DNA from: a bacterium | GTDB taxonomy: Bacteria > UBA8248 | Length of the DNA stretch: 64,000 bases | Assembly: GCA_965204535.1 (NCBI GenBank) | Contig: CBDBEV010000001.1 | Span: 1,184,001 to 1,248,000, forward strand | Reading direction: 5' to 3' | Shown: positions 1 through 64,000 of the stretch, in pieces | Position numbering within the stretch: position 1 is the stretch's first letter | Layout of the letters: every line of letters starts with the position of its first letter | Made by a program: the position numbers and the translations under genes | Notes under the pieces: model-generated | What the model saw: only the letters and a program-made list of their open reading frames with translations | What the model was told of the DNA's origin: nothing | Databases searched by the model: none

Positions 1-9
1 CCCGTATCC

Positions 10-717
10 ATGATCGCGCTCTCGGTGCATCCTTCGATCAAATCGCTGATGGAGCCCGAGGCGAACCTGATGCTGCTTTTCCCGCTGATGATCGCCTCCC
101 AGCTTCTCTTGCGCATATTGCAGGTGTTCTTGTTCATTCTCCTGATAATGCGGGTTGAATCCGAGCGCACGGGCGATGGAGCTGTTTGGGACATCGCCGA
201 GGCCGTGAATCGCCTGAAAGCCGTCGCCAAGGTGGACTTGGCTTATACCTTTGGTTTGCAGTTGCTGGGCGTCATCGGGTTTGCGGCGTCGTTGTTCATA
301 TTCACTTTTATCTTCGGAGACTCACCCATCGGGCTTCCGTTCTCGTTCGCCGTCACGATTTTTCTCGTTCTCACGCCTGCGGTTCGGTATTATTTCTGCA
401 CCCTGACCGCATTGTTGTATGGGGATGACTTTGCCCAGGCATTCCGTCGCGCCGGGATGATATCGAGTGGAGGCGAGAGGACCATCGTTGTTCTGGCGAT
501 GGTCTATCTACTGGCCTGGTTCATACTCTGGCAGGTGATACAGGGGATATTCGGCGGAGGTCTCTTGGGGCAGGTCCTGTTGCAGACGGGGGTGATGGTG
601 ACTTCGATCTCGTACTATCTGGCGGGATATCTCTTGTTTTCGGATCTCTGCCAGGCGGCGAGCGAGAGGCGCATGGATGAAACGAAGGAAATTCCCGAAG
701 ACGCGGGCGACGCCTAG
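10..717 (+). CDS. Multi-pass membrane protein of unknown function, probably 5'-truncated by the window edge
   Basis: 235-aa ORF with about 6 hydrophobic segments; converges on the next gene with a 9-bp gap. Confidence 0.7.
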   Translation: MIALSVHPSIKSLMEPEANLMLLFPLMIASQLLLRILQVFLFILLIMRVESERTGDGAVWDIAEAVNRLKAVAKVDLAYTFGLQLLGVIGFAASLFIFTFIFGDSPIGLPFSFAVTIFLVLTPAVRYYFCTLTALLYGDDFAQAFRRAGMISSGGERTIVVLAMVYLLAWFILWQVIQGIFGGGLLGQVLLQTGVMVTSISYYLAGYLLFSDLCQAASERRMDETKEIPEDAGDA

Positions 718-726
718 CGCAAGTTT

Positions 727-1509
727 CTACAAGAGGACATCGAAACTCAGCCCGTCATAGGCGAGTTCGACTCCGCTGGGCAGGCTCCGGTTCGTTTCGT
801 AGTATTCCAGTTCGAAATTGGTGTGGGTGAAATACGTCTGCTCCGGTTTGAGTTCCTCGACGATTTCGAGCGCCTCGGCGACCGTGAAGTGTGAGGGATG
901 CTCCCGGTGGCGCAGGGCGTCCAGGATGAGGATGCGTACTCCTTTCAGGATTTCCATGGATTTTTCCGGAATGGCGTTGCAGTCGGTGGCGTAGGCGAAA
1001 TCCCCCACCCGCAAGCCCATTACTTTCATCCCGGCGTGTTCGAGTTCGAAGGGGATGACCTTCATGCCGGCCACCCCGAAAGGGGAATCTCCGATCTCCG
1101 CCAGCGTGAGTTGCGGCTTGAAACCGCTGTAGTCTTTCGCGTGATTGAAAATGTAGCTGAAATTCTGTCGGAGTATCTTCACCGTATTGGGATAGGCGTA
1201 ACAGGGGATCGGTTTTCCCATCAGGAAATTAAAGGCGCGCAAGTCGTCGATGCCGTGCGTATGGTCCGCGTGATAGTGCGTGTAGACCACGGCGTCCACA
1301 CGGGCGATCTTGTGTCTGAGGGCCTGCTCGCGCAGATCGGGGCCCGTATCAACCAGCAGGTTTCGCCCATTGTGCTCGATGACGATGCTCGGACGCAGCC
1401 GCTTGTTCCTGGGGTCATCCGAAAGACACGCGGCGGTAGTGCACCCGATGGAAGGAACGCCGGTGGAAGTACCGCAGCCGAGAACGGTGACCCGAGCGCT
1501 CGAGTTCAT
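727..1509 (-). CDS. Metallo-beta-lactamase-fold hydrolase, PhnP-like
   Basis: N-terminal LGCGTSTGVP, THYHADHTHG (HxHxDH) motif, YATD, and C-terminal HPSH / LAYDGL. Confidence 0.9.
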   Translation of the reverse strand: MNSSARVTVLGCGTSTGVPSIGCTTAACLSDDPRNKRLRPSIVIEHNGRNLLVDTGPDLREQALRHKIARVDAVVYTHYHADHTHGIDDLRAFNFLMGKPIPCYAYPNTVKILRQNFSYIFNHAKDYSGFKPQLTLAEIGDSPFGVAGMKVIPFELEHAGMKVMGLRVGDFAYATDCNAIPEKSMEILKGVRILILDALRHREHPSHFTVAEALEIVEELKPEQTYFTHTNFELEYYETNRSLPSGVELAYDGLSFDVLL

Positions 1510-2540
1510 CTCACCGAATCCGCCAGAACCTGAGCGGCGGTTTCCACGTCTTTCCTCGAGACGTCCAGGTGGGTGACGGCGCGGAGCATCTTCGAGTTCG
1601 GAACGGAGAAGGCGACGCTTTTTTCCATCATCGACTCGTTGATTTGGTGCGCTGTTTTGCCGCTTTCCGAGACATCCAGGAACACGAGGTTGGTGGGCGT
1701 GGTGTCATGGACGGGTCGAACGCCCGGAACCCCGGCGGTGAGCTCCGAGAAAAGCTGGGCGTTGGCGTGGTCGTCCGCCAGGCGCTCTACATGATGCTCC
1801 AGGGCGTAGAGCCCCGCAGCGGCGAGAACCCCCGCCTGACGCCAGCCGCCGCCCCACATTTTCCAGTAGCGGCGCGCTTCCTGAATGAACGCTTCTTTCC
1901 CTAGCAGGATGGAGCCTACCGGGCAGCCCAATCCCTTGGAGAAGCAAAAGCATATCGAATCGCAGCGCTTTGCCCATTCTTTTGGGGGGATGCCGGAGGC
2001 GACGATGGCGTTGAAAATGCGGGCGCCGTCGATGTGAAGGGGTATATTCTGCTCTTTCGAAAAAGCGCGTAGCTCGTCAAGTTTTTCGAGGGGGAACACG
2101 TGGCCGCCGCCCTGGTTGTGCGTGTTTTCCGCCCAGAGCAGAGCGCTTTTCGGGTACCCGCTCTTGGGGCGAAGCCATTTCTCGGCGTCTTCGCGGGCGT
2201 ATACACCGCGTTTCGCCGAGATCAGGGCGAATTGAACCCCCGATAAGAATGGTCCCGCGCCCAGTTCGTTCCGAAAGGGGTGGCAATGGGAATCGGCGAT
2301 GATCTCATCGCCCGGGTTCGTGTGGACCTTGATGGCCAGTTGATTGGCCAGCGTGCCCGATGACACGTAAAGGCCGTCTTCCTTGCCGAAGAGAGACGTC
2401 GCCTTTTCGATGAGCTCGTTGACGCTCGGGTCTTCTCTGAGCGTCTCATCGCCCACCTGTGCCTCGGCGATGGCTTGGCGCATCGCTTTCGTGGGGCGCG
2501 TTGCGGTGTCGCTTCTCATGTCGATGAAATGACGGGACAA
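1506..2540 (-). CDS. ltaE: Low-specificity L-threonine aldolase (PLP-dependent)
   Basis: DMRSDT, EDPSV, SGTLANQ, ENTHN, HIDGARIFNA, FSKGLGCPVGS (PLP lysine), GGGWRQAG; 4-bp overlap with the downstream gene. Confidence 0.9.
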   Translation of the reverse strand: MSRHFIDMRSDTATRPTKAMRQAIAEAQVGDETLREDPSVNELIEKATSLFGKEDGLYVSSGTLANQLAIKVHTNPGDEIIADSHCHPFRNELGAGPFLSGVQFALISAKRGVYAREDAEKWLRPKSGYPKSALLWAENTHNQGGGHVFPLEKLDELRAFSKEQNIPLHIDGARIFNAIVASGIPPKEWAKRCDSICFCFSKGLGCPVGSILLGKEAFIQEARRYWKMWGGGWRQAGVLAAAGLYALEHHVERLADDHANAQLFSELTAGVPGVRPVHDTTPTNLVFLDVSESGKTAHQINESMMEKSVAFSVPNSKMLRAVTHLDVSRKDVETAAQVLADSVR

Positions 2541-2716
2541 AGAATAACCCTCCCGGCTTCCGGCCCCCGTCTCCGGGAATCGGGTTTAAGCACTCGGCTT
2601 GTTGTAATCTACTTGGTGGAGAATATATTTGCATAATCGCAAGTGATTTGCCAAATTATCGCCCTGTCATTTTTGGGCTTTCACAATCCTCAAGCACGCC
2701 GAGAGATTACACGGAT

Positions 2717-3850
2717 ATGCGAAATACCGGTGGAAATCCTGTCTTCGAGGATGATTTTCTCAGGCGCGCGAGGTCGTACCAGATGCGCCGCCTGTATGTA
2801 GGATTAACGTCCTCCGCTCTGGAATGCGGCGTCTTGCTCGCGTTTTTGTTCTGGTATCTGGGTGCAGGGGCCGGGAAGCCTGCAGGCGGCGCGTTCGTGA
2901 GCGGATTCGCTATTTTCTTCTTCATTGCTATCTCGAAAACGCTGGTCTCCTTGCCCTTTGATTTCTACGGCGGCTACGTGCTCTCCCACCGGGAAAATCT
3001 ATCGAACCAATCGCTGGCCGGTTGGATATGGGACAGATGCAAGGGATTGGCGCTTCTGTTGTTGTTGGGCGGGTCGGCCAGCGGTGTTTTTTTGATGATC
3101 ATGACCGTTTGGCCGGCCGATTGGTGGTGGATAGCCGCGCTTGCTTCGGTTTTGTTGGTGGTTTTCATCTCCCTCATCGCTCCCGTACTGCTCGCGCCCA
3201 TCTTCTTCCGCTTCAAGCCCCTGGAGGATGAGGGCTTAAGAGAGCGACTCCTCGCCTTGCTGGAGAGAACGAAGGCGAGAGTGTACGGCGGGGTGTGGGA
3301 AATGGATATGAGTTCCAAGAGCAAGACGGCGAACGCCGCCCTTGTCGGCTGGGGGCCGTCCCGGCGGGTGGTGCTCTCCGATACCCTGCTTGATTTTACG
3401 CCCGATGAGATCGAGGCGATCCTCGCCCATGAAATCGCGCATCACGTGGGTCGTCACATCCCGGCCCTCATCGCGATGAAAAGCGCTATGCTGGTCTTCG
3501 GGGTGTATTTCTCGCACTACGCGATGGAATGGCTGGGGGATTGGGTGGACCCCGCTCTGGTGCAGCCTGGAGAGCCCGCTTGCGTCGTGGTTTTGTGGGT
3601 CGCTCTGAGTCTCCTGGGAGCGGTCGTATCTCCTGTGTTTCTCGTGATTTCGCGCGCTTTTGAGTACCGCTGCGATCGCTATTCCACCGAATACGCCGAG
3701 GCGAGGGGCGGTTTGTCTTCCGCCCTCGTCAAATTGTGCAAACAAAACCTGACGGACCCCGACCCGCCCGGCTGGGTGGTCGCTCTCTTTCATTCGCACC
3801 CCTCGGTTTACAACCGCTTGGCCAGCATCGAATCCTGGGAGAAAGCCTAG
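2717..3850 (+). CDS. M48 family (Ste24/CAAX-type) membrane zinc metalloprotease
   Basis: ANAALVG, HEIAH (HExxH), EYRCD, HSHP motifs and N-terminal TM helices. Start uncertain (ORF open from 2648). Confidence 0.88.
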   Translation: MRNTGGNPVFEDDFLRRARSYQMRRLYVGLTSSALECGVLLAFLFWYLGAGAGKPAGGAFVSGFAIFFFIAISKTLVSLPFDFYGGYVLSHRENLSNQSLAGWIWDRCKGLALLLLLGGSASGVFLMIMTVWPADWWWIAALASVLLVVFISLIAPVLLAPIFFRFKPLEDEGLRERLLALLERTKARVYGGVWEMDMSSKSKTANAALVGWGPSRRVVLSDTLLDFTPDEIEAILAHEIAHHVGRHIPALIAMKSAMLVFGVYFSHYAMEWLGDWVDPALVQPGEPACVVVLWVALSLLGAVVSPVFLVISRAFEYRCDRYSTEYAEARGGLSSALVKLCKQNLTDPDPPGWVVALFHSHPSVYNRLASIESWEKA

Positions 3851-3863
3851 GCGAGCTTTCGGG

Positions 3864-4730
3864 TTAGCGCGGTTGGTGTGTTTTCCTGATGAAGGGGATG
3901 ACCCACTTCGCGATGTTCGGATGCGTGAGTGATTCGAGCGGACCCTGGTTTTTTATTCTCTGCAGTTTCGCACTCCCTCCTTTTCCTTGGATGGCTCTTA
4001 GAAAAGCCTCGGCGCCGCCGAGCGGGTAGGGTCCTCCCTGGCTGTGGAGAAGCAATACCGGGGTCTTAATCCTTCCCGCCACACGGATGGGGGAGCGCAC
4101 TCGATATGCTTCCTGATTTGGAGTGGACATACCGCCGAGTAGCGCGCGTATTCTGTTCTTCCGTTTTTGGGGTAAGAACGCGTAGGCTTTCTCCAGGTCA
4201 TAAAATCCGTTCTCAAGAATGAGACCCGAAATGTTCGCGCTTCTCGCAGCCGCGAGGGCGGCGGTAGAAGCGCCTTGTCCGATCCCGTAGACGAAAACGC
4301 CGTCTTTTCTGGCGTTCTCCCTGGTACTTAGATAACGAACCGCGCCCAGGGCGGCCTCCACGCTTCTGTATCCTGCGAAATCTTCCGGCCCGGTGGATGC
4401 GCCGAAGCCGGGCAGCGAGATGCTCATCAGGATGAGACCGTCGCGTACGTGAGCCAGCATGGCTCGTCTGAATCGTTGGGCGCGGGCGTCCGCACCGTGT
4501 AAGAGGAGAATTGCCGGATGGCGTACTTGTGGAGAATGTCCTCTGGCAGGTGGCCATACAGCATAAGCCTCCACGCGCCCCCAGGGAAATTCCATAAACC
4601 ATTCCCGTATTACATCGCCCCGGGTTGTTTTCGTCTCATGGTCCGCAACGCATCCGGCGAGTAAAAATGTTGAAACGAGGAGAAAAAATACGCCGTGAAG
4701 GATATCTTTCGAGATATTTTTCAAGCTCAC
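3864..4730 (-). CDS. Alpha/beta-hydrolase-fold lipoprotein (S9-like), catalytic Ser apparently absent
   Basis: Lipobox LAGC; LLLHG, LPGFGAS, RSPI, TPVLLLHS; nucleophile elbow reads GIGQG. Confidence 0.75.
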   Translation of the reverse strand: MSLKNISKDILHGVFFLLVSTFLLAGCVADHETKTTRGDVIREWFMEFPWGRVEAYAVWPPARGHSPQVRHPAILLLHGADARAQRFRRAMLAHVRDGLILMSISLPGFGASTGPEDFAGYRSVEAALGAVRYLSTRENARKDGVFVYGIGQGASTAALAAARSANISGLILENGFYDLEKAYAFLPQKRKNRIRALLGGMSTPNQEAYRVRSPIRVAGRIKTPVLLLHSQGGPYPLGGAEAFLRAIQGKGGSAKLQRIKNQGPLESLTHPNIAKWVIPFIRKTHQPR

Positions 4731-4862
4731 AGCCGATCCTTTTCACCATTTCACAAGTTGTGGACCTGGATTTACGTCCATCAGGGATGAATGGAAAACA
4801 TAAAAAATAACATCTTAACATACTGAAAAGGTGGCGCTAGACACATCAAAAAGAAAAAAGGG

Positions 4863-4891
4863 TTGCACTTTTCATTCTTTCGTATTATATT
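4863..4891 (+). promoter_or_regulatory. Sigma70-like promoter TTGCAC-N17-TATATT
   Basis: Near-consensus -35/-10 in an AT-rich intergenic region upstream of the small ORF at 5049. Confidence 0.5.
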
Positions 4892-5048
4892 CGCTATATT
4901 GGAGGGCAGAAAAATTCTCCATATCGCAACAATTTTTTAACATGATTTTCACACAAAATGTAGTGCAAAAATGTAAGAGAGGCACTATATATAGATTATT
5001 GAACCATTCTCCCCCAAATCGGAGGAGAAGCAGGAAAGGAGGCCCGTC

Positions 5049-5270
5049 ATGGCGATAACAACTCAAAGACCCGGATACAAGACTCATGGGACGAGCCAGA
5101 CCTCGAAGCGCATTCATCAAGCCTGCATGCGGAATCTCGCCCTCTATTTGCAAGGCCATATCTCTTATGAGGATTGGCGAAGCAGACAAGAGGAACTCGA
5201 ATCGAGACTTACGCCCGCGCCCGAACTTCCATTCGAAGCATTGGAGCCCAAAACCCCCGAGGCCGCCTGA
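5049..5270 (+). CDS. Small hypothetical protein (73 aa)
   Basis: Strong SD (AAGGAGG) about 6 nt before the ATG and a candidate promoter upstream; no family recognised. Confidence 0.5.
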   Translation: MAITTQRPGYKTHGTSQTSKRIHQACMRNLALYLQGHISYEDWRSRQEELESRLTPAPELPFEALEPKTPEAA

Positions 5271-5512
5271 TTCCCTCCCTCGCCTGGGCGCAACGGTCCA
5301 GGCAAGCGCATCGCTTCTCCCTGATGCGCTTACGCCGCTTTCTCCGCTCGGTCCTGCGATTAGCGGGGCATCGCCCGTAGGCGGCATGAGGGATGGGGAG
5401 AATCAGGAAAACAATCGTCTTTGCCCATGTTTTCCGAACCATGGAGAGAAATCGCGTTCTCATCATGCGAGTGGCATAGCGCAAACGTTTGTAAATCTTT
5501 ATTTTTTACCTC

Positions 5513-5541
5513 TTGCGCTTTTTCGAGGTTGCTGATAGGGT
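5513..5541 (+). promoter_or_regulatory. Candidate cspA promoter (TTGCGC-N17-TAGGGT, TG extension) implying a 5' UTR of about 130 nt
   Basis: Spacing and position; long leaders are typical of csp genes. Confidence 0.4.
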
Positions 5542-5674
5542 TCGGCGTCTTTTCCCACAACAGGTGTGGGTAAAAGGTTTGTGGGTATGCAAGACGAATG
5601 AAGATTCCCTTCCGAGAGACGCTCCATTCATCATTACATCCCCAAAGTTCAATCTCTTTTTTATGAGGAAGTGT

Positions 5675-5878
5675 ATGTCAACAGGTACAGTGAAGTGGTT
5701 CAACGATGCGAAAGGGTATGGTTTCATCACGCCCGAGGACGGTGGTGAGGATCTGTTCGTTCATCACTCGGCCATCCAGGCGGAGGGGTTCAAATCCTTG
5801 AGCGAAGACGATCAGGTTTCGTTCGAAGTCGCCCAGGGTCCCAAGGGTCTTCAGGCGCAAAACGTCGTCAAGCTCTAG
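5675..5878 (+). CDS. cspA: Cold-shock protein (67 aa)
   Basis: [18 protein letters not shown] (RNP1), LFVHHSAI (RNP2), GPKGLQA; GAGG SD before ATG 5675. Confidence 0.96.
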
Positions 5879-5898
5879 CGCATCAATCGGCGCTTCAT

Positions 5899-5933
5899 AA
5901 AAGTGGTGGCCGGTTTCCGGCCACCACTTTTTT
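5899..5933 (+). terminator. Intrinsic terminator, probably bidirectional
   Basis: AAAAGTGGTGGCCGG-TTT-CCGGCCACCACTTTT perfect hairpin with a U-tract just after cspA. Confidence 0.9.
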
Positions 5934-6006
5934 CGTCTCGGACTTTCCCATCTTCTCTCTCCCAAGGTAATCTGCGCCTCAGTTTTCTCGAACAGAGGAT
6001 TTTCTG

Positions 6007-8046
6007 ATGAAGCGTCCCGCGCTTGAGATGAGAAGAAACATCGGCATCATCTCCCACATCGACGCCGGAAAGACGACGACCACCGAGCGCATGCTGTTCT
6101 GCTCGGGGGCCGTGCACCGGATCGGCGAAGTGGACGAGGGTTCGGCCACAATGGACTGGATGGCCCAGGAGCGCGAGCGCGGCATCACCATCACCTCGGC
6201 AGCCATCACCACCACCTGGGCGGATCATGAGATCACCATCATCGATACCCCCGGCCACGTGGATTTCACCATCGAGGTGGAAAGAAGCCTGCGCGTGCTT
6301 GATGGTGCCATCGCGATTTTCAGTGCGGTGGAAGGCGTCGAGCCGCAGAGCGAGGCCGTTTGGCGGCAGGCGGACAAGTTCGGCGTGCCCCGGCTCGCCT
6401 TCATCAACAAGCTGGATCGACTGGGTGCGGATTTCGAGCGAACCGTCGAGATGATGGTCGAAAAATTAGGGGCCAGACCCGTGCTCATGCACTGGCCAGA
6501 CGGAGAGGGTGAGGATTATACGGGTCAGGTGGAAGTTCTGAGCGGGGATTTTCTCACTTGGGAAGGAGGAGAACCCCATCGGAGCGGGCTAAGCGGTGTG
6601 CTCAAGGAAAGAGCGCAGGAGTTGAGGGAAGCTCTCATCGAAGCCGTGGCGGATCACGACGAGTCGGTCATGGAGGCGTATCTGGAAGGAAGCGCCATTG
6701 ATGCCGAAGCACTCAAGGCAGGCTTGCGGCGCGCCGTGCTCGCAGGCGAACTCGTGCCTGTTTTTTGCGGCTCATCCCTGAAGAACAAAGGGGTGCAACC
6801 CCTGCTGGACGCCGTGGTGGATTATCTGCCCTCTCCGGTGGACGCGCCGCCCGCAAGCGGTTTCGCTCCGGATGAGGACGAGCCCATCACGCGTTCTCCC
6901 CTGGAGGATGCGCCTTTTTCGGCCTTGGTCTTCAAGGTGCAAATCGATGGGGGGAGACGGCTCACCTACCTGCGGGTGTATAGCGGCGCGGCCAAGGTGG
7001 GCGAAAGCTTGTGGAATCCAGCAAGAGGAGATGGTGAGCGCTTCGCCCGGCTTTTCAGGATGTATTCCCACAAGCGCGAGCGCATCGACGCCGTGGGGCC
7101 GGGCGACATCGTCGCGGCGGCCGGCCTGAAGGAAGCGGTTACGGGCGACACCCTCTGTGATCGCAAAGAGCCGATAGCCTTCGAGTCGATTCGCGCGCCC
7201 CAGCCCGTCATCTCGGTCGCGATTGAACCCAGGGATGCCACCGGGACCAAAAAGCTGAGCGAGACTCTGGCGAAACTCCAGGCGGAAGACCCGACGTTTC
7301 AGGTGCGGGTGGATTCCGAATCGGGTCAGACGGTGATGAGCGGCATGGGCGAGCTTCATCTGGAGGTGCTCACGCGCCGGATAGACGAGGATTTCGGCGT
7401 GAACGTGCGGGTCGGCGCACCCCGCGTGGTCTACCGCGAGACGCTTGCGAAAGAAGCCGAAGCGGAGTCCATCTTCGACAGGGAATTGGCCGGCGAGTCC
7501 CAGTTCGCACGGGTGCGCGTGGGAGTGGCGCCCCGGCCCGGCGGAGGCGTCTCGTGCGAGAGCACGGTGGACGACACGGCTGTTCCTGACAATTTGATTG
7601 CCGCCGCGCTGGAATCGCTTCGAGCGTCAACTTCGAGCGGCGCCATGGCGGGCTATGAGATGACGGACGTGGGTGTCACTTTGATCGAGGCGGATTTCGA
7701 CGCCGAGCGCGCGACGGAAGCTGCTTTTTCCATCGCAGCGGCGAACGCGTTCACGGAAGCCTGCCGCTCGGCGGGCGGACAGCTTCTGGAGCCCGTCATG
7801 TCGGTGGAGGTCGTGACGCCCGGTGAATTTCTGGGCGCGATCATCGGCGACATCAATGCGCGCGACGGAAAAGTCTCCGGCGTCGATGAACGCGGCGGAG
7901 CAGCGGCTGTAAGCGTCGTGTGCGCCTCGGTGCCTCTCGCCAAGGTGTTCGGCTACGCCACCTCCCTTCGCTCCGCCACACAGGGCCGCGCCACCTACAC
8001 CATGCACTTTTCGCACTACGCCCCCTGTGAGATGGCGGGGGTGTAA
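6007..8046 (+). CDS. fusA: Elongation factor G paralog (stand-alone, outside the str operon)
   Basis: SHIDAGKTTT, RGITI, DTPGHVDF, NKLD, GMGELHLE, LLEPVMSVEV, LRSATQGRA; domain IV diverged. Confidence 0.9.
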   Translation: MKRPALEMRRNIGIISHIDAGKTTTTERMLFCSGAVHRIGEVDEGSATMDWMAQERERGITITSAAITTTWADHEITIIDTPGHVDFTIEVERSLRVLDGAIAIFSAVEGVEPQSEAVWRQADKFGVPRLAFINKLDRLGADFERTVEMMVEKLGARPVLMHWPDGEGEDYTGQVEVLSGDFLTWEGGEPHRSGLSGVLKERAQELREALIEAVADHDESVMEAYLEGSAIDAEALKAGLRRAVLAGELVPVFCGSSLKNKGVQPLLDAVVDYLPSPVDAPPASGFAPDEDEPITRSPLEDAPFSALVFKVQIDGGRRLTYLRVYSGAAKVGESLWNPARGDGERFARLFRMYSHKRERIDAVGPGDIVAAAGLKEAVTGDTLCDRKEPIAFESIRAPQPVISVAIEPRDATGTKKLSETLAKLQAEDPTFQVRVDSESGQTVMSGMGELHLEVLTRRIDEDFGVNVRVGAPRVVYRETLAKEAEAESIFDRELAGESQFARVRVGVAPRPGGGVSCESTVDDTAVPDNLIAAALESLRASTSSGAMAGYEMTDVGVTLIEADFDAERATEAAFSIAAANAFTEACRSAGGQLLEPVMSVEVVTPGEFLGAIIGDINARDGKVSGVDERGGAAAVSVVCASVPLAKVFGYATSLRSATQGRATYTMHFSHYAPCEMAGV

Positions 8047-8092
8047 ATTTTTCACCTCACTGTTTTCGTATTGGTGTGAAGGCGTATTCTGA

Positions 8093-8974
8093 ATGACCAC
8101 CACCACCCTCTCTGTTCTTTTCTCGCTTTCAACGGCGCTCGTGGTCGGCTCCTTCACCCTTTTCGTGAGAAGCGGGCAGCGGCACGCGAACGCGGTATCG
8201 GGCGTACTCATCGGGCTCATCGTATCCATGCCGCCGCTGCTCGTGGGCGCTATATGGACGTGGGAGCCCGCCCACTACCAGCCTCTGGGCTGGTTGTTCT
8301 TCGCGCTGGCCGGTATCGCGGGACCCGCCGTGGGAAGGGTGTGTTTCTTCCATTCGATTCATTTGATGGGCGTGGCGCGCGCAGTGCCGCTCAACTCCAC
8401 CATGCCGCTTTTCTCGGCGATCATAGGTGTCTATGTCTTGGGCGAGAGGCCGGGGCCGTACATTCTGGCGGGTACGGTGCTCATCGTTTTGGGATGTATG
8501 GGGATTACGGCGAAAAGGGGAGGGACTCAGCCCACCCGCGGAAGCTACCTGCTTATTGCACTCGGAAGCGTGGTTTTCTTCTCCGTCTCGCACATGCTTC
8601 GAAAACTTGGCGTAGGTTCAACGCCCAATCCGTATCTGGGCATATCGCTAATGAGCGTCTCTGGAGGTGTCTTCCTCTATGTCTTTGGGCAGTACCTGCC
8701 GCCTGCCTTAAGGCCCTCCTTGATGGTAAAAAAAGCATGGGTGGCGTACAGCATCGGCGGTTTGCTGAATACTCTTTCGGTTCTCCTGCATCTCTACGGA
8801 CTTCGTTACGGAGACCTCACCATCGTGATTCCGCTCGCCGCCACCGCGCCTTTGTGGGCGCTGCTTCTTACGGCCATATTCATGCGCAAACTCGAGCGCA
8901 TCACCTGGCCGATTCTACTGGGTACGGTGGCGGTGGTCGTGGGCGGTGCGCTCGTGGCAGGCCGCGCACTCTGA
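8093..8974 (+). CDS. DMT/EamA family transporter
   Basis: 293 aa, about 10 TM segments in two repeats, LGERP motif. Confidence 0.85.
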   Translation: MTTTTLSVLFSLSTALVVGSFTLFVRSGQRHANAVSGVLIGLIVSMPPLLVGAIWTWEPAHYQPLGWLFFALAGIAGPAVGRVCFFHSIHLMGVARAVPLNSTMPLFSAIIGVYVLGERPGPYILAGTVLIVLGCMGITAKRGGTQPTRGSYLLIALGSVVFFSVSHMLRKLGVGSTPNPYLGISLMSVSGGVFLYVFGQYLPPALRPSLMVKKAWVAYSIGGLLNTLSVLLHLYGLRYGDLTIVIPLAATAPLWALLLTAIFMRKLERITWPILLGTVAVVVGGALVAGRAL

Positions 8975-9109
8975 CGAGGCGGGGTTCGGTCTGTTCTGGT
9001 ATAGTGAGGCAGGTCACGGATTTTTACTTCGCGCGTCGCCAATCTATCATTTCACCAGGCAGGCAAAGAAGGTTCATCCTTGCCAAGTTTGTATAGGAGA
9101 GAAGTGGAT

Positions 9110-9523
9110 ATGAAATTCATTCACACTTTTTTTTGTGCTATTGCGCTAATCGCTCTTTTGGGAGCAATGCCAGCCTTGGGTGCGAATAAAGGTATGGGGA
9201 AATCTACGATGAAAGGCGCGGCGAAGGGCGGCATCACGCTCAAAATCGCCGGTGGGAAGATTGAAGGCAACAAAAAAGTGGTTCGCGTGAAACAAGGCGA
9301 TGAAGTCAAGTTGAATCTGATGGCCGACAAAACCACCGAAGTCCATCTACACGGCTACGACATCGAAAAAACCGTCTCCCCTGGCCGGGTGGCCGTGATG
9401 GCGTTTCGGGCCAAGGTGGCGGGCCGGTTTCCCGTAACGGAGCATGGCTCTCATTCCCACGGGCAGAAAAAAAGCGGGGGTCATTCCGAAAAGGTGCTCT
9501 TCTACCTGGAGGTGCATCCGTGA
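9110..9523 (+). CDS. Secreted cupredoxin-like, His-rich protein
   Basis: Signal peptide, VKQGDEVKL, EVHLHGYD, AGRFPV, HGSHSH; GGAG SD upstream of ATG 9110. Confidence 0.75.
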   Translation: MKFIHTFFCAIALIALLGAMPALGANKGMGKSTMKGAAKGGITLKIAGGKIEGNKKVVRVKQGDEVKLNLMADKTTEVHLHGYDIEKTVSPGRVAVMAFRAKVAGRFPVTEHGSHSHGQKKSGGHSEKVLFYLEVHP

Positions 9524-9536
9524 CGAGGACAATCCT

Positions 9537-10988
9537 GTGAACCCCTATACCCGAGGGCTGGGCCTCGTTGTCCTCATCGCGTTTTCCCCCGCATCCGTAT
9601 CGGCGCATGGGTTCGGTCAAAGGTATGATCTGCCCGTGCCGCTGGGTTTGTTCATGCTCGGGGCGGGCGCATCCGTGGTGCTTTCGTTTTTGGGCATGGG
9701 GCTTTTCGTACGTAAAAAACAAGATAGCGTGGGTTATCCTAGCTGTAACCTGCTCGCCTCCCCCCTTTTCGCATGGATGGGGAGCAAGGTCTTCTTGTTG
9801 TTGATACGAGCTCTTTCCGTCATTTTGTTTTGTGTGACGCTGGCGGCGGGCATCTGGGGAAGCGAAAACCCGGACAAGAACATCGCGCCCACCATGGTCT
9901 GGATCATCTGGTGGGTGGGTCTGGCCTATGTATGCGCGCTGGCGGGGAACCTGTGGTCGCTGGTGAATCCATGGAGCATCATATTTTCCTGGGCGGAGGC
10001 GCTGTACCGGAAAATCAGGCCCGGCGGTTCGTTATCGCCGGAGCAGCCGTTCACCGAAAGCCCGGGCGTGTGGCCGGCTGTGGGCTTGTTCCTGTGGTTC
10101 GCCTGGGCGGAGATCGTCTGGCCGCACAACGACCTTCCCCTTAACCTCGCAGTAGCCGCACTCGGGTATTCCATCATCACCTGGACGGGTATGTTCCTGT
10201 ACGGCAAAGAAGCGTGGCTTAGGCGCGGAGAGGCGTTTTCCATCATATTCGGCGTGATGGGACGCTTCTCGATCACACAGGCGCGCGTGAGCGGAAACGG
10301 AAGAAATGAATGGCGTCTGAGGCCGCCGGCTGTGGGCCTTCTGAACACAGACGGCATGAGCAACTCGATGGTGGTGTTGGTGGTGTTGATGCTGGCGACG
10401 GTGAGCTTCGACGGCTTTATCGAAACACCGCTATGGCACTTGCTTCGTGCGTGGATGTACGAAGGAGTCATTTGGGTGGGGCGAGATGCCCTGCTCGTGG
10501 CGGACACTGTGGCGCTCATCGCGGTTCCGATGCTCTTCCTGGGCGTGTATTACCTGTTCTGCATTCTGATGCGCGCCATGAGCGGGAGCGCACTCTCCAC
10601 GGGGGAATTCGCCCGCTTGTTCGTGCTTTCGTTGGTTCCCATCGCGATTGGATACCATGTGGCGCATTATTTCTCCTTTCTCTTCATTCAAGGGCAACGC
10701 ATCATCCCGCTGCTGTCCGATCCCTTCGGGATAGGCTGGAACCTGTGGGGAACCGCTGCCTATAAGGTCGATATCGGTGTCGTTGGCGCGAGAACGACCT
10801 GGTATGTTTCCATTGCCGCGATTGTCATCGGCCATATATGCGCCGTCTATCTGGCGCATGTGACGGCGTTGCGCGCACTCGATAATCGCTTCGCCGCCGT
10901 GCGCAGCCAATATCCGATGCTCGTCCTCATGGTGGGCTATACCATGGTGAGTTTGTGGATCATCGCACAGCCGATAACGGGGGGCTGA
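9537..10988 (+). CDS. Multi-pass membrane protein with N-terminal AHGFGQRYDLPVP motif (family often auto-annotated as fenitrothion hydrolase)
   Basis: GTG start with GAGG SD; about 11 TM segments; PIAIGYHVAHY, SDPFG, SQYPM motifs. Confidence 0.75.
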   Translation: MNPYTRGLGLVVLIAFSPASVSAHGFGQRYDLPVPLGLFMLGAGASVVLSFLGMGLFVRKKQDSVGYPSCNLLASPLFAWMGSKVFLLLIRALSVILFCVTLAAGIWGSENPDKNIAPTMVWIIWWVGLAYVCALAGNLWSLVNPWSIIFSWAEALYRKIRPGGSLSPEQPFTESPGVWPAVGLFLWFAWAEIVWPHNDLPLNLAVAALGYSIITWTGMFLYGKEAWLRRGEAFSIIFGVMGRFSITQARVSGNGRNEWRLRPPAVGLLNTDGMSNSMVVLVVLMLATVSFDGFIETPLWHLLRAWMYEGVIWVGRDALLVADTVALIAVPMLFLGVYYLFCILMRAMSGSALSTGEFARLFVLSLVPIAIGYHVAHYFSFLFIQGQRIIPLLSDPFGIGWNLWGTAAYKVDIGVVGARTTWYVSIAAIVIGHICAVYLAHVTALRALDNRFAAVRSQYPMLVLMVGYTMVSLWIIAQPITGG

Positions 10989-11139
10989 CGGCCTGCGGGC
11001 AAACGGGCGGTTAACTATTTCACCTCCTGCGCCGCTTTATCTTGCCTCGACATGGCCATGTCCCCCCTCCTCTGATAAGACATCATCCTTGTGCCGTTTC
11101 TGTTCATATTTTTTCTTATTTTAGGCTGGGGGAAACGTC

Positions 11140-12021
11140 TTGAACGATACGCTGCTGGCGGCGGGGTTCGCCTTGGGCACCGCGTCAATGTCCTCGGCCT
11201 TCAGCCTCATCGCCAGACGCGGGCAACGGCACGGCACGGCCATCACGGGCGTGGTCATCGGTCTGATTGTGAACGTCCCCTGGCTGGTAGCGCTGACCAT
11301 CCTCACCTGGGAACCCGCCTATTGGAGCTCGGAAGCCTGGTTCTGGTTCTTCCTGTCGGGCATCACGGGACCCTCGCTCGGCCGAGTGTTCATGTTCCGG
11401 GCGATACATCGCCTGGGCGTTTCACGCGCGGTTCCCCTCCTGGCGGCCAATCCGCTTTTTTCGGCCGGTTTCGCCTATATTTTTCTTGGGGAGCGGCCGG
11501 GGCCTTACGTGTGGGCGGGGATTTTCCTGGTCGTTTTGGGGTGCGTGGGGATCACCTACCAGCGCAAGAGCGACGCTCCCTGGGACAGGCGCGCCATCTG
11601 GCTGCCGCTCTTGTCCGTTCTGGGGTTTTCCACGTCGAACATTTTCAGAAAAATCGGGATCGAGGTCGTTCCTTCCGCACTACTCGGCATCACGCTCACC
11701 AGTTTTTTCGGTTTGGTGGCGCTGGTCGCGGTTTTGTGGTTTCTGCCTAAACCCCAGCGCCCGTCTCTCAAGTGGGGAAAGGCCTGGCATTTCTATGGGC
11801 CCTGTGGGCTCATCAACACGCTGGCGTTTTTGAGTCACTTCGCCGCTTTGAAATATGGGGATATTTCGGTCGTATCGCCGCTTTCATCCACCGCGCCGCT
11901 TTTCGCGCTCTTCTACACCTGGATTTTCCTGCGCGATATGGAGCGCATTACGTTGCCCATATTGATGGGGACGGTCTGCGTCGTCGCGGGAGGGGCGATC
12001 ATCGCCTTGAAAGCGATGTAG
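11140..12021 (+). CDS. DMT/EamA family transporter, paralog of 8093..8974
   Basis: Same length and shared motifs (GQRH, GLIV, TWEPA, LGERPGPY, YGD, ERIT). Confidence 0.85.
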   Translation: MNDTLLAAGFALGTASMSSAFSLIARRGQRHGTAITGVVIGLIVNVPWLVALTILTWEPAYWSSEAWFWFFLSGITGPSLGRVFMFRAIHRLGVSRAVPLLAANPLFSAGFAYIFLGERPGPYVWAGIFLVVLGCVGITYQRKSDAPWDRRAIWLPLLSVLGFSTSNIFRKIGIEVVPSALLGITLTSFFGLVALVAVLWFLPKPQRPSLKWGKAWHFYGPCGLINTLAFLSHFAALKYGDISVVSPLSSTAPLFALFYTWIFLRDMERITLPILMGTVCVVAGGAIIALKAM

Positions 12022-12041
12022 CGCGCCGCTTTGCGCCCTGA

Positions 12042-12587
12042 TCAACCCGTGAGAAGCGCCCTGATCGTGGGAGCGATTTCCTTCGCGCGCCCACGGAGTT
12101 GCTCATCCGTGAGGCTGCCCACCGGATGGGGAATATAGGCCACCGGATAGTCCGGCATGCCGCGCACCTTGGAGACCATCTCGACCGTGGGCCGGAACGG
12201 CTCGGTGCAGATGACGGCGGTGGGGACGCCTTTTTTCTCGAGTTCGATTCCATCGTGCACACTGCACGAAGAGCAGGAGCCTCAGTCGCCCACCGCAGTG
12301 ATGGCGAGGTCGCATTTCTCGGCCATCTCCGCGTAAACCTCCGGCTTGGCCGGGCGGGTGTCGTATTCTTTCGATAGCTCAACGGCGAGATTTGGGTCCG
12401 CGCCGTCCGCCCGCAATTCATCCAGTATGTAGCGCATCAGCTTGTCCGCGCCTACCTTGGAGTTCCAGAGCAGGCCGATGCGCTTGCCGGAGAGCGCGCC
12501 GTCGCGGCTTGTGCGGTCTTCGGTTTCGATTTCCGGCTCCACGGTCGGATCGTAAATCGGTATCGCCGCCTCCACTATGGGGTTCAT
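12042..12587 (-). CDS. UGSC-motif selenoprotein (181 aa, Sec at codon 102)
   Basis: ORFs 12282..12653 and 12042..12260 are in the same frame; read-through gives ...AVGD-U-GSCSSCSVHDGIELEKKG. GAGGAGG SD before ATG 12587; hairpin follows the TGA. Confidence 0.88.
12249..12281 (-). promoter_or_regulatory. Bacterial SECIS-like hairpin
   Basis: TGA, 12 nt, then TCGTGCA-GTG-TGCACGA; the apical loop starts with G, 19 nt after the UGA. Confidence 0.75.
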
Positions 12588-12677
12588 CGAATACCTCCTC
12601 TTGTGTATGTATGACTGCGCAGATGATTTCTCGTATCGTATTCCATCAATCAATCTTCTCTTCTGACACTTCTTTCT

Positions 12678-13718
12678 TCAACCACGAGACTCGCGCCGTT
12701 CGGCCGCGCTCAGCACAGGGCGGGTGACGAACTCGCCGTTTCGCCTTCTGCTCCATGAGGGAACCCAGGAGGAATGCCCGCCGGCCTCGCCTCCCGCGAC
12801 GACGATGTAGATGTCTTCGGGCTTGAGCGCGTGGCGCACATTACCGTTTTTATCGGCGTCGATGGGCTTGTCGAGCTTGCCGGTGCGCAGGAGTTGGCTC
12901 AAGGGAAGCGTCGCCTTTTCAAACAGATACTCTTTCAGCTCCTTTTTCGAGGGAAATTCCTCGGCCAGCAGATGCACGTGCTCAGGCGCAAAGACGAAAC
13001 AAGATTGCCCCTCGCTCATGCTGCCCAGACCCGCCATGGTGGCGGCGGCGGTTTCCGCAATTCCGCGCCCCTTTCCATAGTGGTTCTGGATGTTGTGCGG
13101 ACTCTCGGCGGCGAGAAGCGTCACCGTACTTGTTTGAGTTGAATAGCCGAGTTCGACGTTCAATGGCTCCCAAGGGCTCGTTTCCTCCCATTCGGCGAAG
13201 GTGAAGCTGTATTTGCCCGGATTCCCCTGGGTGGAGCGATCCAGAAGGCCCGGCTTCGAACCCAGGCAGTTGATGATGATAAGCCTGAGCGCGCGGCCTA
13301 TCGTCGCTCCCGCGCGGTTGCCCGGCCCGTAAATGTTCCCCTGCATGTTGAGGCCAATCTCATGGCGAATCGGGCCGTTTACGACCATGAAGGGCGCTGC
13401 TCCGCCCGTGCTCGTGGCGCTGGAGTGAATGTTGTAGGCCGGATTGGCCATGGCTTCGAGCGCGGCGAGTATGACGGGCATATAGGAGGGCAGACACCCC
13501 GCCATGATGGCGTTCAGGGCCACTTTTCCGGCCCGGACGGTTCTTTTCCGCTCCGCCAGATGAAAGACGACGTCATCGGCGTCGAGTCCCGAAGCCTCCA
13601 GAAAGTGCTCCAAGAGGTCAGGCGTCGGGGGAACCACGGGCAGGCCGTCCGTCCAGCCTTTCTCGTGATACATTTCTATCGCCTCATAGACGTCCGCCGC
13701 TTCACTCACCGCTTCCAT
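12678..13718 (-). CDS. Uncharacterised protein of the GWTDGLPVVPPT family (UGSC-protein partner)
   Basis: GWTDGLPVVPPT, NAIMAGC, GPGNRAGATIGRA, GNPGKY, SPWEP, IVVAGG motifs; directly upstream of the UGSC gene. Confidence 0.85.
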   Translation of the reverse strand: MEAVSEAADVYEAIEMYHEKGWTDGLPVVPPTPDLLEHFLEASGLDADDVVFHLAERKRTVRAGKVALNAIMAGCLPSYMPVILAALEAMANPAYNIHSSATSTGGAAPFMVVNGPIRHEIGLNMQGNIYGPGNRAGATIGRALRLIIINCLGSKPGLLDRSTQGNPGKYSFTFAEWEETSPWEPLNVELGYSTQTSTVTLLAAESPHNIQNHYGKGRGIAETAAATMAGLGSMSEGQSCFVFAPEHVHLLAEEFPSKKELKEYLFEKATLPLSQLLRTGKLDKPIDADKNGNVRHALKPEDIYIVVAGGEAGGHSSWVPSWSRRRNGEFVTRPVLSAAERRESRG

Positions 13719-13908
13719 GTGGTCTCCTGTGTATGGGATGATTATTTACCATAAAACAACAGGATACCGCAGGGAGCCGGTTTTGAAAATGCGGGTTTGC
13801 GTCCCGGGCTCCCGGTTTCATTGATGCTTCGGGACTGGTATATCATCCCTTCGGTATCTGGTATCCGGCCGCCGCTTTCGGGTGCGGCGCATATAAATGA
13901 AGAGGGGA

Positions 13909-14520
13909 ATGTCTCGTATGGATTTCGAGTTGATTCGCGCCGTAAACGCCCATTTTGAGCCATTTTATCCCTATGCGGCGGCGGAGATTCACGCTGAATA
14001 CGGGCGCGCTACGGGCGACGTCCTCGAAATCGGCCCCTACGGCCCCGGCGTGGTGCTCGCCCTGGCGGCGCGCTGCCCCGGGATGCGCCTCACATGCGGA
14101 GACGATACCGACCGCTTGAACGACTACCTCGCCGAAACGGTTGCGGAGGCGGGCATGTCCGCGCGCGTCCGCGTGGAACCACTTGATAAATATAGCCTTC
14201 CGTTCGAGGCTGGCTCTTTCGACCTCGTCGTCTTCCGGGGCGGGCTTTTCTTCTGGGAGGAGCAGGAGAGAATCGTCGCCGAGATGAATCGCGTCCTGAA
14301 GCCCGGCGGGATGGGCGCGCACGGCGGCGGTTTCGGGGCGGGGGCGTCGGATGCGCTCATCGAATCGCTGCTGCCCGAAGCGCGCGCGTTGAACGACCGC
14401 CTCGGCAAGAAGCGCCTCTCTCGCGCGGATGTGCGCCAAATCGCTGAAAATGCAGGACTTGCGTTTTTCAGAATCGCGTCCGAACACGGCCTTTGGCTCT
14501 TTTGGGAGAAGACGGGCTAG
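13909..14520 (+). CDS. Class I SAM-dependent methyltransferase
   Basis: VLEIGP, LPFEAGSFDLV, EMNRVLKPGG; GAGGGG SD before ATG 13909. Confidence 0.85.
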   Translation: MSRMDFELIRAVNAHFEPFYPYAAAEIHAEYGRATGDVLEIGPYGPGVVLALAARCPGMRLTCGDDTDRLNDYLAETVAEAGMSARVRVEPLDKYSLPFEAGSFDLVVFRGGLFFWEEQERIVAEMNRVLKPGGMGAHGGGFGAGASDALIESLLPEARALNDRLGKKRLSRADVRQIAENAGLAFFRIASEHGLWLFWEKTG

Positions 14521-14548
14521 CGTTTTCCGCGCATTTCACACCCCGTAA

Positions 14549-14812
14549 TTCCCCGCATTTGCCGTCGCGCGCACGCCTCCTGAGCCGTGGTATTCTCACG
14601 GTGCTTCTGCGGGGGAGGGGATTTTCACCCGCGAAACTCCCCGCATTTGCCCGCACTTCCCCTCGAAAATTTGTCGGCAATTTATCGAAAAACACCGTGA
14701 ATTTATCGATATTTATCGAATTTTCCAGAAATTCCTTATTCTCGAACGCGGCGGTGCGCTTCTCCATCATACTCCGGTGCGCTGAATATCCCGCGACGGC
14801 AAATGCTGGGAA
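14549..14812. repeat. Intergenic element bounded by a 21-bp inverted repeat, with internal ATTTATCGA repeats
   Basis: 14549-14569 versus 14792-14812 match 20/21 as an inverted repeat; ATTTATCGA at 14680, 14701 and 14711. Confidence 0.6.
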
Positions 14813-14988
14813 ATGCGTGGTCAAAAGCGAGCGAGGAGCGAGCGTTTGCGCGCCCCGAGGAGGTCAATCGCGACCGAGGGAAAGTGATTCTTAGTTGCCG
14901 ACAGATGAAAGAGGGTCAGGCTCGACCGAGAGGGGAGAGTTTGTCGACCGGGGAGGAGGGGCATGGCGAGGTTGCGTCCAGGCTTCTC

Positions 14989-15546
14989 TCACCCGCTCAG
15001 CAAACTCGTCTTCGTGAACACCGCATCCAGCTCGTAGCCGCGCTCGGCGAGGTTCTCGCGGCCGCCTTCTTCGCGGTCCACGAGGCAGATGACATGGACG
15101 ACTTCGAGACCGAAGGCCAGAGCCGCGTCGATGGCCGTGAAGGTGGAGGCTGCGGTGGTTACCACGTCCTCGATGATGGCGGCCTTCATGCCGGGCCTTA
15201 AGTTCCCCGCCCCCTCGATGCGGTTCTGCATCCCGTGGCCCTTCTCGCCCTTGCGGATGATGAAGGCGGGAACATCGCGTCCTTCGAGCGCGGCGGTCAT
15301 CGAGACGGCCGTCACCATCGGGTCAGCACCCAGGGTGGGGCCGCCCACGGCGTCGACGCCCTCCCTGATGCGCTCGTAGATCACCCGGCCCACGAGCCGC
15401 GCCCCCTCGCCGTGCAGCGTCACCTGTCGGCAGTCGACGTAGAAATCGCTCACCCGGCCCGAGGCGAGCGTCACCTGTTTTTTCTCATACGATTTTTCCA
15501 GCAGAAGCCCGCGCAGGGCTTCCAGGTCCGCATCAAAGTTCGTCAT
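14989..15546 (-). CDS. pyrE: Orotate phosphoribosyltransferase
   Basis: TLASGRVSDFYVDCR, IRKGEKGHG, IIEDVVTT (PRPP motif), LVDREEGG. Confidence 0.93.
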   Translation of the reverse strand: MTNFDADLEALRGLLLEKSYEKKQVTLASGRVSDFYVDCRQVTLHGEGARLVGRVIYERIREGVDAVGGPTLGADPMVTAVSMTAALEGRDVPAFIIRKGEKGHGMQNRIEGAGNLRPGMKAAIIEDVVTTAASTFTAIDAALAFGLEVVHVICLVDREEGGRENLAERGYELDAVFTKTSLLSG

Positions 15547-15556
15547 GGCGTCGTCT

Positions 15557-15844
15557 CTATGGTTCGGTGGATGATTCGGGCGCTCCTCCGGCGGCTCTGA
15601 GCTCGTGGTAGATATGGAGCGCCGCTTCCGCGAAGGCTTCGGGCACCATCAAGTGCACCGCGCCCAGGTTCGTCCGGCTGAAGGCGTAGACCGAACCCGC
15701 CGAGTCGTAGCTCAGGTGCACGGGGATTCGTTCGGCCTCAAGCCTGCTCTTGAGGATCAAGGCTTCCATCTGCCCGCCGACGGTGGCGATGCGCCTTAAA
15801 TCGGATGATCCCTTCACGCCTTCCGGCGTCTTGTCGCCCCACAC
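15557..15844 (-). CDS. DUF2007-like small protein
   Basis: EALILKSRLEAERIPV ... VHLMVPE...AEAA pattern; start uncertain. Confidence 0.7.
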   Translation of the reverse strand: MWGDKTPEGVKGSSDLRRIATVGGQMEALILKSRLEAERIPVHLSYDSAGSVYAFSRTNLGAVHLMVPEAFAEAALHIYHELRAAGGAPESSTEP

Positions 15845-15948
15845 GCTCTCGCTCCTCGTTCGGGATTCGGAAACCGCCTCCCATGATCAAAGAAATCGGG
15901 CCGGGGCGCAAGAGCGAAACGCGATTGATGAAGGTGGGTGCGTGGTTT

Positions 15949-16280
15949 TGTAGGGGCGGTTCGCGAACCGCCCCTGCGGACTCCTCACAATTCGAAACGA
16001 ATCTGTAGGGACAGGTCGCGACCTCAGACAGGCGCAGGAGCCTGTCCGCTACGGTGAATAATCCAGAAGGTCGGGATTCACTCCCCCCTTGAGGGGGTTG
16101 TTGAAAAAGCCCCTCTCCTCAGGGGATAAGGGCAACCCCCCCTACCCCCCTTGACAGGGGGGTAAAAAAAGAAAGCCCCCTTGTCAGGGGGCAAGGAAAA
16201 TAAAAGCCCCTCTACCGGCGGCGGGCGTCGCCTTTTCATACCCCCCTGACAAGGGGGGTAGGGGGGGTTGGTTTTCAAGG
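15949..16280. repeat. REP-like palindrome cluster (GTAG family plus ACTCCCCCCTTGAGGGGG and CCCCCCTACCCCCCTTGACAGGGGGG families)
   Basis: GTAGGGGCGGTTCGCGAACCGCCC at 15949; GTAGGGACAGGTCGCGAC at 16005; inverted poly-C/G doublet at about 16135-16275. Confidence 0.85.
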
Positions 16281-16305
16281 CGAGAGCCTGCGCCGCCGAA
16301 CGGCC

Positions 16306-17604
16306 TCACAGCCACGCGAACTTGACGGCGAACAGGAGCGCGACGCCGATCAGCGTCGGCGAGCATTCGCGCCCGCGTCCCGCCATCAATTTGATCAGCA
16401 CGTAGGTGATGACGCCCAGGCCGATGCCGTCTGCGATCGAGAACGTCAGCGGGATGGCGATGACTGTCATGATCGCCGCGGCCGATTCGGTGACGTCGCC
16501 CCAGTCCAGGTCCATGAGCGGGCGCGCCATCAGGCACGCCACGTAGAGGATGGCCGCCGCCGTCGCGTAGGGCGGAACCGAGCCTGCGAGCGGCGCGAAG
16601 AACAGGCAGGCGAGGAACAACGCGGCCACGACGACCGCGCTCAGGCCCGTGCGTCCGCCCGCGCCGGCACCGGCGGCGCTCTCGATGTAGCTCGTGACGG
16701 GTGAGGTGCCGAGCAGGGCGCCGCCGACCGTTCCCGCCGAGTCGGCGATCAGCGCACGCTGCATTCGCGGAAGCCGTCCCTGGTCATCAAGGAGGTTCGC
16801 CTGGTGCGCCACGCCGATGAGCGTGCCCGTCGTGTCGAACAGGTCGACGAGCAGGAACGTGAGAATGACGGCGAGCATGCTCACCTGCAGCGTGCCGGCG
16901 ATGTCCAGGGCGAAGAGCGTCGGCGTCGGATCGGGCGGCAGCGAGGCGATGCCCCCCCATTTGGAGACGCCGAATATCAGGCCGACGGCGGCGACGCCCA
17001 GCATCCCGATGAGGGCTGCGCCCGGCACCTTGCGCGCGTCGAGCGCCACGATCAGGCAGAAGCCGACCAGGCAGAGCAGCGGCCCGGGCGTCGTCAGGTG
17101 GCCTACGGTGACCAGCGTCGCCTTGCTGGCCTGGATGATGCCGGCGTTCTTGAGCGCGATGATGCCCAGGAACAGTCCGATCCCGGCCGCGATGCCCAGT
17201 TTGAGTCCCTGCGGTATCGCCTCGACGATCCAGCGCCGCACCGGCAGGATGCTGATCGCAAGGAACAACAGGCCGGAGACGAAGACCGCGCCCAGCGCGA
17301 CCTCCCACTTGTGGCCGAGGCCGAGCACGACGCCGTAGGCGAAGAAGGCGTTGAGGCCCATGCCCGGGGCCAGCGCGATCGGGTAGTTGGCGTAAAGGCC
17401 CATCAGCAGCGTAGCGAATGCCGCCGCGAGGCAGGTGGCGACGAACACCGCGTCGAACGGCATGCCGGCGTCAGAGAGTATCTGCGGATTGACGAAGGCG
17501 ATGTAGGCCATCGTCAGGAACGTCGTCGCGCCCGCCGTAATTTCCGTTCGTAGGTTGGTGCCGCGCTGCGCCAGTCCGAAGAAGCGTTCAAGAGTCGCAG
17601 TCAT
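16306..17604 (-). CDS. NCS2/AzgA-family purine (guanine/hypoxanthine) permease
   Basis: TEITAGATTFLTMAYI, ALAPGMGLNAFF, DLFDTTGT, YIESAAG, GGRTGL, PLTFSIADG. Confidence 0.93.
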   Translation of the reverse strand: MTATLERFFGLAQRGTNLRTEITAGATTFLTMAYIAFVNPQILSDAGMPFDAVFVATCLAAAFATLLMGLYANYPIALAPGMGLNAFFAYGVVLGLGHKWEVALGAVFVSGLLFLAISILPVRRWIVEAIPQGLKLGIAAGIGLFLGIIALKNAGIIQASKATLVTVGHLTTPGPLLCLVGFCLIVALDARKVPGAALIGMLGVAAVGLIFGVSKWGGIASLPPDPTPTLFALDIAGTLQVSMLAVILTFLLVDLFDTTGTLIGVAHQANLLDDQGRLPRMQRALIADSAGTVGGALLGTSPVTSYIESAAGAGAGGRTGLSAVVVAALFLACLFFAPLAGSVPPYATAAAILYVACLMARPLMDLDWGDVTESAAAIMTVIAIPLTFSIADGIGLGVITYVLIKLMAGRGRECSPTLIGVALLFAVKFAWL

Positions 17605-17749
17605 GGGTTCCTCACACGGGTTTTTGATGGTGGCTGTTCCGGGCGGTGTTCGATCCGAAATTGCGCCGTAGTCTATTACAGCGGCGATGATTTTTCGAGC
17701 GGGGGGCGCGCCGCCGGTCCGTCTTTGTTATGGATTCTGCGATTTTCGT

Positions 17750-18330
17750 TTGTAGGGACAGGCCTCCATGCCTGTCCTGATGGCAACCATCCTGCAAAGG
17801 ACAACCACGGAGGGTTGTCCCTACCATACGAATACATTCACCCCGTAGGGACAGGTCGCGGTCCCTATCGTTGAAAAAGTCCCTCTCCCAGGGGATAAAG
17901 GCAACCCCCCCTACCCCCCCTTGTCAGGGGGGTAAAAAAACCCGATGAACGAGTAAGATACACTCCTTCCTTGAGGAAAGTTGGCGACGGAGTAGAGAAG
18001 AGATTCACTCCCCCCTCAAGGGAGGAGTTGATTCTTTTTTGCGGGGTTGCTTTTTCATACCCCCCTGACAAGGGGGGGTAGGGGGGGTTAGTTTTCGAGG
18101 CAGGTGGCGTAGGGGTCAGAGATATATGTCTGACTGTGTGTTCTCCCGTTTTGGTTGGGCAAACGGGCGGACACAGGGGTCCGCCCCTACGAACTTCTCC
18201 GCATCGAAACAAACCCGTAGGGGCGGGCCCCTGTGCCCGCCCGTTTGGAGGAGCCCGTCAGACAACCCTTTTCATCAGGACAGGCACGGGGGCCTCGGAC
18301 AGGCGCAGGGGCCTGTCCCTGCTACGGCGA
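17750..18330. repeat. REP-like palindrome cluster
   Basis: Several GTAGGG...CCCTAC units plus poly-C/G palindromes of both families. Confidence 0.85.
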
Positions 18331-18421
18331 ACTATCCCGAAGGTCGGGAACCCCTCCCCCCCATCTGGTTTCCCCTTCCATGAAATGGTAGTTTGGTGCC
18401 GATTGAACGGGAGGAGACCCC

Positions 18422-19324
18422 TTGCGACGATTCCGCCTCATCATTCTTGGGCTATGGCTCGTGAGCCTCATCCCGTGCGGCTACGCCCTCGCCGCACCCG
18501 CGAAGCCGGGCGGCCCCTCCGCAACGGCTCCGTTCGTCGTGGTAATCGACCCCGGCCACGGGGGGCGGGATGCGGGAAGCCGCGGCGTGTTGCTCCTGGA
18601 GAAGGATTTCACGCTCCGCACGGCGGACATGCTGGCCGCGCTCCTCGCGAGACGTCCCGAGGTGAAGGCCATCCTCACGCGCGAGGCCGACACGGAGATG
18701 ACCGCCGTGCAGCGCGCCTCGGTGGCGAACTACAACGCCGCCTCCTTGTTCCTCACCCTTCATGCGGACGCCTCCTGGCGGCCCGGCGCGCGGGGGCCGG
18801 CCATCATGGTGGCGGCGCCCAGGCGTCCGCCGCGCGTGGCGGGGGAGGCGGCCCGGGCCGTGGCGTTTCGCTGGCAGCGCAGCCAGAACATTCATCTGGC
18901 CTCGAACCGCCGCTTCGCCCTGAGCCTGCAGAGGCGCTTCGCCGCCATCCGCGCGGGCGAGAAACCGCCGGTGCGCATTCTGGCGGTGCGCGACCTGGAA
19001 GGCGCGCGCATGCCCGCTGCCTACGTGAGCCTGGGCGTCATCAGCACGCCCGAGGACGAGGCGCGCTTGAGCGAGATAACGGAAGAGGACCCCTATCTCA
19101 CGGCGCTCGCCAGGGCGGTGCTCAAGTTCGCGGGACTCACGGAAGACCTGCCGCCTAAACCGCCTGTGCCCGCAGAAGACGCGCCGGCGGAGTCGTCACA
19201 GGCTCCTGAAGCGTCTGAGCAGCCTGCAACTCCTGAAACCGGGGCCGCGCCGAATGAATCGCCACAATCCGATGCGGACGCGCCCGAGACGCAAAACGCC
19301 GCCCCGGCGGGGGAGGGGCGCTAG
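18422..19324 (+). CDS. N-acetylmuramoyl-L-alanine amidase (Amidase_3) family protein
   Basis: Signal peptide, VVIDPGHGGRD, EKD, LTR, LHAD; acidic Pro/Ala-rich tail. Confidence 0.85.
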   Translation: MRRFRLIILGLWLVSLIPCGYALAAPAKPGGPSATAPFVVVIDPGHGGRDAGSRGVLLLEKDFTLRTADMLAALLARRPEVKAILTREADTEMTAVQRASVANYNAASLFLTLHADASWRPGARGPAIMVAAPRRPPRVAGEAARAVAFRWQRSQNIHLASNRRFALSLQRRFAAIRAGEKPPVRILAVRDLEGARMPAAYVSLGVISTPEDEARLSEITEEDPYLTALARAVLKFAGLTEDLPPKPPVPAEDAPAESSQAPEASEQPATPETGAAPNESPQSDADAPETQNAAPAGEGR

Positions 19325-19325
19325 A

Positions 19326-20120
19326 ATGGCAAAGAAACTCGCAATCGCCGTCCTGATCCTCGCCGTGAGCGGAGCGCTCGTCTGGAATTATCAGGAAGCT
19401 GTTTTGGATTTCCTGGAGCGGGGCCGCGACGCCGCGTTCGACCCCGAGCGGGGCCGCGCCGCGCGCGCCCCAAGCGTGAAGAAGACGCTTTATTTCGCGA
19501 GTGCGGAGGAAGACCTGCTGGTTCCCTATCCCGTGGAGGTGGAGATAGGGAAGGACAACATCGATACCCTGCGCAACGTACTGGCCGCTCTCATCGAGGG
19601 ACCGAAAGGGGAGGGATACGCGCCGGTTATCCCGAAAGGCACGAAGCTGCGTGCGGCCTTTCCGGGGCCGGACGCGATCGCCTACGTCGATTTCGACGAG
19701 AGGTTGAGAGACGCGCACCCGGGCGGCGTGTGGGCGGAACTGATGACCGCCTATGGAGTCGCCTGCACCGTGCTCAAGAATTTCCCGGACCTTTTCGATC
19801 GCGTCGTGCTGCTCATCGGGGGGCAGGAGACGCAGAGCATCGCGGGTTCGCTCGCCATCACGGGTCCGCTCCGGGTGCGCGAGGAGTTGATCGCGGACAG
19901 GATGTCCGTGCCCACGGCGGGTGGTTCTCGACCCGAAACATCAAACGAAGCGAAAGTGAACGGTGCGCCCGCGACGGCCGCCCGGCAGCCTCCCGCAAGC
20001 GCCGTCGGTGTGCCCAGGGAGACCCTCCCGCCGGTGGGAAGCGCTCCGGTCGATCCGGTGGGCGTGCCGCAGAAAAAGCCCGACGTGGGCGCGGTGGGCG
20101 CGCCGGGAAACTCCCGTTAA
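19326..20120 (+). CDS. GerMN-domain protein
   Basis: N-terminal TM, TLYFA, LIEGP, IPKGTKL, AYVDF, HPGG..AE; follows the amidase gene, a common pairing. Confidence 0.82.
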   Translation: MAKKLAIAVLILAVSGALVWNYQEAVLDFLERGRDAAFDPERGRAARAPSVKKTLYFASAEEDLLVPYPVEVEIGKDNIDTLRNVLAALIEGPKGEGYAPVIPKGTKLRAAFPGPDAIAYVDFDERLRDAHPGGVWAELMTAYGVACTVLKNFPDLFDRVVLLIGGQETQSIAGSLAITGPLRVREELIADRMSVPTAGGSRPETSNEAKVNGAPATAARQPPASAVGVPRETLPPVGSAPVDPVGVPQKKPDVGAVGAPGNSR

Positions 20121-20149
20121 GAGAGCGCCATGCCGGCCGTAATCTGAAC

Positions 20150-20367
20150 GAAGTTATTCAACAACCCCTCCTCAGGGGATAAAGGCAACCCCCCTTGAAG
20201 TTTTTTCCAATTCAGCAGAGAGGGTTCACTCCCCCCTTGAGGGGGAGTCGAAGAGGCCGAGCCTTGGCGAAGGCCGATTCGGTGGGGGGACATGCCACAG
20301 ATAAAAAGCTCCCCCCACCGGTTCGGTTTCGGGCAAAACCCCCCTCACCTCACCGACTCCCCCTCAA
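20150..20367. repeat. REP doublet (ACTCCCCCCTTGAGGGGGAGT family) whose right palindrome is interrupted by an IS and continues at 21878
   Basis: Left palindrome at about 20227-20250; ACTCCCCCTCAA | IS | CTCAAGGGGGGAGT. Confidence 0.85.
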
Positions 20368-21877
20368 GGGGCTGTTGAAAAACCCCGTTTTGAAGCGGGA
20401 TGTATGGTGGCTCACGCGGCCTGGGAGAGGAAGCCCAATCGGCGCGTGAGGCCGCGATATGCGCTCATTCGGCGTTTCCGGGCGGCCCAGGCCCGCCACA
20501 GAGCGAATAAACCCGCGGCCACAGCGGCGGCGAGCCGCTTGAGGTTCACCGCAGTCGCCGTCAGGTAGGCCTGGATCTTCACGTTCGCAAGACCCCGGCG
20601 CACCGCCCGCGCCAGTCCGTGCCGACTCTTCGCTTCGCCGTGGTAGCCCTCCGAGCGACCCATGTGGCGCCGCCACAGCCGGCCCTCCTCCTCCCCACGG
20701 CGCGCGTGGCGACGGCGCGCGCGCAACAGCGCCGGATACTCGTGCGGAATCAGAACCGCCCTGCTCGTGCGAGACGCCGACAGACAATCGGCCTTGAGCG
20801 CGCACCCCGCGCAATCGCGGGTCCTCGATACATACCAGCGCCCCCGCTCCGTCTCCTTCCGGGGGCGCAGCGTCTTGCCCCCCGGACACTTCACCACCTT
20901 GTGACGCTCGTCGTAGCGGAACAGCTGCAACGGCACCCGGCTCTGGGAAGGCTCCTTCTTCGCCGGTATCACCGCGTCCACCCCCCGACGCTCCAATGCG
21001 CCGTACACCTTCGAGTACGCATAGCCCGAATCCGCCGTCACCACCGCGGGCGCGCGCCCCGTGAGTTCGCAAACCGCATCCAGCTGCGGCTCCATCATCT
21101 CCCGCTCGTTCAACGTCCCCTCCGTCACCTCTACGTCGAGAACCACCCCCCGCTCATCGTCCACCACCGCGTGGTGCTTGTAGCTCGGCTCGAACCCCGC
21201 CCGAGCGCTCTTGCGCGCCAGACGCGCGTCGGGGTCCGTACGGCTCACCGGACCCGAACCCCCGCCCTTCTTCCCCGTCTCATCCGCCGAGTCGTTCTCC
21301 CGCACCACCTTCTCCGCGTGGCGCGCCGCCAGACTCTCCCAACTCACGTCCGCGCGTATCAAAGACGCGTCCATGTGAACCACTTCTCCCTTCGCCACCT
21401 TCGCCTCCACGCAAGACTGAACCGTGCGCCGAAATATCTCCTTGAACCGCTCCTCCCCCCAGCGTTGACGGATACGCGTCAGGCTCGAATGATCCGGCAA
21501 ATCCTCGTCCAGCCTGTACCCGATGAACCACCGGACCGCCAGATGCGCCTGCGCCTCGCGCAGCAGGCGGCGGTCCTCCGCGTAGCCCAGCAGCAGGCCC
21601 GCCAGCATCAACCGCACCACCACTTCCGGGTCGATCCCCGGTCGACCGTTGTCCGCGCAATAGCACTCCGCCACTTCCTCGCGAAGCCAACTCAAATCCA
21701 GTACGCGGTCCACCTGGCGCAATATGTGATCTTCGGGAATCAACTTCTCCAGCGGGCCGGCCACGAACAAGTCCATCTGCTCGCGCCTCTTGCGGTCCAA
21801 CATCTCCGGAACTCCCATCTCGGGCGAGGGGGAATACATCCATACGATCACAAAACCAGGGGTTTTTCAACAGCCCC
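20368..21877 (-). mobile_element. IS1182-family insertion sequence, copy A
   Basis: 19-bp terminal IRs GGGGCTGTTGAAAAACCCC; flanking duplication CTCAA (20363-20367, 21878-21882). Confidence 0.92.
20412..21851 (-). CDS. IS1182-family DDE transposase
   Basis: IPEDHILR, GRPGIDP, LPDHSSLTRIRQRWG, MDAS, ADSGY, CPGG, CxxC, RSEGYHGEAK. The true start may be a few codons downstream. Confidence 0.92.
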   Translation of the reverse strand: MIVWMYSPSPEMGVPEMLDRKRREQMDLFVAGPLEKLIPEDHILRQVDRVLDLSWLREEVAECYCADNGRPGIDPEVVVRLMLAGLLLGYAEDRRLLREAQAHLAVRWFIGYRLDEDLPDHSSLTRIRQRWGEERFKEIFRRTVQSCVEAKVAKGEVVHMDASLIRADVSWESLAARHAEKVVRENDSADETGKKGGGSGPVSRTDPDARLARKSARAGFEPSYKHHAVVDDERGVVLDVEVTEGTLNEREMMEPQLDAVCELTGRAPAVVTADSGYAYSKVYGALERRGVDAVIPAKKEPSQSRVPLQLFRYDERHKVVKCPGGKTLRPRKETERGRWYVSRTRDCAGCALKADCLSASRTSRAVLIPHEYPALLRARRRHARRGEEEGRLWRRHMGRSEGYHGEAKSRHGLARAVRRGLANVKIQAYLTATAVNLKRLAAAVAAGLFALWRAWAARKRRMSAYRGLTRRLGFLSQAA

Positions 21878-22001
21878 CTCAAGGGGGGAGTTGATTTCCT
21901 TTCTAGTAGGTCGGCAATAGTAGGGGCAGGTCGCGACCTGTCCCTGCAAAACCTGCTACCCTCGCTCATCAGGACATTTCCAACAGCCCCGGTAACTCGC
22001 A

Positions 22002-23375
22002 TCAGGCGCCCGCCTCCTCTATCGACTCTCCCAGAACGCCAACCATCCAGCTAATCTCCTCGTTCGTTACGCAGTAAGGCGGCATCAGGACGACGACGTC
22101 GCCCAGGGGCCGCACGGCGAGGCCGCGTTTTCTCGCCGCCAGAATGACCGTGCGCCCTTTGCGCTCGGCGGGCGTGTAGGGTTCCTTCGTCTCCTTGTTC
22201 TTCAAAAGCTCGACGCCGACCATCCAGCCCAGGCCGCGAACTTCGCCCACGTGGGGTGAGTCTTTCAGATTTTCGAGTTCGCTCCACAGGTGGGCTATCT
22301 TCGCCTGATTGTTTTGAATCGTGTTTTCCCGCTCGAAAATATCGAGGTTCGCAAGCGCCGCGGCGCAGGCGAGCGGATTTCCCGTGTAGGAGTGACCGTG
22401 GAAGAACGTGCGGCCCGTCTCGGGCGGGCCGCGGAATGCGTCGAATATCTCATCGGTGGCGAGCGTCGCCGCCAGCGGCAGATAACCGCCCGTGATGCCC
22501 TTGGCGAGGCATAAAATATCGGGCGCCACGCCCTCGTGCTCGCAGGCGAACATGGGGCCGGTGCGTCCGAAACCGGTGGCCACTTCATCGGCGATGAGGA
22601 GTACGTCGTGCTCCGTGCACGCCTCGCGGATTTTACGGAGAAAGCCTGTCGGCTGCACGATGATTCCCGTCGCGCCCTGCACCATGGGTTCAACCACCAC
22701 GGCGGCGAGGTGGGGCGCGTGCTCCGCGATTTGATGCGCGATCTCATCGCCCGAGCAGACCGAACACGGCGGACGTTCGGCCCCCCTCGGGCACCAGAAG
22801 CAATAGGGCGCCTCCGCGCGCATGGTCTGGAAGAGAAGCGGCCCGAAGATGTGGTGGAACAAATCGATTCCGCCCAGAGACACCGCGCCGACCGTGTCGC
22901 CGTGATATGCCAGGCTGAGTGTGAGAAATCTGTCTTTCTCGGGCTTTGGGGTTTTTCTTTGCTTTTGGTACTGAAACGCCATCTTGAGGGCGATTTCCAC
23001 CGCCGTTGCGCCCGAGTCCGAATAGAAGACTCTGGCGAGGCCCGCGGGCGCGATATCGTTCAGCTTTTCGGCAAGCTCGATGGCGGCGGGGTTCGCCATG
23101 CCAAGCTGGGTGGTGTGGGCGATCCGCTCAAGCTGCGCGCGAACGGCCTGGTCGATTTCCTCTTTTCCGTGTCCGTGGATGTTCACCCACAAGGAGGAGA
23201 CGCCGTCCAGGTAGCGGTTACCCTCCACATCGATGAGATACGCCCCCTCGCCGCGCTCGACGATGAGCGGCGGGTCCTCATTCTCCCATTCGTCCATAGG
23301 GGTGAAGGGATGCCAGAGGTGTTTTCTGTCCGCGTCCGCGAGGCGGCGGAGGCGCCCCACTTCGTCGGCCCTCAT
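22002..23375 (-). CDS. bioA: Adenosylmethionine-8-amino-7-oxononanoate aminotransferase
   Basis: [72 protein letters not shown]. Confidence 0.93.
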
Positions 23376-24151
23376 GCGGGGTGTTCGGCGAGGATGACGG
23401 TTTCCTGCTCGTCGAATACGAACTCGCCGTCCTCCTCGCGCGGATCGAGCCAGTAGGATATCGCGGGCGAGGCGTCTTCGAGATAGGCGCGGAGCGCCGC
23501 CTTGTCATCGTCCGTCAGGTGGGGACGCCGTACCCAGTTTTCAAACACCATCTTCTTCCTGAGTGTCTCCGAATAGAGGACGCGGAAGCCGGCGGTTTCG
23601 AGCATCTCCACCAGGTCGGGCAGGCTGTCGCAGCGGTTGTGGCTCGGGTCGCGCAGACGCTCGAAATCGTTGTAGCTATCGAGTTCTTTGGGCTCTTCGG
23701 GCGCGATGTTGTCGATATAGACGAGCTTGCCGCCCGGTTTCAGGACGCGGAACATCTCGCGCATCGACGCCTGGACGTCCGGGAAATGATGGGGCGCGAT
23801 GCGCACCGAGACCGAATCGAGCGCGCCCGTCTGAACAGCGATGTTCTCGGCGTCGGTTCTGAGGTAGGAGACGTTCCCGATTCCCTTCTCTTGCCCCAGC
23901 CTGCGCGCGGAGTCGAGCATGCCGGCGGTCAGGTCGCTCGCGACCACGTGGCGGCACCCTTCCGCCATCTGGTAGGCCGTGTGGCCCGCGCCCGTGGCGA
24001 CGTCGAGATGGACGCCGCCGCTCGGGTTCAGCACCTCGGCCGAGCGCGCGAGGGAACTGCTCCGCGCGTGCGGCGCGCTGGTGACGTAGTAGTCCGAATC
24101 CTGGTTGTAAATCTTCTGTACGGCCTCTCGCTGCTCCCTGGACGTGTCCAT
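23372..24151 (-). CDS. Class I SAM-dependent methyltransferase (UbiE-like)
   Basis: LDVATGAGHT, DAENI, RIAPHHFPD, RVLKPGG, LRDPSH; GAGGAG SD before ATG 24151; 4-bp overlap with bioA. Confidence 0.88.
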   Translation of the reverse strand: MDTSREQREAVQKIYNQDSDYYVTSAPHARSSSLARSAEVLNPSGGVHLDVATGAGHTAYQMAEGCRHVVASDLTAGMLDSARRLGQEKGIGNVSYLRTDAENIAVQTGALDSVSVRIAPHHFPDVQASMREMFRVLKPGGKLVYIDNIAPEEPKELDSYNDFERLRDPSHNRCDSLPDLVEMLETAGFRVLYSETLRKKMVFENWVRRPHLTDDDKAALRAYLEDASPAISYWLDPREEDGEFVFDEQETVILAEHPA

Positions 24152-24275
24152 GCGGCTCCTCAATGAGAACTGGAATATCGGCTTGCGGGGGGAGTATTTC
24201 CCGAAAATCGGTTTCGGGGCAAGCGCCCGGGGGATTGAACGCGACCGATGAGGGAGTGTTCGACGAGACTGAAGA

Positions 24276-24632
24276 AGGGCTGTTGAAAAAGTCCACAGGT
24301 TCACAGAAGGAGCGCGCTAGATTTCACTCCCCCCTTGAGGGGGAGTCGAAGAGCTAAGGGCGCAAGCCCGCAAGCGATTCGGTGGGGGGTATAATTCGGA
24401 CTGGCGATAAAACGCATTTTACCCCCCACCGATTCAGCCTTCGCACAAACCGCTCGGCTTCATCGTCGAGCTTTCCCCTCGGGAAGCTCGACCCTCAAGG
24501 GGGGAGTTGATTTGAAATTCTCTTTGGTGAAGAGAGATCTCCATAGGTGACGTGCATCAGTTTTCCAACAACCCCTCCTCGGTCGGTTTTGACCCCCACC
24601 GGTCCGCTTGCGGGCTTGCGCCGGAATGACGA
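24276..24632. repeat. REP doublet bracketed by IS1182-like end motifs, plus a partial GTCATTCC-family repeat
   Basis: GGGCTGTTGAAAAA at 24277; doublet at about 24326-24509; TTTTCCAACAACCCC at 24561; CCGGAATGAC at 24621. Confidence 0.8.
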
Positions 24633-24681
24633 GCAAAAGCAAGTGTTGACCAAATCGTGTGATGAGGAGTGATAAAATCGT

Positions 24682-26010
24682 CTAAAAATCCGCGTCTTCG
24701 GCGCCCGGAATCCTGAGAGAGCGGAAATGGCCCTCCAGCCCGCCTAGCGGGGCCGTGGCGTCCAGGCCCATCTTCGCCGTGACGCCATCCTCGGCCGATG
24801 GGTCGAGGCGGCTGCCCCACGCGCCGGGAACGACGAACAAATCCTTATCCGCCTGAAAGCGCGTCGCCAGTGCCCAATCGACCTGCGCCGGGTTGTGGAT
24901 GTCGATGTCGTGGTCCACGCAGATGGCGTGCTTGACGTCGTAATGCGCGGCGAGCGCCGCCATTAGCGCGCTTTTCGCTTCTCCCTTGTTGGTCTTTCGT
25001 ATCTGGATGGCGCAGTGAAAACGGCCTGAGCCTGAGAGGGGGAGCACGACGTTCGTGACGGCGGGGACCGCTTTCTGGAGGTCTCGCAGGAGTCCCGCCT
25101 CCCTCGGCACCGCGCCCATCAGCAGGTGATCGTAGCCCGCCGCCACGATGGAATAGAAAACGGGTTCCTCGCGCATGGCGATGGATTTCACCCGGAAGAC
25201 CTCGCGCTCCGCCGCCGGGCTGTAGTAGCGCGGAAACTCGCCGAAGGGCCCCTCGCGCCTGCGCTCATCCGGCGGAATTTCTCCCTCGATCACGATTTCA
25301 GCACCCGCGGGCACGGGAATCCCCGACCAGGGGGCGGGGGCGACGTCCACGGCGCGGCCCTTGAGCCCGCCCGCCGCTTCGAGTTCATCCTCTCCCGGCG
25401 CGAGGACGAGCTGGCTCGCCATCAGGAGCAATGGGTCGAGACCCACGCAGACGGCCGCTTTGAGGGGTTCCCCGCGCTCGCCGGCGCGCCGTATCATCCC
25501 CTTCAGGTGGCGCGGCAGGACGAGTAGGCCGAACAGGTCGGGTTCCAGGGCGTGCATCCTGTGGATCGATACGTTGCCCGCGCCCGAATCAGGGTCATGC
25601 GCGATGAAGACGCCGGCGGAGATGTAGGGGCCGCCGTCCAGTTCATGGTAGATGGGCAGGGGGAGAATTTTCCGGACGTCGATATCTTTCGTGATGACGT
25701 TGTGGAGAAACGGCGCATCAGCAACCGCGTTCGGCTTTATCTTGATTTCCTGTCTGCGCTGCACTTCGCGGAGCAACTCCCCAGGCGCGACCCCCATGGC
25801 GTCCGCGTACCAATCTCTTTTGCAGGCGATGTTGGCGGCGACGGGCATCGGCGCGCCGTCGGTGCGCTCGAAAAGGAGAGCGTTTCGCCCATCCGCTTTC
25901 TGGGAGAGCGCGGCGAGTTCATGGCGGAGCGATACGCTGCGCGATACGCGCTTGATCGATCCCCGCTCTTCGAGGCGTGCGAGCCAGCTTTTGAGATCGT
26001 GAGTGTTCAT
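24682..26010 (-). CDS. UbiD-family (prFMN-dependent) decarboxylase
   Basis: ELDGGPYISAG, NVSIHR, EIVIEG, REGPFGEF, VDHDIDI, WALATRFQ, LDPS, KMGLDAT. Confidence 0.92.
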   Translation of the reverse strand: MNTHDLKSWLARLEERGSIKRVSRSVSLRHELAALSQKADGRNALLFERTDGAPMPVAANIACKRDWYADAMGVAPGELLREVQRRQEIKIKPNAVADAPFLHNVITKDIDVRKILPLPIYHELDGGPYISAGVFIAHDPDSGAGNVSIHRMHALEPDLFGLLVLPRHLKGMIRRAGERGEPLKAAVCVGLDPLLLMASQLVLAPGEDELEAAGGLKGRAVDVAPAPWSGIPVPAGAEIVIEGEIPPDERRREGPFGEFPRYYSPAAEREVFRVKSIAMREEPVFYSIVAAGYDHLLMGAVPREAGLLRDLQKAVPAVTNVVLPLSGSGRFHCAIQIRKTNKGEAKSALMAALAAHYDVKHAICVDHDIDIHNPAQVDWALATRFQADKDLFVVPGAWGSRLDPSAEDGVTAKMGLDATAPLGGLEGHFRSLRIPGAEDADF

Positions 26011-26074
26011 GCGCGTATGATGGCAAATGGGGCGGAGAGCGTCAAAAGCGCAGAGGCGGGGCGCGCCGCTTTGG

Positions 26075-26962
26075 TTACGTCATCAGGGTTTCTCGCAGCA
26101 TGGCGAGGTAATCGCCCGCGTAGGGGGGGAGGTAGACGTCGTTTCGCCGGAACAGGCCGATGCGCTTTTTCCCGAACAGGTGGGATAAGTTGATGGTTCG
26201 CCATCCGGTTGCGGTCTCGGGCCGGGGCCAGAGCGCGTTGACGATAGCGATGCCCGCCCCGTTCAGCACGGCCTCGTTGATCAGGGTGTAGGAGGACGTC
26301 TCGAAGACGACGTTGATGGACAATCCCTGCTTCTCGAAGGTTTGTTCGATATGCTGGCGATCCGCCGTGCCGCGTTCGAGCAGGATGAGCGGATGCGCCG
26401 CGATGCTCTCGAGAGTGATTTTCTTCTCCTTCAGGGTGGCGTGCCCCTCGGGACAGAAGAGGAGATAGTCGGTCTCCGTCCACTCGTCGAAGGAGAAATT
26501 CCCCCGCGCCTCGGGCGCCGAGCCGAAGGCGAAATCGACGGCGCCTTCCGAGACGTGTTCGAGCAGATTCGTCCAGTTCCGCTCCAGCACGGAAATCTGT
26601 ACGTTCGGGTAGCGTTCGCGAAACCTGAGGAACGCGGCCCGGTGGCCCTTCAGGATCAGCATGGGGGCGGCCTCCGCCACGACGAGCCGCCCGTGCGTCT
26701 CCCCGCGCAGGTGCCGCTCGACCGTATCGAGGGACTCGAAAAAAGGCTTGACGGCGTCGAAGAGGTATTCGCCGCTCGGCGTCAACTGAAACCTGCGGCC
26801 GACGATCCGGTAGAGCTTCACCTGGAGGTCCGCTTCGAGCGCCTTCACCCGGATGCTCAGGGCGGGCTGCTGGATGGAGAAGGGCAGTTGCCTCGCCGCA
26901 CGGGTGAAGCCGCCGTGTTTCGCCACGTAGTAGAAGTATTCGAGCTGCCTTAAATTCAACAT
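26075..26962 (-). CDS. LysR-family transcriptional regulator
   Basis: N-terminal HTH (LRQLEYF...GFTRAA...QPALS..VKALE) and substrate-binding domain; divergent from the catabolic operon. Confidence 0.93.
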   Translation of the reverse strand: MLNLRQLEYFYYVAKHGGFTRAARQLPFSIQQPALSIRVKALEADLQVKLYRIVGRRFQLTPSGEYLFDAVKPFFESLDTVERHLRGETHGRLVVAEAAPMLILKGHRAAFLRFRERYPNVQISVLERNWTNLLEHVSEGAVDFAFGSAPEARGNFSFDEWTETDYLLFCPEGHATLKEKKITLESIAAHPLILLERGTADRQHIEQTFEKQGLSINVVFETSSYTLINEAVLNGAGIAIVNALWPRPETATGWRTINLSHLFGKKRIGLFRRNDVYLPPYAGDYLAMLRETLMT

Positions 26963-27104
26963 GAAAACCTCATGAAACCATTCGCCGAGGTGCCGGTCGT
27001 TTTATTATGGATTTTTATGCTCCCCCGTTATGCTGGGCAGACCTGTTTCGTCAGATATCTTCTGGATATCGGGTGAAAACAGAAAAATGACCTTCCAATG
27101 CGCG

Positions 27105-27140
27105 ATGGAATTATATGGAATATCCATTAAATAATTCAAT
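27105..27140. promoter_or_regulatory. AT-rich dyad (ATGGA-ATA-TCCAT) in the divergent control region; possible regulator site
   Basis: Palindrome at 27115-27127 between lysR and the CoA-transferase gene. Confidence 0.35.
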
Positions 27141-27275
27141 AGATTCGATTCTTCTTTTCCCCGTTGCGATTCCGGTGTCTTGGGTTTAATCTGTGAATGG
27201 GGACTTCTATTTTTCGACTGCCGATACGAGAGTTTCAGCGTGTTGCGGGCGAGGGGAATCCTTGCCTGCGGCCTG

Positions 27276-28241
27276 ATGGAGAAAAACGTGACGCAAGACT
27301 ATCTTTCGCTCCGGGAACAGACCCAGTCTCGGGACCGCAGCCTGAGAGACAAGGTGATGACGCTCGAGGAGGCGTGCGAGTTCGTGAACGACGGCGAGCA
27401 CGTCAGCCTGGGCGGCTCCACGGCCTCGAGAACCCCCTTCGCCATGGTGTGGGCGCTGATACGCGCGAGGAAGAAGAACCTCTCCTTCTCGCGCAGCATC
27501 GTCTCCACCGAGGGCGACCTCATCTTCGCCTCGGGGATCGGGAATCACATTCTCACGAGCTGGTTCAGCCAGGGGATCGTCTGGGGCGTCTCGCGCGTCA
27601 TGCGGCATTTCACCGAGAACAGGCTGGCGCGTTTCGAGGAGTGGAGCCACATGTCCATCGGCCTGCGCTACCGGGCGGGCGCGATGGGCGTTCCGTTCAT
27701 GCCGATGCGCTCGATGATGGGCTCCGACGTGGCGGGGCAGCTCGATAACCTCGAAGAGATGACCTGCCCGTTCACGGGCGAGAAAATCCTCCTCGTCCCG
27801 GCCCTGAACCCAGACGTCGCGCTGATTCACGTGCAAAGGTGCGACCCCTACGGCAACGCGCAACTCGACGGCCTGACGTTTATGGATATCGACATGGCGA
27901 TGGCGGCGAACCGCGTCATCATCACGGCCGAGCGCATCATCTCGAACGATCAGATCCGCAGAAGGCCCGACCGGACGAGAATCCCCTTCTTCACCGTCGA
28001 CGCGGTGGTGGAGGCGCCCTACGGCTGCGCGCCGCATGAATGCTTCGGCGTCTATGAGCCATTGTTCTCGCACATGGACTATTACGCCGAACTCACGAGA
28101 AAAGAGCCGATGGAGGGCGTGAAGGCGTATCTGGATGAATACTTCTACGCGCCGGAGAACTGGACGGAGTATCTGAATCTCATCGGCCTGGATAAGCTGC
28201 TGGATGCGGCCCGCAGGGGGAGGAGCATTTATGACGATTGA
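27276..28241 (+). CDS. Family I CoA-transferase subunit A (GctA-like)
   Basis: DKVMTLEEA, YRAGAMGVPFMP, CPFTGE, PDVALIHVQRCD, VVEAPYG. Start uncertain. Confidence 0.88.
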   Translation: MEKNVTQDYLSLREQTQSRDRSLRDKVMTLEEACEFVNDGEHVSLGGSTASRTPFAMVWALIRARKKNLSFSRSIVSTEGDLIFASGIGNHILTSWFSQGIVWGVSRVMRHFTENRLARFEEWSHMSIGLRYRAGAMGVPFMPMRSMMGSDVAGQLDNLEEMTCPFTGEKILLVPALNPDVALIHVQRCDPYGNAQLDGLTFMDIDMAMAANRVIITAERIISNDQIRRRPDRTRIPFFTVDAVVEAPYGCAPHECFGVYEPLFSHMDYYAELTRKEPMEGVKAYLDEYFYAPENWTEYLNLIGLDKLLDAARRGRSIYDD

Positions 28242-29004
28242 GGCGAAAGACTTCACGGCGTCGGAGCTTTTGTGCGTCATGAGCGCCCGCGCGCTCGAGG
28301 ACGGCCAGGTGGTATTCGCCGGCGTGGGGATTCCGCTTCTGGCCGCCACGCTGGCCCAGCGTCTCCATGCCCCGGGCGTGACGATTCTCTTCGAGGGCGG
28401 CACTATCGGCCCGCACGTCGTGCCCGGCCAGCTTCCGCCCACCACGAACGAGCAGCGCTGCACGCGCAAGGCGAACATGCTGGTGAGCATCACCGAGGTG
28501 CTGCTCCTGCTTCAGCGCGGCTACGTGGACGTGGGCTTCATGGGAGGTGCCCAGATCGATCAGTACGGCAACCTGAACAGCTCCTTCATCGGGAGCGCGG
28601 ACGACCCGTCCGTGCGGCTGCCCGGCACGGGCGGGGGGAACGACATCTCGAGCCTCACCAGGATGATCGTGGCGATGCCGCAGGAAAAGCGCCGCTTCGT
28701 GGAGAACGTGGATTTCATCACCAGTCCCGGCTACGTCAGGGGCGGAACATCGAGGCGCGATTCGGGCCTGATAGCCGGCGGCATGTACCGCGTGGTCACA
28801 GACTTGGCGATTCTGGGGTTCGACGATGAGACGGGCCGGATGCGCGTCGAGGCCCTGCATCCGGGCGTTACCCCCGAGCAGGCGCAGGAGAACACGGGTT
28901 TCGAGTTGATCATCGATTCCTCCGTTTCGACCACCGAACCGCCCACGGAAGAGGAACTGGCCGCGCTTCGCCATCTGGATCCGGACAAGGTCTACACCGC
29001 ATAA
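28231..29004 (+). CDS. Family I CoA-transferase subunit B (GctB-like)
   Basis: VFAGVGIP, ILFEGG (catalytic Glu position), GGAQIDQYGNLN, RLPGTGGGND, VDFITSPG, VTDLA, ENTGF. Confidence 0.9.
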   Translation: MTIEAKDFTASELLCVMSARALEDGQVVFAGVGIPLLAATLAQRLHAPGVTILFEGGTIGPHVVPGQLPPTTNEQRCTRKANMLVSITEVLLLLQRGYVDVGFMGGAQIDQYGNLNSSFIGSADDPSVRLPGTGGGNDISSLTRMIVAMPQEKRRFVENVDFITSPGYVRGGTSRRDSGLIAGGMYRVVTDLAILGFDDETGRMRVEALHPGVTPEQAQENTGFELIIDSSVSTTEPPTEEELAALRHLDPDKVYTA

Positions 29005-29019
29005 TCACATGGAGTTGTC

Positions 29020-30288
29020 ATGAGCGCCGAGCAAAGAGAAAAAATTCTGGCCCAGGTCGACGCCCACCGCGACGAGATCGTCGCCCTGCTCACCAGACTC
29101 GTCCAGATACCGAGCGTGACGGGCGATGAGGGAGAGATTCAGGGCTACGTCGCGGACTACCTCCGTGAGATGAATCTCGAGGTGGATGTCTGGGAATCGG
29201 ATTGGGAGGAACTCAAAAAACACCCCGAGTACGTGCCCGTCACGAGGGGCTATGAGGGCAGGCCGAACGTGGTCGCCGTGCTCAAGGGCTCGGGCGGAGG
29301 CAGGTCGCTCCTGATGAACGGCCACACCGACACCGTCCCGAACGGCCCGCCCGACGCCTGGGAGCATGGGCCGCTCTCCGCGGACATCGAGGACGGCCGC
29401 CTCTACGGGCGCGGCGCCTCGGACATGAAGAGCGGGGTGGCCGCCATCATCATGGCGGCCAAATGCTTCATGGCGGCGGGCCTCAGGCTCAGGGGCGACG
29501 TGATTCTCGATTTCGTCGTGGATGAGGAGTTGAGCGGTCACGGTACGCTCGACACCATTTTGCGCGGCTACACGGCGGACGCGGGTATTTGCTGCGAGAC
29601 GAGCGGCAACGCCATCCAGCCCGGCTGCATCGGCAGAATCTGGTTCGAGATACTCGTGCGCGGGAAGGCGGCGGGCATCCAGCGGAGGTATCAGGGCGTG
29701 AACGCCATCGACCTGGGCTACAAGATCGTCCAGGCGGTGGCCGATCTCGAGAAAAAACGACTGGAGACGGTGTCCCATCCGCTCTATCCCAGGATCATCG
29801 ACGCAATCCCCTGCATGGTCGGCTCGATGGAGGCCGGGAGCTTCCCGAGCGCCTTCCCGGATACCTGCGTGCTCAAGGGGAGTCTCGCCACCGTGCCCGG
29901 CGAGGATCACGACGCGGCCAAGCAGAGCCTGGTGGATCAGGTGGCGCAGGCAGCACAGGATGATCCCTGGATGAAGGATCAACCGCCTGAGGTGCGTTTC
30001 GTGGGGTATTACGCCGAATCGGCCGCGGTCGACGCCGATCACCCGATCGTCAAGACGGTGGCGAACGCCTACCAGGAAGTATCGGGCAATACCCCCGAGA
30101 TATCCGGGCGCCAGGGAGCGGCCGACACGCGCTTTCTGAACGGTTTCGCCGGCATCCCGACGGTGATCTTCGGCCCCGGTCCCACCACCCAGATGCACGC
30201 GAACAACGAATGGGTGGCCGTGGAAGACGTGATCGACGCGACGAAAACGCTGGCGCTCTCCATCCTGGACTGGTGCGGAGCGGACTAA
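29020..30288 (+). CDS. M20 family ArgE/DapE-type deacylase
   Basis: NGHTDTVP, GRLYGRGASDMKSG, DEE, CCE, FGPG, MHANNE. Confidence 0.92.
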   Translation: MSAEQREKILAQVDAHRDEIVALLTRLVQIPSVTGDEGEIQGYVADYLREMNLEVDVWESDWEELKKHPEYVPVTRGYEGRPNVVAVLKGSGGGRSLLMNGHTDTVPNGPPDAWEHGPLSADIEDGRLYGRGASDMKSGVAAIIMAAKCFMAAGLRLRGDVILDFVVDEELSGHGTLDTILRGYTADAGICCETSGNAIQPGCIGRIWFEILVRGKAAGIQRRYQGVNAIDLGYKIVQAVADLEKKRLETVSHPLYPRIIDAIPCMVGSMEAGSFPSAFPDTCVLKGSLATVPGEDHDAAKQSLVDQVAQAAQDDPWMKDQPPEVRFVGYYAESAAVDADHPIVKTVANAYQEVSGNTPEISGRQGAADTRFLNGFAGIPTVIFGPGPTTQMHANNEWVAVEDVIDATKTLALSILDWCGAD

Positions 30289-30304
30289 TACCGAGGAAAT
30301 CGAC

Positions 30305-31261
30305 ATGTCAGGAAAAGACGTGAAGTACGGAATCGCCATGCGGAATTTCACCGCATATCCCGAACTCCCCGACCCGGAGGCGCTCATCGAATACGGCGTC
30401 GCTATGGAGGAGTTGGGCTTCGAGTCCCTGTGGGTGTGGGACCATATTCTCCTGGGCGTGGAGCCGCACTTTCCCATCATCGAGTCGCTGACGCTCCTGA
30501 CGGCGGTGGCCGCGCGGACGAGCAGAATCAAGCTCGGCACGGGCGTGCTCGTCTTGCCGCTCCGAAATCCGCTCGTGGTGGCGAAACAGCTTTCGAGCAT
30601 CGACCAGATATCGAACGGCCGCCTCATCGTCGGCATGGCTTCTGGCTGGTACAAGCGCGAGTTCGACGCGGTGGGCGTTCCTTTTGAGAAGCGCGGCAAC
30701 ATCATGGACCAGAACATCGAGATCATCACGAGGCTGTGGACCGAGGACATGGTGCGCGCCGAATACGGCCCCTACAACCTCAGAAACTCCGTCATGTTCC
30801 CCAAACCTGTGCAGAGCCCGAGGCCGAGCATCCTCATCGGCGGCTACGTCGATCGCGTGCTCAAGCGCGCCGGCGAGAAGGGCGACGGCTGGCTCACCTA
30901 CTTCTATACCCCCGAGAGTTTCACGAAATCCTGGGAGAAGGTACTTCGCTTCGCGGAAGAAGCCGGACGCGACCCCGCCGCGCTCGAGAGCACGAACCAG
31001 CTTCCGATCATGGTGGGTGACTCGCGTGAGCAGATTGAAGAACCGATGAACGAATGGCTCCACACGGAGTGGGACTACGCCTCCTGGAGCGAGTCCACGG
31101 CCGAGAGCGCCGTTATGGGGAACGTCGATGAGTGCGTGGCGCAGCTCCAGGCCCACATCGACACGGGTGTGGACCGGCTCATTTTTGTTCCCTACAAATA
31201 CGAGATGGAGCAGGTGGAAATCGTGGCGAAAGAAATCATCCCTCGTCTGAGAGCGGGGTAG
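30305..31261 (+). CDS. LLM-class flavin/F420-dependent oxidoreductase
   Basis: GFESLWVWDH, TSRIKLGTGVLVLPLRNP, SNGRL, PKPVQ, GDGW. Confidence 0.92.
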   Translation: MSGKDVKYGIAMRNFTAYPELPDPEALIEYGVAMEELGFESLWVWDHILLGVEPHFPIIESLTLLTAVAARTSRIKLGTGVLVLPLRNPLVVAKQLSSIDQISNGRLIVGMASGWYKREFDAVGVPFEKRGNIMDQNIEIITRLWTEDMVRAEYGPYNLRNSVMFPKPVQSPRPSILIGGYVDRVLKRAGEKGDGWLTYFYTPESFTKSWEKVLRFAEEAGRDPAALESTNQLPIMVGDSREQIEEPMNEWLHTEWDYASWSESTAESAVMGNVDECVAQLQAHIDTGVDRLIFVPYKYEMEQVEIVAKEIIPRLRAG

Positions 31262-31422
31262 GGTGAAGGAGGCGTGTGTTGCCCCTTTGTCATGACGAAT
31301 CGGGCATGGAGGCGGCGCTGCTGGACGTCGTCGAAGGGGACAGGGAGATAATGCTCCAGAAATTCAGAACCTCATGGGAGATCATCGAATGAGGTGTTTC
31401 CCTTCTTTTTAGGGTGTAAGAG

Positions 31423-32478
31423 ATGGGCATTCAAAAAAGAGCCTGGGATTCCTACAGGCGCTATTCGGAAAATATTTTCGACGCCATCGGGGCCACGCCC
31501 CTGGTTCGCCTGAACAAGGTGGCGGCGGACTTAGGCCCCGAGGTCTACGCGAAGCTGGAGTGGTACTCGCCCTCGGGAAGCCTCAAGGATCGCATCTACT
31601 ACAACATGCTCCTGAAGGCGGAGGAGCGCGGCGACCTGAGGGCCGGCATGACGGTGCTCGAATGCTCCACCGGCAACGCAGGCATCGCTTGCGCGTTCGT
31701 ATCCGCGGTGAAGGGTTATTCCTGCATCGTCGTCATGCCCGAGGGCATGAGCGATGAGCGAAAAAAGCTCATGCGCGCCTACGGGGCCGATTTGGTGTTC
31801 ACGCCGGGCGGGGAGAGCGACGTCGACCTGGCGCTCGAGAAACTCGATGAAATCCGCGCGGCATCCCCAGAGAAATTCTGGGTTCCCGCCCAGTTCGACA
31901 ACCTCGACAACAACGAAGCGCACTACCTCACGACGGGGCCCGAGATTTTCGAGCAGCTGGACGGGCGCGTCGACGCCGTCGTGGCGTCGCAGGGAACGGG
32001 CGGCTGGGTGAGCGGGGTGGGGAAATTCCTGCGCGAGGACAACCCGGACGTGAGGCTTTACGCCGTGGAGCCTCAGGAGTGCCCGCTCCTGAGCGAGCGG
32101 GGCTGGGGGCCGCACGGCATCGAGGGTATCGGGGACGGCTTCGTGCCCAGGGCGCTCGACTTGTCGCTGCTCACCGGCATCGTGACGACGACGACGGATG
32201 AGTCGGTCGAGATGGCGCAGCGCCTCGCGCGCGAGGAGGGGATTTTCTGCGGCATCTCCTCGGGCTGCAACGTGGCGGCCGCCGTCAAGCTGGCCCGCAG
32301 GCATCCCGAACTGGCCAACATCGTCACGAACATCAACGACACGGGACAGCGCTATTTCACCACCGCCTTGTGCGGGGAGGAGAAACACGTCGATATCCCA
32401 GAACGCGAGCATCATGTGGACCCATACAGCGAGGCGCAGCTCGATCGGTATTCGAGCGAATGGGAGATCATCACCTGA
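31423..32478 (+). CDS. PLP-dependent cysteine-synthase-family enzyme
   Basis: IGATPLV, KLE..SPSGSLKDR (PLP lysine), STGNAG, QFDN, GTGG, IEGIG, GISSG. Confidence 0.9.
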   Translation: MGIQKRAWDSYRRYSENIFDAIGATPLVRLNKVAADLGPEVYAKLEWYSPSGSLKDRIYYNMLLKAEERGDLRAGMTVLECSTGNAGIACAFVSAVKGYSCIVVMPEGMSDERKKLMRAYGADLVFTPGGESDVDLALEKLDEIRAASPEKFWVPAQFDNLDNNEAHYLTTGPEIFEQLDGRVDAVVASQGTGGWVSGVGKFLREDNPDVRLYAVEPQECPLLSERGWGPHGIEGIGDGFVPRALDLSLLTGIVTTTTDESVEMAQRLAREEGIFCGISSGCNVAAAVKLARRHPELANIVTNINDTGQRYFTTALCGEEKHVDIPEREHHVDPYSEAQLDRYSSEWEIIT

Positions 32479-32509
32479 CGCCGAGCGATAAAACCCGCGG
32501 GTGAGATAC

Positions 32510-33376
32510 ATGGTTTATGGCCAGATTCTGATTAACAGCATTCTCCTGGGGGGTATCTACGCCAGCATTGCGGTCGGTTTCTCGCTCGTCTGGGGCGTGA
32601 TGAACATCCTCAACATCCTGCACGGCACGTTCCTGATGCTGGGCGGCTACGTCACTTTCTGGATGTTCAAACTCTACGGCGTGGACCCGTTTTTATCTCT
32701 CCCGCTCTCCGCCGTCTCCATGTTCTGCGCAGGCTACGCGGTGCAGCGCGGACTGATCAACAAGATCGTGCGCGCGCCCATGTTCATGTCCCTGATTCTC
32801 ACCTTCGGTCTTCAGTTGCTCATCGTGAGGCTGGCGATATATTTCTTCACCGGTGATTTCAGGTCGGTTCAGCCCTCCTATGCGGGTTTTTCTATTTCCT
32901 TCATGGGTCTTTCGGTGCCCTTCGTCCGGATTTCCATATTCGTGCTGGGCGTCGCTCTCACGAGCATTCTTTTCTGGTTCATGGGACGAACGCGCACGGG
33001 CCGGGCCATACGGGCGACGCGGATGGATTTGGACTCCGCCCAGTTGATGGGCGTCGACATCGGTAGAATCTACGCCATCACGTATGGAATCGGCGCGGCC
33101 GCCGCCGCCACGTCGGGTTCTCTGGTGAGCGTGGGTTTCGCCATCTCGCCGGTGAGCGACGTGGAATTCCTCTCGAAATCCTTCATCATCTGCACCATCG
33201 GGGGATTGGGAAACATCACGGGAGCGCTGGCGGGGGGCCTGATTCTGGGCCTCGCCGAGAACTTTGGCGCCCTGTACCTCGGCCCAGGGTTGCAGAACGC
33301 CATCGGCTACGTGCTCTTGATTCTCGTGCTCTTCATCAAGCCGTCGGGCCTGCTGGGCAGAAAGGGTTTCGAATAG
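32510..33376 (+). CDS. Branched-chain amino acid (HAAT) ABC permease, LivH-like
   Basis: GGIYA..AVGFSLVWGVM..LN..HG, TRTGRAIRA, GGLGN, KPSGLLG. Confidence 0.92.
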   Translation: MVYGQILINSILLGGIYASIAVGFSLVWGVMNILNILHGTFLMLGGYVTFWMFKLYGVDPFLSLPLSAVSMFCAGYAVQRGLINKIVRAPMFMSLILTFGLQLLIVRLAIYFFTGDFRSVQPSYAGFSISFMGLSVPFVRISIFVLGVALTSILFWFMGRTRTGRAIRATRMDLDSAQLMGVDIGRIYAITYGIGAAAAATSGSLVSVGFAISPVSDVEFLSKSFIICTIGGLGNITGALAGGLILGLAENFGALYLGPGLQNAIGYVLLILVLFIKPSGLLGRKGFE

Positions 33377-33377
33377 C

Positions 33378-34361
33378 ATGTTCAGACCCTGGTCCCACAT
33401 TCAATGGTTCGGCATGGGGGCAGGCGTTCTCGCCCTGATACTCTTGCCCTCTTTCGTGGAAAACGACGAGATCAGGAAGTGGATGGACATCCTGATGGTG
33501 GCCATCCTGGCGACGAGCTGGAACTTCATCGGCGGCCTGACGGGCTATCCCTCCTTCGCGCCGGCCGCCTTTTTCGGGCTGGGAGCGTACACGACGGCCA
33601 TCCTGATGAACGCAGGGTTCAATTTTTTCATCACGTTGGGTATCGGTGCCTGTCTGGGCGCGCTCGTGGCGCTCGCCCTGGGCGTTCCCATATTGAGGCT
33701 GAGGGGCCACTACTTCGCCATCGCCACATTCGGCGTGGCGGAATTCTTCCGCGAACTGGCGGATAACCTTCGCATCACCGGCGGGGGGGACGGCATCAAT
33801 CTGCCCCAGATTACGGGCGGGCCGGATTACTTCACGCGCTTTTTCTACTTCTCCATGCTCGGGGTGGCTGTGCTCGCCGTCCTGACGCAGTACTTCGTCA
33901 CGCGACACCGCCTGGGCTACGGCCTCGTCGCCATCCGCGAAAACGAGGACGCGGCGGCCATGACGGGCGTGGATACGACGAAATACAAGATCATCGCTTT
34001 TGTTCTCTCATCCATTTTCCCCGCAATGGGCGGCGGCGTATACGCCTACCGCGCCGCGTTCCTGGAGCCCATCGACGTCTTCGACGTCTTGTTCTCCATC
34101 AAGGCGATCGTGATGTCGATGCTCGGCGGGGTGGGTACGGTGATGGGCCCGCTCGTGGGCGCGCTGATGATGGAATACCTGTCGGACTACCTCTGGGGAG
34201 CCTTCACGGAATTCCATAGCGCGTTCCTGGGAATCATCATCGTGCTGGTTGTCTTGTTCCTCCCGCGCGGCCTGATGGCCGTCTCCCAGGAGGTAAAGAG
34301 CCGCGGGTGGGGGTCGTTGGGCGTGATTCTCAAGAGCAACATACAGAGGTTCAAGGTGTGA
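33378..34361 (+). CDS. HAAT ABC permease, LivM-like
   Basis: SWN..GG.TGY, LRLRGHYFAIAT, AIRENEDAA, LGGVGT, PRGL. Confidence 0.92.
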   Translation: MFRPWSHIQWFGMGAGVLALILLPSFVENDEIRKWMDILMVAILATSWNFIGGLTGYPSFAPAAFFGLGAYTTAILMNAGFNFFITLGIGACLGALVALALGVPILRLRGHYFAIATFGVAEFFRELADNLRITGGGDGINLPQITGGPDYFTRFFYFSMLGVAVLAVLTQYFVTRHRLGYGLVAIRENEDAAAMTGVDTTKYKIIAFVLSSIFPAMGGGVYAYRAAFLEPIDVFDVLFSIKAIVMSMLGGVGTVMGPLVGALMMEYLSDYLWGAFTEFHSAFLGIIIVLVVLFLPRGLMAVSQEVKSRGWGSLGVILKSNIQRFKV

Positions 34362-35125
34362 GCGAAACACTTCTGGAAGGCAGAAGCGTCACGAAGCGCT
34401 TCGGCGGACTCACCGCCGTCTCGGCGGTGGATTTCACCGTGCGCAAGGGGGAGATCCTGGGCGTCATCGGTCCCAACGGCGCGGGGAAGACGACGCTCCT
34501 CAATTGCATCACGGGTCTCGACCCGGCGAACGAGGGTGAGATTCTGTTTCGCGGCGAGCGCATCGAAACCATGAAACCCCACGCCATCACACGCAAGGGA
34601 GTCGCACGGACGTTTCAGATCGTCCAGCCTTTCGCGGGTCTCGCAGTGCGCGAGAACGTGGTGATGGGCGCGCTGTTCGCCTCCCGGAAGTCGAGAAAAG
34701 AGGTGAGACGCGCCCAGGAACTCGCCGACGAAATGCTGGCGTTCGTGGGATTGAGCGATAAGTCGGCGCAACTCGCCTCCCAGCTCACGCTCGCCGAGAG
34801 AAAACGCCTGGAATTCGCCAAGTCCCTCGCCACCGAGCCGGAGGTGCTGCTGCTGGACGAGGTGAATGCGGGCTTGAACACGACGGAAATCGAGAACGCC
34901 ATTTCCCTCATCCACAAGGTGAGAGAGCAGGGCGTGACCATCCTGGTGATCGAGCACTTGATGAAGGTGATCACGGACCTCTCGGACCGCGTCATCGTCT
35001 TGCATCACGGGGAGAAGATAGCGGAAGGTTTGCCGCGCGAGGTGACGAGCGATGAGCAGGTCATCAAGGCCTATCTGGGCGAGAAATACGTGGCGATGAT
35101 GAAAAAACTGGACGAGGAGTCCTAG
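34358..35125 (+). CDS. HAAT ABC ATP-binding protein, LivG-like
   Basis: KRFGGL, GPNGAGKTT, ARTFQ, LLLDE, IEH, AYLG; GTG start overlaps the upstream stop. Confidence 0.92.
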   Translation: MSETLLEGRSVTKRFGGLTAVSAVDFTVRKGEILGVIGPNGAGKTTLLNCITGLDPANEGEILFRGERIETMKPHAITRKGVARTFQIVQPFAGLAVRENVVMGALFASRKSRKEVRRAQELADEMLAFVGLSDKSAQLASQLTLAERKRLEFAKSLATEPEVLLLDEVNAGLNTTEIENAISLIHKVREQGVTILVIEHLMKVITDLSDRVIVLHHGEKIAEGLPREVTSDEQVIKAYLGEKYVAMMKKLDEES

Positions 35126-35127
35126 AA

Positions 35128-35868
35128 GTGGCGACGGGTGGTTCTCAAGGCGGAGCGAGCCTCCTGGAGGTAAGCGGCCTGGCGGGCGGGTATGACGACG
35201 TTCAGGTTCTGTGGGGTATCGATCTGCGCGTGAACGAAGGCGAGATCGTCGCCATCGTCGGCAGCAACGGTGTCGGCAAGTCCACGTTCCTGCGGATGCT
35301 CTCGGGGGTGCTGCCGCATCGAGCGGGCGAAATTATGCTCGGAGGCGAATCACTGGAAGGAATGGCGCCGGAGGGCATCGTCGCCAAGGGGATTTCCCAC
35401 GTGCCCGAGGGCCGCAGGCTCTTCGCCGCGATGAGCGTGGAGGAGAATCTCTTGATGGGCGCTTATGCCCGGAAGATGGCCGATCAGGAACTGGCGGCGG
35501 ATTTGGAGAGGGTGTACGGGTTTTTCCCGCGACTGGCGGAGCGGAAATCCCAGCTTGCGGGGAGCATGTCCGGCGGCGAGCAGCAGATGTGCGCGATTGC
35601 CCGGGGGCTGATGGCGCGTCCGAGGCTGCTTTTGATCGATGAGCTTTCCCTGGGCCTTGCGCCCAGGCTGGTGGAGGAGTTGTGCGGATTCGTCCGGCAG
35701 ATAAACGAGGAGGGCGTCGCCATCATCCTGGTCGAGCAGGACGTGCTGACCGCGTTCGAACTCGCGAGCCGGGCGTATGTATTCGAGACGGGGCGCGTGA
35801 CGATCTCCGGCACGTCGGATGAACTGCTGGCGAATCCCCAGGTGAAAAAAGCGTATCTGGGAATGTAG
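35128..35868 (+). CDS. HAAT ABC ATP-binding protein, LivF-like
   Basis: GSNGVGKST, VPEGRRLF, MSGGEQQM, DELSLGLAP, VEQ, AYLG. Confidence 0.93.
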   Translation: MATGGSQGGASLLEVSGLAGGYDDVQVLWGIDLRVNEGEIVAIVGSNGVGKSTFLRMLSGVLPHRAGEIMLGGESLEGMAPEGIVAKGISHVPEGRRLFAAMSVEENLLMGAYARKMADQELAADLERVYGFFPRLAERKSQLAGSMSGGEQQMCAIARGLMARPRLLLIDELSLGLAPRLVEELCGFVRQINEEGVAIILVEQDVLTAFELASRAYVFETGRVTISGTSDELLANPQVKKAYLGM

Positions 35869-35965
35869 CGTGTTTTCATATACTCTGTCTGAAACCAACA
35901 TTTACGAGAGTCGTGTGAAAATCGAGAACGGAAGAGGCAGCACTCAACCATTGAGGAGGGAGGTC

Positions 35966-37174
35966 ATGAGAAGGCGGAATTTGTTGTTTCTCATCGCAGC
36001 AGTCTTGTTTGTCACTTTCGGCGTGACGGGCCTGCAGGGTCTGGACGGCGCCCAGGCGGCGGAGATTAAATTCGGCGCCGCCTTGCCGCTCACGGGTCCG
36101 CTCGCCACCGAGGGGAAAAAGCAGCAGGCGGGTTATGAAATCTGGCGCGAGCGCGTGAACAAGGCGGGCGGCATCAACGTAGGCGGCAAGAAGATGAAGG
36201 TGAAGATCGTCTACTACGACTACGAGAGCAAGACGCCGACGGCCACCAAGCTCGCCGAGCGGCTGATCACCAAGGAAAAGGTGGACCTCCTTCTGGGTCC
36301 GTTCGGAAGCGGAGCGACGAAATCCGTCGCCGCGATCACGGAGCGCTATCAGGTTCCCCTCATCGCGCCCGTGGCGAGTTCCGAGCCGATTTTCGACCAG
36401 GGCTACAAATACCTCTTCGGCCTCCTGGCGCCGAATTCGTATTTGCCGCAGAACTTCCTGACGCTCTTGAAAGAGCAAAAGCCGATGCCGAAGACCATCG
36501 CGTTCGTGACGCGCAACGACTTTTTCCCGCGCGCCATTACGAAGACGATCAGGTCGGCGGCAAAAAAGCAGGGTTTCACGGACGTCTACTACGCCGAGTT
36601 CCCCAAGGATTCGAAGGACATGTCCACCTGGCTCACGATCGTGAAGGGCAAGAATCCCGACGTGCTCATGGTGGCCGGCTATCTTCCCGACACCCTCCTC
36701 GCCACCAAGCAGGCGAACGAGCTGGGGGTGAAGCCCAAAATCCTGTTCACCATGGTGGGTCCGGTCTACGCGCAGTTCACGGAATCGCTCAAAGGCACGG
36801 CCAACAACATCCTGACCGCCGCATGGTGGGGTGAGGCGCTCGATTACAAGGGCGACTTCATCGGCTCGGCGCGGGACTTCGGGAAAATCTGGCGCGCCAA
36901 GTTCAAACAGGAGCCGGACTACGTCGCCGCGGCGTCGACGACTGCGGGCATCGTCGCCCAGAAGGCAATCGAGGCGGCGGGCACGCTGGACAAGAAAAAG
37001 GTTCGCGACGCCATTGCGAAAACCGACTTGAAAACTTTCTTCGGCCCCGTGAAATTCGACAAGCTCAACATGAACGCGGCCAGCGCCATCGTTTTGTTCC
37101 AGGTGCAGGACGGAAAACGCAAGACGGTGGGGCCGAAGAGCGTGGCGAACGCGAAGTTCAGGTATCCGAGATAG
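35966..37174 (+). CDS. HAAT ABC substrate-binding protein
   Basis: Signal peptide, PLTG, VNKAGGI, LLGPFGSG, TFFGPVKFD; GGAGG SD before ATG 35966. Confidence 0.92.
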   Translation: MRRRNLLFLIAAVLFVTFGVTGLQGLDGAQAAEIKFGAALPLTGPLATEGKKQQAGYEIWRERVNKAGGINVGGKKMKVKIVYYDYESKTPTATKLAERLITKEKVDLLLGPFGSGATKSVAAITERYQVPLIAPVASSEPIFDQGYKYLFGLLAPNSYLPQNFLTLLKEQKPMPKTIAFVTRNDFFPRAITKTIRSAAKKQGFTDVYYAEFPKDSKDMSTWLTIVKGKNPDVLMVAGYLPDTLLATKQANELGVKPKILFTMVGPVYAQFTESLKGTANNILTAAWWGEALDYKGDFIGSARDFGKIWRAKFKQEPDYVAAASTTAGIVAQKAIEAAGTLDKKKVRDAIAKTDLKTFFGPVKFDKLNMNAASAIVLFQVQDGKRKTVGPKSVANAKFRYPR

Positions 37175-37245
37175 TTTTCCGGCCGGGTTCGGGGACACCG
37201 CCGAGGGTGACGCGGTGTTCCTGAGCCTGGCAATTTGAGGGTTTC

Positions 37246-38043
37246 ATGCCGACGATCCGCCAGTTGGCCGACGATGAGGTGCCTGAGGCGGCGCGCGATC
37301 TCGTTGAACGCGTCAAGACGCGCGAGAAGCGCGTATTCGGGGTCGACTCGCTCTCGAACATCTGGCGCTCCATGACGCATCACCCCGAATACATGAAGGC
37401 GAGTTGGGAGCGCTCGCGCGCCACGATGCAGCGCGGGGACGTGCCGCCTCTGGTCAAGGAGATGGTCGCCTCGGCGGTTTCCATCGTCAACGCGTGTGAC
37501 TACTGAATCGATTCCCACATCGCCGCGGTCATGCGGCTGGGGGTCGATGAGGTGGGCATCACGGAATTGATCGGATTGACCGATCACGTTTCGGGGATGA
37601 ACAAGGTCGCTTTCGGGCTTTTGCTGGAAGATGAGGATGCGCCGCCTCTTCTGCCTGATGCGGAAGATGAGGAGGTCGACCCTGTCGTCCGGGAACTGAT
37701 GAGTGAGGTGGCGGAGGTGGAATCGGCGCGCCTGGGTAGAGACGGCGTTCCGCGCTATTGGCGCTGTCTGGCGCGGAACCGGCATTATTTCGAATCGACG
37801 TGGAACAAGCACAAGCTCATGCTCGATGGAGGCGTTCTCGAAAAGCAGGCCAAGGCGGCCGTGGGTTTCGGCGTCAGCGCCACGAACGGGTCGGGGTATT
37901 TCATACGGTATTTTCATTCTTGTCTGGTGAATCTGGGCTGGGACCCGGGGCGAATCCTCGAAATTCTCGGGGTGGTGGACCACTACAACAGCTTCAACGC
38001 CCTGGCGACGGGGATGCAGATTGAATCCGACATCAGGCCATGA
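37246..38043 (+). CDS. AhpD/carboxymuconolactone-decarboxylase-like selenoprotein (265 aa, CxxU, Sec at codon 87)
   Basis: ORFs 37246..37506 and 37531..38043 are in frame; read-through gives KEMVASAVSIVNA-CDY-U-IDSH, the AhpD CxxC..H motif with Sec at the second Cys. Confidence 0.88.
37507..37541 (+). promoter_or_regulatory. Bacterial SECIS-like hairpin
   Basis: CCCA-(CATC bulge)-GCCGC-GGTCAT-GCGGC-TGGG; the loop starts with GG, 20 nt after the UGA. Confidence 0.75.
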
Positions 38044-38113
38044 TTCGTGGAAAGATTGAGGGGAGCGCCGAATGACCAAGTTGCTCGGCCGAATGGCGTT
38101 TTAAGGACAGGAT

Positions 38114-38968
38114 ATGGAATTTTTACGCGCTCAATCGGTGGATGAGGCATTGGCGGCTGCGCGGGATGGCGCCGCCTTCGTGGCGGGCGGCACGAACCTC
38201 GTGCCGGACGTGCTCTTCGGGCGCAAGAAGATAGCGCGCGCGGTGGACATCAGCCGTCTGGATGAGCTTCGCTTCATCGAGGAGGCGGACGGAAAAATCA
38301 GAATCGGCGCACTGGCGACGGTGACGGATTTGCTCGATTCCGGGTTGATACGCGATACCGCCTCGCCTTTGTACGAGAGCGCTCTCGAATTCGCGGGCCC
38401 CTTGGTGAGAAACCGCGCGAGTGTGGCGGGCAATCTCATGGACGCCTCGCCCGCCGCCGATTTGGCCCCGCCCCTGCTGGCGCAGGATGCCGTCGTCGAA
38501 TTGGCCTCGGCGGCGGGGGAACGCGTTCTTCCGCTTTCGGAATTCTTTCTGGACTACCGGAAAACGGCCGCACGGCCGGAAGAACTCGTGACGGCCATCG
38601 TCATCGATCCGCTGGGGACGGCGGATCGTTGCGCGTACTACAAACTCCAGCTCAGGCGCGCGATGGCCATCGCCGTCGTGGGCGTGGCGGTCGTTCTCCG
38701 GATGGAAGACAGCGTTTGCGCGGAGGCCGCCATCGGCATGGGGGCGGTGGCCGCGGTGCCGTATCGAGCGCGCGCCGCCGAGGCGCATCTTCAGGCTAAG
38801 GAAATCGGGGAGGCGGAAATCGAGGCGGCCGCAGCCGCCGCAGCGGATGGTGCGCAACCGATTGACGACGTGCGGGCGAGTGCTGCGTACCGCAGGAAAA
38901 TGTGCGGCGTGCTGGTCCGGCGCCTGCTGAAAAAAGCGCTGGGAATGCCGCAAAGCGTAGCGGTGTGA
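38114..38968 (+). CDS. Xanthine-dehydrogenase-family FAD subunit (CoxM-like)
   Basis: AGGTNL, IGAL.T, VRNRASVAGN, ASPAAD, PIDDVRASAAYR. Confidence 0.92.
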   Translation: MEFLRAQSVDEALAAARDGAAFVAGGTNLVPDVLFGRKKIARAVDISRLDELRFIEEADGKIRIGALATVTDLLDSGLIRDTASPLYESALEFAGPLVRNRASVAGNLMDASPAADLAPPLLAQDAVVELASAAGERVLPLSEFFLDYRKTAARPEELVTAIVIDPLGTADRCAYYKLQLRRAMAIAVVGVAVVLRMEDSVCAEAAIGMGAVAAVPYRARAAEAHLQAKEIGEAEIEAAAAAAADGAQPIDDVRASAAYRRKMCGVLVRRLLKKALGMPQSVAV

Positions 38969-39000
38969 TGAAAATTCGGCATTTTGATTGAGAGAAGACG

Positions 39001-39483
39001 ATGAGTGCATACGAAGTCAAACTGCGCGTGAACGGAAATGACGAAACCCTCGCCGTGCGGGGGGAGGAGACGCTCCTGCGCGCGCTGAGACGCATTGGCT
39101 ACGTCGAGGTGAAGCTCAGCTGCGAGGGCGGCGATTGCGGCGCGTGCGCCGTTTTGCTCGACGGCGTGGCGGTGAACGCCTGCCTCGTGTTCGCCGCGCA
39201 GGCGGACGGCGCCGAGATCACCACCGTGCGCGGGGTCGGAACGGAAGGCGACCTCCACCCGGTCCAGGAGCAGCTCATCGAAAAAGGCGGCGTGCAGTGC
39301 GGGTTCTGCACGCCGGGAATCGTCGTATCGGCGAAGGCGCTCCTGGATGAGAACGCTGCGCCCACGCGCGAAGATATACAACGCGGCCTCGCCGGAAATC
39401 TTTGCCGGTGCACGGGCTACAAGAAGATTTTCGAGGCGGTATCGGCCGCCGCCGCTCAGATGAAAGAGGGAGGCGGCTCATGA
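39001..39483 (+). CDS. Xanthine-dehydrogenase-family [2Fe-2S] subunit (CoxS-like)
   Basis: CEGGDCGAC...C, QCGFC, GNLCRCTGY. Confidence 0.95.
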   Translation: MSAYEVKLRVNGNDETLAVRGEETLLRALRRIGYVEVKLSCEGGDCGACAVLLDGVAVNACLVFAAQADGAEITTVRGVGTEGDLHPVQEQLIEKGGVQCGFCTPGIVVSAKALLDENAAPTREDIQRGLAGNLCRCTGYKKIFEAVSAAAAQMKEGGGS

Positions 39484-41750
39484 GCGAGCGCGTCGTCGGC
39501 CAGCCCCATCCCATCATCGACGCGGCCGAGAAAGTCTCGGGCGCCACGATTTTCATCGACGATCTGGCGCTTCCGGGCGCGCTCACGGGGGTGGCGCTGC
39601 GCAGCCCCCATCCCCATGCCAGGATATTGCACGTCGACACGTCGGCCGCGGAGCGCCTGCCGGGCGTCGCTGTCGTCCTGTCCAAAAACAACACGCCGGA
39701 CGCCCCGTTCGGCATCAATCACAAGGATGAAGCCGCGTTTTGCCGCGAGAAGGCGCGCTACGTGGGAGACGAAGTCGCCGCCGTGGCTGCCGTGGACGAG
39801 GAGACCGCCCGCGAGGCGCTCTCGCTCATCCGCGTGGAATACGAGGTATTGCCCACGGTTGGAGACCCTTTCGCGGCGCTGGAACCGGATGCGCCTCTCG
39901 TCCACGATGCCGTCGCCGGCAACATCGCCAACGAGTTTCACATCAGGCGCGGCGCGATAGACGAGGCGTTCGATGAGGCGGATGCGGCGTTCGCGGATGA
40001 ATTTCACACCCATCTCACCCACCAGGCCTATATCGAACCCACCGGTTGCGCGGCGCAGTGGCATCCGGGCGGAAAAATCTCCGTCTGGGGATGCCTGCAG
40101 TCGGTGTTCCTGATCCGCACCTTCATGCTGGCGCCCGTCATGGGCATGTCCGCCGATGATTTCCGCGTGACGCAGACCAAGCCGGGCGGCGCCTTCGGCG
40201 GCAAGCTCGACGTGAAGGCGGCTCTCATGGCGGCGATGCTGAGCCGGGCGGCGGAGAAGCCGGTCAAATTCATGATGAGCCTCGAAGAAGACCTGATCGC
40301 CATGCGCCCGAGGATGCCGGTGCACATCTCGCTCGAATCGGCCTGGAAGAGCGACGGTGCGCTCGCGGGCAAGCGCGTCCGGATCGTGGCGGAAAACGGC
40401 GCCTACAGCTCGCTCTCGCCCGCCATCATGAGTTCCATCGCGCTGCGCACGGACAATCTGTATAAAACGCCCGCCGCCGAGATTCAGGGAAAACTCGTCT
40501 ACACGAACATCATCCCCTCGGGCCAGATGCGCGGGTTCGGCAACGTGCAGGCGACCTACGCCTGGGAGAGCCACCTCGACAACGTGGCAGGCGGCCTGGG
40601 GCTGGACCCGGCCGAACTTCGCCTCAGGAACTACACCGAAAAAGGCGACGTCTCGCTCCACGGCTGGAAGATAGCCAGTTGCGCCGTGGCCGACGCCACC
40701 CGCTACGTGGTGGAGAAGATGGACTGGAAGGCCAAGCGCGCCCGGGGCGGCAAGGGCCGCGGAATAGGTCTTGCGAGCTGCATCCACGTTTCGGGGAATA
40801 AAGGGTTTTCCGTGGAGCTCGGCCCCGACGGCACCGACCCCTCGAGCGGCGTGGTCCGCGTGGATGAGGCGGGCGAGGTCGAGATATGGTCGGGCGAGTC
40901 GGACCTGGGCCAGGGGGCCACGAGCGTCATGGCCTACATCGCCTCTGAAGTCATGGGTATCCCCGTGGAGCAATTCAAGGTCCCGCCCACCGATACGGGC
41001 TACATGCCCTTCGGCATGGGGGCGTTCGCGAGCCGCATCACCCTGATCGGCGGAAACGCCGTCAAGCTCGCCGCCGAGGACGCCCGCAGGAACCTCCTGG
41101 ATGCCGCGGCGGAGGCCATGGAAATCCCGGCGGATGAGCTCGAAATTGTCGAGGGCGAAGTCCGCGCGAAGGCCCTGCCGGAGCGGAAGATGGCGGTGGG
41201 CGAGGTCGTGGGGCGCGCCGGCGGCGTGGTCGAGGGCGCGGGCAAGTGGCTGGCCGGGGGCGACGTGCTCGATAAAGAAAAATACGGGAATCCCTCGACC
41301 ACGTATTCCTTCAGCACGCACGGCGCAGAAGTTGAGGTGGACATGGAGATGGGCGTCGTCACCGTCTTGCAAGTCTGCTGTGGCCACGACCCGGGCCGGG
41401 TCATCAACAGGCTGGGCGCCGAGGGCCAGGTCGAGGGCGGCGTCGTCCAGGGCATGAGCTACGCGATGATGGAAGGGCTCGCGCCGCTGGAGGGCCACCT
41501 GCGCGGAAAAAATTTCCACGACTACCTCATCGCCACCTCGATGGACGCCCCGCCGATTGAGCACGATTTCTTCGAGTCCATGGACCCCTACGGCCCCTAC
41601 GGCGCGAAGGGGCTGGCCGAGGTGGCGATCAACCCGATCACGGCGGCGATCTGCAACGCCGTCTACCACGCGACGGGCGGCGCGCGGATACGCACCCTGC
41701 CCGTCACCCCCGAGCGCGTGCTCGAGGCGATCGAGGAAGCAAGGATTTGA
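39480..41750 (+). CDS. Xanthine-dehydrogenase-family molybdopterin-binding subunit
   Basis: RSPHPHARI, QAYIEP, GGAFGGK, MRGFG, DLGQG, GQVEGG, YGAKGLAE; ATG overlaps the upstream stop. Confidence 0.93.
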   Translation: MSERVVGQPHPIIDAAEKVSGATIFIDDLALPGALTGVALRSPHPHARILHVDTSAAERLPGVAVVLSKNNTPDAPFGINHKDEAAFCREKARYVGDEVAAVAAVDEETAREALSLIRVEYEVLPTVGDPFAALEPDAPLVHDAVAGNIANEFHIRRGAIDEAFDEADAAFADEFHTHLTHQAYIEPTGCAAQWHPGGKISVWGCLQSVFLIRTFMLAPVMGMSADDFRVTQTKPGGAFGGKLDVKAALMAAMLSRAAEKPVKFMMSLEEDLIAMRPRMPVHISLESAWKSDGALAGKRVRIVAENGAYSSLSPAIMSSIALRTDNLYKTPAAEIQGKLVYTNIIPSGQMRGFGNVQATYAWESHLDNVAGGLGLDPAELRLRNYTEKGDVSLHGWKIASCAVADATRYVVEKMDWKAKRARGGKGRGIGLASCIHVSGNKGFSVELGPDGTDPSSGVVRVDEAGEVEIWSGESDLGQGATSVMAYIASEVMGIPVEQFKVPPTDTGYMPFGMGAFASRITLIGGNAVKLAAEDARRNLLDAAAEAMEIPADELEIVEGEVRAKALPERKMAVGEVVGRAGGVVEGAGKWLAGGDVLDKEKYGNPSTTYSFSTHGAEVEVDMEMGVVTVLQVCCGHDPGRVINRLGAEGQVEGGVVQGMSYAMMEGLAPLEGHLRGKNFHDYLIATSMDAPPIEHDFFESMDPYGPYGAKGLAEVAINPITAAICNAVYHATGGARIRTLPVTPERVLEAIEEARI

Positions 41751-41799
41751 ATGGCCGCGGGAATAATCGGTAATTCCCCCTGAAACCCCGGACGGACTC

Positions 41800-43428
41800 A
41801 TGGAAAACCTCTCCTGCGACGTTTTGATTCTCGGCGGCGGACCCGCCGCCATGACGGCCACCATCGCCGCGATGGAGAGCGGCGCGGACGCGCTCCTGGT
41901 CTGCAAGCAGTCCCCCGGCAGTTCGGGCAACATCGTCATGGCGCGGGCGGGGCATTCGGCCAATTTCGCGCCCGATGACAGCGCGGCCCTGTTCCTCGCG
42001 GACACCCTCGAAGGCGGCGATTATCTCAACCACCCCGATGTCGCAGACGCCATGTGTGCGGATTCCGCCGCGCGGATTCGCGACCTGTATGAGTGGGGCA
42101 TCCCCTTCATCACGCGCGGGGACGGCGCTTTCGACTTGCACCCCCAGGGTGGCCACAGGCGCGACCGCGGCCTTTACCCGGTCAGGAACTGGGGCGTGGA
42201 GGTGGCGCGGCCGCTGCGCAAAAAGCTCGACGCCGACGGCGCGCGCATTCTCGAACACGTCATGGCGGTCGATCTGCTCGTGGCGGACGGCGTCTGCCGG
42301 GGCGTTGTCGGCTTCCACACCAGAAGCGGCCGGATTTACGCGGTACACGCCGCAGCCACCATACTGGCCACCGGCGGGGCGGGCCAGATTTTTTCGGAGA
42401 ACACGAACGCGGGCGGCATCACGGGCGACGCCTTCGGCATGGCGCTGAGAGCCGGCCTCGCCCTCTCGGACATGGAGTTCGTCCAGTTCTACCCGGCCGT
42501 CATCAAGCGGCCCGAGAGCAACATGGTCGTGGCGCCCACGCTGTTCCCCTTAGGCGCGCGCTTTTTGAACCGCGACGGCGCCGACATCATGCGCGACGTG
42601 CCCGGCGGCGGCGGCGCCACGCGCGACTTGATGGCGCGGGCGGTCTATCTCGAACTCATGGGGGGCGGCGGGGTGGACGGCGCCGTGCAGATGGATTTAT
42701 CCGGCATCCCGATGGCCGATCTGGAGCACTTCGCCCCCGATAATCTCAAGCTCTTCGCGAGGCGGGGCGTCTCGCCCCACGGGGGCGACATCTACGTCAC
42801 GCCCAAGGCCCACTTCTTCATGGGCGGCGTGCCGATAGACGGGCAGGGCGCGACGGCGATGGCCGGCCTCTACGCGGCGGGGGAGGCGAGTGCCGGCGCG
42901 CACGGGGCGAACCGCCTCTCGAACAACGCCTTCACCGAAGCCCACACGCTGGGCTGGCGCGCGGCGAAGGCGGCCGCCGATTATGCGCGCGGCGCGGCGG
43001 GGGCGGCGGATACTGCGCTCGCGCGGCGTCATGCGGATGCCCTGGCGGCGCGGGCGGGAAGGCCGGGCCGCGCGGTGGAGCTCGTCCGCGAGATCAAGCG
43101 CGTCTGCTGGGAGAACGCCGGCATCGTGCGCGAGGGCGGCCTGCTCGAAGAGGCGAGGACCGAACTCGCCGGCGTCGGGCGCGGCCTGGCCGACTGCGGG
43201 GGGAGCGAGCCCGCCCGGCTCGTGGAGGCGGTGGAAGCCGAGAACATGTGCCTGAGCGCACAGGCGGTGGTGGAGGCCGCCCTCATGCGGACGGAGAGCC
43301 GGGGCGCGCACTACCGGACGGATTATCCCGAAGCGGACGATGCGCGCTGGCGGGTGAACGTTTTCGTGAAAAAAGAGGATGACGGCTTTTTCGTTTTTTC
43401 CCGTCCCGCAGGCGCTATTTCGGCATAA
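41800..43428 (+). CDS. FAD_binding_2 flavoprotein (SdhA/FrdA/NadB superfamily)
   Basis: LGGGPAA, GGH, LATGG, DMEFVQFYP, HFFMGG, YAAGE, HGANRL, RTESRGAHYRTDYP. Confidence 0.88.
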   Translation: MENLSCDVLILGGGPAAMTATIAAMESGADALLVCKQSPGSSGNIVMARAGHSANFAPDDSAALFLADTLEGGDYLNHPDVADAMCADSAARIRDLYEWGIPFITRGDGAFDLHPQGGHRRDRGLYPVRNWGVEVARPLRKKLDADGARILEHVMAVDLLVADGVCRGVVGFHTRSGRIYAVHAAATILATGGAGQIFSENTNAGGITGDAFGMALRAGLALSDMEFVQFYPAVIKRPESNMVVAPTLFPLGARFLNRDGADIMRDVPGGGGATRDLMARAVYLELMGGGGVDGAVQMDLSGIPMADLEHFAPDNLKLFARRGVSPHGGDIYVTPKAHFFMGGVPIDGQGATAMAGLYAAGEASAGAHGANRLSNNAFTEAHTLGWRAAKAAADYARGAAGAADTALARRHADALAARAGRPGRAVELVREIKRVCWENAGIVREGGLLEEARTELAGVGRGLADCGGSEPARLVEAVEAENMCLSAQAVVEAALMRTESRGAHYRTDYPEADDARWRVNVFVKKEDDGFFVFSRPAGAISA

Positions 43429-43734
43429 CCCGTTATATATCAATCGTATCAGCTTTCAGTTTTTTACCGGAATTTACCGGATTTTTCAGGAATTTTCATC
43501 TATTCGCGCGGTTTTCGGAAAAAAGCGGTCCATGGTATCGCACGAACATCCTGCCACGCGCCCGCGCGCTCCCCATGACGCCAACTGCGGGCAAATGCGG
43601 GGGTGGTTTTGGCCCGGATCCGGACGGTGCGGCGAGGGGCGGGCGCGGCGGGTGGGGGAGATCGAACGCGATTGGGGAACGCGCGTTTGACGCGGTTGAT
43701 GAGGAGGATTCAGCGCGAGCAGGGAGAAGGAGCA

Positions 43735-44095
43735 ACCCCCCCTACCCCCCCTTGACAGGGGGGTATGAAAAGGCAACACCCGCCACCGATAGAGGAGCTT
43801 TTGTTCTTTCTTACCCCCCTGACAAGGGGGGGTAGGGGGGGTTGGTTTTCGGGGCGAGCGGGGAGAAGGGTTCGACGACCGAGCAGATATGGTTCACTCC
43901 CCCCTTGAGAACCAAGCCCGACCAAGCAGAGAAAGGATTCACTCCCCCCTTGAGGGGGAGTCGATGAAGCCGAGCGGTTTGTGCGAAGGCTGAATCGGTG
44001 GGGGGACGATTCTAAATTAAAAACTCCCCCCACCGAATCGCTTGCGGGCTTACGCCCTTAGCTCTTCGACTCCCCCTCAAGGGGGGAGTTGATCC
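43735..44095. repeat. REP-like doublet cluster (both poly-C/G families)
   Basis: Inverted CCCCCCTACCCCCCTTGACAGGGGGG doublet at 43735-43850; ACTCCCCCCTTGAGGGGGAGT doublet at about 43940-44090. Confidence 0.88.
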
Positions 44096-44180
44096 GTTTT
44101 GCGGGGGGGTTGCGGTTTCCGTAGCGGACAGGCCCTTCGATACAAACACTCCTTTCTCAGTCGCGTTTGACCTCCGGCGG

Positions 44181-44669
44181 CTACTCGGGGTGAGAGGTAT
44201 CGGGCGGCGCGGCGGTGCGGCGGATGAGTTCCTTGAGCGCCTCCATGTTCTCGCGGTGCTGATCTTTGTGCTCCTCACGCTGGGTGGCGAGCGCGTTCAT
44301 GGTTTCGCGGTGGGTGCGCTCCATCGCTTCCATGGTTGCGCGGTGCTGATCTTTTTGATCCTCGCGCTGTGCGGCGAGGGCTTCCATGGTTGCGATGTGC
44401 TGCTCTTTTTGCGCCTCGCGCTCGGCGGCGAGCGCCTCCATGTGTTCGAGGTGGCGGGTGTCGAGCGCCTTCATGGTCTCGCGGTGCTGGGCGTCGCGGT
44501 GGCGCGCGGCCTGGCGCATGAAGTAGAGGCCGTAGGCGATGAGCGAACACTGCGCGGCCCCCACGAGCGCGGCGACCCACACCGAGGCCTGCTGCGCTAC
44601 GAGGGACGCCCTCTGGATGGCCAGGGATGCTTCCTGGATGGAGAGACTTGCGGCTTCGTATTCCGTCAT
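44181..44669 (-). CDS. Membrane-anchored coiled-coil protein with six HxxxMxAL repeats
   Basis: One TM segment followed by HRETMKAL, HLEHMEAL, HIATMEAL, HRATMEAM, HRETMNAL, HRENMEAL. Confidence 0.75.
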   Translation of the reverse strand: MTEYEAASLSIQEASLAIQRASLVAQQASVWVAALVGAAQCSLIAYGLYFMRQAARHRDAQHRETMKALDTRHLEHMEALAAEREAQKEQHIATMEALAAQREDQKDQHRATMEAMERTHRETMNALATQREEHKDQHRENMEALKELIRRTAAPPDTSHPE

Positions 44670-44764
44670 CTGGTTTTCCCCCACGTTAGTGGGTCCTCAT
44701 AGGCGTAACTCTAATGCGGCGGCGCGCGTTTCGTCAAGACGGATCCCGGCGGCGGGAACGAGGC

Positions 44765-45350
44765 GGAACCCCCCCTTGACAGGGGGGTAAAAAAAGGCGA
44801 CGCCCGCCAACGAGGGGGTGGAAGAAAAGCCCCCCTGCGTTGGTTCTTTCTTCATCAGTCAGCAATGACCCTCAAGGGGGGAGTTGATTGTTGGGCGCTC
44901 TGCAAGGGGAGAGTTGATCCTTTTTGGGGGTGTTTTTTCTTACCCCCCTGTCAAGGGGGGGTAGGGGGGGTTGGTTTTCGGGGCGAGCGGGGAGAAGGGT
45001 TCGGATGGAATCCCGATCATCGAATTGTTCACCGTAGCAGGGACAGGCCTCTGCGCCTGTCCGAGCCCCCTGTGGTTGTCCCTTGCAGGACAGGCACGGG
45101 GGCCTGTCCCTACGGTACGGAACCCTCGCCCGGACGCGAAAAAAGGGACCGCCCGCCCTCTCGATTCGTCCGGCCCTGAGAGAGGGGGCAGTCCCTTTTT
45201 CCGCCTTGCGATGCGCGCCCGGGTGGCGTATAAGGAGAGTAGGGGTTGCCCGTTGCTCCCGTTCCCGGCTCGAGGACTCAAACTCATAACCAGGAGCGGT
45301 ACAGTTTGCTCCATCACGAGGGAAGCAACCAACGGGCAACCCCCTTTTTC
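44765..45350. repeat. REP-like cluster plus two further inverted-repeat units
   Basis: Poly-C/G and GTAG units at 44765-45115; AAAAAGGGAC...GTCCCTTTTT at about 45140-45200; GGGGTTGCCCGTTG (45242) inverted with CAACGGGCAACCCC (45330). Confidence 0.75.
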
Positions 45351-45422
45351 GCTCTCCTTCATTTCGCCACCGGCCCCGGGGCCGTGAAGCCCCGGAAGCC
45401 ATAGGCGTCCTGCTCTTCGCTG

Positions 45423-47087
45423 CTACTGCTTGTTCACGCCGAAGGCGCCGACCATTCGGCCGCTCGTGCTGTACGTCGAGTGGAAAGTCCCGGTCCCGAC
45501 CTTCGGAACGCCACTAGTGCTGTCGTTGTCATAGAGAGCTCCGGACCACTGGCCGGCGGCGGCCGCGGCCGTCCCGTCGATGGTCCACTTCGTCATCTTT
45601 TCGTCAGTACCCGCGGTACCGGCACCATCGTCACCAAGAATTATCCCGGTATCACCAATGCCCTGCTTCATCAACTCGACGGACCAGTTCCGCGCCTCAC
45701 CGTCCGCCCCCATGAAGTTGTCGATGGTGCCCGTGATCATGTTGGCGTTGAAATCGGCTTCGAGCGTCGCCCGCGCGGTGAAGTGGCCGGCGTCGTTCGT
45801 TCCCCCGGTGGAGCTGTAAAGCGCGTACTTGCCCGCGGCGCCGCCCATGTAGGTCGCCGTCCCCCGCAGGTTCGTGATGCCGCTGGCGGCCGGGACGGTG
45901 CCCCTGGCCGTCGCGAAAGCGCTCGCGGTGAAGGTGTTGCCGTCCTCGGACTTGTGGATCCACCAGCCGTAGGAGGCATACACCGTGTCCGACGTGCTCA
46001 TGACCTTGGCGTTCGGGTCGGCGGGCTTGAAGGTCCAGGTGCCGCCGCCAAGCGTGAAGCCGTCTGCGGCCACCGTAGCCGAGCAAGCGTTGGTGTCGGT
46101 GGTGGGCGTACAACTGTAGGTGCCGGACACCCCGTGGTAGCTGCCGGAGATCATCTTGGCGACTTCGTTCGCGCCCTTCTTGAACACCTTCGTCCCGGCG
46201 GGCTGGTCGAAGCTCGGACTGTCGACTCTCCCCGCGACCGCTGCGTCTGACGTGTCGATGGCTAACGCCCCGTCCGTCAACTGATACTCGAAATCGCCGT
46301 CGGTTGTAACCGCTGCGGCGCTGCCGAACTTCTTCCCCTCCGTCGGGGCGCCGACGTTCGAGTAGACCATCGCCTCGTACATGCCGTCGTCGTCGGGCTC
46401 GGCCGTGTGCCTCTTGCCCGCCCAGCCGTGGTTGGCGGCGACCGGCGTCTTCTTGTCTTCCGCCAGTGCGACGGCGGTGGCCGTGCCGATCGTCACGCTG
46501 ATGACGCCGTCGGCGTCACTTGCGCCGGTTCGGATGTTGTCGGTATTGCCAAGGCCGTGCTCGAGGCCCTTGTACAGTTTACTGGCCGTCGCCATCATGG
46601 CCTTGTCGTCGGCCGTCTGCTTGGCGGCGATCGCCGCCATGCGGCTGGTCTTGGCGGAAGCAAGCTGACCCTCGAGCGTGGCGAGCGTTCCCTCGGCGGA
46701 GGCAACGTCGGTATCGCCTTCGGGAAGGTTTACCGCACCGTCGATCGCCGCCTTCAGATCGGCAACCGCGTCGTCGGCCGCCTTCACCTCAGCGTCGGTG
46801 GCGTCGTCGTCCACCATGCCCACCGCAGTCCGGGCCGCCGTCACGGCTTCCATGATCGCCGTGCGCTGCGCCGCTTGCAGTTCTGCAGCCGTGGTGCATG
46901 AGTTGTTGTCCGCATTCCACTGGCCGCCATCCGCCACGCACATCTCCTGCGGGGTCGGCATCGGCGTGTCATCCGGCGGCGTCGTCGCAGTGCCGCCACC
47001 GCCGCCGCAACCGGCCAGCGCAATGGCGAAGACCGCCGCCAGCGCGAAAGCGTAAAGCTTGTTTATCGGTTTCTCTCTGAACATCAT
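45423..47087 (-). CDS. Surface lipoprotein with a C-terminal TbpB-like (Slam-substrate-type) beta-barrel domain
   Basis: Lipobox LAGC-GGGGG, Ala-rich helical stalk, GTATYMGGAAGKY, LEADF..ITGTIDNF, GQWSG, final MVGAFGV; AGGAGG SD. Confidence 0.8.
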   Translation of the reverse strand: MMFREKPINKLYAFALAAVFAIALAGCGGGGGTATTPPDDTPMPTPQEMCVADGGQWNADNNSCTTAAELQAAQRTAIMEAVTAARTAVGMVDDDATDAEVKAADDAVADLKAAIDGAVNLPEGDTDVASAEGTLATLEGQLASAKTSRMAAIAAKQTADDKAMMATASKLYKGLEHGLGNTDNIRTGASDADGVISVTIGTATAVALAEDKKTPVAANHGWAGKRHTAEPDDDGMYEAMVYSNVGAPTEGKKFGSAAAVTTDGDFEYQLTDGALAIDTSDAAVAGRVDSPSFDQPAGTKVFKKGANEVAKMISGSYHGVSGTYSCTPTTDTNACSATVAADGFTLGGGTWTFKPADPNAKVMSTSDTVYASYGWWIHKSEDGNTFTASAFATARGTVPAASGITNLRGTATYMGGAAGKYALYSSTGGTNDAGHFTARATLEADFNANMITGTIDNFMGADGEARNWSVELMKQGIGDTGIILGDDGAGTAGTDEKMTKWTIDGTAAAAAGQWSGALYDNDSTSGVPKVGTGTFHSTYSTSGRMVGAFGVNKQ

Positions 47088-47804
47088 TTAGCGAGTCCTC
47101 CTGAATCAATAGAAAAAGGGATTTTCAGTGAATTTCCGGCTTTCTCCGATTTACCTCCTTTCGTCAGCTTTCATTTCGGGCCTTAAAATTCGGGTTTCTC
47201 TTCGTCTTTGGCGGACCGGAGAGCGGCGGCATCGGTGCCCCGCCGTCCGGTGCGTTTCAAAAACGATTCAGGAGGACTGGTCTTCCGGTGGGTTCCCCGC
47301 CTTCGGGTCAGGGGGGAGGGTCTTTTTTTTCGACGTCACCCGGTGGATGACTTCGCCTCGTGAATCGTGTCGCAAACTCGTCTGTCGCGCCGCAAACTTC
47401 GTGGTTCAAAAAGGTCTGTCAGCGCATCTGCGCTTCGTCCGGTGAGTCTCCTCTCTTTCGCCTGTATATACGGGCGGCCGTTACGCCGCTTGTGATCTTT
47501 CGCGCAGCGCCGGAGGCCGCAACCGGCCGACTTGCAGTCCGGGCTGGTTGCGACACAATCCACGAGGTATAGGTACTTGAGGTGGGTTCCCGCTTATTCC
47601 GGCTCTCCCGGCAGGAGGCCGTCTTGTATTCAGCGGGCAGCCCGAAGTCGACTGCGCCTCATGGACCGTGTCGCAACCATGATATTGCTACAGCCTTTTG
47701 CGGTTTGTCAAGGTGAATTTCCCGCCTGTTTCGACCTTCCGTGGGAAGGCCGCCTCGTGTAAGGCGTCAGCCGAGGCCTCTTCACCCCGCGGATTGTGTC
47801 GCAC
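47088..47804 (-). ncRNA. Putative long structured 5' leader / cis-regulatory RNA of the lipoprotein gene
   Basis: 14-nt perfect anti-SD (47265-47278) against the RBS (47094-47107); three 20-nt repeats (47785, 47657, 47356) and one anti-repeat (47548-47567) with G:U-only internal differences. Confidence 0.6.
47682..47711 (-). promoter_or_regulatory. Sigma70-like promoter TTGACA-N18-CAATAT (proximal)
   Basis: -35 at 47711-47706, -10 at 47687-47682; the predicted +1 coincides with the repeat starting at 47676. Confidence 0.6.
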
Positions 47805-47810
47805 GGGTTC

Positions 47811-47840
47811 ATATTGCGGGAATTGCAAAGTTTTTGTCAA
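47811..47840 (-). promoter_or_regulatory. Sigma70-like promoter TTGACA-N18-CAATAT (distal)
   Basis: -35 at 47840-47835, -10 at 47816-47811; the predicted +1 coincides with the repeat starting at 47804. Confidence 0.6.
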
Positions 47841-47894
47841 GACGCGTTTTTTTCGGGATGCAGAAGTTTCGAGGGGGGGTCTTTGTCAAAAGAG

Positions 47895-48015
47895 TAACCC
47901 CCCCTACCCCCCCTTGACAGGGGGGTAAGAAAAATCAAACCCCCTCAACCCGGCGGGGGTGTTGCTCTTTCAGTCGGGGGGTGTTGCCTTTTTCTTTTTT
48001 ATACCCCCCTGACAA
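47895..48015. repeat. REP doublet whose right palindrome is interrupted by IS copy B and continues at 49532-49562
   Basis: ATACCCCCCT-GACAA | IS | GACAA-GGGGGGGTAGGGGGGGTT. Confidence 0.85.
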
Positions 48016-49531
48016 GGGGCTGTTGAAAAACCCCTGGTTTTGTGATCGTATGGATGTATTCCCCCTCGCCCGAGATGGGAGTTCCGGAGATGTTGGACCG
48101 CAAGAGGCGCGAGCAGATGGACTTGTTCGTGGCCGGCCCGCTGGAGAAGTTGATTCCCGAAGATCACATATTGCGCCAGGTGGACCGCGTACTGGATTTG
48201 AGTTGGCTTCGCGAGGAAGTGGCGGAGTGCTATTGCGCGGACAACGGTCGACCGGGGATCGACCCGGAAGTGGTGATCCGGTTGATGCTGGCGGGCCTGC
48301 TGCTGGGCTACGCGGAGGATCGCCGCCTGCTGCGCGAGGCGCAGGCGCATCTGGCGGTCCGGTGGTTCATCGGGTACAGGCTGGACGAGGATTTGCCGGA
48401 TCATTCGAGCCTGACGCGTATCCGTCAACGCTGGGGGGAGGAGCGGTTCAAGGAGATATTTCGGCGCACGGTTCAGTCTTGCGTGGAGGCGAAGGTGGCG
48501 AAGGGAGAAGTGGTTCACATGGACGCGTCTTTGATACGCGCGGACGTGAGCTGGGAGAGTCTGGCGGAGCGCCACGCGGAGAAGGTGGTGCGGGAGAACG
48601 ACTCGGAGGATGAGACGGGGAAGAAGGGCGGCGGCGGGGGTTCGGGTCCGGTGAGCCGAACGGACCCCGACGCGCGCCTGGCGCGCAAGAGCGCTCGGGC
48701 GGGGTTCGAGCCGAGCTATAAGCACCACGCGGTGGTGGACGACGAGCGTGGGGTGGTTCTCGACGTAGAGGTGACGGAGGGGACGTTGAACGAGCGGGAG
48801 ATGATGGAGCCGCAGTTGGATGCGGTTTGCGAGCTCACGGGTCGCGCGCCCGCGGTGGTGACGGCGGATAGTGGTTATGCGTATTCGAAGGTGTACGGCG
48901 CATTGGAGCGTCGGGGGGTCGCCGCGCTGATACCGGCGAAGAAGGAACCCACCCAGAGCCGGGTGCCGTTGCAACTGTTCCGCTACGACGAGCGGAATGA
49001 GGTGGTGAAGTGTCCGGGGGGCAAGACGCTGCGCCCCCGGAAGGAGACGGAGCGGGGGCGCTGGTATGTATCGAGGACCCGCGATTGCGCGGGTTGCGCG
49101 CTCAAGGCCGATTGTCTGTCGGCGTCTCGCACGAGCAGGGCGGTTCTGATTCCGCACGAGTATCCGGCGCTGTTGCGCGCGCGCCGTCGCCACGCGCGCC
49201 GGGGGGAGGAGGAGGGCCGGCTGTGGCGCCGCCACATGTCGCGTTCGGAGGGCTATCACGGCGAGGCGAAGAGTCGGCACGGACTGGCGCGGGCGGTACG
49301 CCGGGGTCTTGCGAACGTGAAGATCCAGGCCTACCTGACGGCGACTGCGGTGAACCTCAAGCGGCTCGCCGCCGCTGTGGCCGCGGGTTTATTCGCTCTG
49401 TGGCGGGCCTGGGCCGCCCGGAAACGCCGAATGAGCGCATATCGCGGCCTCACGCGCCGATTGGGCTTCCTCTCCCAGGCCGCGTGAGCCGCCATACATC
49501 CCGCTTCAAAACGAGGTTTTTCAACAGCCCC
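48016..49531 (+). mobile_element. IS1182-family insertion sequence, copy B
   Basis: IRs GGGGCTGTTGAAAAACC; 5-bp duplication GACAA (48011-48015, 49532-49536). Confidence 0.92.
48042..49487 (+). CDS. IS1182-family DDE transposase
   Basis: Nearly identical to 20412..21851 (a few substitutions, two extra Gly). Confidence 0.92.
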   Translation: MIVWMYSPSPEMGVPEMLDRKRREQMDLFVAGPLEKLIPEDHILRQVDRVLDLSWLREEVAECYCADNGRPGIDPEVVIRLMLAGLLLGYAEDRRLLREAQAHLAVRWFIGYRLDEDLPDHSSLTRIRQRWGEERFKEIFRRTVQSCVEAKVAKGEVVHMDASLIRADVSWESLAERHAEKVVRENDSEDETGKKGGGGGSGPVSRTDPDARLARKSARAGFEPSYKHHAVVDDERGVVLDVEVTEGTLNEREMMEPQLDAVCELTGRAPAVVTADSGYAYSKVYGALERRGVAALIPAKKEPTQSRVPLQLFRYDERNEVVKCPGGKTLRPRKETERGRWYVSRTRDCAGCALKADCLSASRTSRAVLIPHEYPALLRARRRHARRGEEEGRLWRRHMSRSEGYHGEAKSRHGLARAVRRGLANVKIQAYLTATAVNLKRLAAAVAAGLFALWRAWAARKRRMSAYRGLTRRLGFLSQAA

Positions 49532-49577
49532 GACAAGGGGGGGTAGGGGGGGTTGGTTTTTCCAGGGCGAGGCCGAT

Positions 49578-49967
49578 TCAGCGGGTTCGCATATCCGAAA
49601 CGCGTTTTTGCAGATCGACGTACACCCCTTCGACGTTGCCCATGACATCGGCGTTGGCGTACCGGACGACCTCGACGCCGAGGGCGTTCAGCCTGCGCGT
49701 CCTGGCTTCGTCGTATCGTCCGCGCGCGTCGTGGCTGTCGCCGTCGATCTCGATCGCCAGCATTAGTTCGGCGCAGTAGAAATCGACGATGTAGCGGTCC
49801 AGCGGCTTCTGGCGGGTGAATTTCAGTCCGGACAGGCGTCTGTCCCGCAATACCTCGAACCACAGCTTGTTCTCCGCCGGGGTGGGGTGCCTGCGGTTTT
49901 CCCGCGCCTTTTCTGTCAGCGCTTCGTCGTATGGAACGTGGCCCCCCGCGCCGCTCTTTCTCAACAA
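49578..49967 (-). CDS. DUF559 (Vsr-like PD-(D/E)xK) endonuclease-domain protein
   Basis: ARENRRHPTPAENKLW, KFTRQKP, YIVDFYC, AIEIDGDSH, D..RT..L...GVEVVRY.N. Confidence 0.9.
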   Translation of the reverse strand: MLRKSGAGGHVPYDEALTEKARENRRHPTPAENKLWFEVLRDRRLSGLKFTRQKPLDRYIVDFYCAELMLAIEIDGDSHDARGRYDEARTRRLNALGVEVVRYANADVMGNVEGVYVDLQKRVSDMRTR

Positions 49968-49984
49968 ATCGCCTCCTTTTCCGA

Positions 49985-50260
49985 ACCAACCCCCTTAACA
50001 GCAACCCCTCTTGTCAGGGGATAAAGGCAACCCCCCCTACCCCCCCTTGTCAGGGGGGTAAGAAAAATCAAACCCCCCTCAGCCCGGCGCGGGGTGTTGC
50101 TCTTTCAGTCGGGGGGTGTTGCTTTTTTCTTTTTCATACCCCCCTCGCCATGAACCTCCTCGTCGGGGTCTTGCCTTTTTATACCCCCCTGTCAAGGGGG
50201 GGTAGGGGGGGTTGCTTTTCCGAGGTCGGCCTTGCCGAACCCCCCAACCCCCCTTATCAG
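49985..50260. repeat. REP-like cluster (CCCCCCTACCCCCCTTGTCAGGGGGG family) upstream of DUF559
   Basis: Several palindromes; 50030-50140 closely repeats 47895-48010, and 50091-50213 closely repeats 53611-53735. Confidence 0.85.
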
Positions 50261-50941
50261 GGGGCTGTTGAAAAACCCCGTTTTGAAGCGGGAGGTATGG
50301 CGGCTCACGCGGCTTGGGAGAGGAAGCCCAATCGGCGCGTGAGGCCGCGATATGCGCTCATTCGGCGTCTCCGGGCGGCGCAGGCCCTCCACAGAGCGAA
50401 TATACCCGCCGCAAAAGCGGCGGCCAGCCGCTTGAGGTTCACCGCAGTCGCCGTCAGGTAGGCCTGGATCCTCATGTTCGCAAGGCCCCGGCGCACCGCC
50501 CGCCCCAGTCCGTGCCGACTCTTCGCCTCGCCGTGGTAACCCTCCGAACGCGACATGTGGCGGCGCCACAGCCGGCCCTCCTCCTCCCCCCGGCGCGCGT
50601 GGCGGCGGCGCGCGCGCAACAGCGCCGGATATTCATGCGGAATCAGCACCGTCCTGCTCGTGTGCGACTTGGGAAGACAATCCGACCTCAGCGCGCAGCC
50701 CGCGCAATCGCGCGTCCTCGAACCATAGTAGCGCCCCCGCTCCGTCTCCTTCCGGGGACGCAGCGTCTTGCCGCCCGGACACTTCACCACCTTGTGCCGC
50801 TCGTCGTAGCGGAACAACTGCAGCGGAACACGGCTCTGGGAAGGCTCCTTCTTCGCCGGAATCACCGCGTCCACCCCCCGACGCTCCAATCCCGCATACA
50901 CCTTCGAATACGCATAGCCCGAATCCGCCGTCACCACCGCG

Positions 50942-52723
50942 GAGACTGTGAGAGTATTGGATTTCACAGTCTCCGGAACAGGGCTCGCTTACGCTTGCAG
51001 CCCGATGGCCGGACACTGTCTTCAACTTCGGGAGCAACAACACCGCAGAGCCGGGAGAGAAACGTCTCGGCGGCCGGTCAGCTCGGGGTCGCGGTCAAGT
51101 CCTCGAAGAATCGGCTTCAAGTTCACACGCCATTCGTCCCCAACCGCTGTTTTTGCAGACAATGCTCCACAAATGCAGCTCCGCCCAGCACACGCATGAC
51201 CCGCTTGAAGTTGTAACCCAGCGTCATCAGGCTGAATTCGCCGCGGCATTTGCCGAGTCCGCGCATCACAAAATGATCCATCCCCGCCCAGCGCTTGATC
51301 GTACCGAATGGATGTTCGACGAGTGTGCTTCGCCCGCGCATCAATGGCACACGGGCGTTCATCTTCTTGCGATGCCGGTCCACCACGTCCTCATGCTCCC
51401 AGCGTTGTATCCTGCGCGTCGATCTCGACTTTGTCAGGCATCGGCCCGACAACGAACAGTCCCGGCAAACCGCCGCCGTCCCGCGATAAAAGTAATACAG
51501 CCTGCCCCTGACGGTGGTCGTGCCGCCTCGAACCAGACGCTCTCCGGCCGGACAGACATACGTGTCATCCTGCGCATCGTAACGGAATTCATCGCTGCCG
51601 AATCGTCCGTCCTTGCCCTTGCGGGCCGTCTGGTTCGGTATCGGAACATACACCTCCATTCCCTTGTCTTCGCAACTCTTCAACTGTGCGCCGTTGAAGT
51701 AGCCCGAATCCGCCAGGCCGACCAGGCGTTCGCTGCCCATGGCTTCGCCGGCTTTCGTCATCATCGGCTCCAACTGAGCGGAGTCATTGCCGTCCTGCAC
51801 CACATCCTCCGCGACAATCAGCTTGTGCTTGTCGTCCACCGCGATCTGGCAGTTGTATCCGCCCACCATTATATCGCCGTTCCTCAGAAGTCGAGCATCT
51901 GCATCGACCCCCGATACCTGACGCTCTCCGCTTTCCTGCAAATGCTCTTGCAGTGCCTTCTTCTTTTGTTGCCTCTCGATCAAGGCCTTGAGCTTCACCG
52001 GCAGGTCCGGATCCTCCGAACCGTCCCCACACTCCTCCCCGCGCGCATCCGCCTCGTCCAACTGCCGGTGATACGCCGCAATCCTCTTCTCCAAACGCCT
52101 CAGGTCCCTTGCCAGGGACCGCTTGGTTTGGAAGCTGTCCAGGTTCGCATCGGCCTTCAAAAAAGTCCCGTCGACCGCCACCCGGCTGCCGCCCAGCAGC
52201 GAGAGTTCGCGGCACAGCAGCACGAACTCCCGGTTGGCCTCCTGCAGCGCAGCCACATTGTTCTTGCGAAAATCCGCAATCGTCTTGTAGCTCGGCGTCG
52301 CACCCTGGCACAGCCAGATCACTTCCAGATTGCGCCGCGTCTCCGCTTCGAGACGGCGCGAACTCCGTACCCGGTGCTGGTAGCCGTACAGATACAGCTT
52401 CAGCAGCAGCGCCGGGTCGAAAGCCGGCTGACCGGCGCCGCAGTTCGCTTCGGCATGCGCGAACCCCAGCGCCTCCAGGTCCAGCGTGCCGACGAACGCA
52501 TCGATCGCGCGCACCGCATTGTGCTCGGACACGTAGTCGTCCAGACACGGCGGAAGCAGCATCATCTGGCTTCGGGACTGCACCTCCTGATAACGTCTCT
52601 CGGACATGGTGGTGACCCTTTATGTGGTTATCTCACTCACCGGTAAAGATAGCATGTACAGACAACCCGGGCATCGCTCGCCAGCGTCACCCACCAGAAT
52701 CGTGGGAATACTTTCACAGTCTC
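50942..52723 (-). mobile_element. Second, distinct IS1182-family element nested in copy C
   Basis: IRs GAGACTGTGAGAGTATT / AATACTTTCACAGTCTC; 10-bp duplication CACCACCGCG (50932-50941, 52724-52733). Confidence 0.92.
51123..52607 (-). CDS. IS1182-family transposase (494 aa, intact)
   Basis: GQPAFDPALLLKLYLYGY, SSRRLE, PSYKTIADFRK, VDGT, GYNCQ, LADSGY, YVCPAG, VEHPFGTIK. Confidence 0.93.
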   Translation of the reverse strand: MSERRYQEVQSRSQMMLLPPCLDDYVSEHNAVRAIDAFVGTLDLEALGFAHAEANCGAGQPAFDPALLLKLYLYGYQHRVRSSRRLEAETRRNLEVIWLCQGATPSYKTIADFRKNNVAALQEANREFVLLCRELSLLGGSRVAVDGTFLKADANLDSFQTKRSLARDLRRLEKRIAAYHRQLDEADARGEECGDGSEDPDLPVKLKALIERQQKKKALQEHLQESGERQVSGVDADARLLRNGDIMVGGYNCQIAVDDKHKLIVAEDVVQDGNDSAQLEPMMTKAGEAMGSERLVGLADSGYFNGAQLKSCEDKGMEVYVPIPNQTARKGKDGRFGSDEFRYDAQDDTYVCPAGERLVRGGTTTVRGRLYYFYRGTAAVCRDCSLSGRCLTKSRSTRRIQRWEHEDVVDRHRKKMNARVPLMRGRSTLVEHPFGTIKRWAGMDHFVMRGLGKCRGEFSLMTLGYNFKRVMRVLGGAAFVEHCLQKQRLGTNGV

Positions 52724-53568
52724 CACCACCGCGGGCGCGCGACCCGTGAGCTCGCAAACCGCATCCAGCTGCGGCTCCATCATCTCCCGCTCGTTCAACG
52801 TCCCCGCCGTCACCTCTACGTCGAGGACAACGCCCCGCTCGTCGTCCACCACCGCGTGGTGCTTGTAGCTCGGCTCGAACCCCGCCCGAGCGCTCTTGCG
52901 CGCCAGGCGCGCGTCGGGGTCCGTTCGGCTCACCGGACCCGAACCCCCGCCGCCGCCCTTCTTCCCCGCCTCATCCGCCGAGTCGTTCTCCCGCACCACC
53001 TTCTCCGCGTGGCGCGCCGCCAGACTCTCCCAGCTCACGTCCGCACGTATCAAAGACGCGTCCATGTGAACCACTTCCCCCTTCGCCACCTGCGCCTCCA
53101 GGCACGCCTGAACCGTGCGGCGCAATATCTCCTTGAACCGCGCCTCCCCCCAGCGCTGGCGAATCCGCGTCAGGCTTGAATGATCCGGCAACTCCTCGTG
53201 CAGCTCGTAACCGATGAACCACCGGATCGCCAGGTTCACCTGCGCCTCGCGAAGCAGATGCCGGTCGTGCACGTGGCCCAGCAGCAGGCCCGCCAGCATC
53301 AACCGCACCACCACTTCCGGGTCGATCCCCGGTCGACCGTTGTCCGCGCAATAGCACCCCGCCACTTCCTCGCGCAGCCAGCTCAAATCCAGTACGCGGT
53401 TCACCCGGAACAATATGTAATCTTCGGGAATCAACTGCTCCAGCGAACCGGCCACGAACAATTCCATCTGCCCGCGCCTCTTGCGGTCCAACATCGGGGA
53501 ATCTCCCATCTCGGGCGAGGGGGGATAACTCCATACGATCACAAAACCAGGGGTTTTTCAACAGGCCC

Positions 53569-53745
53569 TATCAGGGGGGCCTTTTTTTTCTTTTCTTACC
53601 CCCCCTTGCCGGGGTGTTGCTCTTTCAGTCGGGGGGTGTTGCCTTTTTCTTTTTCATGCCCCCCCTCGCCATGAACCTCCTCGTCGGGGTCTTGCCTTTT
53701 TATACCCCCCTGTCAAGGGGGGGGTAGGGGGGGTTCGTTTTTGAA
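53569..53745. repeat. REP-like cluster
   Basis: Remainder of the palindrome targeted by IS copy C, plus a unit of about 125 bp duplicated from 50091-50213. Confidence 0.8.
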
Positions 53746-53757
53746 GTCCTCCCGCCC

Positions 53758-54783
53758 CTACGGTTGATACGCCCGGTGCACGGCGCGGCTGGCGCCGTTC
53801 CAGCCGGGCATCACCGCGCCGAGCGGCCCGTTGCCGCCCGCGACGATGAGGTGCAGGTCTTCGGGCTCGTTGACGACGCGGACGAAGAAATCGTCGTCGT
53901 CCCTGTCCACCGGGTACTCCCACCGACCGTTCGGCCTGTCCGCCCGCCAGGGGCCGCCGCGCTTGAGCTCGCCCACCGTGCGCCCCGCGTTCTCGGAGAC
54001 GTAGGCGTGCACGTCCGCGCGCGAGAAGCCGGCCCGCGCGCACAGGCGGGCGTGTTCGGGGGAGAGGACGAGCACGGTGTCGGACCTCACCCAGATGGGC
54101 CACGAACCCATCGCCGCCATGTTGTCCATGTGGGAGACGAGCAGGCGCTCGGGGTCGCGGTCCACGTCGTTGAAGACGATGTGGGGGTTCTCCACCATGA
54201 CGGCGGTGATGACGTCCTCCTCCACGCCGTAGCCGCGCGAGACGGCGAGCGACTCCCAGGGGCTGTCTTCTTCGTTCTCGGCGACGCAGAAGGTGAAGCG
54301 CGAGGGCTGGCTGTAGATGCTCATGCACGCGACGCGCGCGATTCCGCCGCCCAGGTTCAGGAGCAGGAGCCTGACCGCGCGCCCGATGGTGGCGTTCGCC
54401 CGAAAGCCGGGGCCGAAGCAGCCCTGCCCGCCCGTGACGCCGATCCTCCGCGCATAGGGGCCGTTCAGGATGAGGAGGGGCGCCACGCTGTGCATGGTGG
54501 CCTGCACGCCGCGCAGGTTGAGCGGCTCCTCCACGATGAGTTCGAGCGCGGCGATGACGACGGGGAGGTATTCGGGCTTGCAGCCGGCCATGACGGCGTG
54601 GGCGGCGACGTCGCGCACGGTGGCGACCTCGTCCAGCGGCGGGACGGGGGTCACGGCCTCGTCGGGTGCGCGCGACGTGCCCGCCAGCATGCGCTCGATG
54701 CGGTCTTCGGTGGGCGTGACGACGGGCAGGCCGTCCGACCAGGGTTTCTCCAGGAAAAATTCGAATTCGTCCATCTCGTTCAT
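53758..54783 (-). CDS. Second member of the W(T/S)DGLPVV.PT family (paralog of 12678..13718)
   Basis: WSDGLPVVTPT, AVMAGC, GPGFRANATIGRA, ENEEDSPWE, LIVAGG; ATG 54783 has a GGAG SD. Confidence 0.85.
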   Translation of the reverse strand: MNEMDEFEFFLEKPWSDGLPVVTPTEDRIERMLAGTSRAPDEAVTPVPPLDEVATVRDVAAHAVMAGCKPEYLPVVIAALELIVEEPLNLRGVQATMHSVAPLLILNGPYARRIGVTGGQGCFGPGFRANATIGRAVRLLLLNLGGGIARVACMSIYSQPSRFTFCVAENEEDSPWESLAVSRGYGVEEDVITAVMVENPHIVFNDVDRDPERLLVSHMDNMAAMGSWPIWVRSDTVLVLSPEHARLCARAGFSRADVHAYVSENAGRTVGELKRGGPWRADRPNGRWEYPVDRDDDDFFVRVVNEPEDLHLIVAGGNGPLGAVMPGWNGASRAVHRAYQP

Positions 54784-54904
54784 GGGGGGTTCTCCGGGTG
54801 GGTGGTTATACGGCAAAGAGATTCGGTGGTTGCGTTTTTCTGAGCCTACCACGGCGGGGGTTGTCGATCATGGGGGGCCGCCCCTGCAATCTTTATTTGG
54901 GCGC

Positions 54905-55680
54905 ACCGTAGGGACAACCCCCCGTGGTTGTCCCTTGCAGGACGGGATCCTCGGACAGGCACGGGGGCCTCGGACAGGCGAAGGGGCCTGTCCGCTACGG
55001 CCCCGTGAACCGGGATGCGCACCCGTAGGGGTCAGACATATATGTCTGACCCTGTGTCCGCCCGCCTTTGTTTTTGATCGTCATTCCGGCGAATGCCGGA
55101 ATCCAGGGAATTTGCCTTTTGTTTTTTGCCGTCATGTCGTTCCAATCGGAAAGGAAATGGAAAATCATAATATCTCCACCCCGATCCGCTCTGGATTCCG
55201 GCATTCGCCGGAATGACGGCCAAAGGCAAAACCGAGTAGAGAAGGCAATCACTCCCCCCTTGGGGGGTAAACCCGACCGACGAGAAAAGGATCAACTCCC
55301 CCCTTGAGGGTCTGGCTTCCCGAGGGGAAAGCCAGACGGTGAGGTGAGGGGGGTTTTGCCCGAAACCGAACCGGTGGGGGGAGTTTTTAATTTAGAATCG
55401 TCCCCCCACCGAATCGGCCTTCGCACAAACCGCTCAGCCTCTTTGACTCCCCCTCAAGGGGGGAGTTGATCCTTTTCTTCTCGGTTGCCAATGATCCTCA
55501 AGGGGGGAGTTGACCTTTTTTTCGTCGGTTGAAAAATGACCCTCAAAAGGGGAGTTGATCGTTCTTCTCCTTGGTCGGCACTTCCTCCTCCATCGGGCCT
55601 TCTTTTTTTATACCCCCTTGCCGGGGTGTTGCCTTTTCATACCCCCCTGTCAAGGGGGGGTAGGGGGGGTTGGTTTTCAT
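54905..55680. repeat. Large composite REP cluster with four families, including a GTCATTCCGGCGAATGCCGGAATCC doublet
   Basis: GTAG units at 54908-55055; GTCATTCC doublet at about 55080-55218; ACTCCCCCCTTGAGGG units at 55250-55560; poly-C/G unit at 55640-55678. Confidence 0.88.
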
Positions 55681-55703
55681 GCAGAGCGACGTTTCCCCGA
55701 CCC

Positions 55704-56087
55704 TCACCCCTCATGCTTCTCAATCGCGCGCTTCGCCGCCGCGAGGGCGTGGTTCGTCTTCGGGAAGCCGATGTAGGGGCAGAGCGAGACGATGCCCTCG
55801 ATGAGTTCCTCAGGCCTCAAGCCCTGGTTCAGCACGCCGCGCGAGTGGATTTCCACCTCGCCGGATAAATCCTGCGCGGCGGCGGCGGCGACGATCATCA
55901 TCTCGCGCGTCCTGTTGTCGAGCAGGGGCTGGCTCCAGCAGGTGCCGAAGACGTACTCGACGATGGCGCGGGTGTGCGCGGGCGCCAGTTCGTTCATCTC
56001 GGTGAACGTGCCCGCGAGGCCGTCCTCGCCGTAGATGCCGAGTGATTTGCGTACCGCGAGTCCCCGCTCGTAGCGTTCCTCGTTCAT
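55704..56087 (-). CDS. Carboxymuconolactone decarboxylase (PcaC-like) family protein
   Basis: ERYERGLAVR, EYVFG..W..P.LD.RTRE, H.RG.LN.G, YIGFPK; AAGGAG SD. Confidence 0.88.
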   Translation of the reverse strand: MNEERYERGLAVRKSLGIYGEDGLAGTFTEMNELAPAHTRAIVEYVFGTCWSQPLLDNRTREMMIVAAAAAQDLSGEVEIHSRGVLNQGLRPEELIEGIVSLCPYIGFPKTNHALAAAKRAIEKHEG

Positions 56088-56127
56088 GGGTTTCTCCTTT
56101 ATATAAGGTGGCGGTGGATGATGGTGG

Positions 56128-56522
56128 TCGTAGGGACAGGCCCCTGTGCCTGTCCTGCCTTTTTTGTACGACATGGGACGACCACGGGGGGTTTGTCCCT
56201 ACAATTCGTTTCGCAATTTTTGTGTAGGGGCCGCATACATGCGGCCCTGGTTTTGTATCCACGGGGCGGGTCGCATATATGCGACCCCTACAAAGGCGCG
56301 CGATTGTTGTGTAGGGACAGGTCGCGACCTGTCCGGTTTGGTTCGTCAAAAGAGCAACCCCCCCTACCCCCCCCTTGTCAGGGGGGTATAAAAAGGCGAT
56401 GCGCCCCGCCGGGACGGGGGGTTTTGATTTTTCTTGCCCCCCTGTTAAGGGGGGGTAGGGGGGGTTGGTTTTCGAGGCGAACGGGCGGACACGCAGTCAG
56501 ACATATATGTCTGACCCCTACA
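56128..56522. repeat. REP-like cluster
   Basis: Several GTAGGG...CCCTAC doublets and a poly-C/G doublet at 56356-56475. Confidence 0.85.
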
Positions 56523-56538
56523 AAATCACCCCCTCTCC

Positions 56539-56928
56539 TCACCCCCCGTCCCCCGGTATCGCGCCCGGCCGCGTCACGATGAAGCAGACCACGCACGCGC
56601 AGACGGCGGCGAGCAGAATCTTCGCGTACCCCGGCGCGCTCATGAGGTATATGGACGGCCCCGCCAGAAGGACGATGAGCGAGACGGATGTCCACTTCGC
56701 CCGGGGGCGGATGACGCCGTGGCGCTGCCAGTTCGTGATCAAGGGGCCGTAGAGCCTGTGGCCGAGCAGCCAGGCGTGGAGGCGTTCGGAACTCTTCGAG
56801 AAGGCGAACGCCGCCAGGAGGATGAAGGGCGTCGTCGGCAGGACGGGCAGCAGCAGGCCGATGAAGCCGAGCGCGAGGCAGACGCAGCCCAGCGTCAGAA
56901 AAAATGGACGAGAAATCTTCCGCCACAT
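56539..56928 (-). CDS. YbaN/DUF454 family inner-membrane protein
   Basis: LPVLPTTPFILLAAFAFSKSSERLHAWLL.H..YGP.I.NW...G.I..RAK. Confidence 0.92.
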   Translation of the reverse strand: MWRKISRPFFLTLGCVCLALGFIGLLLPVLPTTPFILLAAFAFSKSSERLHAWLLGHRLYGPLITNWQRHGVIRPRAKWTSVSLIVLLAGPSIYLMSAPGYAKILLAAVCACVVCFIVTRPGAIPGDGG

Positions 56929-56959
56929 GAACGCTCGTTCTCCCGGGCGGGGGTTGTCG

Positions 56960-57545
56960 GGAATGCCCCTGAAAGGGTAACGGCAACCCCCCGGAAAGGG
57001 AAACCCCATACGGCAACCCCCCCCTTGATAGGGGATCAAGGACAGCTCCTCCTCGGGGCTGTCCTGCCCCCTCGTCTTTTTTGTTCCCCCCTGGAGGGGA
57101 GTTGTTGAAAAAGTTTTTTTCAAAGCAGTAACCCCCCCTACCCCCCCTTAACAGGGGGGTATAAAAGGCAAGCCCCGCAAAAAAGAATCAACTCCCCCCT
57201 TGAGTGTTTTTGCCAACCAACGAGAGAAGAATTTCACTCCCCCCTTGAGGGTCATCCCTTCACGCGCGAGATATACAATCAACTCCCCCCTTGAGGGGGA
57301 GTCGAAGAGGCCGAGCGGTTTGTGCGAAGGCCGATGTGGTGGGGGGACGGTTCTAAATTAAAAGCTCCCCCCACCGGCGCGACTTCGGGCTTCGCCCTCG
57401 TCTTGCCGTCTGGCTTTCCCCTCGGGAAGCCAGACCCTCAAGGGGGGAGTTGATCCTTGTTTGTGGGTGTTGCTTTTTTCTTTTTCATACCCCCCTGTTA
57501 AGGGGGGGTAGGGGGGGTTGGTTTTCAGGTCAAGGGGGGAGTGAA
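56960..57545. repeat. REP-like cluster
   Basis: Multiple poly-C/G palindromes; ACTCCCCCCTTGAGGGGGAGT doublet at about 57282-57452. Confidence 0.85.
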
Positions 57546-57681
57546 TCCCTTCTCTACTCGGTCGCGATTGACCCCCGAAGCGGCACCCCCCCGCAACGCC
57601 TGGGACGGCTCGGCATTCGGCGGGCAGTGTACTAGAATGGGCGGACGCCACCTCTTTATATACCTCTCTGATGGAGACGAC

Positions 57682-59388
57682 ATGTCCGTTCGCGAATCCG
57701 TAGACGCCGATTCCCTGTGGAAAAATCTCGAAAACATCTGCCGCTGGGAGCGCTACACCGGCACCGAGGGCGAGAATGAGGCGGTGCGCTATATCGAGGC
57801 GGAACTCACCGCGCTCGGGATAGACGTGGCTGTCCACGCGTTCGATTCGCTCATCAGCATCCCCGGCGAGACGACGCTCGAAATGACGGGAGAAGGGGGC
57901 GGGACGATCCGCGCCATCAGCGCGGTGTTCGGCGCGTCCACGGGAGCGGCCGGCGTGCGGGGCCAGGCGGTCCATGTCGGCGAGGCCGGCCCGCCCGACA
58001 CGCCGTTCGGCGATCCTTTCTATACGGGCGCAACCGGCGAAGCCCCCGTGGCGGGGCGCGTCGTCGTGGCCGAGGGGATGGTGAGTCCGGGCCGGTTCCA
58101 TCACTTCGAGCGGCGCGGCGCCCTCGCGCAGGTCTACGTCAACAGGGGCAACGCGCACGAGCTGACCGTCTCGACCATCTGGGGCGCGCCGACGCCCGAG
58201 AGCATCGCGCGGCTGCCGGGGACGCCCGTCGTCACGCTCTCGCGCGGGCAGGGGGCTGCGCTTCTGGAGCGGCTCCGGGCGCGGGAGGAGGTCGAACTCC
58301 TCATCCACGTGGAGATGGACACCGCCTGGCGGGAGACCCTGATGCCGGTGGCGAGCATCGCGCCGGAGAACGGGAGTGAGGAATACGTCCTCGTCGGCGG
58401 GCACATCGACTCCTGGCACATCGGGGCGAACGACAACGCGGCGGGCGACGCGACGTTGATGGAGCTTGCGCGCGTCGCGCACGGGGCGAGGGGCGAGCTT
58501 CGCCGCGGCTTAAAGGTCGCCTGGTGGAACGGGCACTCGCACGGGCGCTTCTCGGGCTCCACCTGGTATGCGGACCACATGTTCGGCGAGTTGCGCCGGA
58601 ACTGCGCAGCGTACTTGAACATCGACCAGCCCGGCTGCATCGGCGCCACGCTCTACCGCCCGTTCTGCACGGCGGACGTGCGCGACTGGGTGCGGGACGC
58701 CGTGGAGCGTCTGGGCGGTCAGGACACGCAGCCCGATCATCCCCGCAAGATGGCCGACCAGTCGCTGTGGGGGGTGGGCGTGCCCTCGTTCTCCTTCCTG
58801 CCCGTCCTCCCGCCCGGCCACCCCGATTTGAGAAAAGATCACCCCGGCGACGGCTTCCCCGAGTACTGGCACCACCCCGCCGACACGCTGGACAAGATGG
58901 ATAAAGACTTGCTCGCCGAGCACTGCCGCCTCTACGCGGCGGCGCTGCACGAGCTTTGCGCGCTCGAGCGCGTGCCGCTGAACCCCGCCGCGACGGCCGC
59001 CGTCGTGAATGAAGAAATCGACAGACTCTCCGAATCGGGAGGCGAAGCCGTGGACCTGGGCGACCTCAGCGCGGCGGGGGCGCGCTTCGCCAGGGCGTGC
59101 GCGGCGCTGAACGAGAAGCTGGCGGGCATGGACGCCGCGGCCGCCAACCGCGCCCTCCTCGACATGAGCCACGCGGTCAATCCCGTGCTCTACACCCTGG
59201 CGGGGCCGTTCGACCACGACCCGGCGAGCGGCGCGTTCCGGATGCCGGGGCTCCAGTGCATCGCCCACTACGCCGGGCGGGGGCACGGGAGCGATGCGGG
59301 GAAGGTCATCTACACGCGGGTGGTGCGCGAGAAGAACCGCGTCGTCGCCGGCCTCGACGCGGCCAGCGCCATCGCGGAGTCGGCCTAG
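57682..59388 (+). CDS. M28 family metallopeptidase/amidohydrolase with PA-like insert
   Basis: GGHIDSW, GANDNAAG, WNGHSHGRFSGSTWY, NIDQPG, YWHHPADTLDK; GGAG SD before ATG 57682. Confidence 0.88.
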   Translation: MSVRESVDADSLWKNLENICRWERYTGTEGENEAVRYIEAELTALGIDVAVHAFDSLISIPGETTLEMTGEGGGTIRAISAVFGASTGAAGVRGQAVHVGEAGPPDTPFGDPFYTGATGEAPVAGRVVVAEGMVSPGRFHHFERRGALAQVYVNRGNAHELTVSTIWGAPTPESIARLPGTPVVTLSRGQGAALLERLRAREEVELLIHVEMDTAWRETLMPVASIAPENGSEEYVLVGGHIDSWHIGANDNAAGDATLMELARVAHGARGELRRGLKVAWWNGHSHGRFSGSTWYADHMFGELRRNCAAYLNIDQPGCIGATLYRPFCTADVRDWVRDAVERLGGQDTQPDHPRKMADQSLWGVGVPSFSFLPVLPPGHPDLRKDHPGDGFPEYWHHPADTLDKMDKDLLAEHCRLYAAALHELCALERVPLNPAATAAVVNEEIDRLSESGGEAVDLGDLSAAGARFARACAALNEKLAGMDAAAANRALLDMSHAVNPVLYTLAGPFDHDPASGAFRMPGLQCIAHYAGRGHGSDAGKVIYTRVVREKNRVVAGLDAASAIAESA

Positions 59389-59402
59389 GCCGCCGCGCCT
59401 TC

Positions 59403-59754
59403 GGGGGGTTGCTGGAAAAGCCCGAGGAGAGAGGAATCAACTCCCCCCTTGAGGGGGAGTCGAAGAGGCCGAGCGTTTTATGCGAAGGCTGATGCGGTGG
59501 GGGGTAAAATACGTTTTATGGCCAGTCCGAATTATCCCCCCCACCGGTTCGGTTTCGGGCAAAACCCCCTCACCTCACCGTCTGGCTTTCCCCTCGGGAA
59601 GCCAGACCCTCAAGGGGGGAGTTGATTGTTGAGCGCTCTACAGGGGGGGGCTCTTTCATGCCCCTCTGACAAGGGGGGGTAGGGGGGGTTGGTTTTTCGG
59701 TCGAGCGGGGCGCCCCCTCCATCCCCGAAAAAGGGGATTTTTTCAACAACCCCC
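59403..59754. repeat. REP doublet bracketed by IS1182-like end motifs
   Basis: GGGGTTGCTGGAAAA at the left end, TTTTTCAACAACCCC at the right end, doublet at about 59440-59623. Confidence 0.8.
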
Positions 59755-60330
59755 TCACGCCAAGTCCGCGAAAGGCCCCGGGTCCGCCTCCAGCCCGAGA
59801 TAATTTACGCGTATGTGGTTCCACAGGGCGAGCTTCCCCCAGTCGGGGGTTTCGAGGACGCGGTAGCGCGCGTCGAAATAGGGGTTGGGGAGGTAGAAGG
59901 TCGTCATCTGCTCGTCGCGCCCGTTCATGAGCGCCAGCGAATAGCTCACCGGCGCGTGGCCCGCGACGGGGGGGTTCTGGTAGATGCGGAGCAGCGTCGC
60001 CCGCGCGCACCTGCGCCACCGCGCCAGCTCGGGCGGGCAGGGGTGCCGCGCGTCGCCCCGGTGTTCGCCGATGCACAGGTGGAAGTGCCAGTCGCCGAGG
60101 TCGACGGTGAGGTAGCCGTCCAGGTAGCTGATCTTCCGCGGCGGGGCCTTCACGCGGCACTCGAACACGGCCCCCTGGATGCACGGGCCGAAGACGAGCG
60201 ATTCGTAGTGGTTCTCGAACAGGTCGCGCAGGAGGGTTTCGAGGAGTTCGCGCGTGGGCCGGAACTCCCAGACGGATTGTCGGCTCCCGTCCGCGCCTGT
60301 CTCTTCGCGGTACTCCACGTCTGGCTTCAT
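59755..60330 (-). CDS. Uncharacterised soluble protein with WHFHLCIGEH motif
   Basis: 191-aa ORF from ATG 60330; FGPCIQGAVFE, DGYLTVD, FYLPNPY; last gene of the TonB/ABC operon. Confidence 0.75.
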   Translation of the reverse strand: MKPDVEYREETGADGSRQSVWEFRPTRELLETLLRDLFENHYESLVFGPCIQGAVFECRVKAPPRKISYLDGYLTVDLGDWHFHLCIGEHRGDARHPCPPELARWRRCARATLLRIYQNPPVAGHAPVSYSLALMNGRDEQMTTFYLPNPYFDARYRVLETPDWGKLALWNHIRVNYLGLEADPGPFADLA

Positions 60331-60391
60331 GAGCAACCCCGTTTGCGGCTCGCGCCGCCCGCATGGCGAGGCCCGGGCGGCTCTTAAAGCG

Positions 60392-60814
60392 TCAGTCGGT
60401 CGTTCGCGTGAGAGTATAGCGTATGGTGAGCACGAGTGTCTTATCGAGCCAGGGCAGGGGGGCCGCTTTCCGCACGGCTTCCAAGGAGGCATCGTCCAGA
60501 TGGGCGTTGCCGGACGTCTTCTTGATTCTTAAGCCTTGCAATCGCCCGTCGGGCAGAACCCGGAAGCTCACGGTGGCCGCGCCCTCCGCCCCCGACTCGC
60601 GCGCGAGCGGGGGATAATGCTGGTGGCGCCTGATGCGATTGAGAATCGCCGCAACGCGCGCGTCCGCGTCCATCCCCACCCGGCGCTTCCGGAAGGTGAA
60701 AGAGGGCGCCTCGGGCGGTTCGCTCACGGACGTCTCGATCTCCTGCGCGGAGAGAGGCTTGAGATTAGCGAGAAGGAAGAGCGCGAGCGCGGTGAGGGCA
60801 AGGGCTGTTCTCAT
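60392..60814 (-). CDS. Short TonB C-terminal-domain protein
   Basis: N-terminal TM, YPPLARESGAEG, V.FRV.PDG, TSGNAHLD.A.LEAVRKAAPLP. Confidence 0.88.
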   Translation of the reverse strand: MRTALALTALALFLLANLKPLSAQEIETSVSEPPEAPSFTFRKRRVGMDADARVAAILNRIRRHQHYPPLARESGAEGAATVSFRVLPDGRLQGLRIKKTSGNAHLDDASLEAVRKAAPLPWLDKTLVLTIRYTLTRTTD

Positions 60815-61596
60815 TCTCTCTCCTCCATCGTTCGCATGATGAAATGCCGCTCCTCCCCGCCGTTCACCGGGAGAATCTGCGCGCGCACCCCGAACGCCTG
60901 TTCGATGAATTCGGGCTTGAGGACGCTTTGCGGGTTCCCGGAGACGAGGACTTCTCCCGCATGGAGCAGGAGCAGGTGGTCGCAGTAGCGATGCGCGAGG
61001 TTCAAGTCGTGAACCGAGACGACCACGGTCCGGCCCCCGGAAGCCTGTGCGCGGAGGATGGCGAGGATGTCGAGGCAGTGCCTCACGTCCAGATTCGCAA
61101 AGGGCTCGTCGAGCAGCAGGACGGGCGTCTGCGCGGCGAGGGTTCTCGCGATGAGCACGCGCTTCATCTCCCCGCCCGAGAGTTCGTTGATCGCGCGGCT
61201 CGCCAAGTCTCCCGCGTCCACGTCTTGAAGTGCGGCGGCCACCGCCTCGCGGTCGGCATCGGTCTCGGGCGCGAGCCTGCCCTGGTGGGGGTATCGCCCC
61301 ATCATCACCGTCTCATCAGATCGGAAGGGGAACGCGGGTTCGTGCTTCTGGGCGAGATAGCCGACGCGGCGGGCGATTTCTTTCCTGTCGAAGGCGTCGA
61401 TGGGTTCGCCGTCCAGCGAGATGCGGCCGCTCTTCAAGGGCACGAGACCCGCGAGCGCGCGCAGGAGCGTCGTCTTGCCCGCCCCGTTGGGTCCGATGAC
61501 GCCCGTGAGCGCGCCGGGGCGGAAATCGGCCGACACGCCCTTGAGCACAATCCGCTCGCCGAGTTCGACGGTTGCGTTTTCGATCTTAAGCCGCAT
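60811..61596 (-). CDS. Iron-chelate/cobalamin ABC ATP-binding protein
   Basis: GPNGAGKTT, MGRYPH, LSGGE, LLLDEP, HDLNLA. Confidence 0.92.
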   Translation of the reverse strand: MRLKIENATVELGERIVLKGVSADFRPGALTGVIGPNGAGKTTLLRALAGLVPLKSGRISLDGEPIDAFDRKEIARRVGYLAQKHEPAFPFRSDETVMMGRYPHQGRLAPETDADREAVAAALQDVDAGDLASRAINELSGGEMKRVLIARTLAAQTPVLLLDEPFANLDVRHCLDILAILRAQASGGRTVVVSVHDLNLAHRYCDHLLLLHAGEVLVSGNPQSVLKPEFIEQAFGVRAQILPVNGGEERHFIMRTMEERE

Positions 61597-62630
61597 CAGA
61601 AGGTCTCCGCGCGCACGCGGTTCTTGACGATCAGATACAGGAAGAACGGCCCGCCGACCCCCGCCGAGAGGACGCCCAGGCGTATCTCGCCCCCGGGGGA
61701 GAGTGTCCGCGCGAGCAGGTCCATCCCCATCACGAAGACGGCGCCCGCGATCATGCTCAAGGGCAGAAGCCTCCTGTGGTCCGGCCCGGCCAGCATCCGC
61801 ACGATGTGGGGGACGAGCAGGCCCACGAAGCCGACCACGCCCGCCACGGCCACCGACGCCCCGGCCGCGGCGGCGGCGATGACGAGGACCCACGCCTTCG
61901 TCCGCGCCGTGTCCACGCCGAGCGCCATGGCGGATTCTTCTCCCGACATCATGAGGTTCAGCTCGCGCCCGAAGAACGCGGCGGCGACCGCGGAGGCGGC
62001 GAAAAAGGGCGCGACGAGGATCACGTGCTCCCAGGTGCGGTTCGTGAGGCTCCCCATGAGCCAGAAGAGGATCTGGCGCGCTATCTCGAAATCGCTCACG
62101 CTGTAGCTGAGCACGAGCGTCGTCAGCGCGCCCGCGACCGAGTTCACCGCCATCCCGCAGAGGATGAGCGCGCCCAGGGGGGTGTGTCCCTTATGCGATG
62201 CGACGATCGAGACGAGGAACACCGTCGCGAGCGCGCCGCCGAAGGCGCTCAGGGGAACGGCCCAGATCGAGGCGGCGCCCAGGCCCAGGGCGATGGCGCT
62301 CGTCGCGCCCAGCGCGCCGCCCGTGCTGACCCCGACGACGACGGGGCTCGCCATCGGGTTTCGGAAAAGCCCCTGGAGCATCACGCCCGAGAGCGCTAAC
62401 GAGGCGCCGACGAACGCGCCCGTCAATGTCCGCGGGAGGCGGATGTGCCAGACGATGGCGCGCTCATGCACGGAGACGCCCGCCCCCTCGGTTGAGATGA
62501 GCCCCAGTTCGCTCAGGATGATTTTCACGATTTTATCGGCGCCGATATCCGCCACGCCCAGGCGGACGCTGAGCGCGGTGAGGAGCAGGGCGAGGGCTAT
62601 GAGCACGGCCGCCAGGGCGTATTTCCTCAT
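61596..62630 (-). CDS. FecCD/BtuC/HmuU-family permease
   Basis: IRLPR, QGLFRNPMASP, GEESAMALGV, GFVGLLVPH, GPDHR, GGPFFL. Confidence 0.93.
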   Translation of the reverse strand: MRKYALAAVLIALALLLTALSVRLGVADIGADKIVKIILSELGLISTEGAGVSVHERAIVWHIRLPRTLTGAFVGASLALSGVMLQGLFRNPMASPVVVGVSTGGALGATSAIALGLGAASIWAVPLSAFGGALATVFLVSIVASHKGHTPLGALILCGMAVNSVAGALTTLVLSYSVSDFEIARQILFWLMGSLTNRTWEHVILVAPFFAASAVAAAFFGRELNLMMSGEESAMALGVDTARTKAWVLVIAAAAAGASVAVAGVVGFVGLLVPHIVRMLAGPDHRRLLPLSMIAGAVFVMGMDLLARTLSPGGEIRLGVLSAGVGGPFFLYLIVKNRVRAETF

Positions 62631-63493
62631 GGATAAAGCCCTCTCACCAGGTCGTCCAGTGCGCCTGCGATGTATTGCGATACGCTCGAGAAGCGCGGGT
62701 AGGGGATCTCGACGATCTTCTTGGCCCGCAGGGGGGCGTAGACCCCGTTCGCGCGGATGACGTCCTTCATGCCCGCGCCCGATTCGGGGTTCGCCCCCAC
62801 CATGATGACGTCCGGGTTCCAGGCGATGATCCGTTCCGCCGACACCCTGCGCGCTCCCCGCACCCCGCGTTCGGCGGCGGCGTTCACGCCGCCCGCGAGG
62901 CGGATGAGCGCGTCGTGCGAGGTGCCTTCGCCCGTCACCCAGCCGCCCCGCACGAGGGTCAAGATGCGCGGGGGCTTCGCATCGGGTGGAATGCGCGCGC
63001 GGATGGCGCGGATTCTTTCTCGGGCATCTTTAATGAGTTTTTGCGCTTTCGCCTCTTCACCGATCAGGCGGCCCATCTTCTCGATGCTCGCGAAAACGTC
63101 CGCAACGCCGCTGAAAGAGGAGAATTTGGACACCGGTACTCCGGCGGCCCGCAGGTGGTTCAGGAACGCGGCGCTCGAATACGAGGCGACGAACACCATG
63201 TCCGGCCTTAATGCGATGATGCGCTCGGGCGCGCTGTCGATGAGGGGGATGCCCCGGACCTTATCTGCGACGTTGGAATAGCCCGGGTGGCCGGCCAGCT
63301 TGTGGAGGCCGACGATTCTTTCCCTGGGCGCGAGCGCGAGGAGCATCTCGGCGGTGGCGAGCGTCATGGCGATCAGCCGTTCGGGCTTCCTGGCGGCGCG
63401 GGCGGGTGCGGCCCCCTCCGGCATCGGCGAGAGCGCAGCCCATAGAAGAGCCGCCGCCAGGAAGCGAATTTTGAGATTATTCCATAATCGCAT
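62627..63493 (-). CDS. Class III substrate-binding protein (BtuF/HmuT-like)
   Basis: Signal peptide, PERLIA, ERIIALRPD, LAGGVNAA, SAERIIAWNPDVI. Confidence 0.9.
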   Translation of the reverse strand: MRLWNNLKIRFLAAALLWAALSPMPEGAAPARAARKPERLIAMTLATAEMLLALAPRERIVGLHKLAGHPGYSNVADKVRGIPLIDSAPERIIALRPDMVFVASYSSAAFLNHLRAAGVPVSKFSSFSGVADVFASIEKMGRLIGEEAKAQKLIKDARERIRAIRARIPPDAKPPRILTLVRGGWVTGEGTSHDALIRLAGGVNAAAERGVRGARRVSAERIIAWNPDVIMVGANPESGAGMKDVIRANGVYAPLRAKKIVEIPYPRFSSVSQYIAGALDDLVRGLYP

Positions 63494-63519
63494 CTACCGT
63501 CCTTCGCGCAAAGCCCCGC

Positions 63520-63945
63520 TTCAGGGGGTTGTTGAATAATCCTCGTCAGGGGCATCGCTTCTACCCCCCTTGTCAAGGGTTTGTTGAAAAACCCTGCACA
63601 CGATCCCTACGAAGTCGCTTTACACAGATGAGAACACCAAAATCACTCCCCCCTTGAGGGGGAGTCGCAGAAGCCGAGCGTTTTTTGCGAAGGCTGATGC
63701 GGTGGGGGGTAAAATGCATTTTATCGCCATTTCGGATTATACCCCCCACCGAATCGCTTGCGGGCTTACGCCCTTAGCTCTTCGACTCCCCCTCAAGGGG
63801 GGAGTGATTTTTCTCTCTCGTCGGTCGGTTACATACGACAAATCCAGTGTTCCAGATTTTTCAACAACCCCCTCAAGGGGGGAGTCAACTTCAAAAACGT
63901 GCGCTCAACCAAAATCGCTCCACAAGGGCCTTTTCCAACATCCCC
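63520..63945. repeat. REP cluster with several IS1182-like end motifs
   Basis: GTTGTTGAA / TTCAACAAC motifs at about 63527, 63580 and 63860; doublet at about 63645-63806. Confidence 0.8.
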
Positions 63946-64000
63946 TAGAAAACCGCCCTCACGCCCGCGAACCACTGTACTCCGGGCGCGCCGTAGCCGT

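Follow-up and report, generated by a model that had tools for sequence, protein, structure and literature searches.

A two-repeat AhpD-like protein, predicted to carry selenocysteine, is gained and lost with a neighbouring ABC transporter

Background

Between the genes for a liv-type ABC transporter and a molybdoenzyme of the xanthine-oxidase family, on the forward strand of a 64,000-nucleotide stretch of bacterial DNA (hereafter the window), lies a reading frame that is interrupted once by TGA. Does this triplet encode selenocysteine (Sec), and, if so, what might the resulting protein do beside such neighbours? Predictions of AhpD-like selenoproteins date back to 2005, and the role given for them is a presumed redox one. 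CxxU AhpD-like or CMD-like selenoproteins are listed from the Sargasso Sea (PMC1088965), as 'AhpD-like 1/2' in GOS (PMC2398784) and in a review (PMC13188914), and the first-pass annotation was right to regard the family as a known one.

A reading frame that continues across a conserved TGA

The gene (37246-38043, forward strand), with a Shine-Dalgarno-like GAGGG immediately 5' of its ATG, comprises 86 codons, the TGA at 37504-37506, 178 further open codons and a terminal TGA stop; with the internal TGA read through it encodes 265 aa. Translation with TGA as Sec places U87 in the context VNACDY-U-IDSHIAAVMRL, at the second Cys position of the AhpD CxxC motif, which agrees with the position and the open frame beyond it that had been noted initially. 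A public contig covers the stretch with 0 differences and may be the same DNA's own source.

The expectation that standard annotation would divide the gene was also borne out, since ORF calling under translation table 11 yields pieces of 86 and 170 aa. The protein database holds the family in a similar state: each of the 120 listed matches (of 294) falls short of full length, and most measure 170-180 aa and begin after the TGA. This is also what might be seen if the TGA were a genuine stop, separating two translationally coupled small genes or marking a pseudogene or an assembly error, and the same reading can draw on an ATG situated 24 nt after the TGA and on close relatives without any Cys version.

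To set against this we have 107 fetched loci with 42-97% identity, 105 of which cover the TGA site. The metagenome loci were picked by C-terminal peptide patterns, independently of the TGA region, and 80 of 106 were kept, two of these not covering the site and some loci being near-duplicates. TGA occupies the U87 column in 27/27 genome loci and in 78/78 covering metagenome loci, never replaced by TAA or TAG, and none of these 105, down to 42% identity, has a Cys version. The phylum itself gives the same picture, with a TGA inside every one of 40 matches from 31 genomes, and on the combination of 105/105 loci and 40/40 phylum matches we reject a sequencing error or a pseudogene. More distant full-length two-repeat homologues with 22-32% identity, including P0132, P0139 and P0153, show CxxC at the U87 column in repeat 1 and lack it in repeat 2. 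They thereby supply the Cys/TGA pair by which the proposal could be checked and, where consistently split homologues would have spoken against it, the precedent of a single chain. Two distant proteins among the listed matches are labelled Rokuibacteriota and Methylomirabilota by their sources.

The downstream ATG itself fits poorly with a second start. The eight codons that separate it from the TGA are conserved as protein and include the catalytic H91, and in two members the corresponding residue (M96) gives way, to Lys in one (L067) and to Leu in the other (L030). Taken with the exclusive use of TGA, the full-length Cys homologues, the frozen stem codons described below and the Sec machinery (selA) that 49 of 51 phylum genomes possess, these observations make a genuine stop highly improbable. 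On this comparative evidence the in-frame TGA is almost certainly read as Sec, and the gene product is predicted to be one 265-aa selenoprotein, as originally proposed.

Some relatives look damaged: alignments are split in L028, L107 and L110, and a further TGA in L034 falls at a column without Cys and, with no conserved hairpin by eye, is unsupported as a second Sec. Among 301 genomes of the phylum to which the Acidimicrobiaceae locus L033 belongs, the full gene was recovered in that genome alone, along with two single-repeat matches. As the tree is a quick version in which the Cys outgroups sit on long branches, we left it unrooted and claim no direction for the Sec/Cys exchange. As a separate observation, P0189 and P0249, from other tandem AhpD subfamilies, stop at a C-x-Y in repeat 2, as if Sec were located there, and a TGA-containing paralogue with 27% identity occurs in another family (L150, L153 and L154 of f4).

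A SECIS-like hairpin under codon constraint

A bulged stem is predicted at 37507-37548, immediately downstream of the TGA (forward strand), with an apical stem-loop at 37522-37537. As claimed from the first inspection, a GG (37527-37528) begins 20 nt past the TGA. The fold of 37507-37566 reaches -27.5 kcal/mol (z -2.31; 5/200 shuffles equally good), and the energy of the apical 26 nt alone is within chance (z -1.32; 23/200 shuffles). Since the hairpin energy is just modestly beyond that of the shuffles, the case for a SECIS rests on synonymous constraint.

We examined this constraint in a codon alignment of 59 rows, consisting of the window and 58 loci with mutual identity <92% drawn from 87 with complete frames. 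Residues 88-95, which follow the TGA, are the best conserved segment (mean 0.96), and their codons vary silently. The exceptions to silent variation are two codons that form the apical stem, GCC (A93) and CGG (R97), each found in 59/59 rows; for the 46 other conserved four- or six-fold degenerate columns the share of the top codon has a median of 0.57 and a maximum of 0.79. The four apical stem pairs are intact in 38/38 DNA rows and the loop G25-U26 (37528-37529) is invariant. Columns 24 and 27 switch together, being G-C in 16 of these rows and C-G in 22, a switch that may be one evolutionary event. Thus, the fold and the row conservation reveal a downstream hairpin with G(U) in its apical loop. 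In the prokaryotic SECIS as described in PMC8659212, the loop bases that matter most are G23/U24; here the GU stands instead at 25-26, counted from the U of UGA.

Sec machinery and other selenoprotein genes of the genome

In the genome, whose completeness is 95.7%, selA, selB and selD were each recovered above cut-off, along with a tRNA-Sec (selC), so all four genes for which the first-pass annotation suggested a search are present; selD carries an in-frame TGA of its own. In BSepDB (PMC13326102), three genomes labelled Nitrospinota/Nitrospinaceae and placed in UBA8248, the lineage to which the genome of the window probably belongs, are among the ten most selenoprotein-rich bacteria, with 48-54 genes. 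At least 11 of the 23 CMD matches in our genome are TGA-containing genes, each such TGA having a Cys three residues upstream, and some of the others also adjoin transporters. With so many CMD genes, some of them thus placed, a transporter neighbourhood of such genes is common in this genome, which counts against reading much into the one described here.

At least 11 further CxxU CMD/AhpD genes of this genome (G000) lie at L125-L133, L136, L137 and C2:299935. In six or more of them a C-x-x-U-x-x-H-N motif is accompanied by a hairpin whose loop is of the GGUC type, and L127, the one examined, is closer than the ahpD gene to PA0269 (E 2e-18) and Bmp8 (E 2e-9). The window also holds a second hidden selenoprotein of the UGSC family (12042-12590, reverse strand; NF041046, 147 bits against a cut-off of 125), with its TGA at 12284-12282 in the context AVGD-U-GSCSSC; by a rough scan, the genome has some six more genes of the D/G/V-U-G(S/G)C type. 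The ORF immediately upstream of the UGSC gene (12678-13718, reverse strand) is related to that at 53758-54852 (reverse strand), the two having a W-T/S-D-G-L-P-V-V-P/T-P-T motif and no NCBIfam match. Elsewhere the window contains a 554-aa lipoprotein-like ORF rich in Ala, Thr and Gly (45423-47087, reverse strand; no Pfam or NCBIfam match), transposase-like ORFs at 20412-21851, 48042-49487 and 50305-53542, two of which are near-identical at their N-termini, and palindromic GC-rich repeats in intergenic stretches.

Two repeats and one predicted active site

The protein is made up of two repeats, encoded by 37246-37635 and 37636-38040 (forward strand), which align gap-free with 26% identity over 129 aa (E 3e-19). 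PF02627 (CMD) matches residues 47-122, spanning the TGA, with 57.9 bits against a cut-off of 23, and TIGR00778 scores 41.1 bits against 27.8. Repeat 1 carries the AhpD relay, namely E72 (37459), C84 (37495), Y86, U87 and H91 (37516), each of which is present in 59/59 rows; in the predicted model they are found in a helical hairpin formed by helices 68-81 and 85-97. According to PMC3141380, the Mycobacterium tuberculosis AhpD relay consists of Glu118, Cys130, His132, Cys133 and His137, and PA0269 has Tyr at the His132 position; Y86 sits at this very position, with Tyr as in PA0269.

Repeat 2 has lost the Glu and lacks a Cys or Sec nucleophile: M, F, L or W occupies position 219, a Cys at position 216 is confined to 12/59 rows, and the equivalent segment in the window (VSATNGSGYFIRYFH) is without Cys, as first stated. 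The earlier description of one redox-active and one degenerate domain holds insofar as repeat 2 is devoid of a nucleophile, but its last helix (37945-38013) ranks with the best conserved stretches of the whole chain, with D245, Y247 and N251 invariant, whereas the repeat-1 equivalent N119 is seen in 21/59 rows. Three proteins with a single site (6K40, 3C1L and 2OYO) match the profile first as far as position ~100 and then again over 195-260. From these HMM alignments we infer that the protein is probably a pseudo-dimer, in which one active site would be assembled from two helices, that of the CxxU motif in repeat 1 and the final one in repeat 2. The predicted model is a single all-helical chain (pLDDT 95.5, pTM 0.93) with 2Q0T, 2PRR and 2OUW as its best fold matches.

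Like the known CxxU AhpD selenoproteins, the family combines PF02627/TIGR00778 and CxxU with an in-frame UGA, a downstream G-loop hairpin and Cys homologues; it differs from them in its two ~130-aa repeats with one active site and in the absence of a Cys version among its close relatives. The window protein and three relatives fall below the cut-offs of TIGR01926, NF041238, NF041047, NF041537 and NF053654, and against seleno-AhpD cut-offs the window protein scores 38.7 (cut-off 81.8) and 22.8 (cut-off 175). The subfamily may already be listed in BSepDB or in the supplements of PMC1088965, PMC2398784 and PMC13188914.

Among solved proteins, 2OUW from Rhodospirillum rubrum (E 1e-25, target TM 0.81), 6K40 (the D. 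radiodurans AhpD) and M. tuberculosis AhpD share the sequence or fold of the repeat and the succession of Glu, Cys, Tyr or His, Cys and His; our protein departs from them in having a predicted Sec at the Cys133 equivalent, two fused repeats and an operon without an AhpC gene. The best whole-chain fold match, the 263-aa tandem CMD protein 2Q0T of Burkholderia (E 3.7e-6, TM 0.66), is of the same length class, but it is just 17% identical, functionally uncharacterised and, as deposited, not a selenoprotein. Weak HMM similarity (E 1e-5 to 1e-12) extends to Sestrin-2 and to the group I haloacid dehalogenases DehI/HadD, which are built of internal repeats of a related helical unit, with one active half in Sestrin. 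Across the whole chain, though, these differ from our protein: TM is 0.21-0.22 with an rmsd of about 22 A for DehI/HadD and 0.26 for Sestrin-2, and PF04636 (PA26) is absent at E 0.001.

Operon context and inheritance with the transporter

The gene is embedded in a core operon region (24682-43428) that is conserved across most of the phylum. A divergent LysR regulator and a UbiD decarboxylase are encoded at 24682-26962 (reverse strand); the best solved relative of the latter is 6H6V, identified in PMC8988006 as HmfF, from a family described there as acting on furan dicarboxylate. On the forward strand follow two CoA-transferase subunits, an M20 deacylase-like protein, an LLM oxidoreductase and a CysK-like PLP enzyme (27282-32478), then, at 32501-37174, livH, livM, livG, livF and the binding protein (35966-37174), whose best solved match (E 2e-27) is uninformative as to its ligand. 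Downstream of ahpD, 38114-43428 encodes the FAD, FeS and Mo subunits of the molybdoenzyme (xdhBCA) and, after these, an L-aspartate-oxidase/SdhA-like (NadB-like) flavoprotein; the closest solved relative of the Mo subunit is 4-hydroxybenzoyl-CoA reductase. In most relatives the CysK-like gene is present as a tandem pair (at 31261-31423; ~58% identical), and the genome of the window and a few others have one.

In relatives, contigs from RNA libraries cross both junctions of ahpD, that with the binding protein and that with the start of xdhB; they come from one study, may stem from DNA, and are silent on level, strand and a single transcript. A promoter and terminator scan gave counts near chance, with no terminator-like site on the forward strand among the binding protein, ahpD and xdhB.

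The first-pass annotation had taken the place of the gene between transporter and molybdoenzyme as a sign of a role in their pathway. Across 51 genomes of the phylum, 31 have ahpD, 29 have an orthologue of the binding protein and 40 have one of xdhA; the presence of ahpD agrees with that of the binding protein in 49/51 genomes and with xdhA in 40/51. The binding protein occurs without ahpD in 0/51 genomes, and the two with ahpD and no binding-protein match are G007, with a binding protein split in two, and G046, where ahpD lies beside another Mo subunit. In 10/51 genomes the xdhA orthologue, a cysK-like gene and selA are retained, and both ahpD and the binding protein are absent. All six of these ten that were fetched lack the whole liv+ahpD block from an otherwise intact operon in which cysK abuts the xdh genes, and one (L139) retains a 31-codon livH remnant at the deleted block. 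We accordingly reject both an obligate partnership with the molybdoenzyme, as these ten genomes keep the xdhA operon alone, and loss of the gene through loss of the Sec machinery, as all ten have selA. The suggested pathway link thus stands for the transporter and fails for the molybdoenzyme: ahpD belongs to the transporter block as an accessory and is dispensable to the molybdoenzyme. The 49/51 agreement does not amount to 49 independent events, because the genomes are kin, and block deletion of adjacent genes can give the same pattern of co-loss.

The arrangement recurs in a second family of the phylum, where a paralogue with 40% identity is located directly after the orthologue of the binding protein (L145, L147, L149 and L152); a 55-57% identical copy there comes after a different Mo subunit. 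Farther afield, liv-type genes are seen in 13/68 loci of the set L047-L114 (67 distant loci and the close L053) and in L033, and, as a point against the transporter link, other members have unrelated neighbours, be they housekeeping genes, selenoprotein clusters, a MetE-like gene or a molybdoenzyme subunit of a different kind.

Possible roles of the protein

Because gain and loss of ahpD go hand in hand with those of the neighbouring transporter, its product likely reduces what the transporter imports; we put at about even chances that it is a single-site reductase of the imported solute or of a product made from it. SelB would bind the GU-tipped hairpin and insert Sec. By analogy with M. tuberculosis AhpD (PMC3141380), the U87 selenolate would then attack an oxidised sulfur (S-S, S-OH or S=O) or a peroxide bond, C84 would resolve the adduct to a selenenylsulfide, and a cellular thiol reductant would recycle it. 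Repeat 2 would take the place of the partner subunit in a homodimer of the 2OUW type, with its conserved last helix completing the single active site. Judging from context, the core operon would degrade some compound by means of the CoA transferase, molybdoenzyme, HmfF-like UbiD, deacylase and CysK-like enzyme, and the substrate of the selenoprotein may be this compound when oxidised or S-linked; our guess for the compound is a sulfur-containing heteroaromatic acid.

Alternatively, the selenoprotein might be a general antioxidant of the AhpD type, whether a peroxidase or a reductase of peroxiredoxin or protein thiols, that rides a well-expressed operon. The complete relay, as defined in PMC3141380, and the AhpD-core proteins 2OUW and 6K40 as the closest solved sequences speak for this, as do the highly varied neighbourhoods and the clustering of some distant loci with genes for Prx-like (UxxC) and OsmC-like selenoproteins. 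However, the operon has no peroxiredoxin gene, the 40%-identical paralogue of another family lies beside the same transporter orthologue, and many other CMD genes of the genome could serve general defence. We hence regard this alternative as possible but rather doubtful, and a pathway role, as first suggested in preference to peroxide defence, is plausible.

Another reading is that of a selenium-dependent reductive dehalogenase, in which U87 would strip halogen from an imported haloaromatic or haloheteroaromatic, much as Sec does in thyroid deiodinases and the CMD-fold enzyme Bmp8 does with bromopyrrole, and pass the product to the core operon. Relatives of our gene occur in sponge metagenomes, and sponges are rich in organohalogens. 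In 19 of the 68 loci L047-L114 there is a homologue of iodotyrosine deiodinase (IYD; E 1e-75 to 5KO7) or a type II haloacid dehalogenase (HAD; TIGR01428 above cut-off), often directly upstream of the tandem AhpD gene. L063 (4063-7519) shows the order HAD (type II), Prx (Sec, UxxC), OsmC (Sec), IYD and tandem AhpD gene, hence three TGA-Sec genes with two of dehalogenase families; its OsmC-like protein belongs to NF041052. Prx-like or OsmC-like genes occur in 13/68 loci, with in-frame TGAs in the L063 copies. Bmp8, a CMD homologue that removes Br (PMC7918430), shares the CMD/AhpD fold (6OHI/6OHJ; 6OHJ match E 1.4e-3, TM 0.54).

Against this, the dehalogenase-family neighbours fall in two nested subclades of the quick tree, far from the clade of the window, and hence represent about two events. 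They are found in 0/39 of the closer loci L008-L046, a close IYD is missing from the genome (best 29%), and selenoprotein clustering alone could explain L063. The family profile finds Bmp8, a 195-aa single-site protein, at E 0.84, and the group I haloacid dehalogenases have an HMM match without a fold match (TM 0.22). A literature search, largely of open-access papers, found no bacterial CxxU selenoprotein dehalogenase. We therefore consider dehalogenation by U87 unlikely. Equally speculative is its broader form, in which the Sec-only tandem AhpD subfamily would be an AhpD-fold counterpart of thyroid deiodinase, a plug-in that joins an ABC importer and strips host organohalogens ahead of a heteroaromatic catabolic pathway. 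Were it true, it would be new selenoenzyme chemistry in bacteria.

Conclusions

The whole subfamily is stored in public sets as two fragments, without a curated model. The protein described here is of a known kind of selenoprotein, to which its linkage with a transporter is a useful addition: as an AhpD-like selenoprotein that travels with one specific transporter, it makes the ligand of the binding protein a direct route to its substrate.

Follow-up and report, generated by a model that had tools for sequence, protein, structure and literature searches.

The window, that is, the whole stretch of 64,000 nucleotides that was analysed, contains a small DUF559 gene surrounded by dispersed repeats and insertion sequences. 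The features of this locus are listed below. The type A repeats and the two halves of the repeat split by the first insertion were delimited on the sequence, the first insertion element was assigned by an NF033551 match above cut-off, and the DUF559 gene was assigned by Pfam, a structure model, Foldseek and residue conservation.

47898-47925, plus strand: left-hand repeat of the downstream doublet, a type A triplex motif
47926-48003, no strand: spacer of the downstream doublet (94% identity with that at 50059-50138)
48004-48015, minus strand: left half of the IS-split repeat (C6 arm and loop)
48016-49531, plus strand: IS1182-family element in the hairpin loop, with a 5-bp duplication, GACAA
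48042-49487: transposase of the first IS1182 element
49532-49552, minus strand: right half of the IS-split repeat (duplicated loop, G7, TA, G7)
49578-49967, minus strand: DUF559 gene, 129 aa, predicted Vsr-like fold
49986-50020, plus strand: half-copy and degenerate hairpin, immediately upstream of the DUF559 start codon
50031-50058, plus strand: intact type A repeat, the nearest upstream (64 bp), third tract toward the gene
50184-50211, minus strand: type A repeat that closes the upstream doublet
50240-50260, plus strand: type A repeat split by the second IS1182 copy
50261-53568: second IS1182 copy, itself broken by other IS DNA
53569-53735: other half of the repeat at 50240-50260 and a third spacer copy

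The initial annotation placed a palindromic repeat about 20 bp from both the stop and the start codon of the DUF559 gene. This holds for half-copies: the right half at 49532-49552, with its third tract toward the gene, lies 25 bp from the stop codon, and a half-copy lies 23 bp upstream of the start codon, followed by a degenerate hairpin at 38 bp. It does not hold for intact repeats, the first of which is found 64 bp upstream. The first IS1182 element cuts its repeat at the loop and is bordered by the GACAA duplication. Without this element, the layout becomes doublet-gene-doublet. The two flanking doublets are 94.9% identical over 117 bp, in agreement with the earlier description of near-identical units of about 115 bp framing the gene, but the unit exists in a third local copy, with its spacer at about 53608-53704, beyond the second IS. 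In addition, the doublets that flank the cassettes of relatives do not have spacers common to both. Consequently, the 117-bp identity is attributed to local duplication, and the 115-bp direct repeat was rejected as an integration signature, being one of three local copies and absent in relatives. The DUF559 site holds three IS elements. A composite transposon of the type IS-gene-IS was also rejected, since each IS has a separate target duplication and the cassettes of relatives occur without these IS. Contigs from two sequencing runs of one study matched positions 49533-50038 without difference; none of them spans the DUF559 locus, and their joints stem from repeats elsewhere.

The reading frame at 49578-49967 belongs to the DUF559 family (PF04480; 108.5 bits against a cut-off of 20.6 in a Pfam profile search). 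The gene is single-copy, no second DUF559 match having been found in the 4.56-Mb genome. The predicted model of the protein (pLDDT 88.6) is matched by Foldseek to a Neisseria structure (3hrl, E 4e-8) and to the Vsr-like homing endonuclease I-Bth0305I (3r3p, E 4e-4), which together with the Pfam score agrees with the Vsr-like fold originally named. The putative catalytic residues are D62, E73, D75 and H79, conserved in 89, 86, 88 and 88 of 89 aligned relatives, respectively. By comparison with published work (PMC3239194), their retention suggests an active nuclease. The protein scores 70.9 bits against the YcjD equivalog NF007294, below the curated cut-off of 218, and is a relative of YcjD, not an orthologue. 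Pfam gave neither a Y1_Tnp match nor a GIY-YIG domain in this protein. The predicted fold and the D...E-x-D-G-x-x-H pattern are common to Vsr, VsrA and I-Bth0305I (PMC12907096, PMC3239194). Unlike Vsr and the EDxHD enzymes, however, the gene is a free-standing frame of 129 aa that is framed by repeats, is not located in an intron or intein, shows no linked cytosine methyltransferase by motif, and encodes no separate N-terminal DNA-binding region.

The type A repeat reads, on its G-rich strand, C6, a 6-nt loop, G7, TA and G7. It is therefore not the simple palindrome initially described, but a hairpin (stems C6-7/G6-7, loop of TGACAA type) with a third homopurine tract, a mirror G-tract, as in the known BoxC/triplex class. 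By its predicted architecture the repeat is a BoxC/PIT/TM class II intrastrand-triplex motif, not a GTAG REP. The plan common to BoxC, PIT and TM(ECO) motifs comprises a pyrimidine arm, a loop of 3-6 nt, a purine arm, a short loop and a third purine tract, and BoxC and type A repeats are both intergenic, dispersed and arranged in inverted pairs (PMC4666352). The type A repeat differs from TM(ECO) in its pure C/G stems, its TGACAA-type loop and its copy number (295 versus 23); since the TM(ECO) consensus has T/A inside the stems, the two are assigned to the same class but to different subtypes (PMC4666352). In GTAG REPs, the GTAG stands at the 5' foot of the hairpin (PMC3733652), whereas on the G-rich strand of the type A repeat it comes after the hairpin, on the 3' side, within loop 2 and the third tract, and the GTAG matches beside A genes are the tail of the type A repeat itself.

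The abundance of the repeat was described correctly from the outset. At least 15 intergenic recurrences had been reported for the window and 19 elements were counted there, with 295 in the genome and none in a 1.5-Mb order-4 Markov control. The inverted doublets that had been noted as the usual arrangement account for 92 of 179 clusters genome-wide. Just seven of the 295 copies lie well inside reading frames longer than 200 aa, which make up 74% of the genome. ViennaRNA predicts the hairpin only (-7.9/-8.8 kcal/mol, z about -1.1/-1.2, not exceptional), and a structured RNA was rejected, as no Rfam match was obtained in the 64,000-nt window. The orientation of the third tract can be read in relatives with asymmetric stems (off-centre A), the pure-G stems of this genome being unable to discriminate. 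In 53 such hairpins, chosen without a mirror criterion, the tract is mirror in 34 and parallel in 9, with 10 ties.

The association between gene and repeat was followed in 79 GTDB loci, taken from the best 80 of at least 589 matches; consequently, close relatives are over-represented. A triplex-type motif was found within 200 bp upstream of the DUF559 gene at 47 of 76 loci and within 200 bp downstream at 43 of 74. At least one side carries the motif at 58 of 71 scorable loci and both sides at 29, compared with 18 and 1 among 271 other reading frames of the same loci. The enrichment near DUF559 genes that the initial annotation had asked about is thus present, and the outcome it had named as contrary, DUF559 genes no more flanked than others, is the opposite of what was found. 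In 41 of 49 cases upstream and in 40 of 46 downstream, the third tract points toward the gene, and the upstream repeat of many close relatives is part of the reading frame and encodes the DUF559 N-terminus. In Escherichia coli, the DUF559 gene ycjD is followed by a motif at a distance of 168 bp, its 3' end bears a degenerate hairpin, and no motif was detected on the upstream side.

Several of these genes reside in other genes. Thirteen of the 79 DUF559 matches lie within reading frames longer than 300 aa, and 10 of the 13 are flanked by the motif; the hosts (12 of 13 scanned) include methyltransferase, HsdS, peptidase and other genes. At L203, L204, L205, L036, L038, L040 and L041, a repeat-bounded DUF559 cassette sits in frame in N6/N4 DNA methyltransferase genes. 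L203-L205 have a common insertion point, L041 is the same locus as L203, and methyltransferase-hosted cassettes occur in several phyla. One locus carries four tandem DUF559 copies. Gene and inward-facing repeats thus form a small cassette that occupies many chromosomal sites.

A tree of 89 proteins was built by a quick method that left many forks open, using only the conserved core, so that repeat-encoded N-terminal residues were excluded; L066 and L081 were left out for stops. On this tree, the loop subtype requires 5 changes against a shuffled mean of 29.6 and is found in 12 phyla, whereas host phylum requires 39 changes for 25 states. No motif was seen by the detector used in 14 of the 89 rows. 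These figures show that gene and repeat travel together; simple co-transfer, without either acting on the other, would give the same clustering on the tree and the same matching of subtypes.

Within the genus, two DUF559 subfamilies, A and B, are 38-40% identical. Type B is a longer repeat related to type A, in which a long loop 2 of about 35 nt, capable of pairing internally, separates the hairpin from the third tract; it was seen at L009-L013, L021 and L007 and at 43942-44090 of the window. For A genes (n = 5), all 9 scorable sides have type A as the nearest repeat; for B genes (n = 7), type B is nearest on 12 of the 14 sides, both samples being drawn from the genus plus one class relative. 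For the 15 GIY-YIG genes of the genus, the nearest repeat is a CGTC hairpin on 29 of 30 sides, or 30 of 38 when four outside loci are added, and none of these sides has a type A or B repeat nearest. Every genome with an A or B gene, among the 23 of the genus, carries both repeat families. Of the system that the initial annotation had suggested, the linkage of gene and repeat is supported, and in a more specific form, with repeat subtype following protein subfamily. As far as sequence comparison can establish it, the gene-repeat pairing is real, widespread and subtype-specific.

The sites themselves turn over. A cassettes occupy four different sites in the genus, as do B cassettes, and intergenic sites gather all four repeat families. 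At the orthologous intergenic site in 10 relatives, three have a B cassette and seven have no DUF559 gene, with assorted repeats or none instead. In G032, a B cassette lies in frame within an 881-aa reading frame resembling a type I specificity subunit.

Two known systems offer points of comparison. RAYTs are HUH/Y1 enzymes, which are able to cut and rejoin DNA. Like a RAYT/TnpA-REP gene, the DUF559 gene is single-copy and lies within inverted repeats of a multicopy doublet family (PMC3733652), so the original analogy with RAYT and REP is sound, yet the Ssn/NTS system is the closer published precedent (PMC11893778). Ssn nucleases cleave close to the hairpin beside their own gene; such flanking is seen on one side in 71% and on both sides in 42% (PMC11893778). 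Shared with Ssn/NTS/SRM are a small single-domain nuclease gene, oriented dispersed hairpins, subtype-specific pairs and similar flanking rates; the difference is that Ssn combines GIY-YIG with a plain hairpin, and here a Vsr-like PD-(D/E)xK protein is combined with a hairpin bearing a third tract (PMC11893778). Activity has been demonstrated for Ssn (PMC11893778) and is predicted for DUF559. The DUF559-repeat pairing works like RAYT/REP and especially like Ssn/NTS, but it is a member of neither, as the protein lacks the folds that define them. In the same genome, a stand-alone GIY-YIG gene (L003:1414-1734, minus strand) lies between inverted CGTC hairpins in the Ssn/SRM layout, and the sole RAYT-like Y1_Tnp gene (L002:1500-2050) lies amid GTAG repeats, some of them inside the reading frame. 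Thus, RAYT-, Ssn- and DUF559-type systems, each with its own repeats, coexist in one genome. A RAYT as mover of the type A repeat was rejected, because the only Y1_Tnp match is located among GTAG repeats and the nearest type A copy is about 1.4 kb away.

The relevant papers do not join the two partners. Holder et al. 2015 name no partner enzyme, report that no link to mobile elements was found and that triplex folds could not be demonstrated in vivo, and, in the main text, make no mention of ycjD (PMC4666352). The main text of Chenal et al. 2025 mentions neither DUF559 nor triplex (PMC11893778). Searches of openly accessible main texts, which can overlook papers, gave no publication that connects DUF559 or ycjD with BoxC-type repeats.

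The best reading of these observations is that DUF559 and its type-matched repeat would constitute a third nuclease-repeat system, alongside RAYT/REP and Ssn/NTS. It is considered likely that the protein is its repeat's partner, whether or not it also spreads the repeat. The specific mechanism favoured here is held tentatively, at slightly less than an even chance: the Vsr-fold protein would read its own repeat subtype and nick beside it, and host repair would spread the repeats and, rarely, the cassette. The protein would recognise its repeat in single-stranded or locally unwound DNA, and the nick made beside it could be followed by host repair and recombination that copy the repeat or, more rarely, the whole cassette. 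Recombination between the flanking doublets could delete the gene and leave the repeats behind. We infer binding, nicking, copying and the role of nicking in spread from the patterns described above. PD-(D/E)xK enzymes do not become covalently joined to DNA. Consequently, DUF559 cannot rejoin strands as a RAYT does, and any repeat copying must rely on host functions.

The correlation of copy number with gene presence that the initial annotation had asked for was found in two samples, although it is loose. The A gene is present in 5 of 23 genus genomes, all with 102-264 type A cores (copy counts across genomes use a hairpin-core pattern, which gives 264 type A cores in this genome). The 18 genomes without it have no cores (six), 6-64 (nine), or 168, 387 and 563. 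The two richest relatives thus lack the A gene: G012 has 563 type A cores and no DUF559 match, and G016 has 387 and only a B subfamily gene. The B gene, likewise present in 5 of 23, is accompanied by 85-136 type B cores, and genomes without it have 0-110; the present genome belongs to the latter, with 110 type B cores and no detected B gene. Repeat load is all-or-none within the genus: G001, G007, G009, G010, G015 and G019 have no type A or B cores, and three of these six were checked and have no IS1182-type ends.

In 121 genomes of another phylum, at least 10 cores occur in 12 of 14 genomes with a full close homologue (median 61.5). The figure is 26 of 87 (median 1) where no DUF559 match exists and 2 of 14 where all matches are distant; kin among these genomes are not independent, and P-values overstate the difference. 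With the five seed genomes removed, the proportions are 11 of 15 (fragments included) and 28 of 101. Ten of the 87 gene-free genomes have at least 50 cores, and one full-gene genome has none. Among 50 of the 79 locus genomes, a sample picked partly by flank type and hence biased, more than four cores occur in 17 of 26 with close homologues and in 2 of 24 with distant ones; the counts for L035 equal those of G020 and are not independent. Of the 26 close-homologue genomes, seven have only 1-4 cores, about the number of the cassette itself, and two have none by pattern. The DUF559 gene therefore predicts repeats, and repeats are often present without the gene. Gene loss, incomplete assemblies or another mover could account for the latter.

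The IS1182 family provides a second carrier. Without exception, its 24 full-length copies border on the loop of an A or B hairpin (11 in A, 12 in B and 1 mixed), mostly with 4-6 bp duplications. IS1272 is likewise an IS1182-family element that targets stem-loops, but it replaces its target without duplication, whereas loop insertion with duplication of 4-6 bp is seen in most copies here (PMC5678879). Some copies have mismatched flanks, which suggests recombination between copies. In addition, 49 short (<600 bp) MITE-like units have IS1182-type ends and unrelated interiors, mostly one doublet of type A, type B, GTAG or CGTC repeats, some with loop duplication. Examples are C1:3341-3593 and C2:1450309-1450483, and at one orthologous site the same IS1182-type ends enclose other contents in G002.

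These elements are central to the strongest alternative, in which DUF559 is a cognate nuclease that does not spread its repeat. It would cut incoming or exposed single-stranded DNA at repeats and modulate recombination, as SsnA does in Neisseria, while the repeats multiply through IS1182-ended units, local duplication and gene conversion. The linkage and specificity data also fit this explanation, and SsnA reduces the integration of NTS-carrying DNA, a role in repeat expansion being only a hypothesis there (PMC11893778). The 49 units carry doublets of four repeat families, the doublet spacer at the locus is locally triplicated, and the repeat-rich genomes without the A gene, G012 and G016, have 281 and 199 IS1182-type ends. 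The position of these two genomes, together with IS1182 as a second carrier, argues against spread driven by DUF559. On the other hand, copy number follows gene presence in both samples, the MITE-like units hold just 26 of the 264 type A cores, leaving about 90% outside, and three other-phylum genomes with the gene and 104-353 type A cores have only 0-3 such ends. IS carriage thus contributes in the genus without being required everywhere. A comparison over 800 kb of G002 (8 and 7 comparable clusters) gave no clean empty/filled junction. In 5 and 3 of these clusters the other genome has no type A core; since the compared sites were refilled with other repeats, no insertion signature is readable. 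On balance, a cognate nuclease that does not spread its repeat is rated unlikely, though well within serious consideration.

A further explanation assigns the protein a job independent of the repeat, such as very-short-patch-like mismatch nicking of the kind attributed to VsrA, with the repeats as co-travelling recombinogenic handles and the subtype match reflecting shared cassette descent. The Vsr-like fold is in keeping with this, and several in-frame hosts are restriction-modification genes. Caulobacter VsrA, the only DUF559 protein for which a genetic phenotype is known to us, has been interpreted as a nuclease of mismatch repair; it carries DUF559 and induces SOS when the cytosine methyltransferase is missing, to which it is not genetically linked (PMC12907096). 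Holder et al. also tie triplex motifs to local rearrangement (PMC4666352). No C5-methyltransferase motif was detected in any of the 79 DUF559 loci, and the sole match of the genome is about 1.29 Mb from the gene; the motif pattern used is of limited sensitivity, and the unlinked VsrA softens this argument further. Handles without function should decay or be swapped, but both subtype and orientation are maintained in 12 phyla, and the third tract has retained its mirror symmetry (34 mirror, 9 parallel, 10 ties). Mismatch nicking with passive repeats is consequently judged quite improbable. Chance, that is, an accessory gene landing in an intergenic hot spot of repeats and IS, is very improbable and largely refuted: the site does hold three IS, relatives have different repeats there and 208 of 3796 reading frames of this genome border a type A repeat on one or both sides, but only 26 of 3796 have it on both sides (including 14 other reading frames and 11 IS transposases), the association recurs across phyla, and each nuclease family keeps its own repeat family though all are present.

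Although BoxC/triplex repeats have been on record since the 1990s, we know of no partner protein for them, nor of a defined substrate for the large DUF559/YcjD family. The pairing offers the former a candidate partner and the latter a candidate substrate, both directly testable. The genus provides a specificity matrix, with two subfamilies and two repeat types in the same genomes and RAYT- and Ssn-type controls alongside. If the protein reads an intrastrand triplex, this would be biological evidence for such folds in cells, and if the pairing is as proposed, a new set of site-specific single-strand cutters may become available. A much broader generalisation would treat DUF559 proteins as widespread structure-specific nucleases that read a three-stranded DNA fold and that, with BoxC-type repeats, form a third self-propagating class, spreading by transposase-free nick and repair, with subfamilies competing for sites under their own repeat codes; this is considered somewhat unlikely.

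Two neighbouring features of the window were also recorded. A lipoprotein-like reading frame of 554 aa at 45423-47087 (minus strand) has no Pfam match; its ends and the long non-coding region upstream (46900-47850), which has no Rfam match, recur many times in the genus. A small reading frame at 44181-44684 (minus strand), also with no Pfam match, encodes repeated short helical units and lies between type B and type A doublets.
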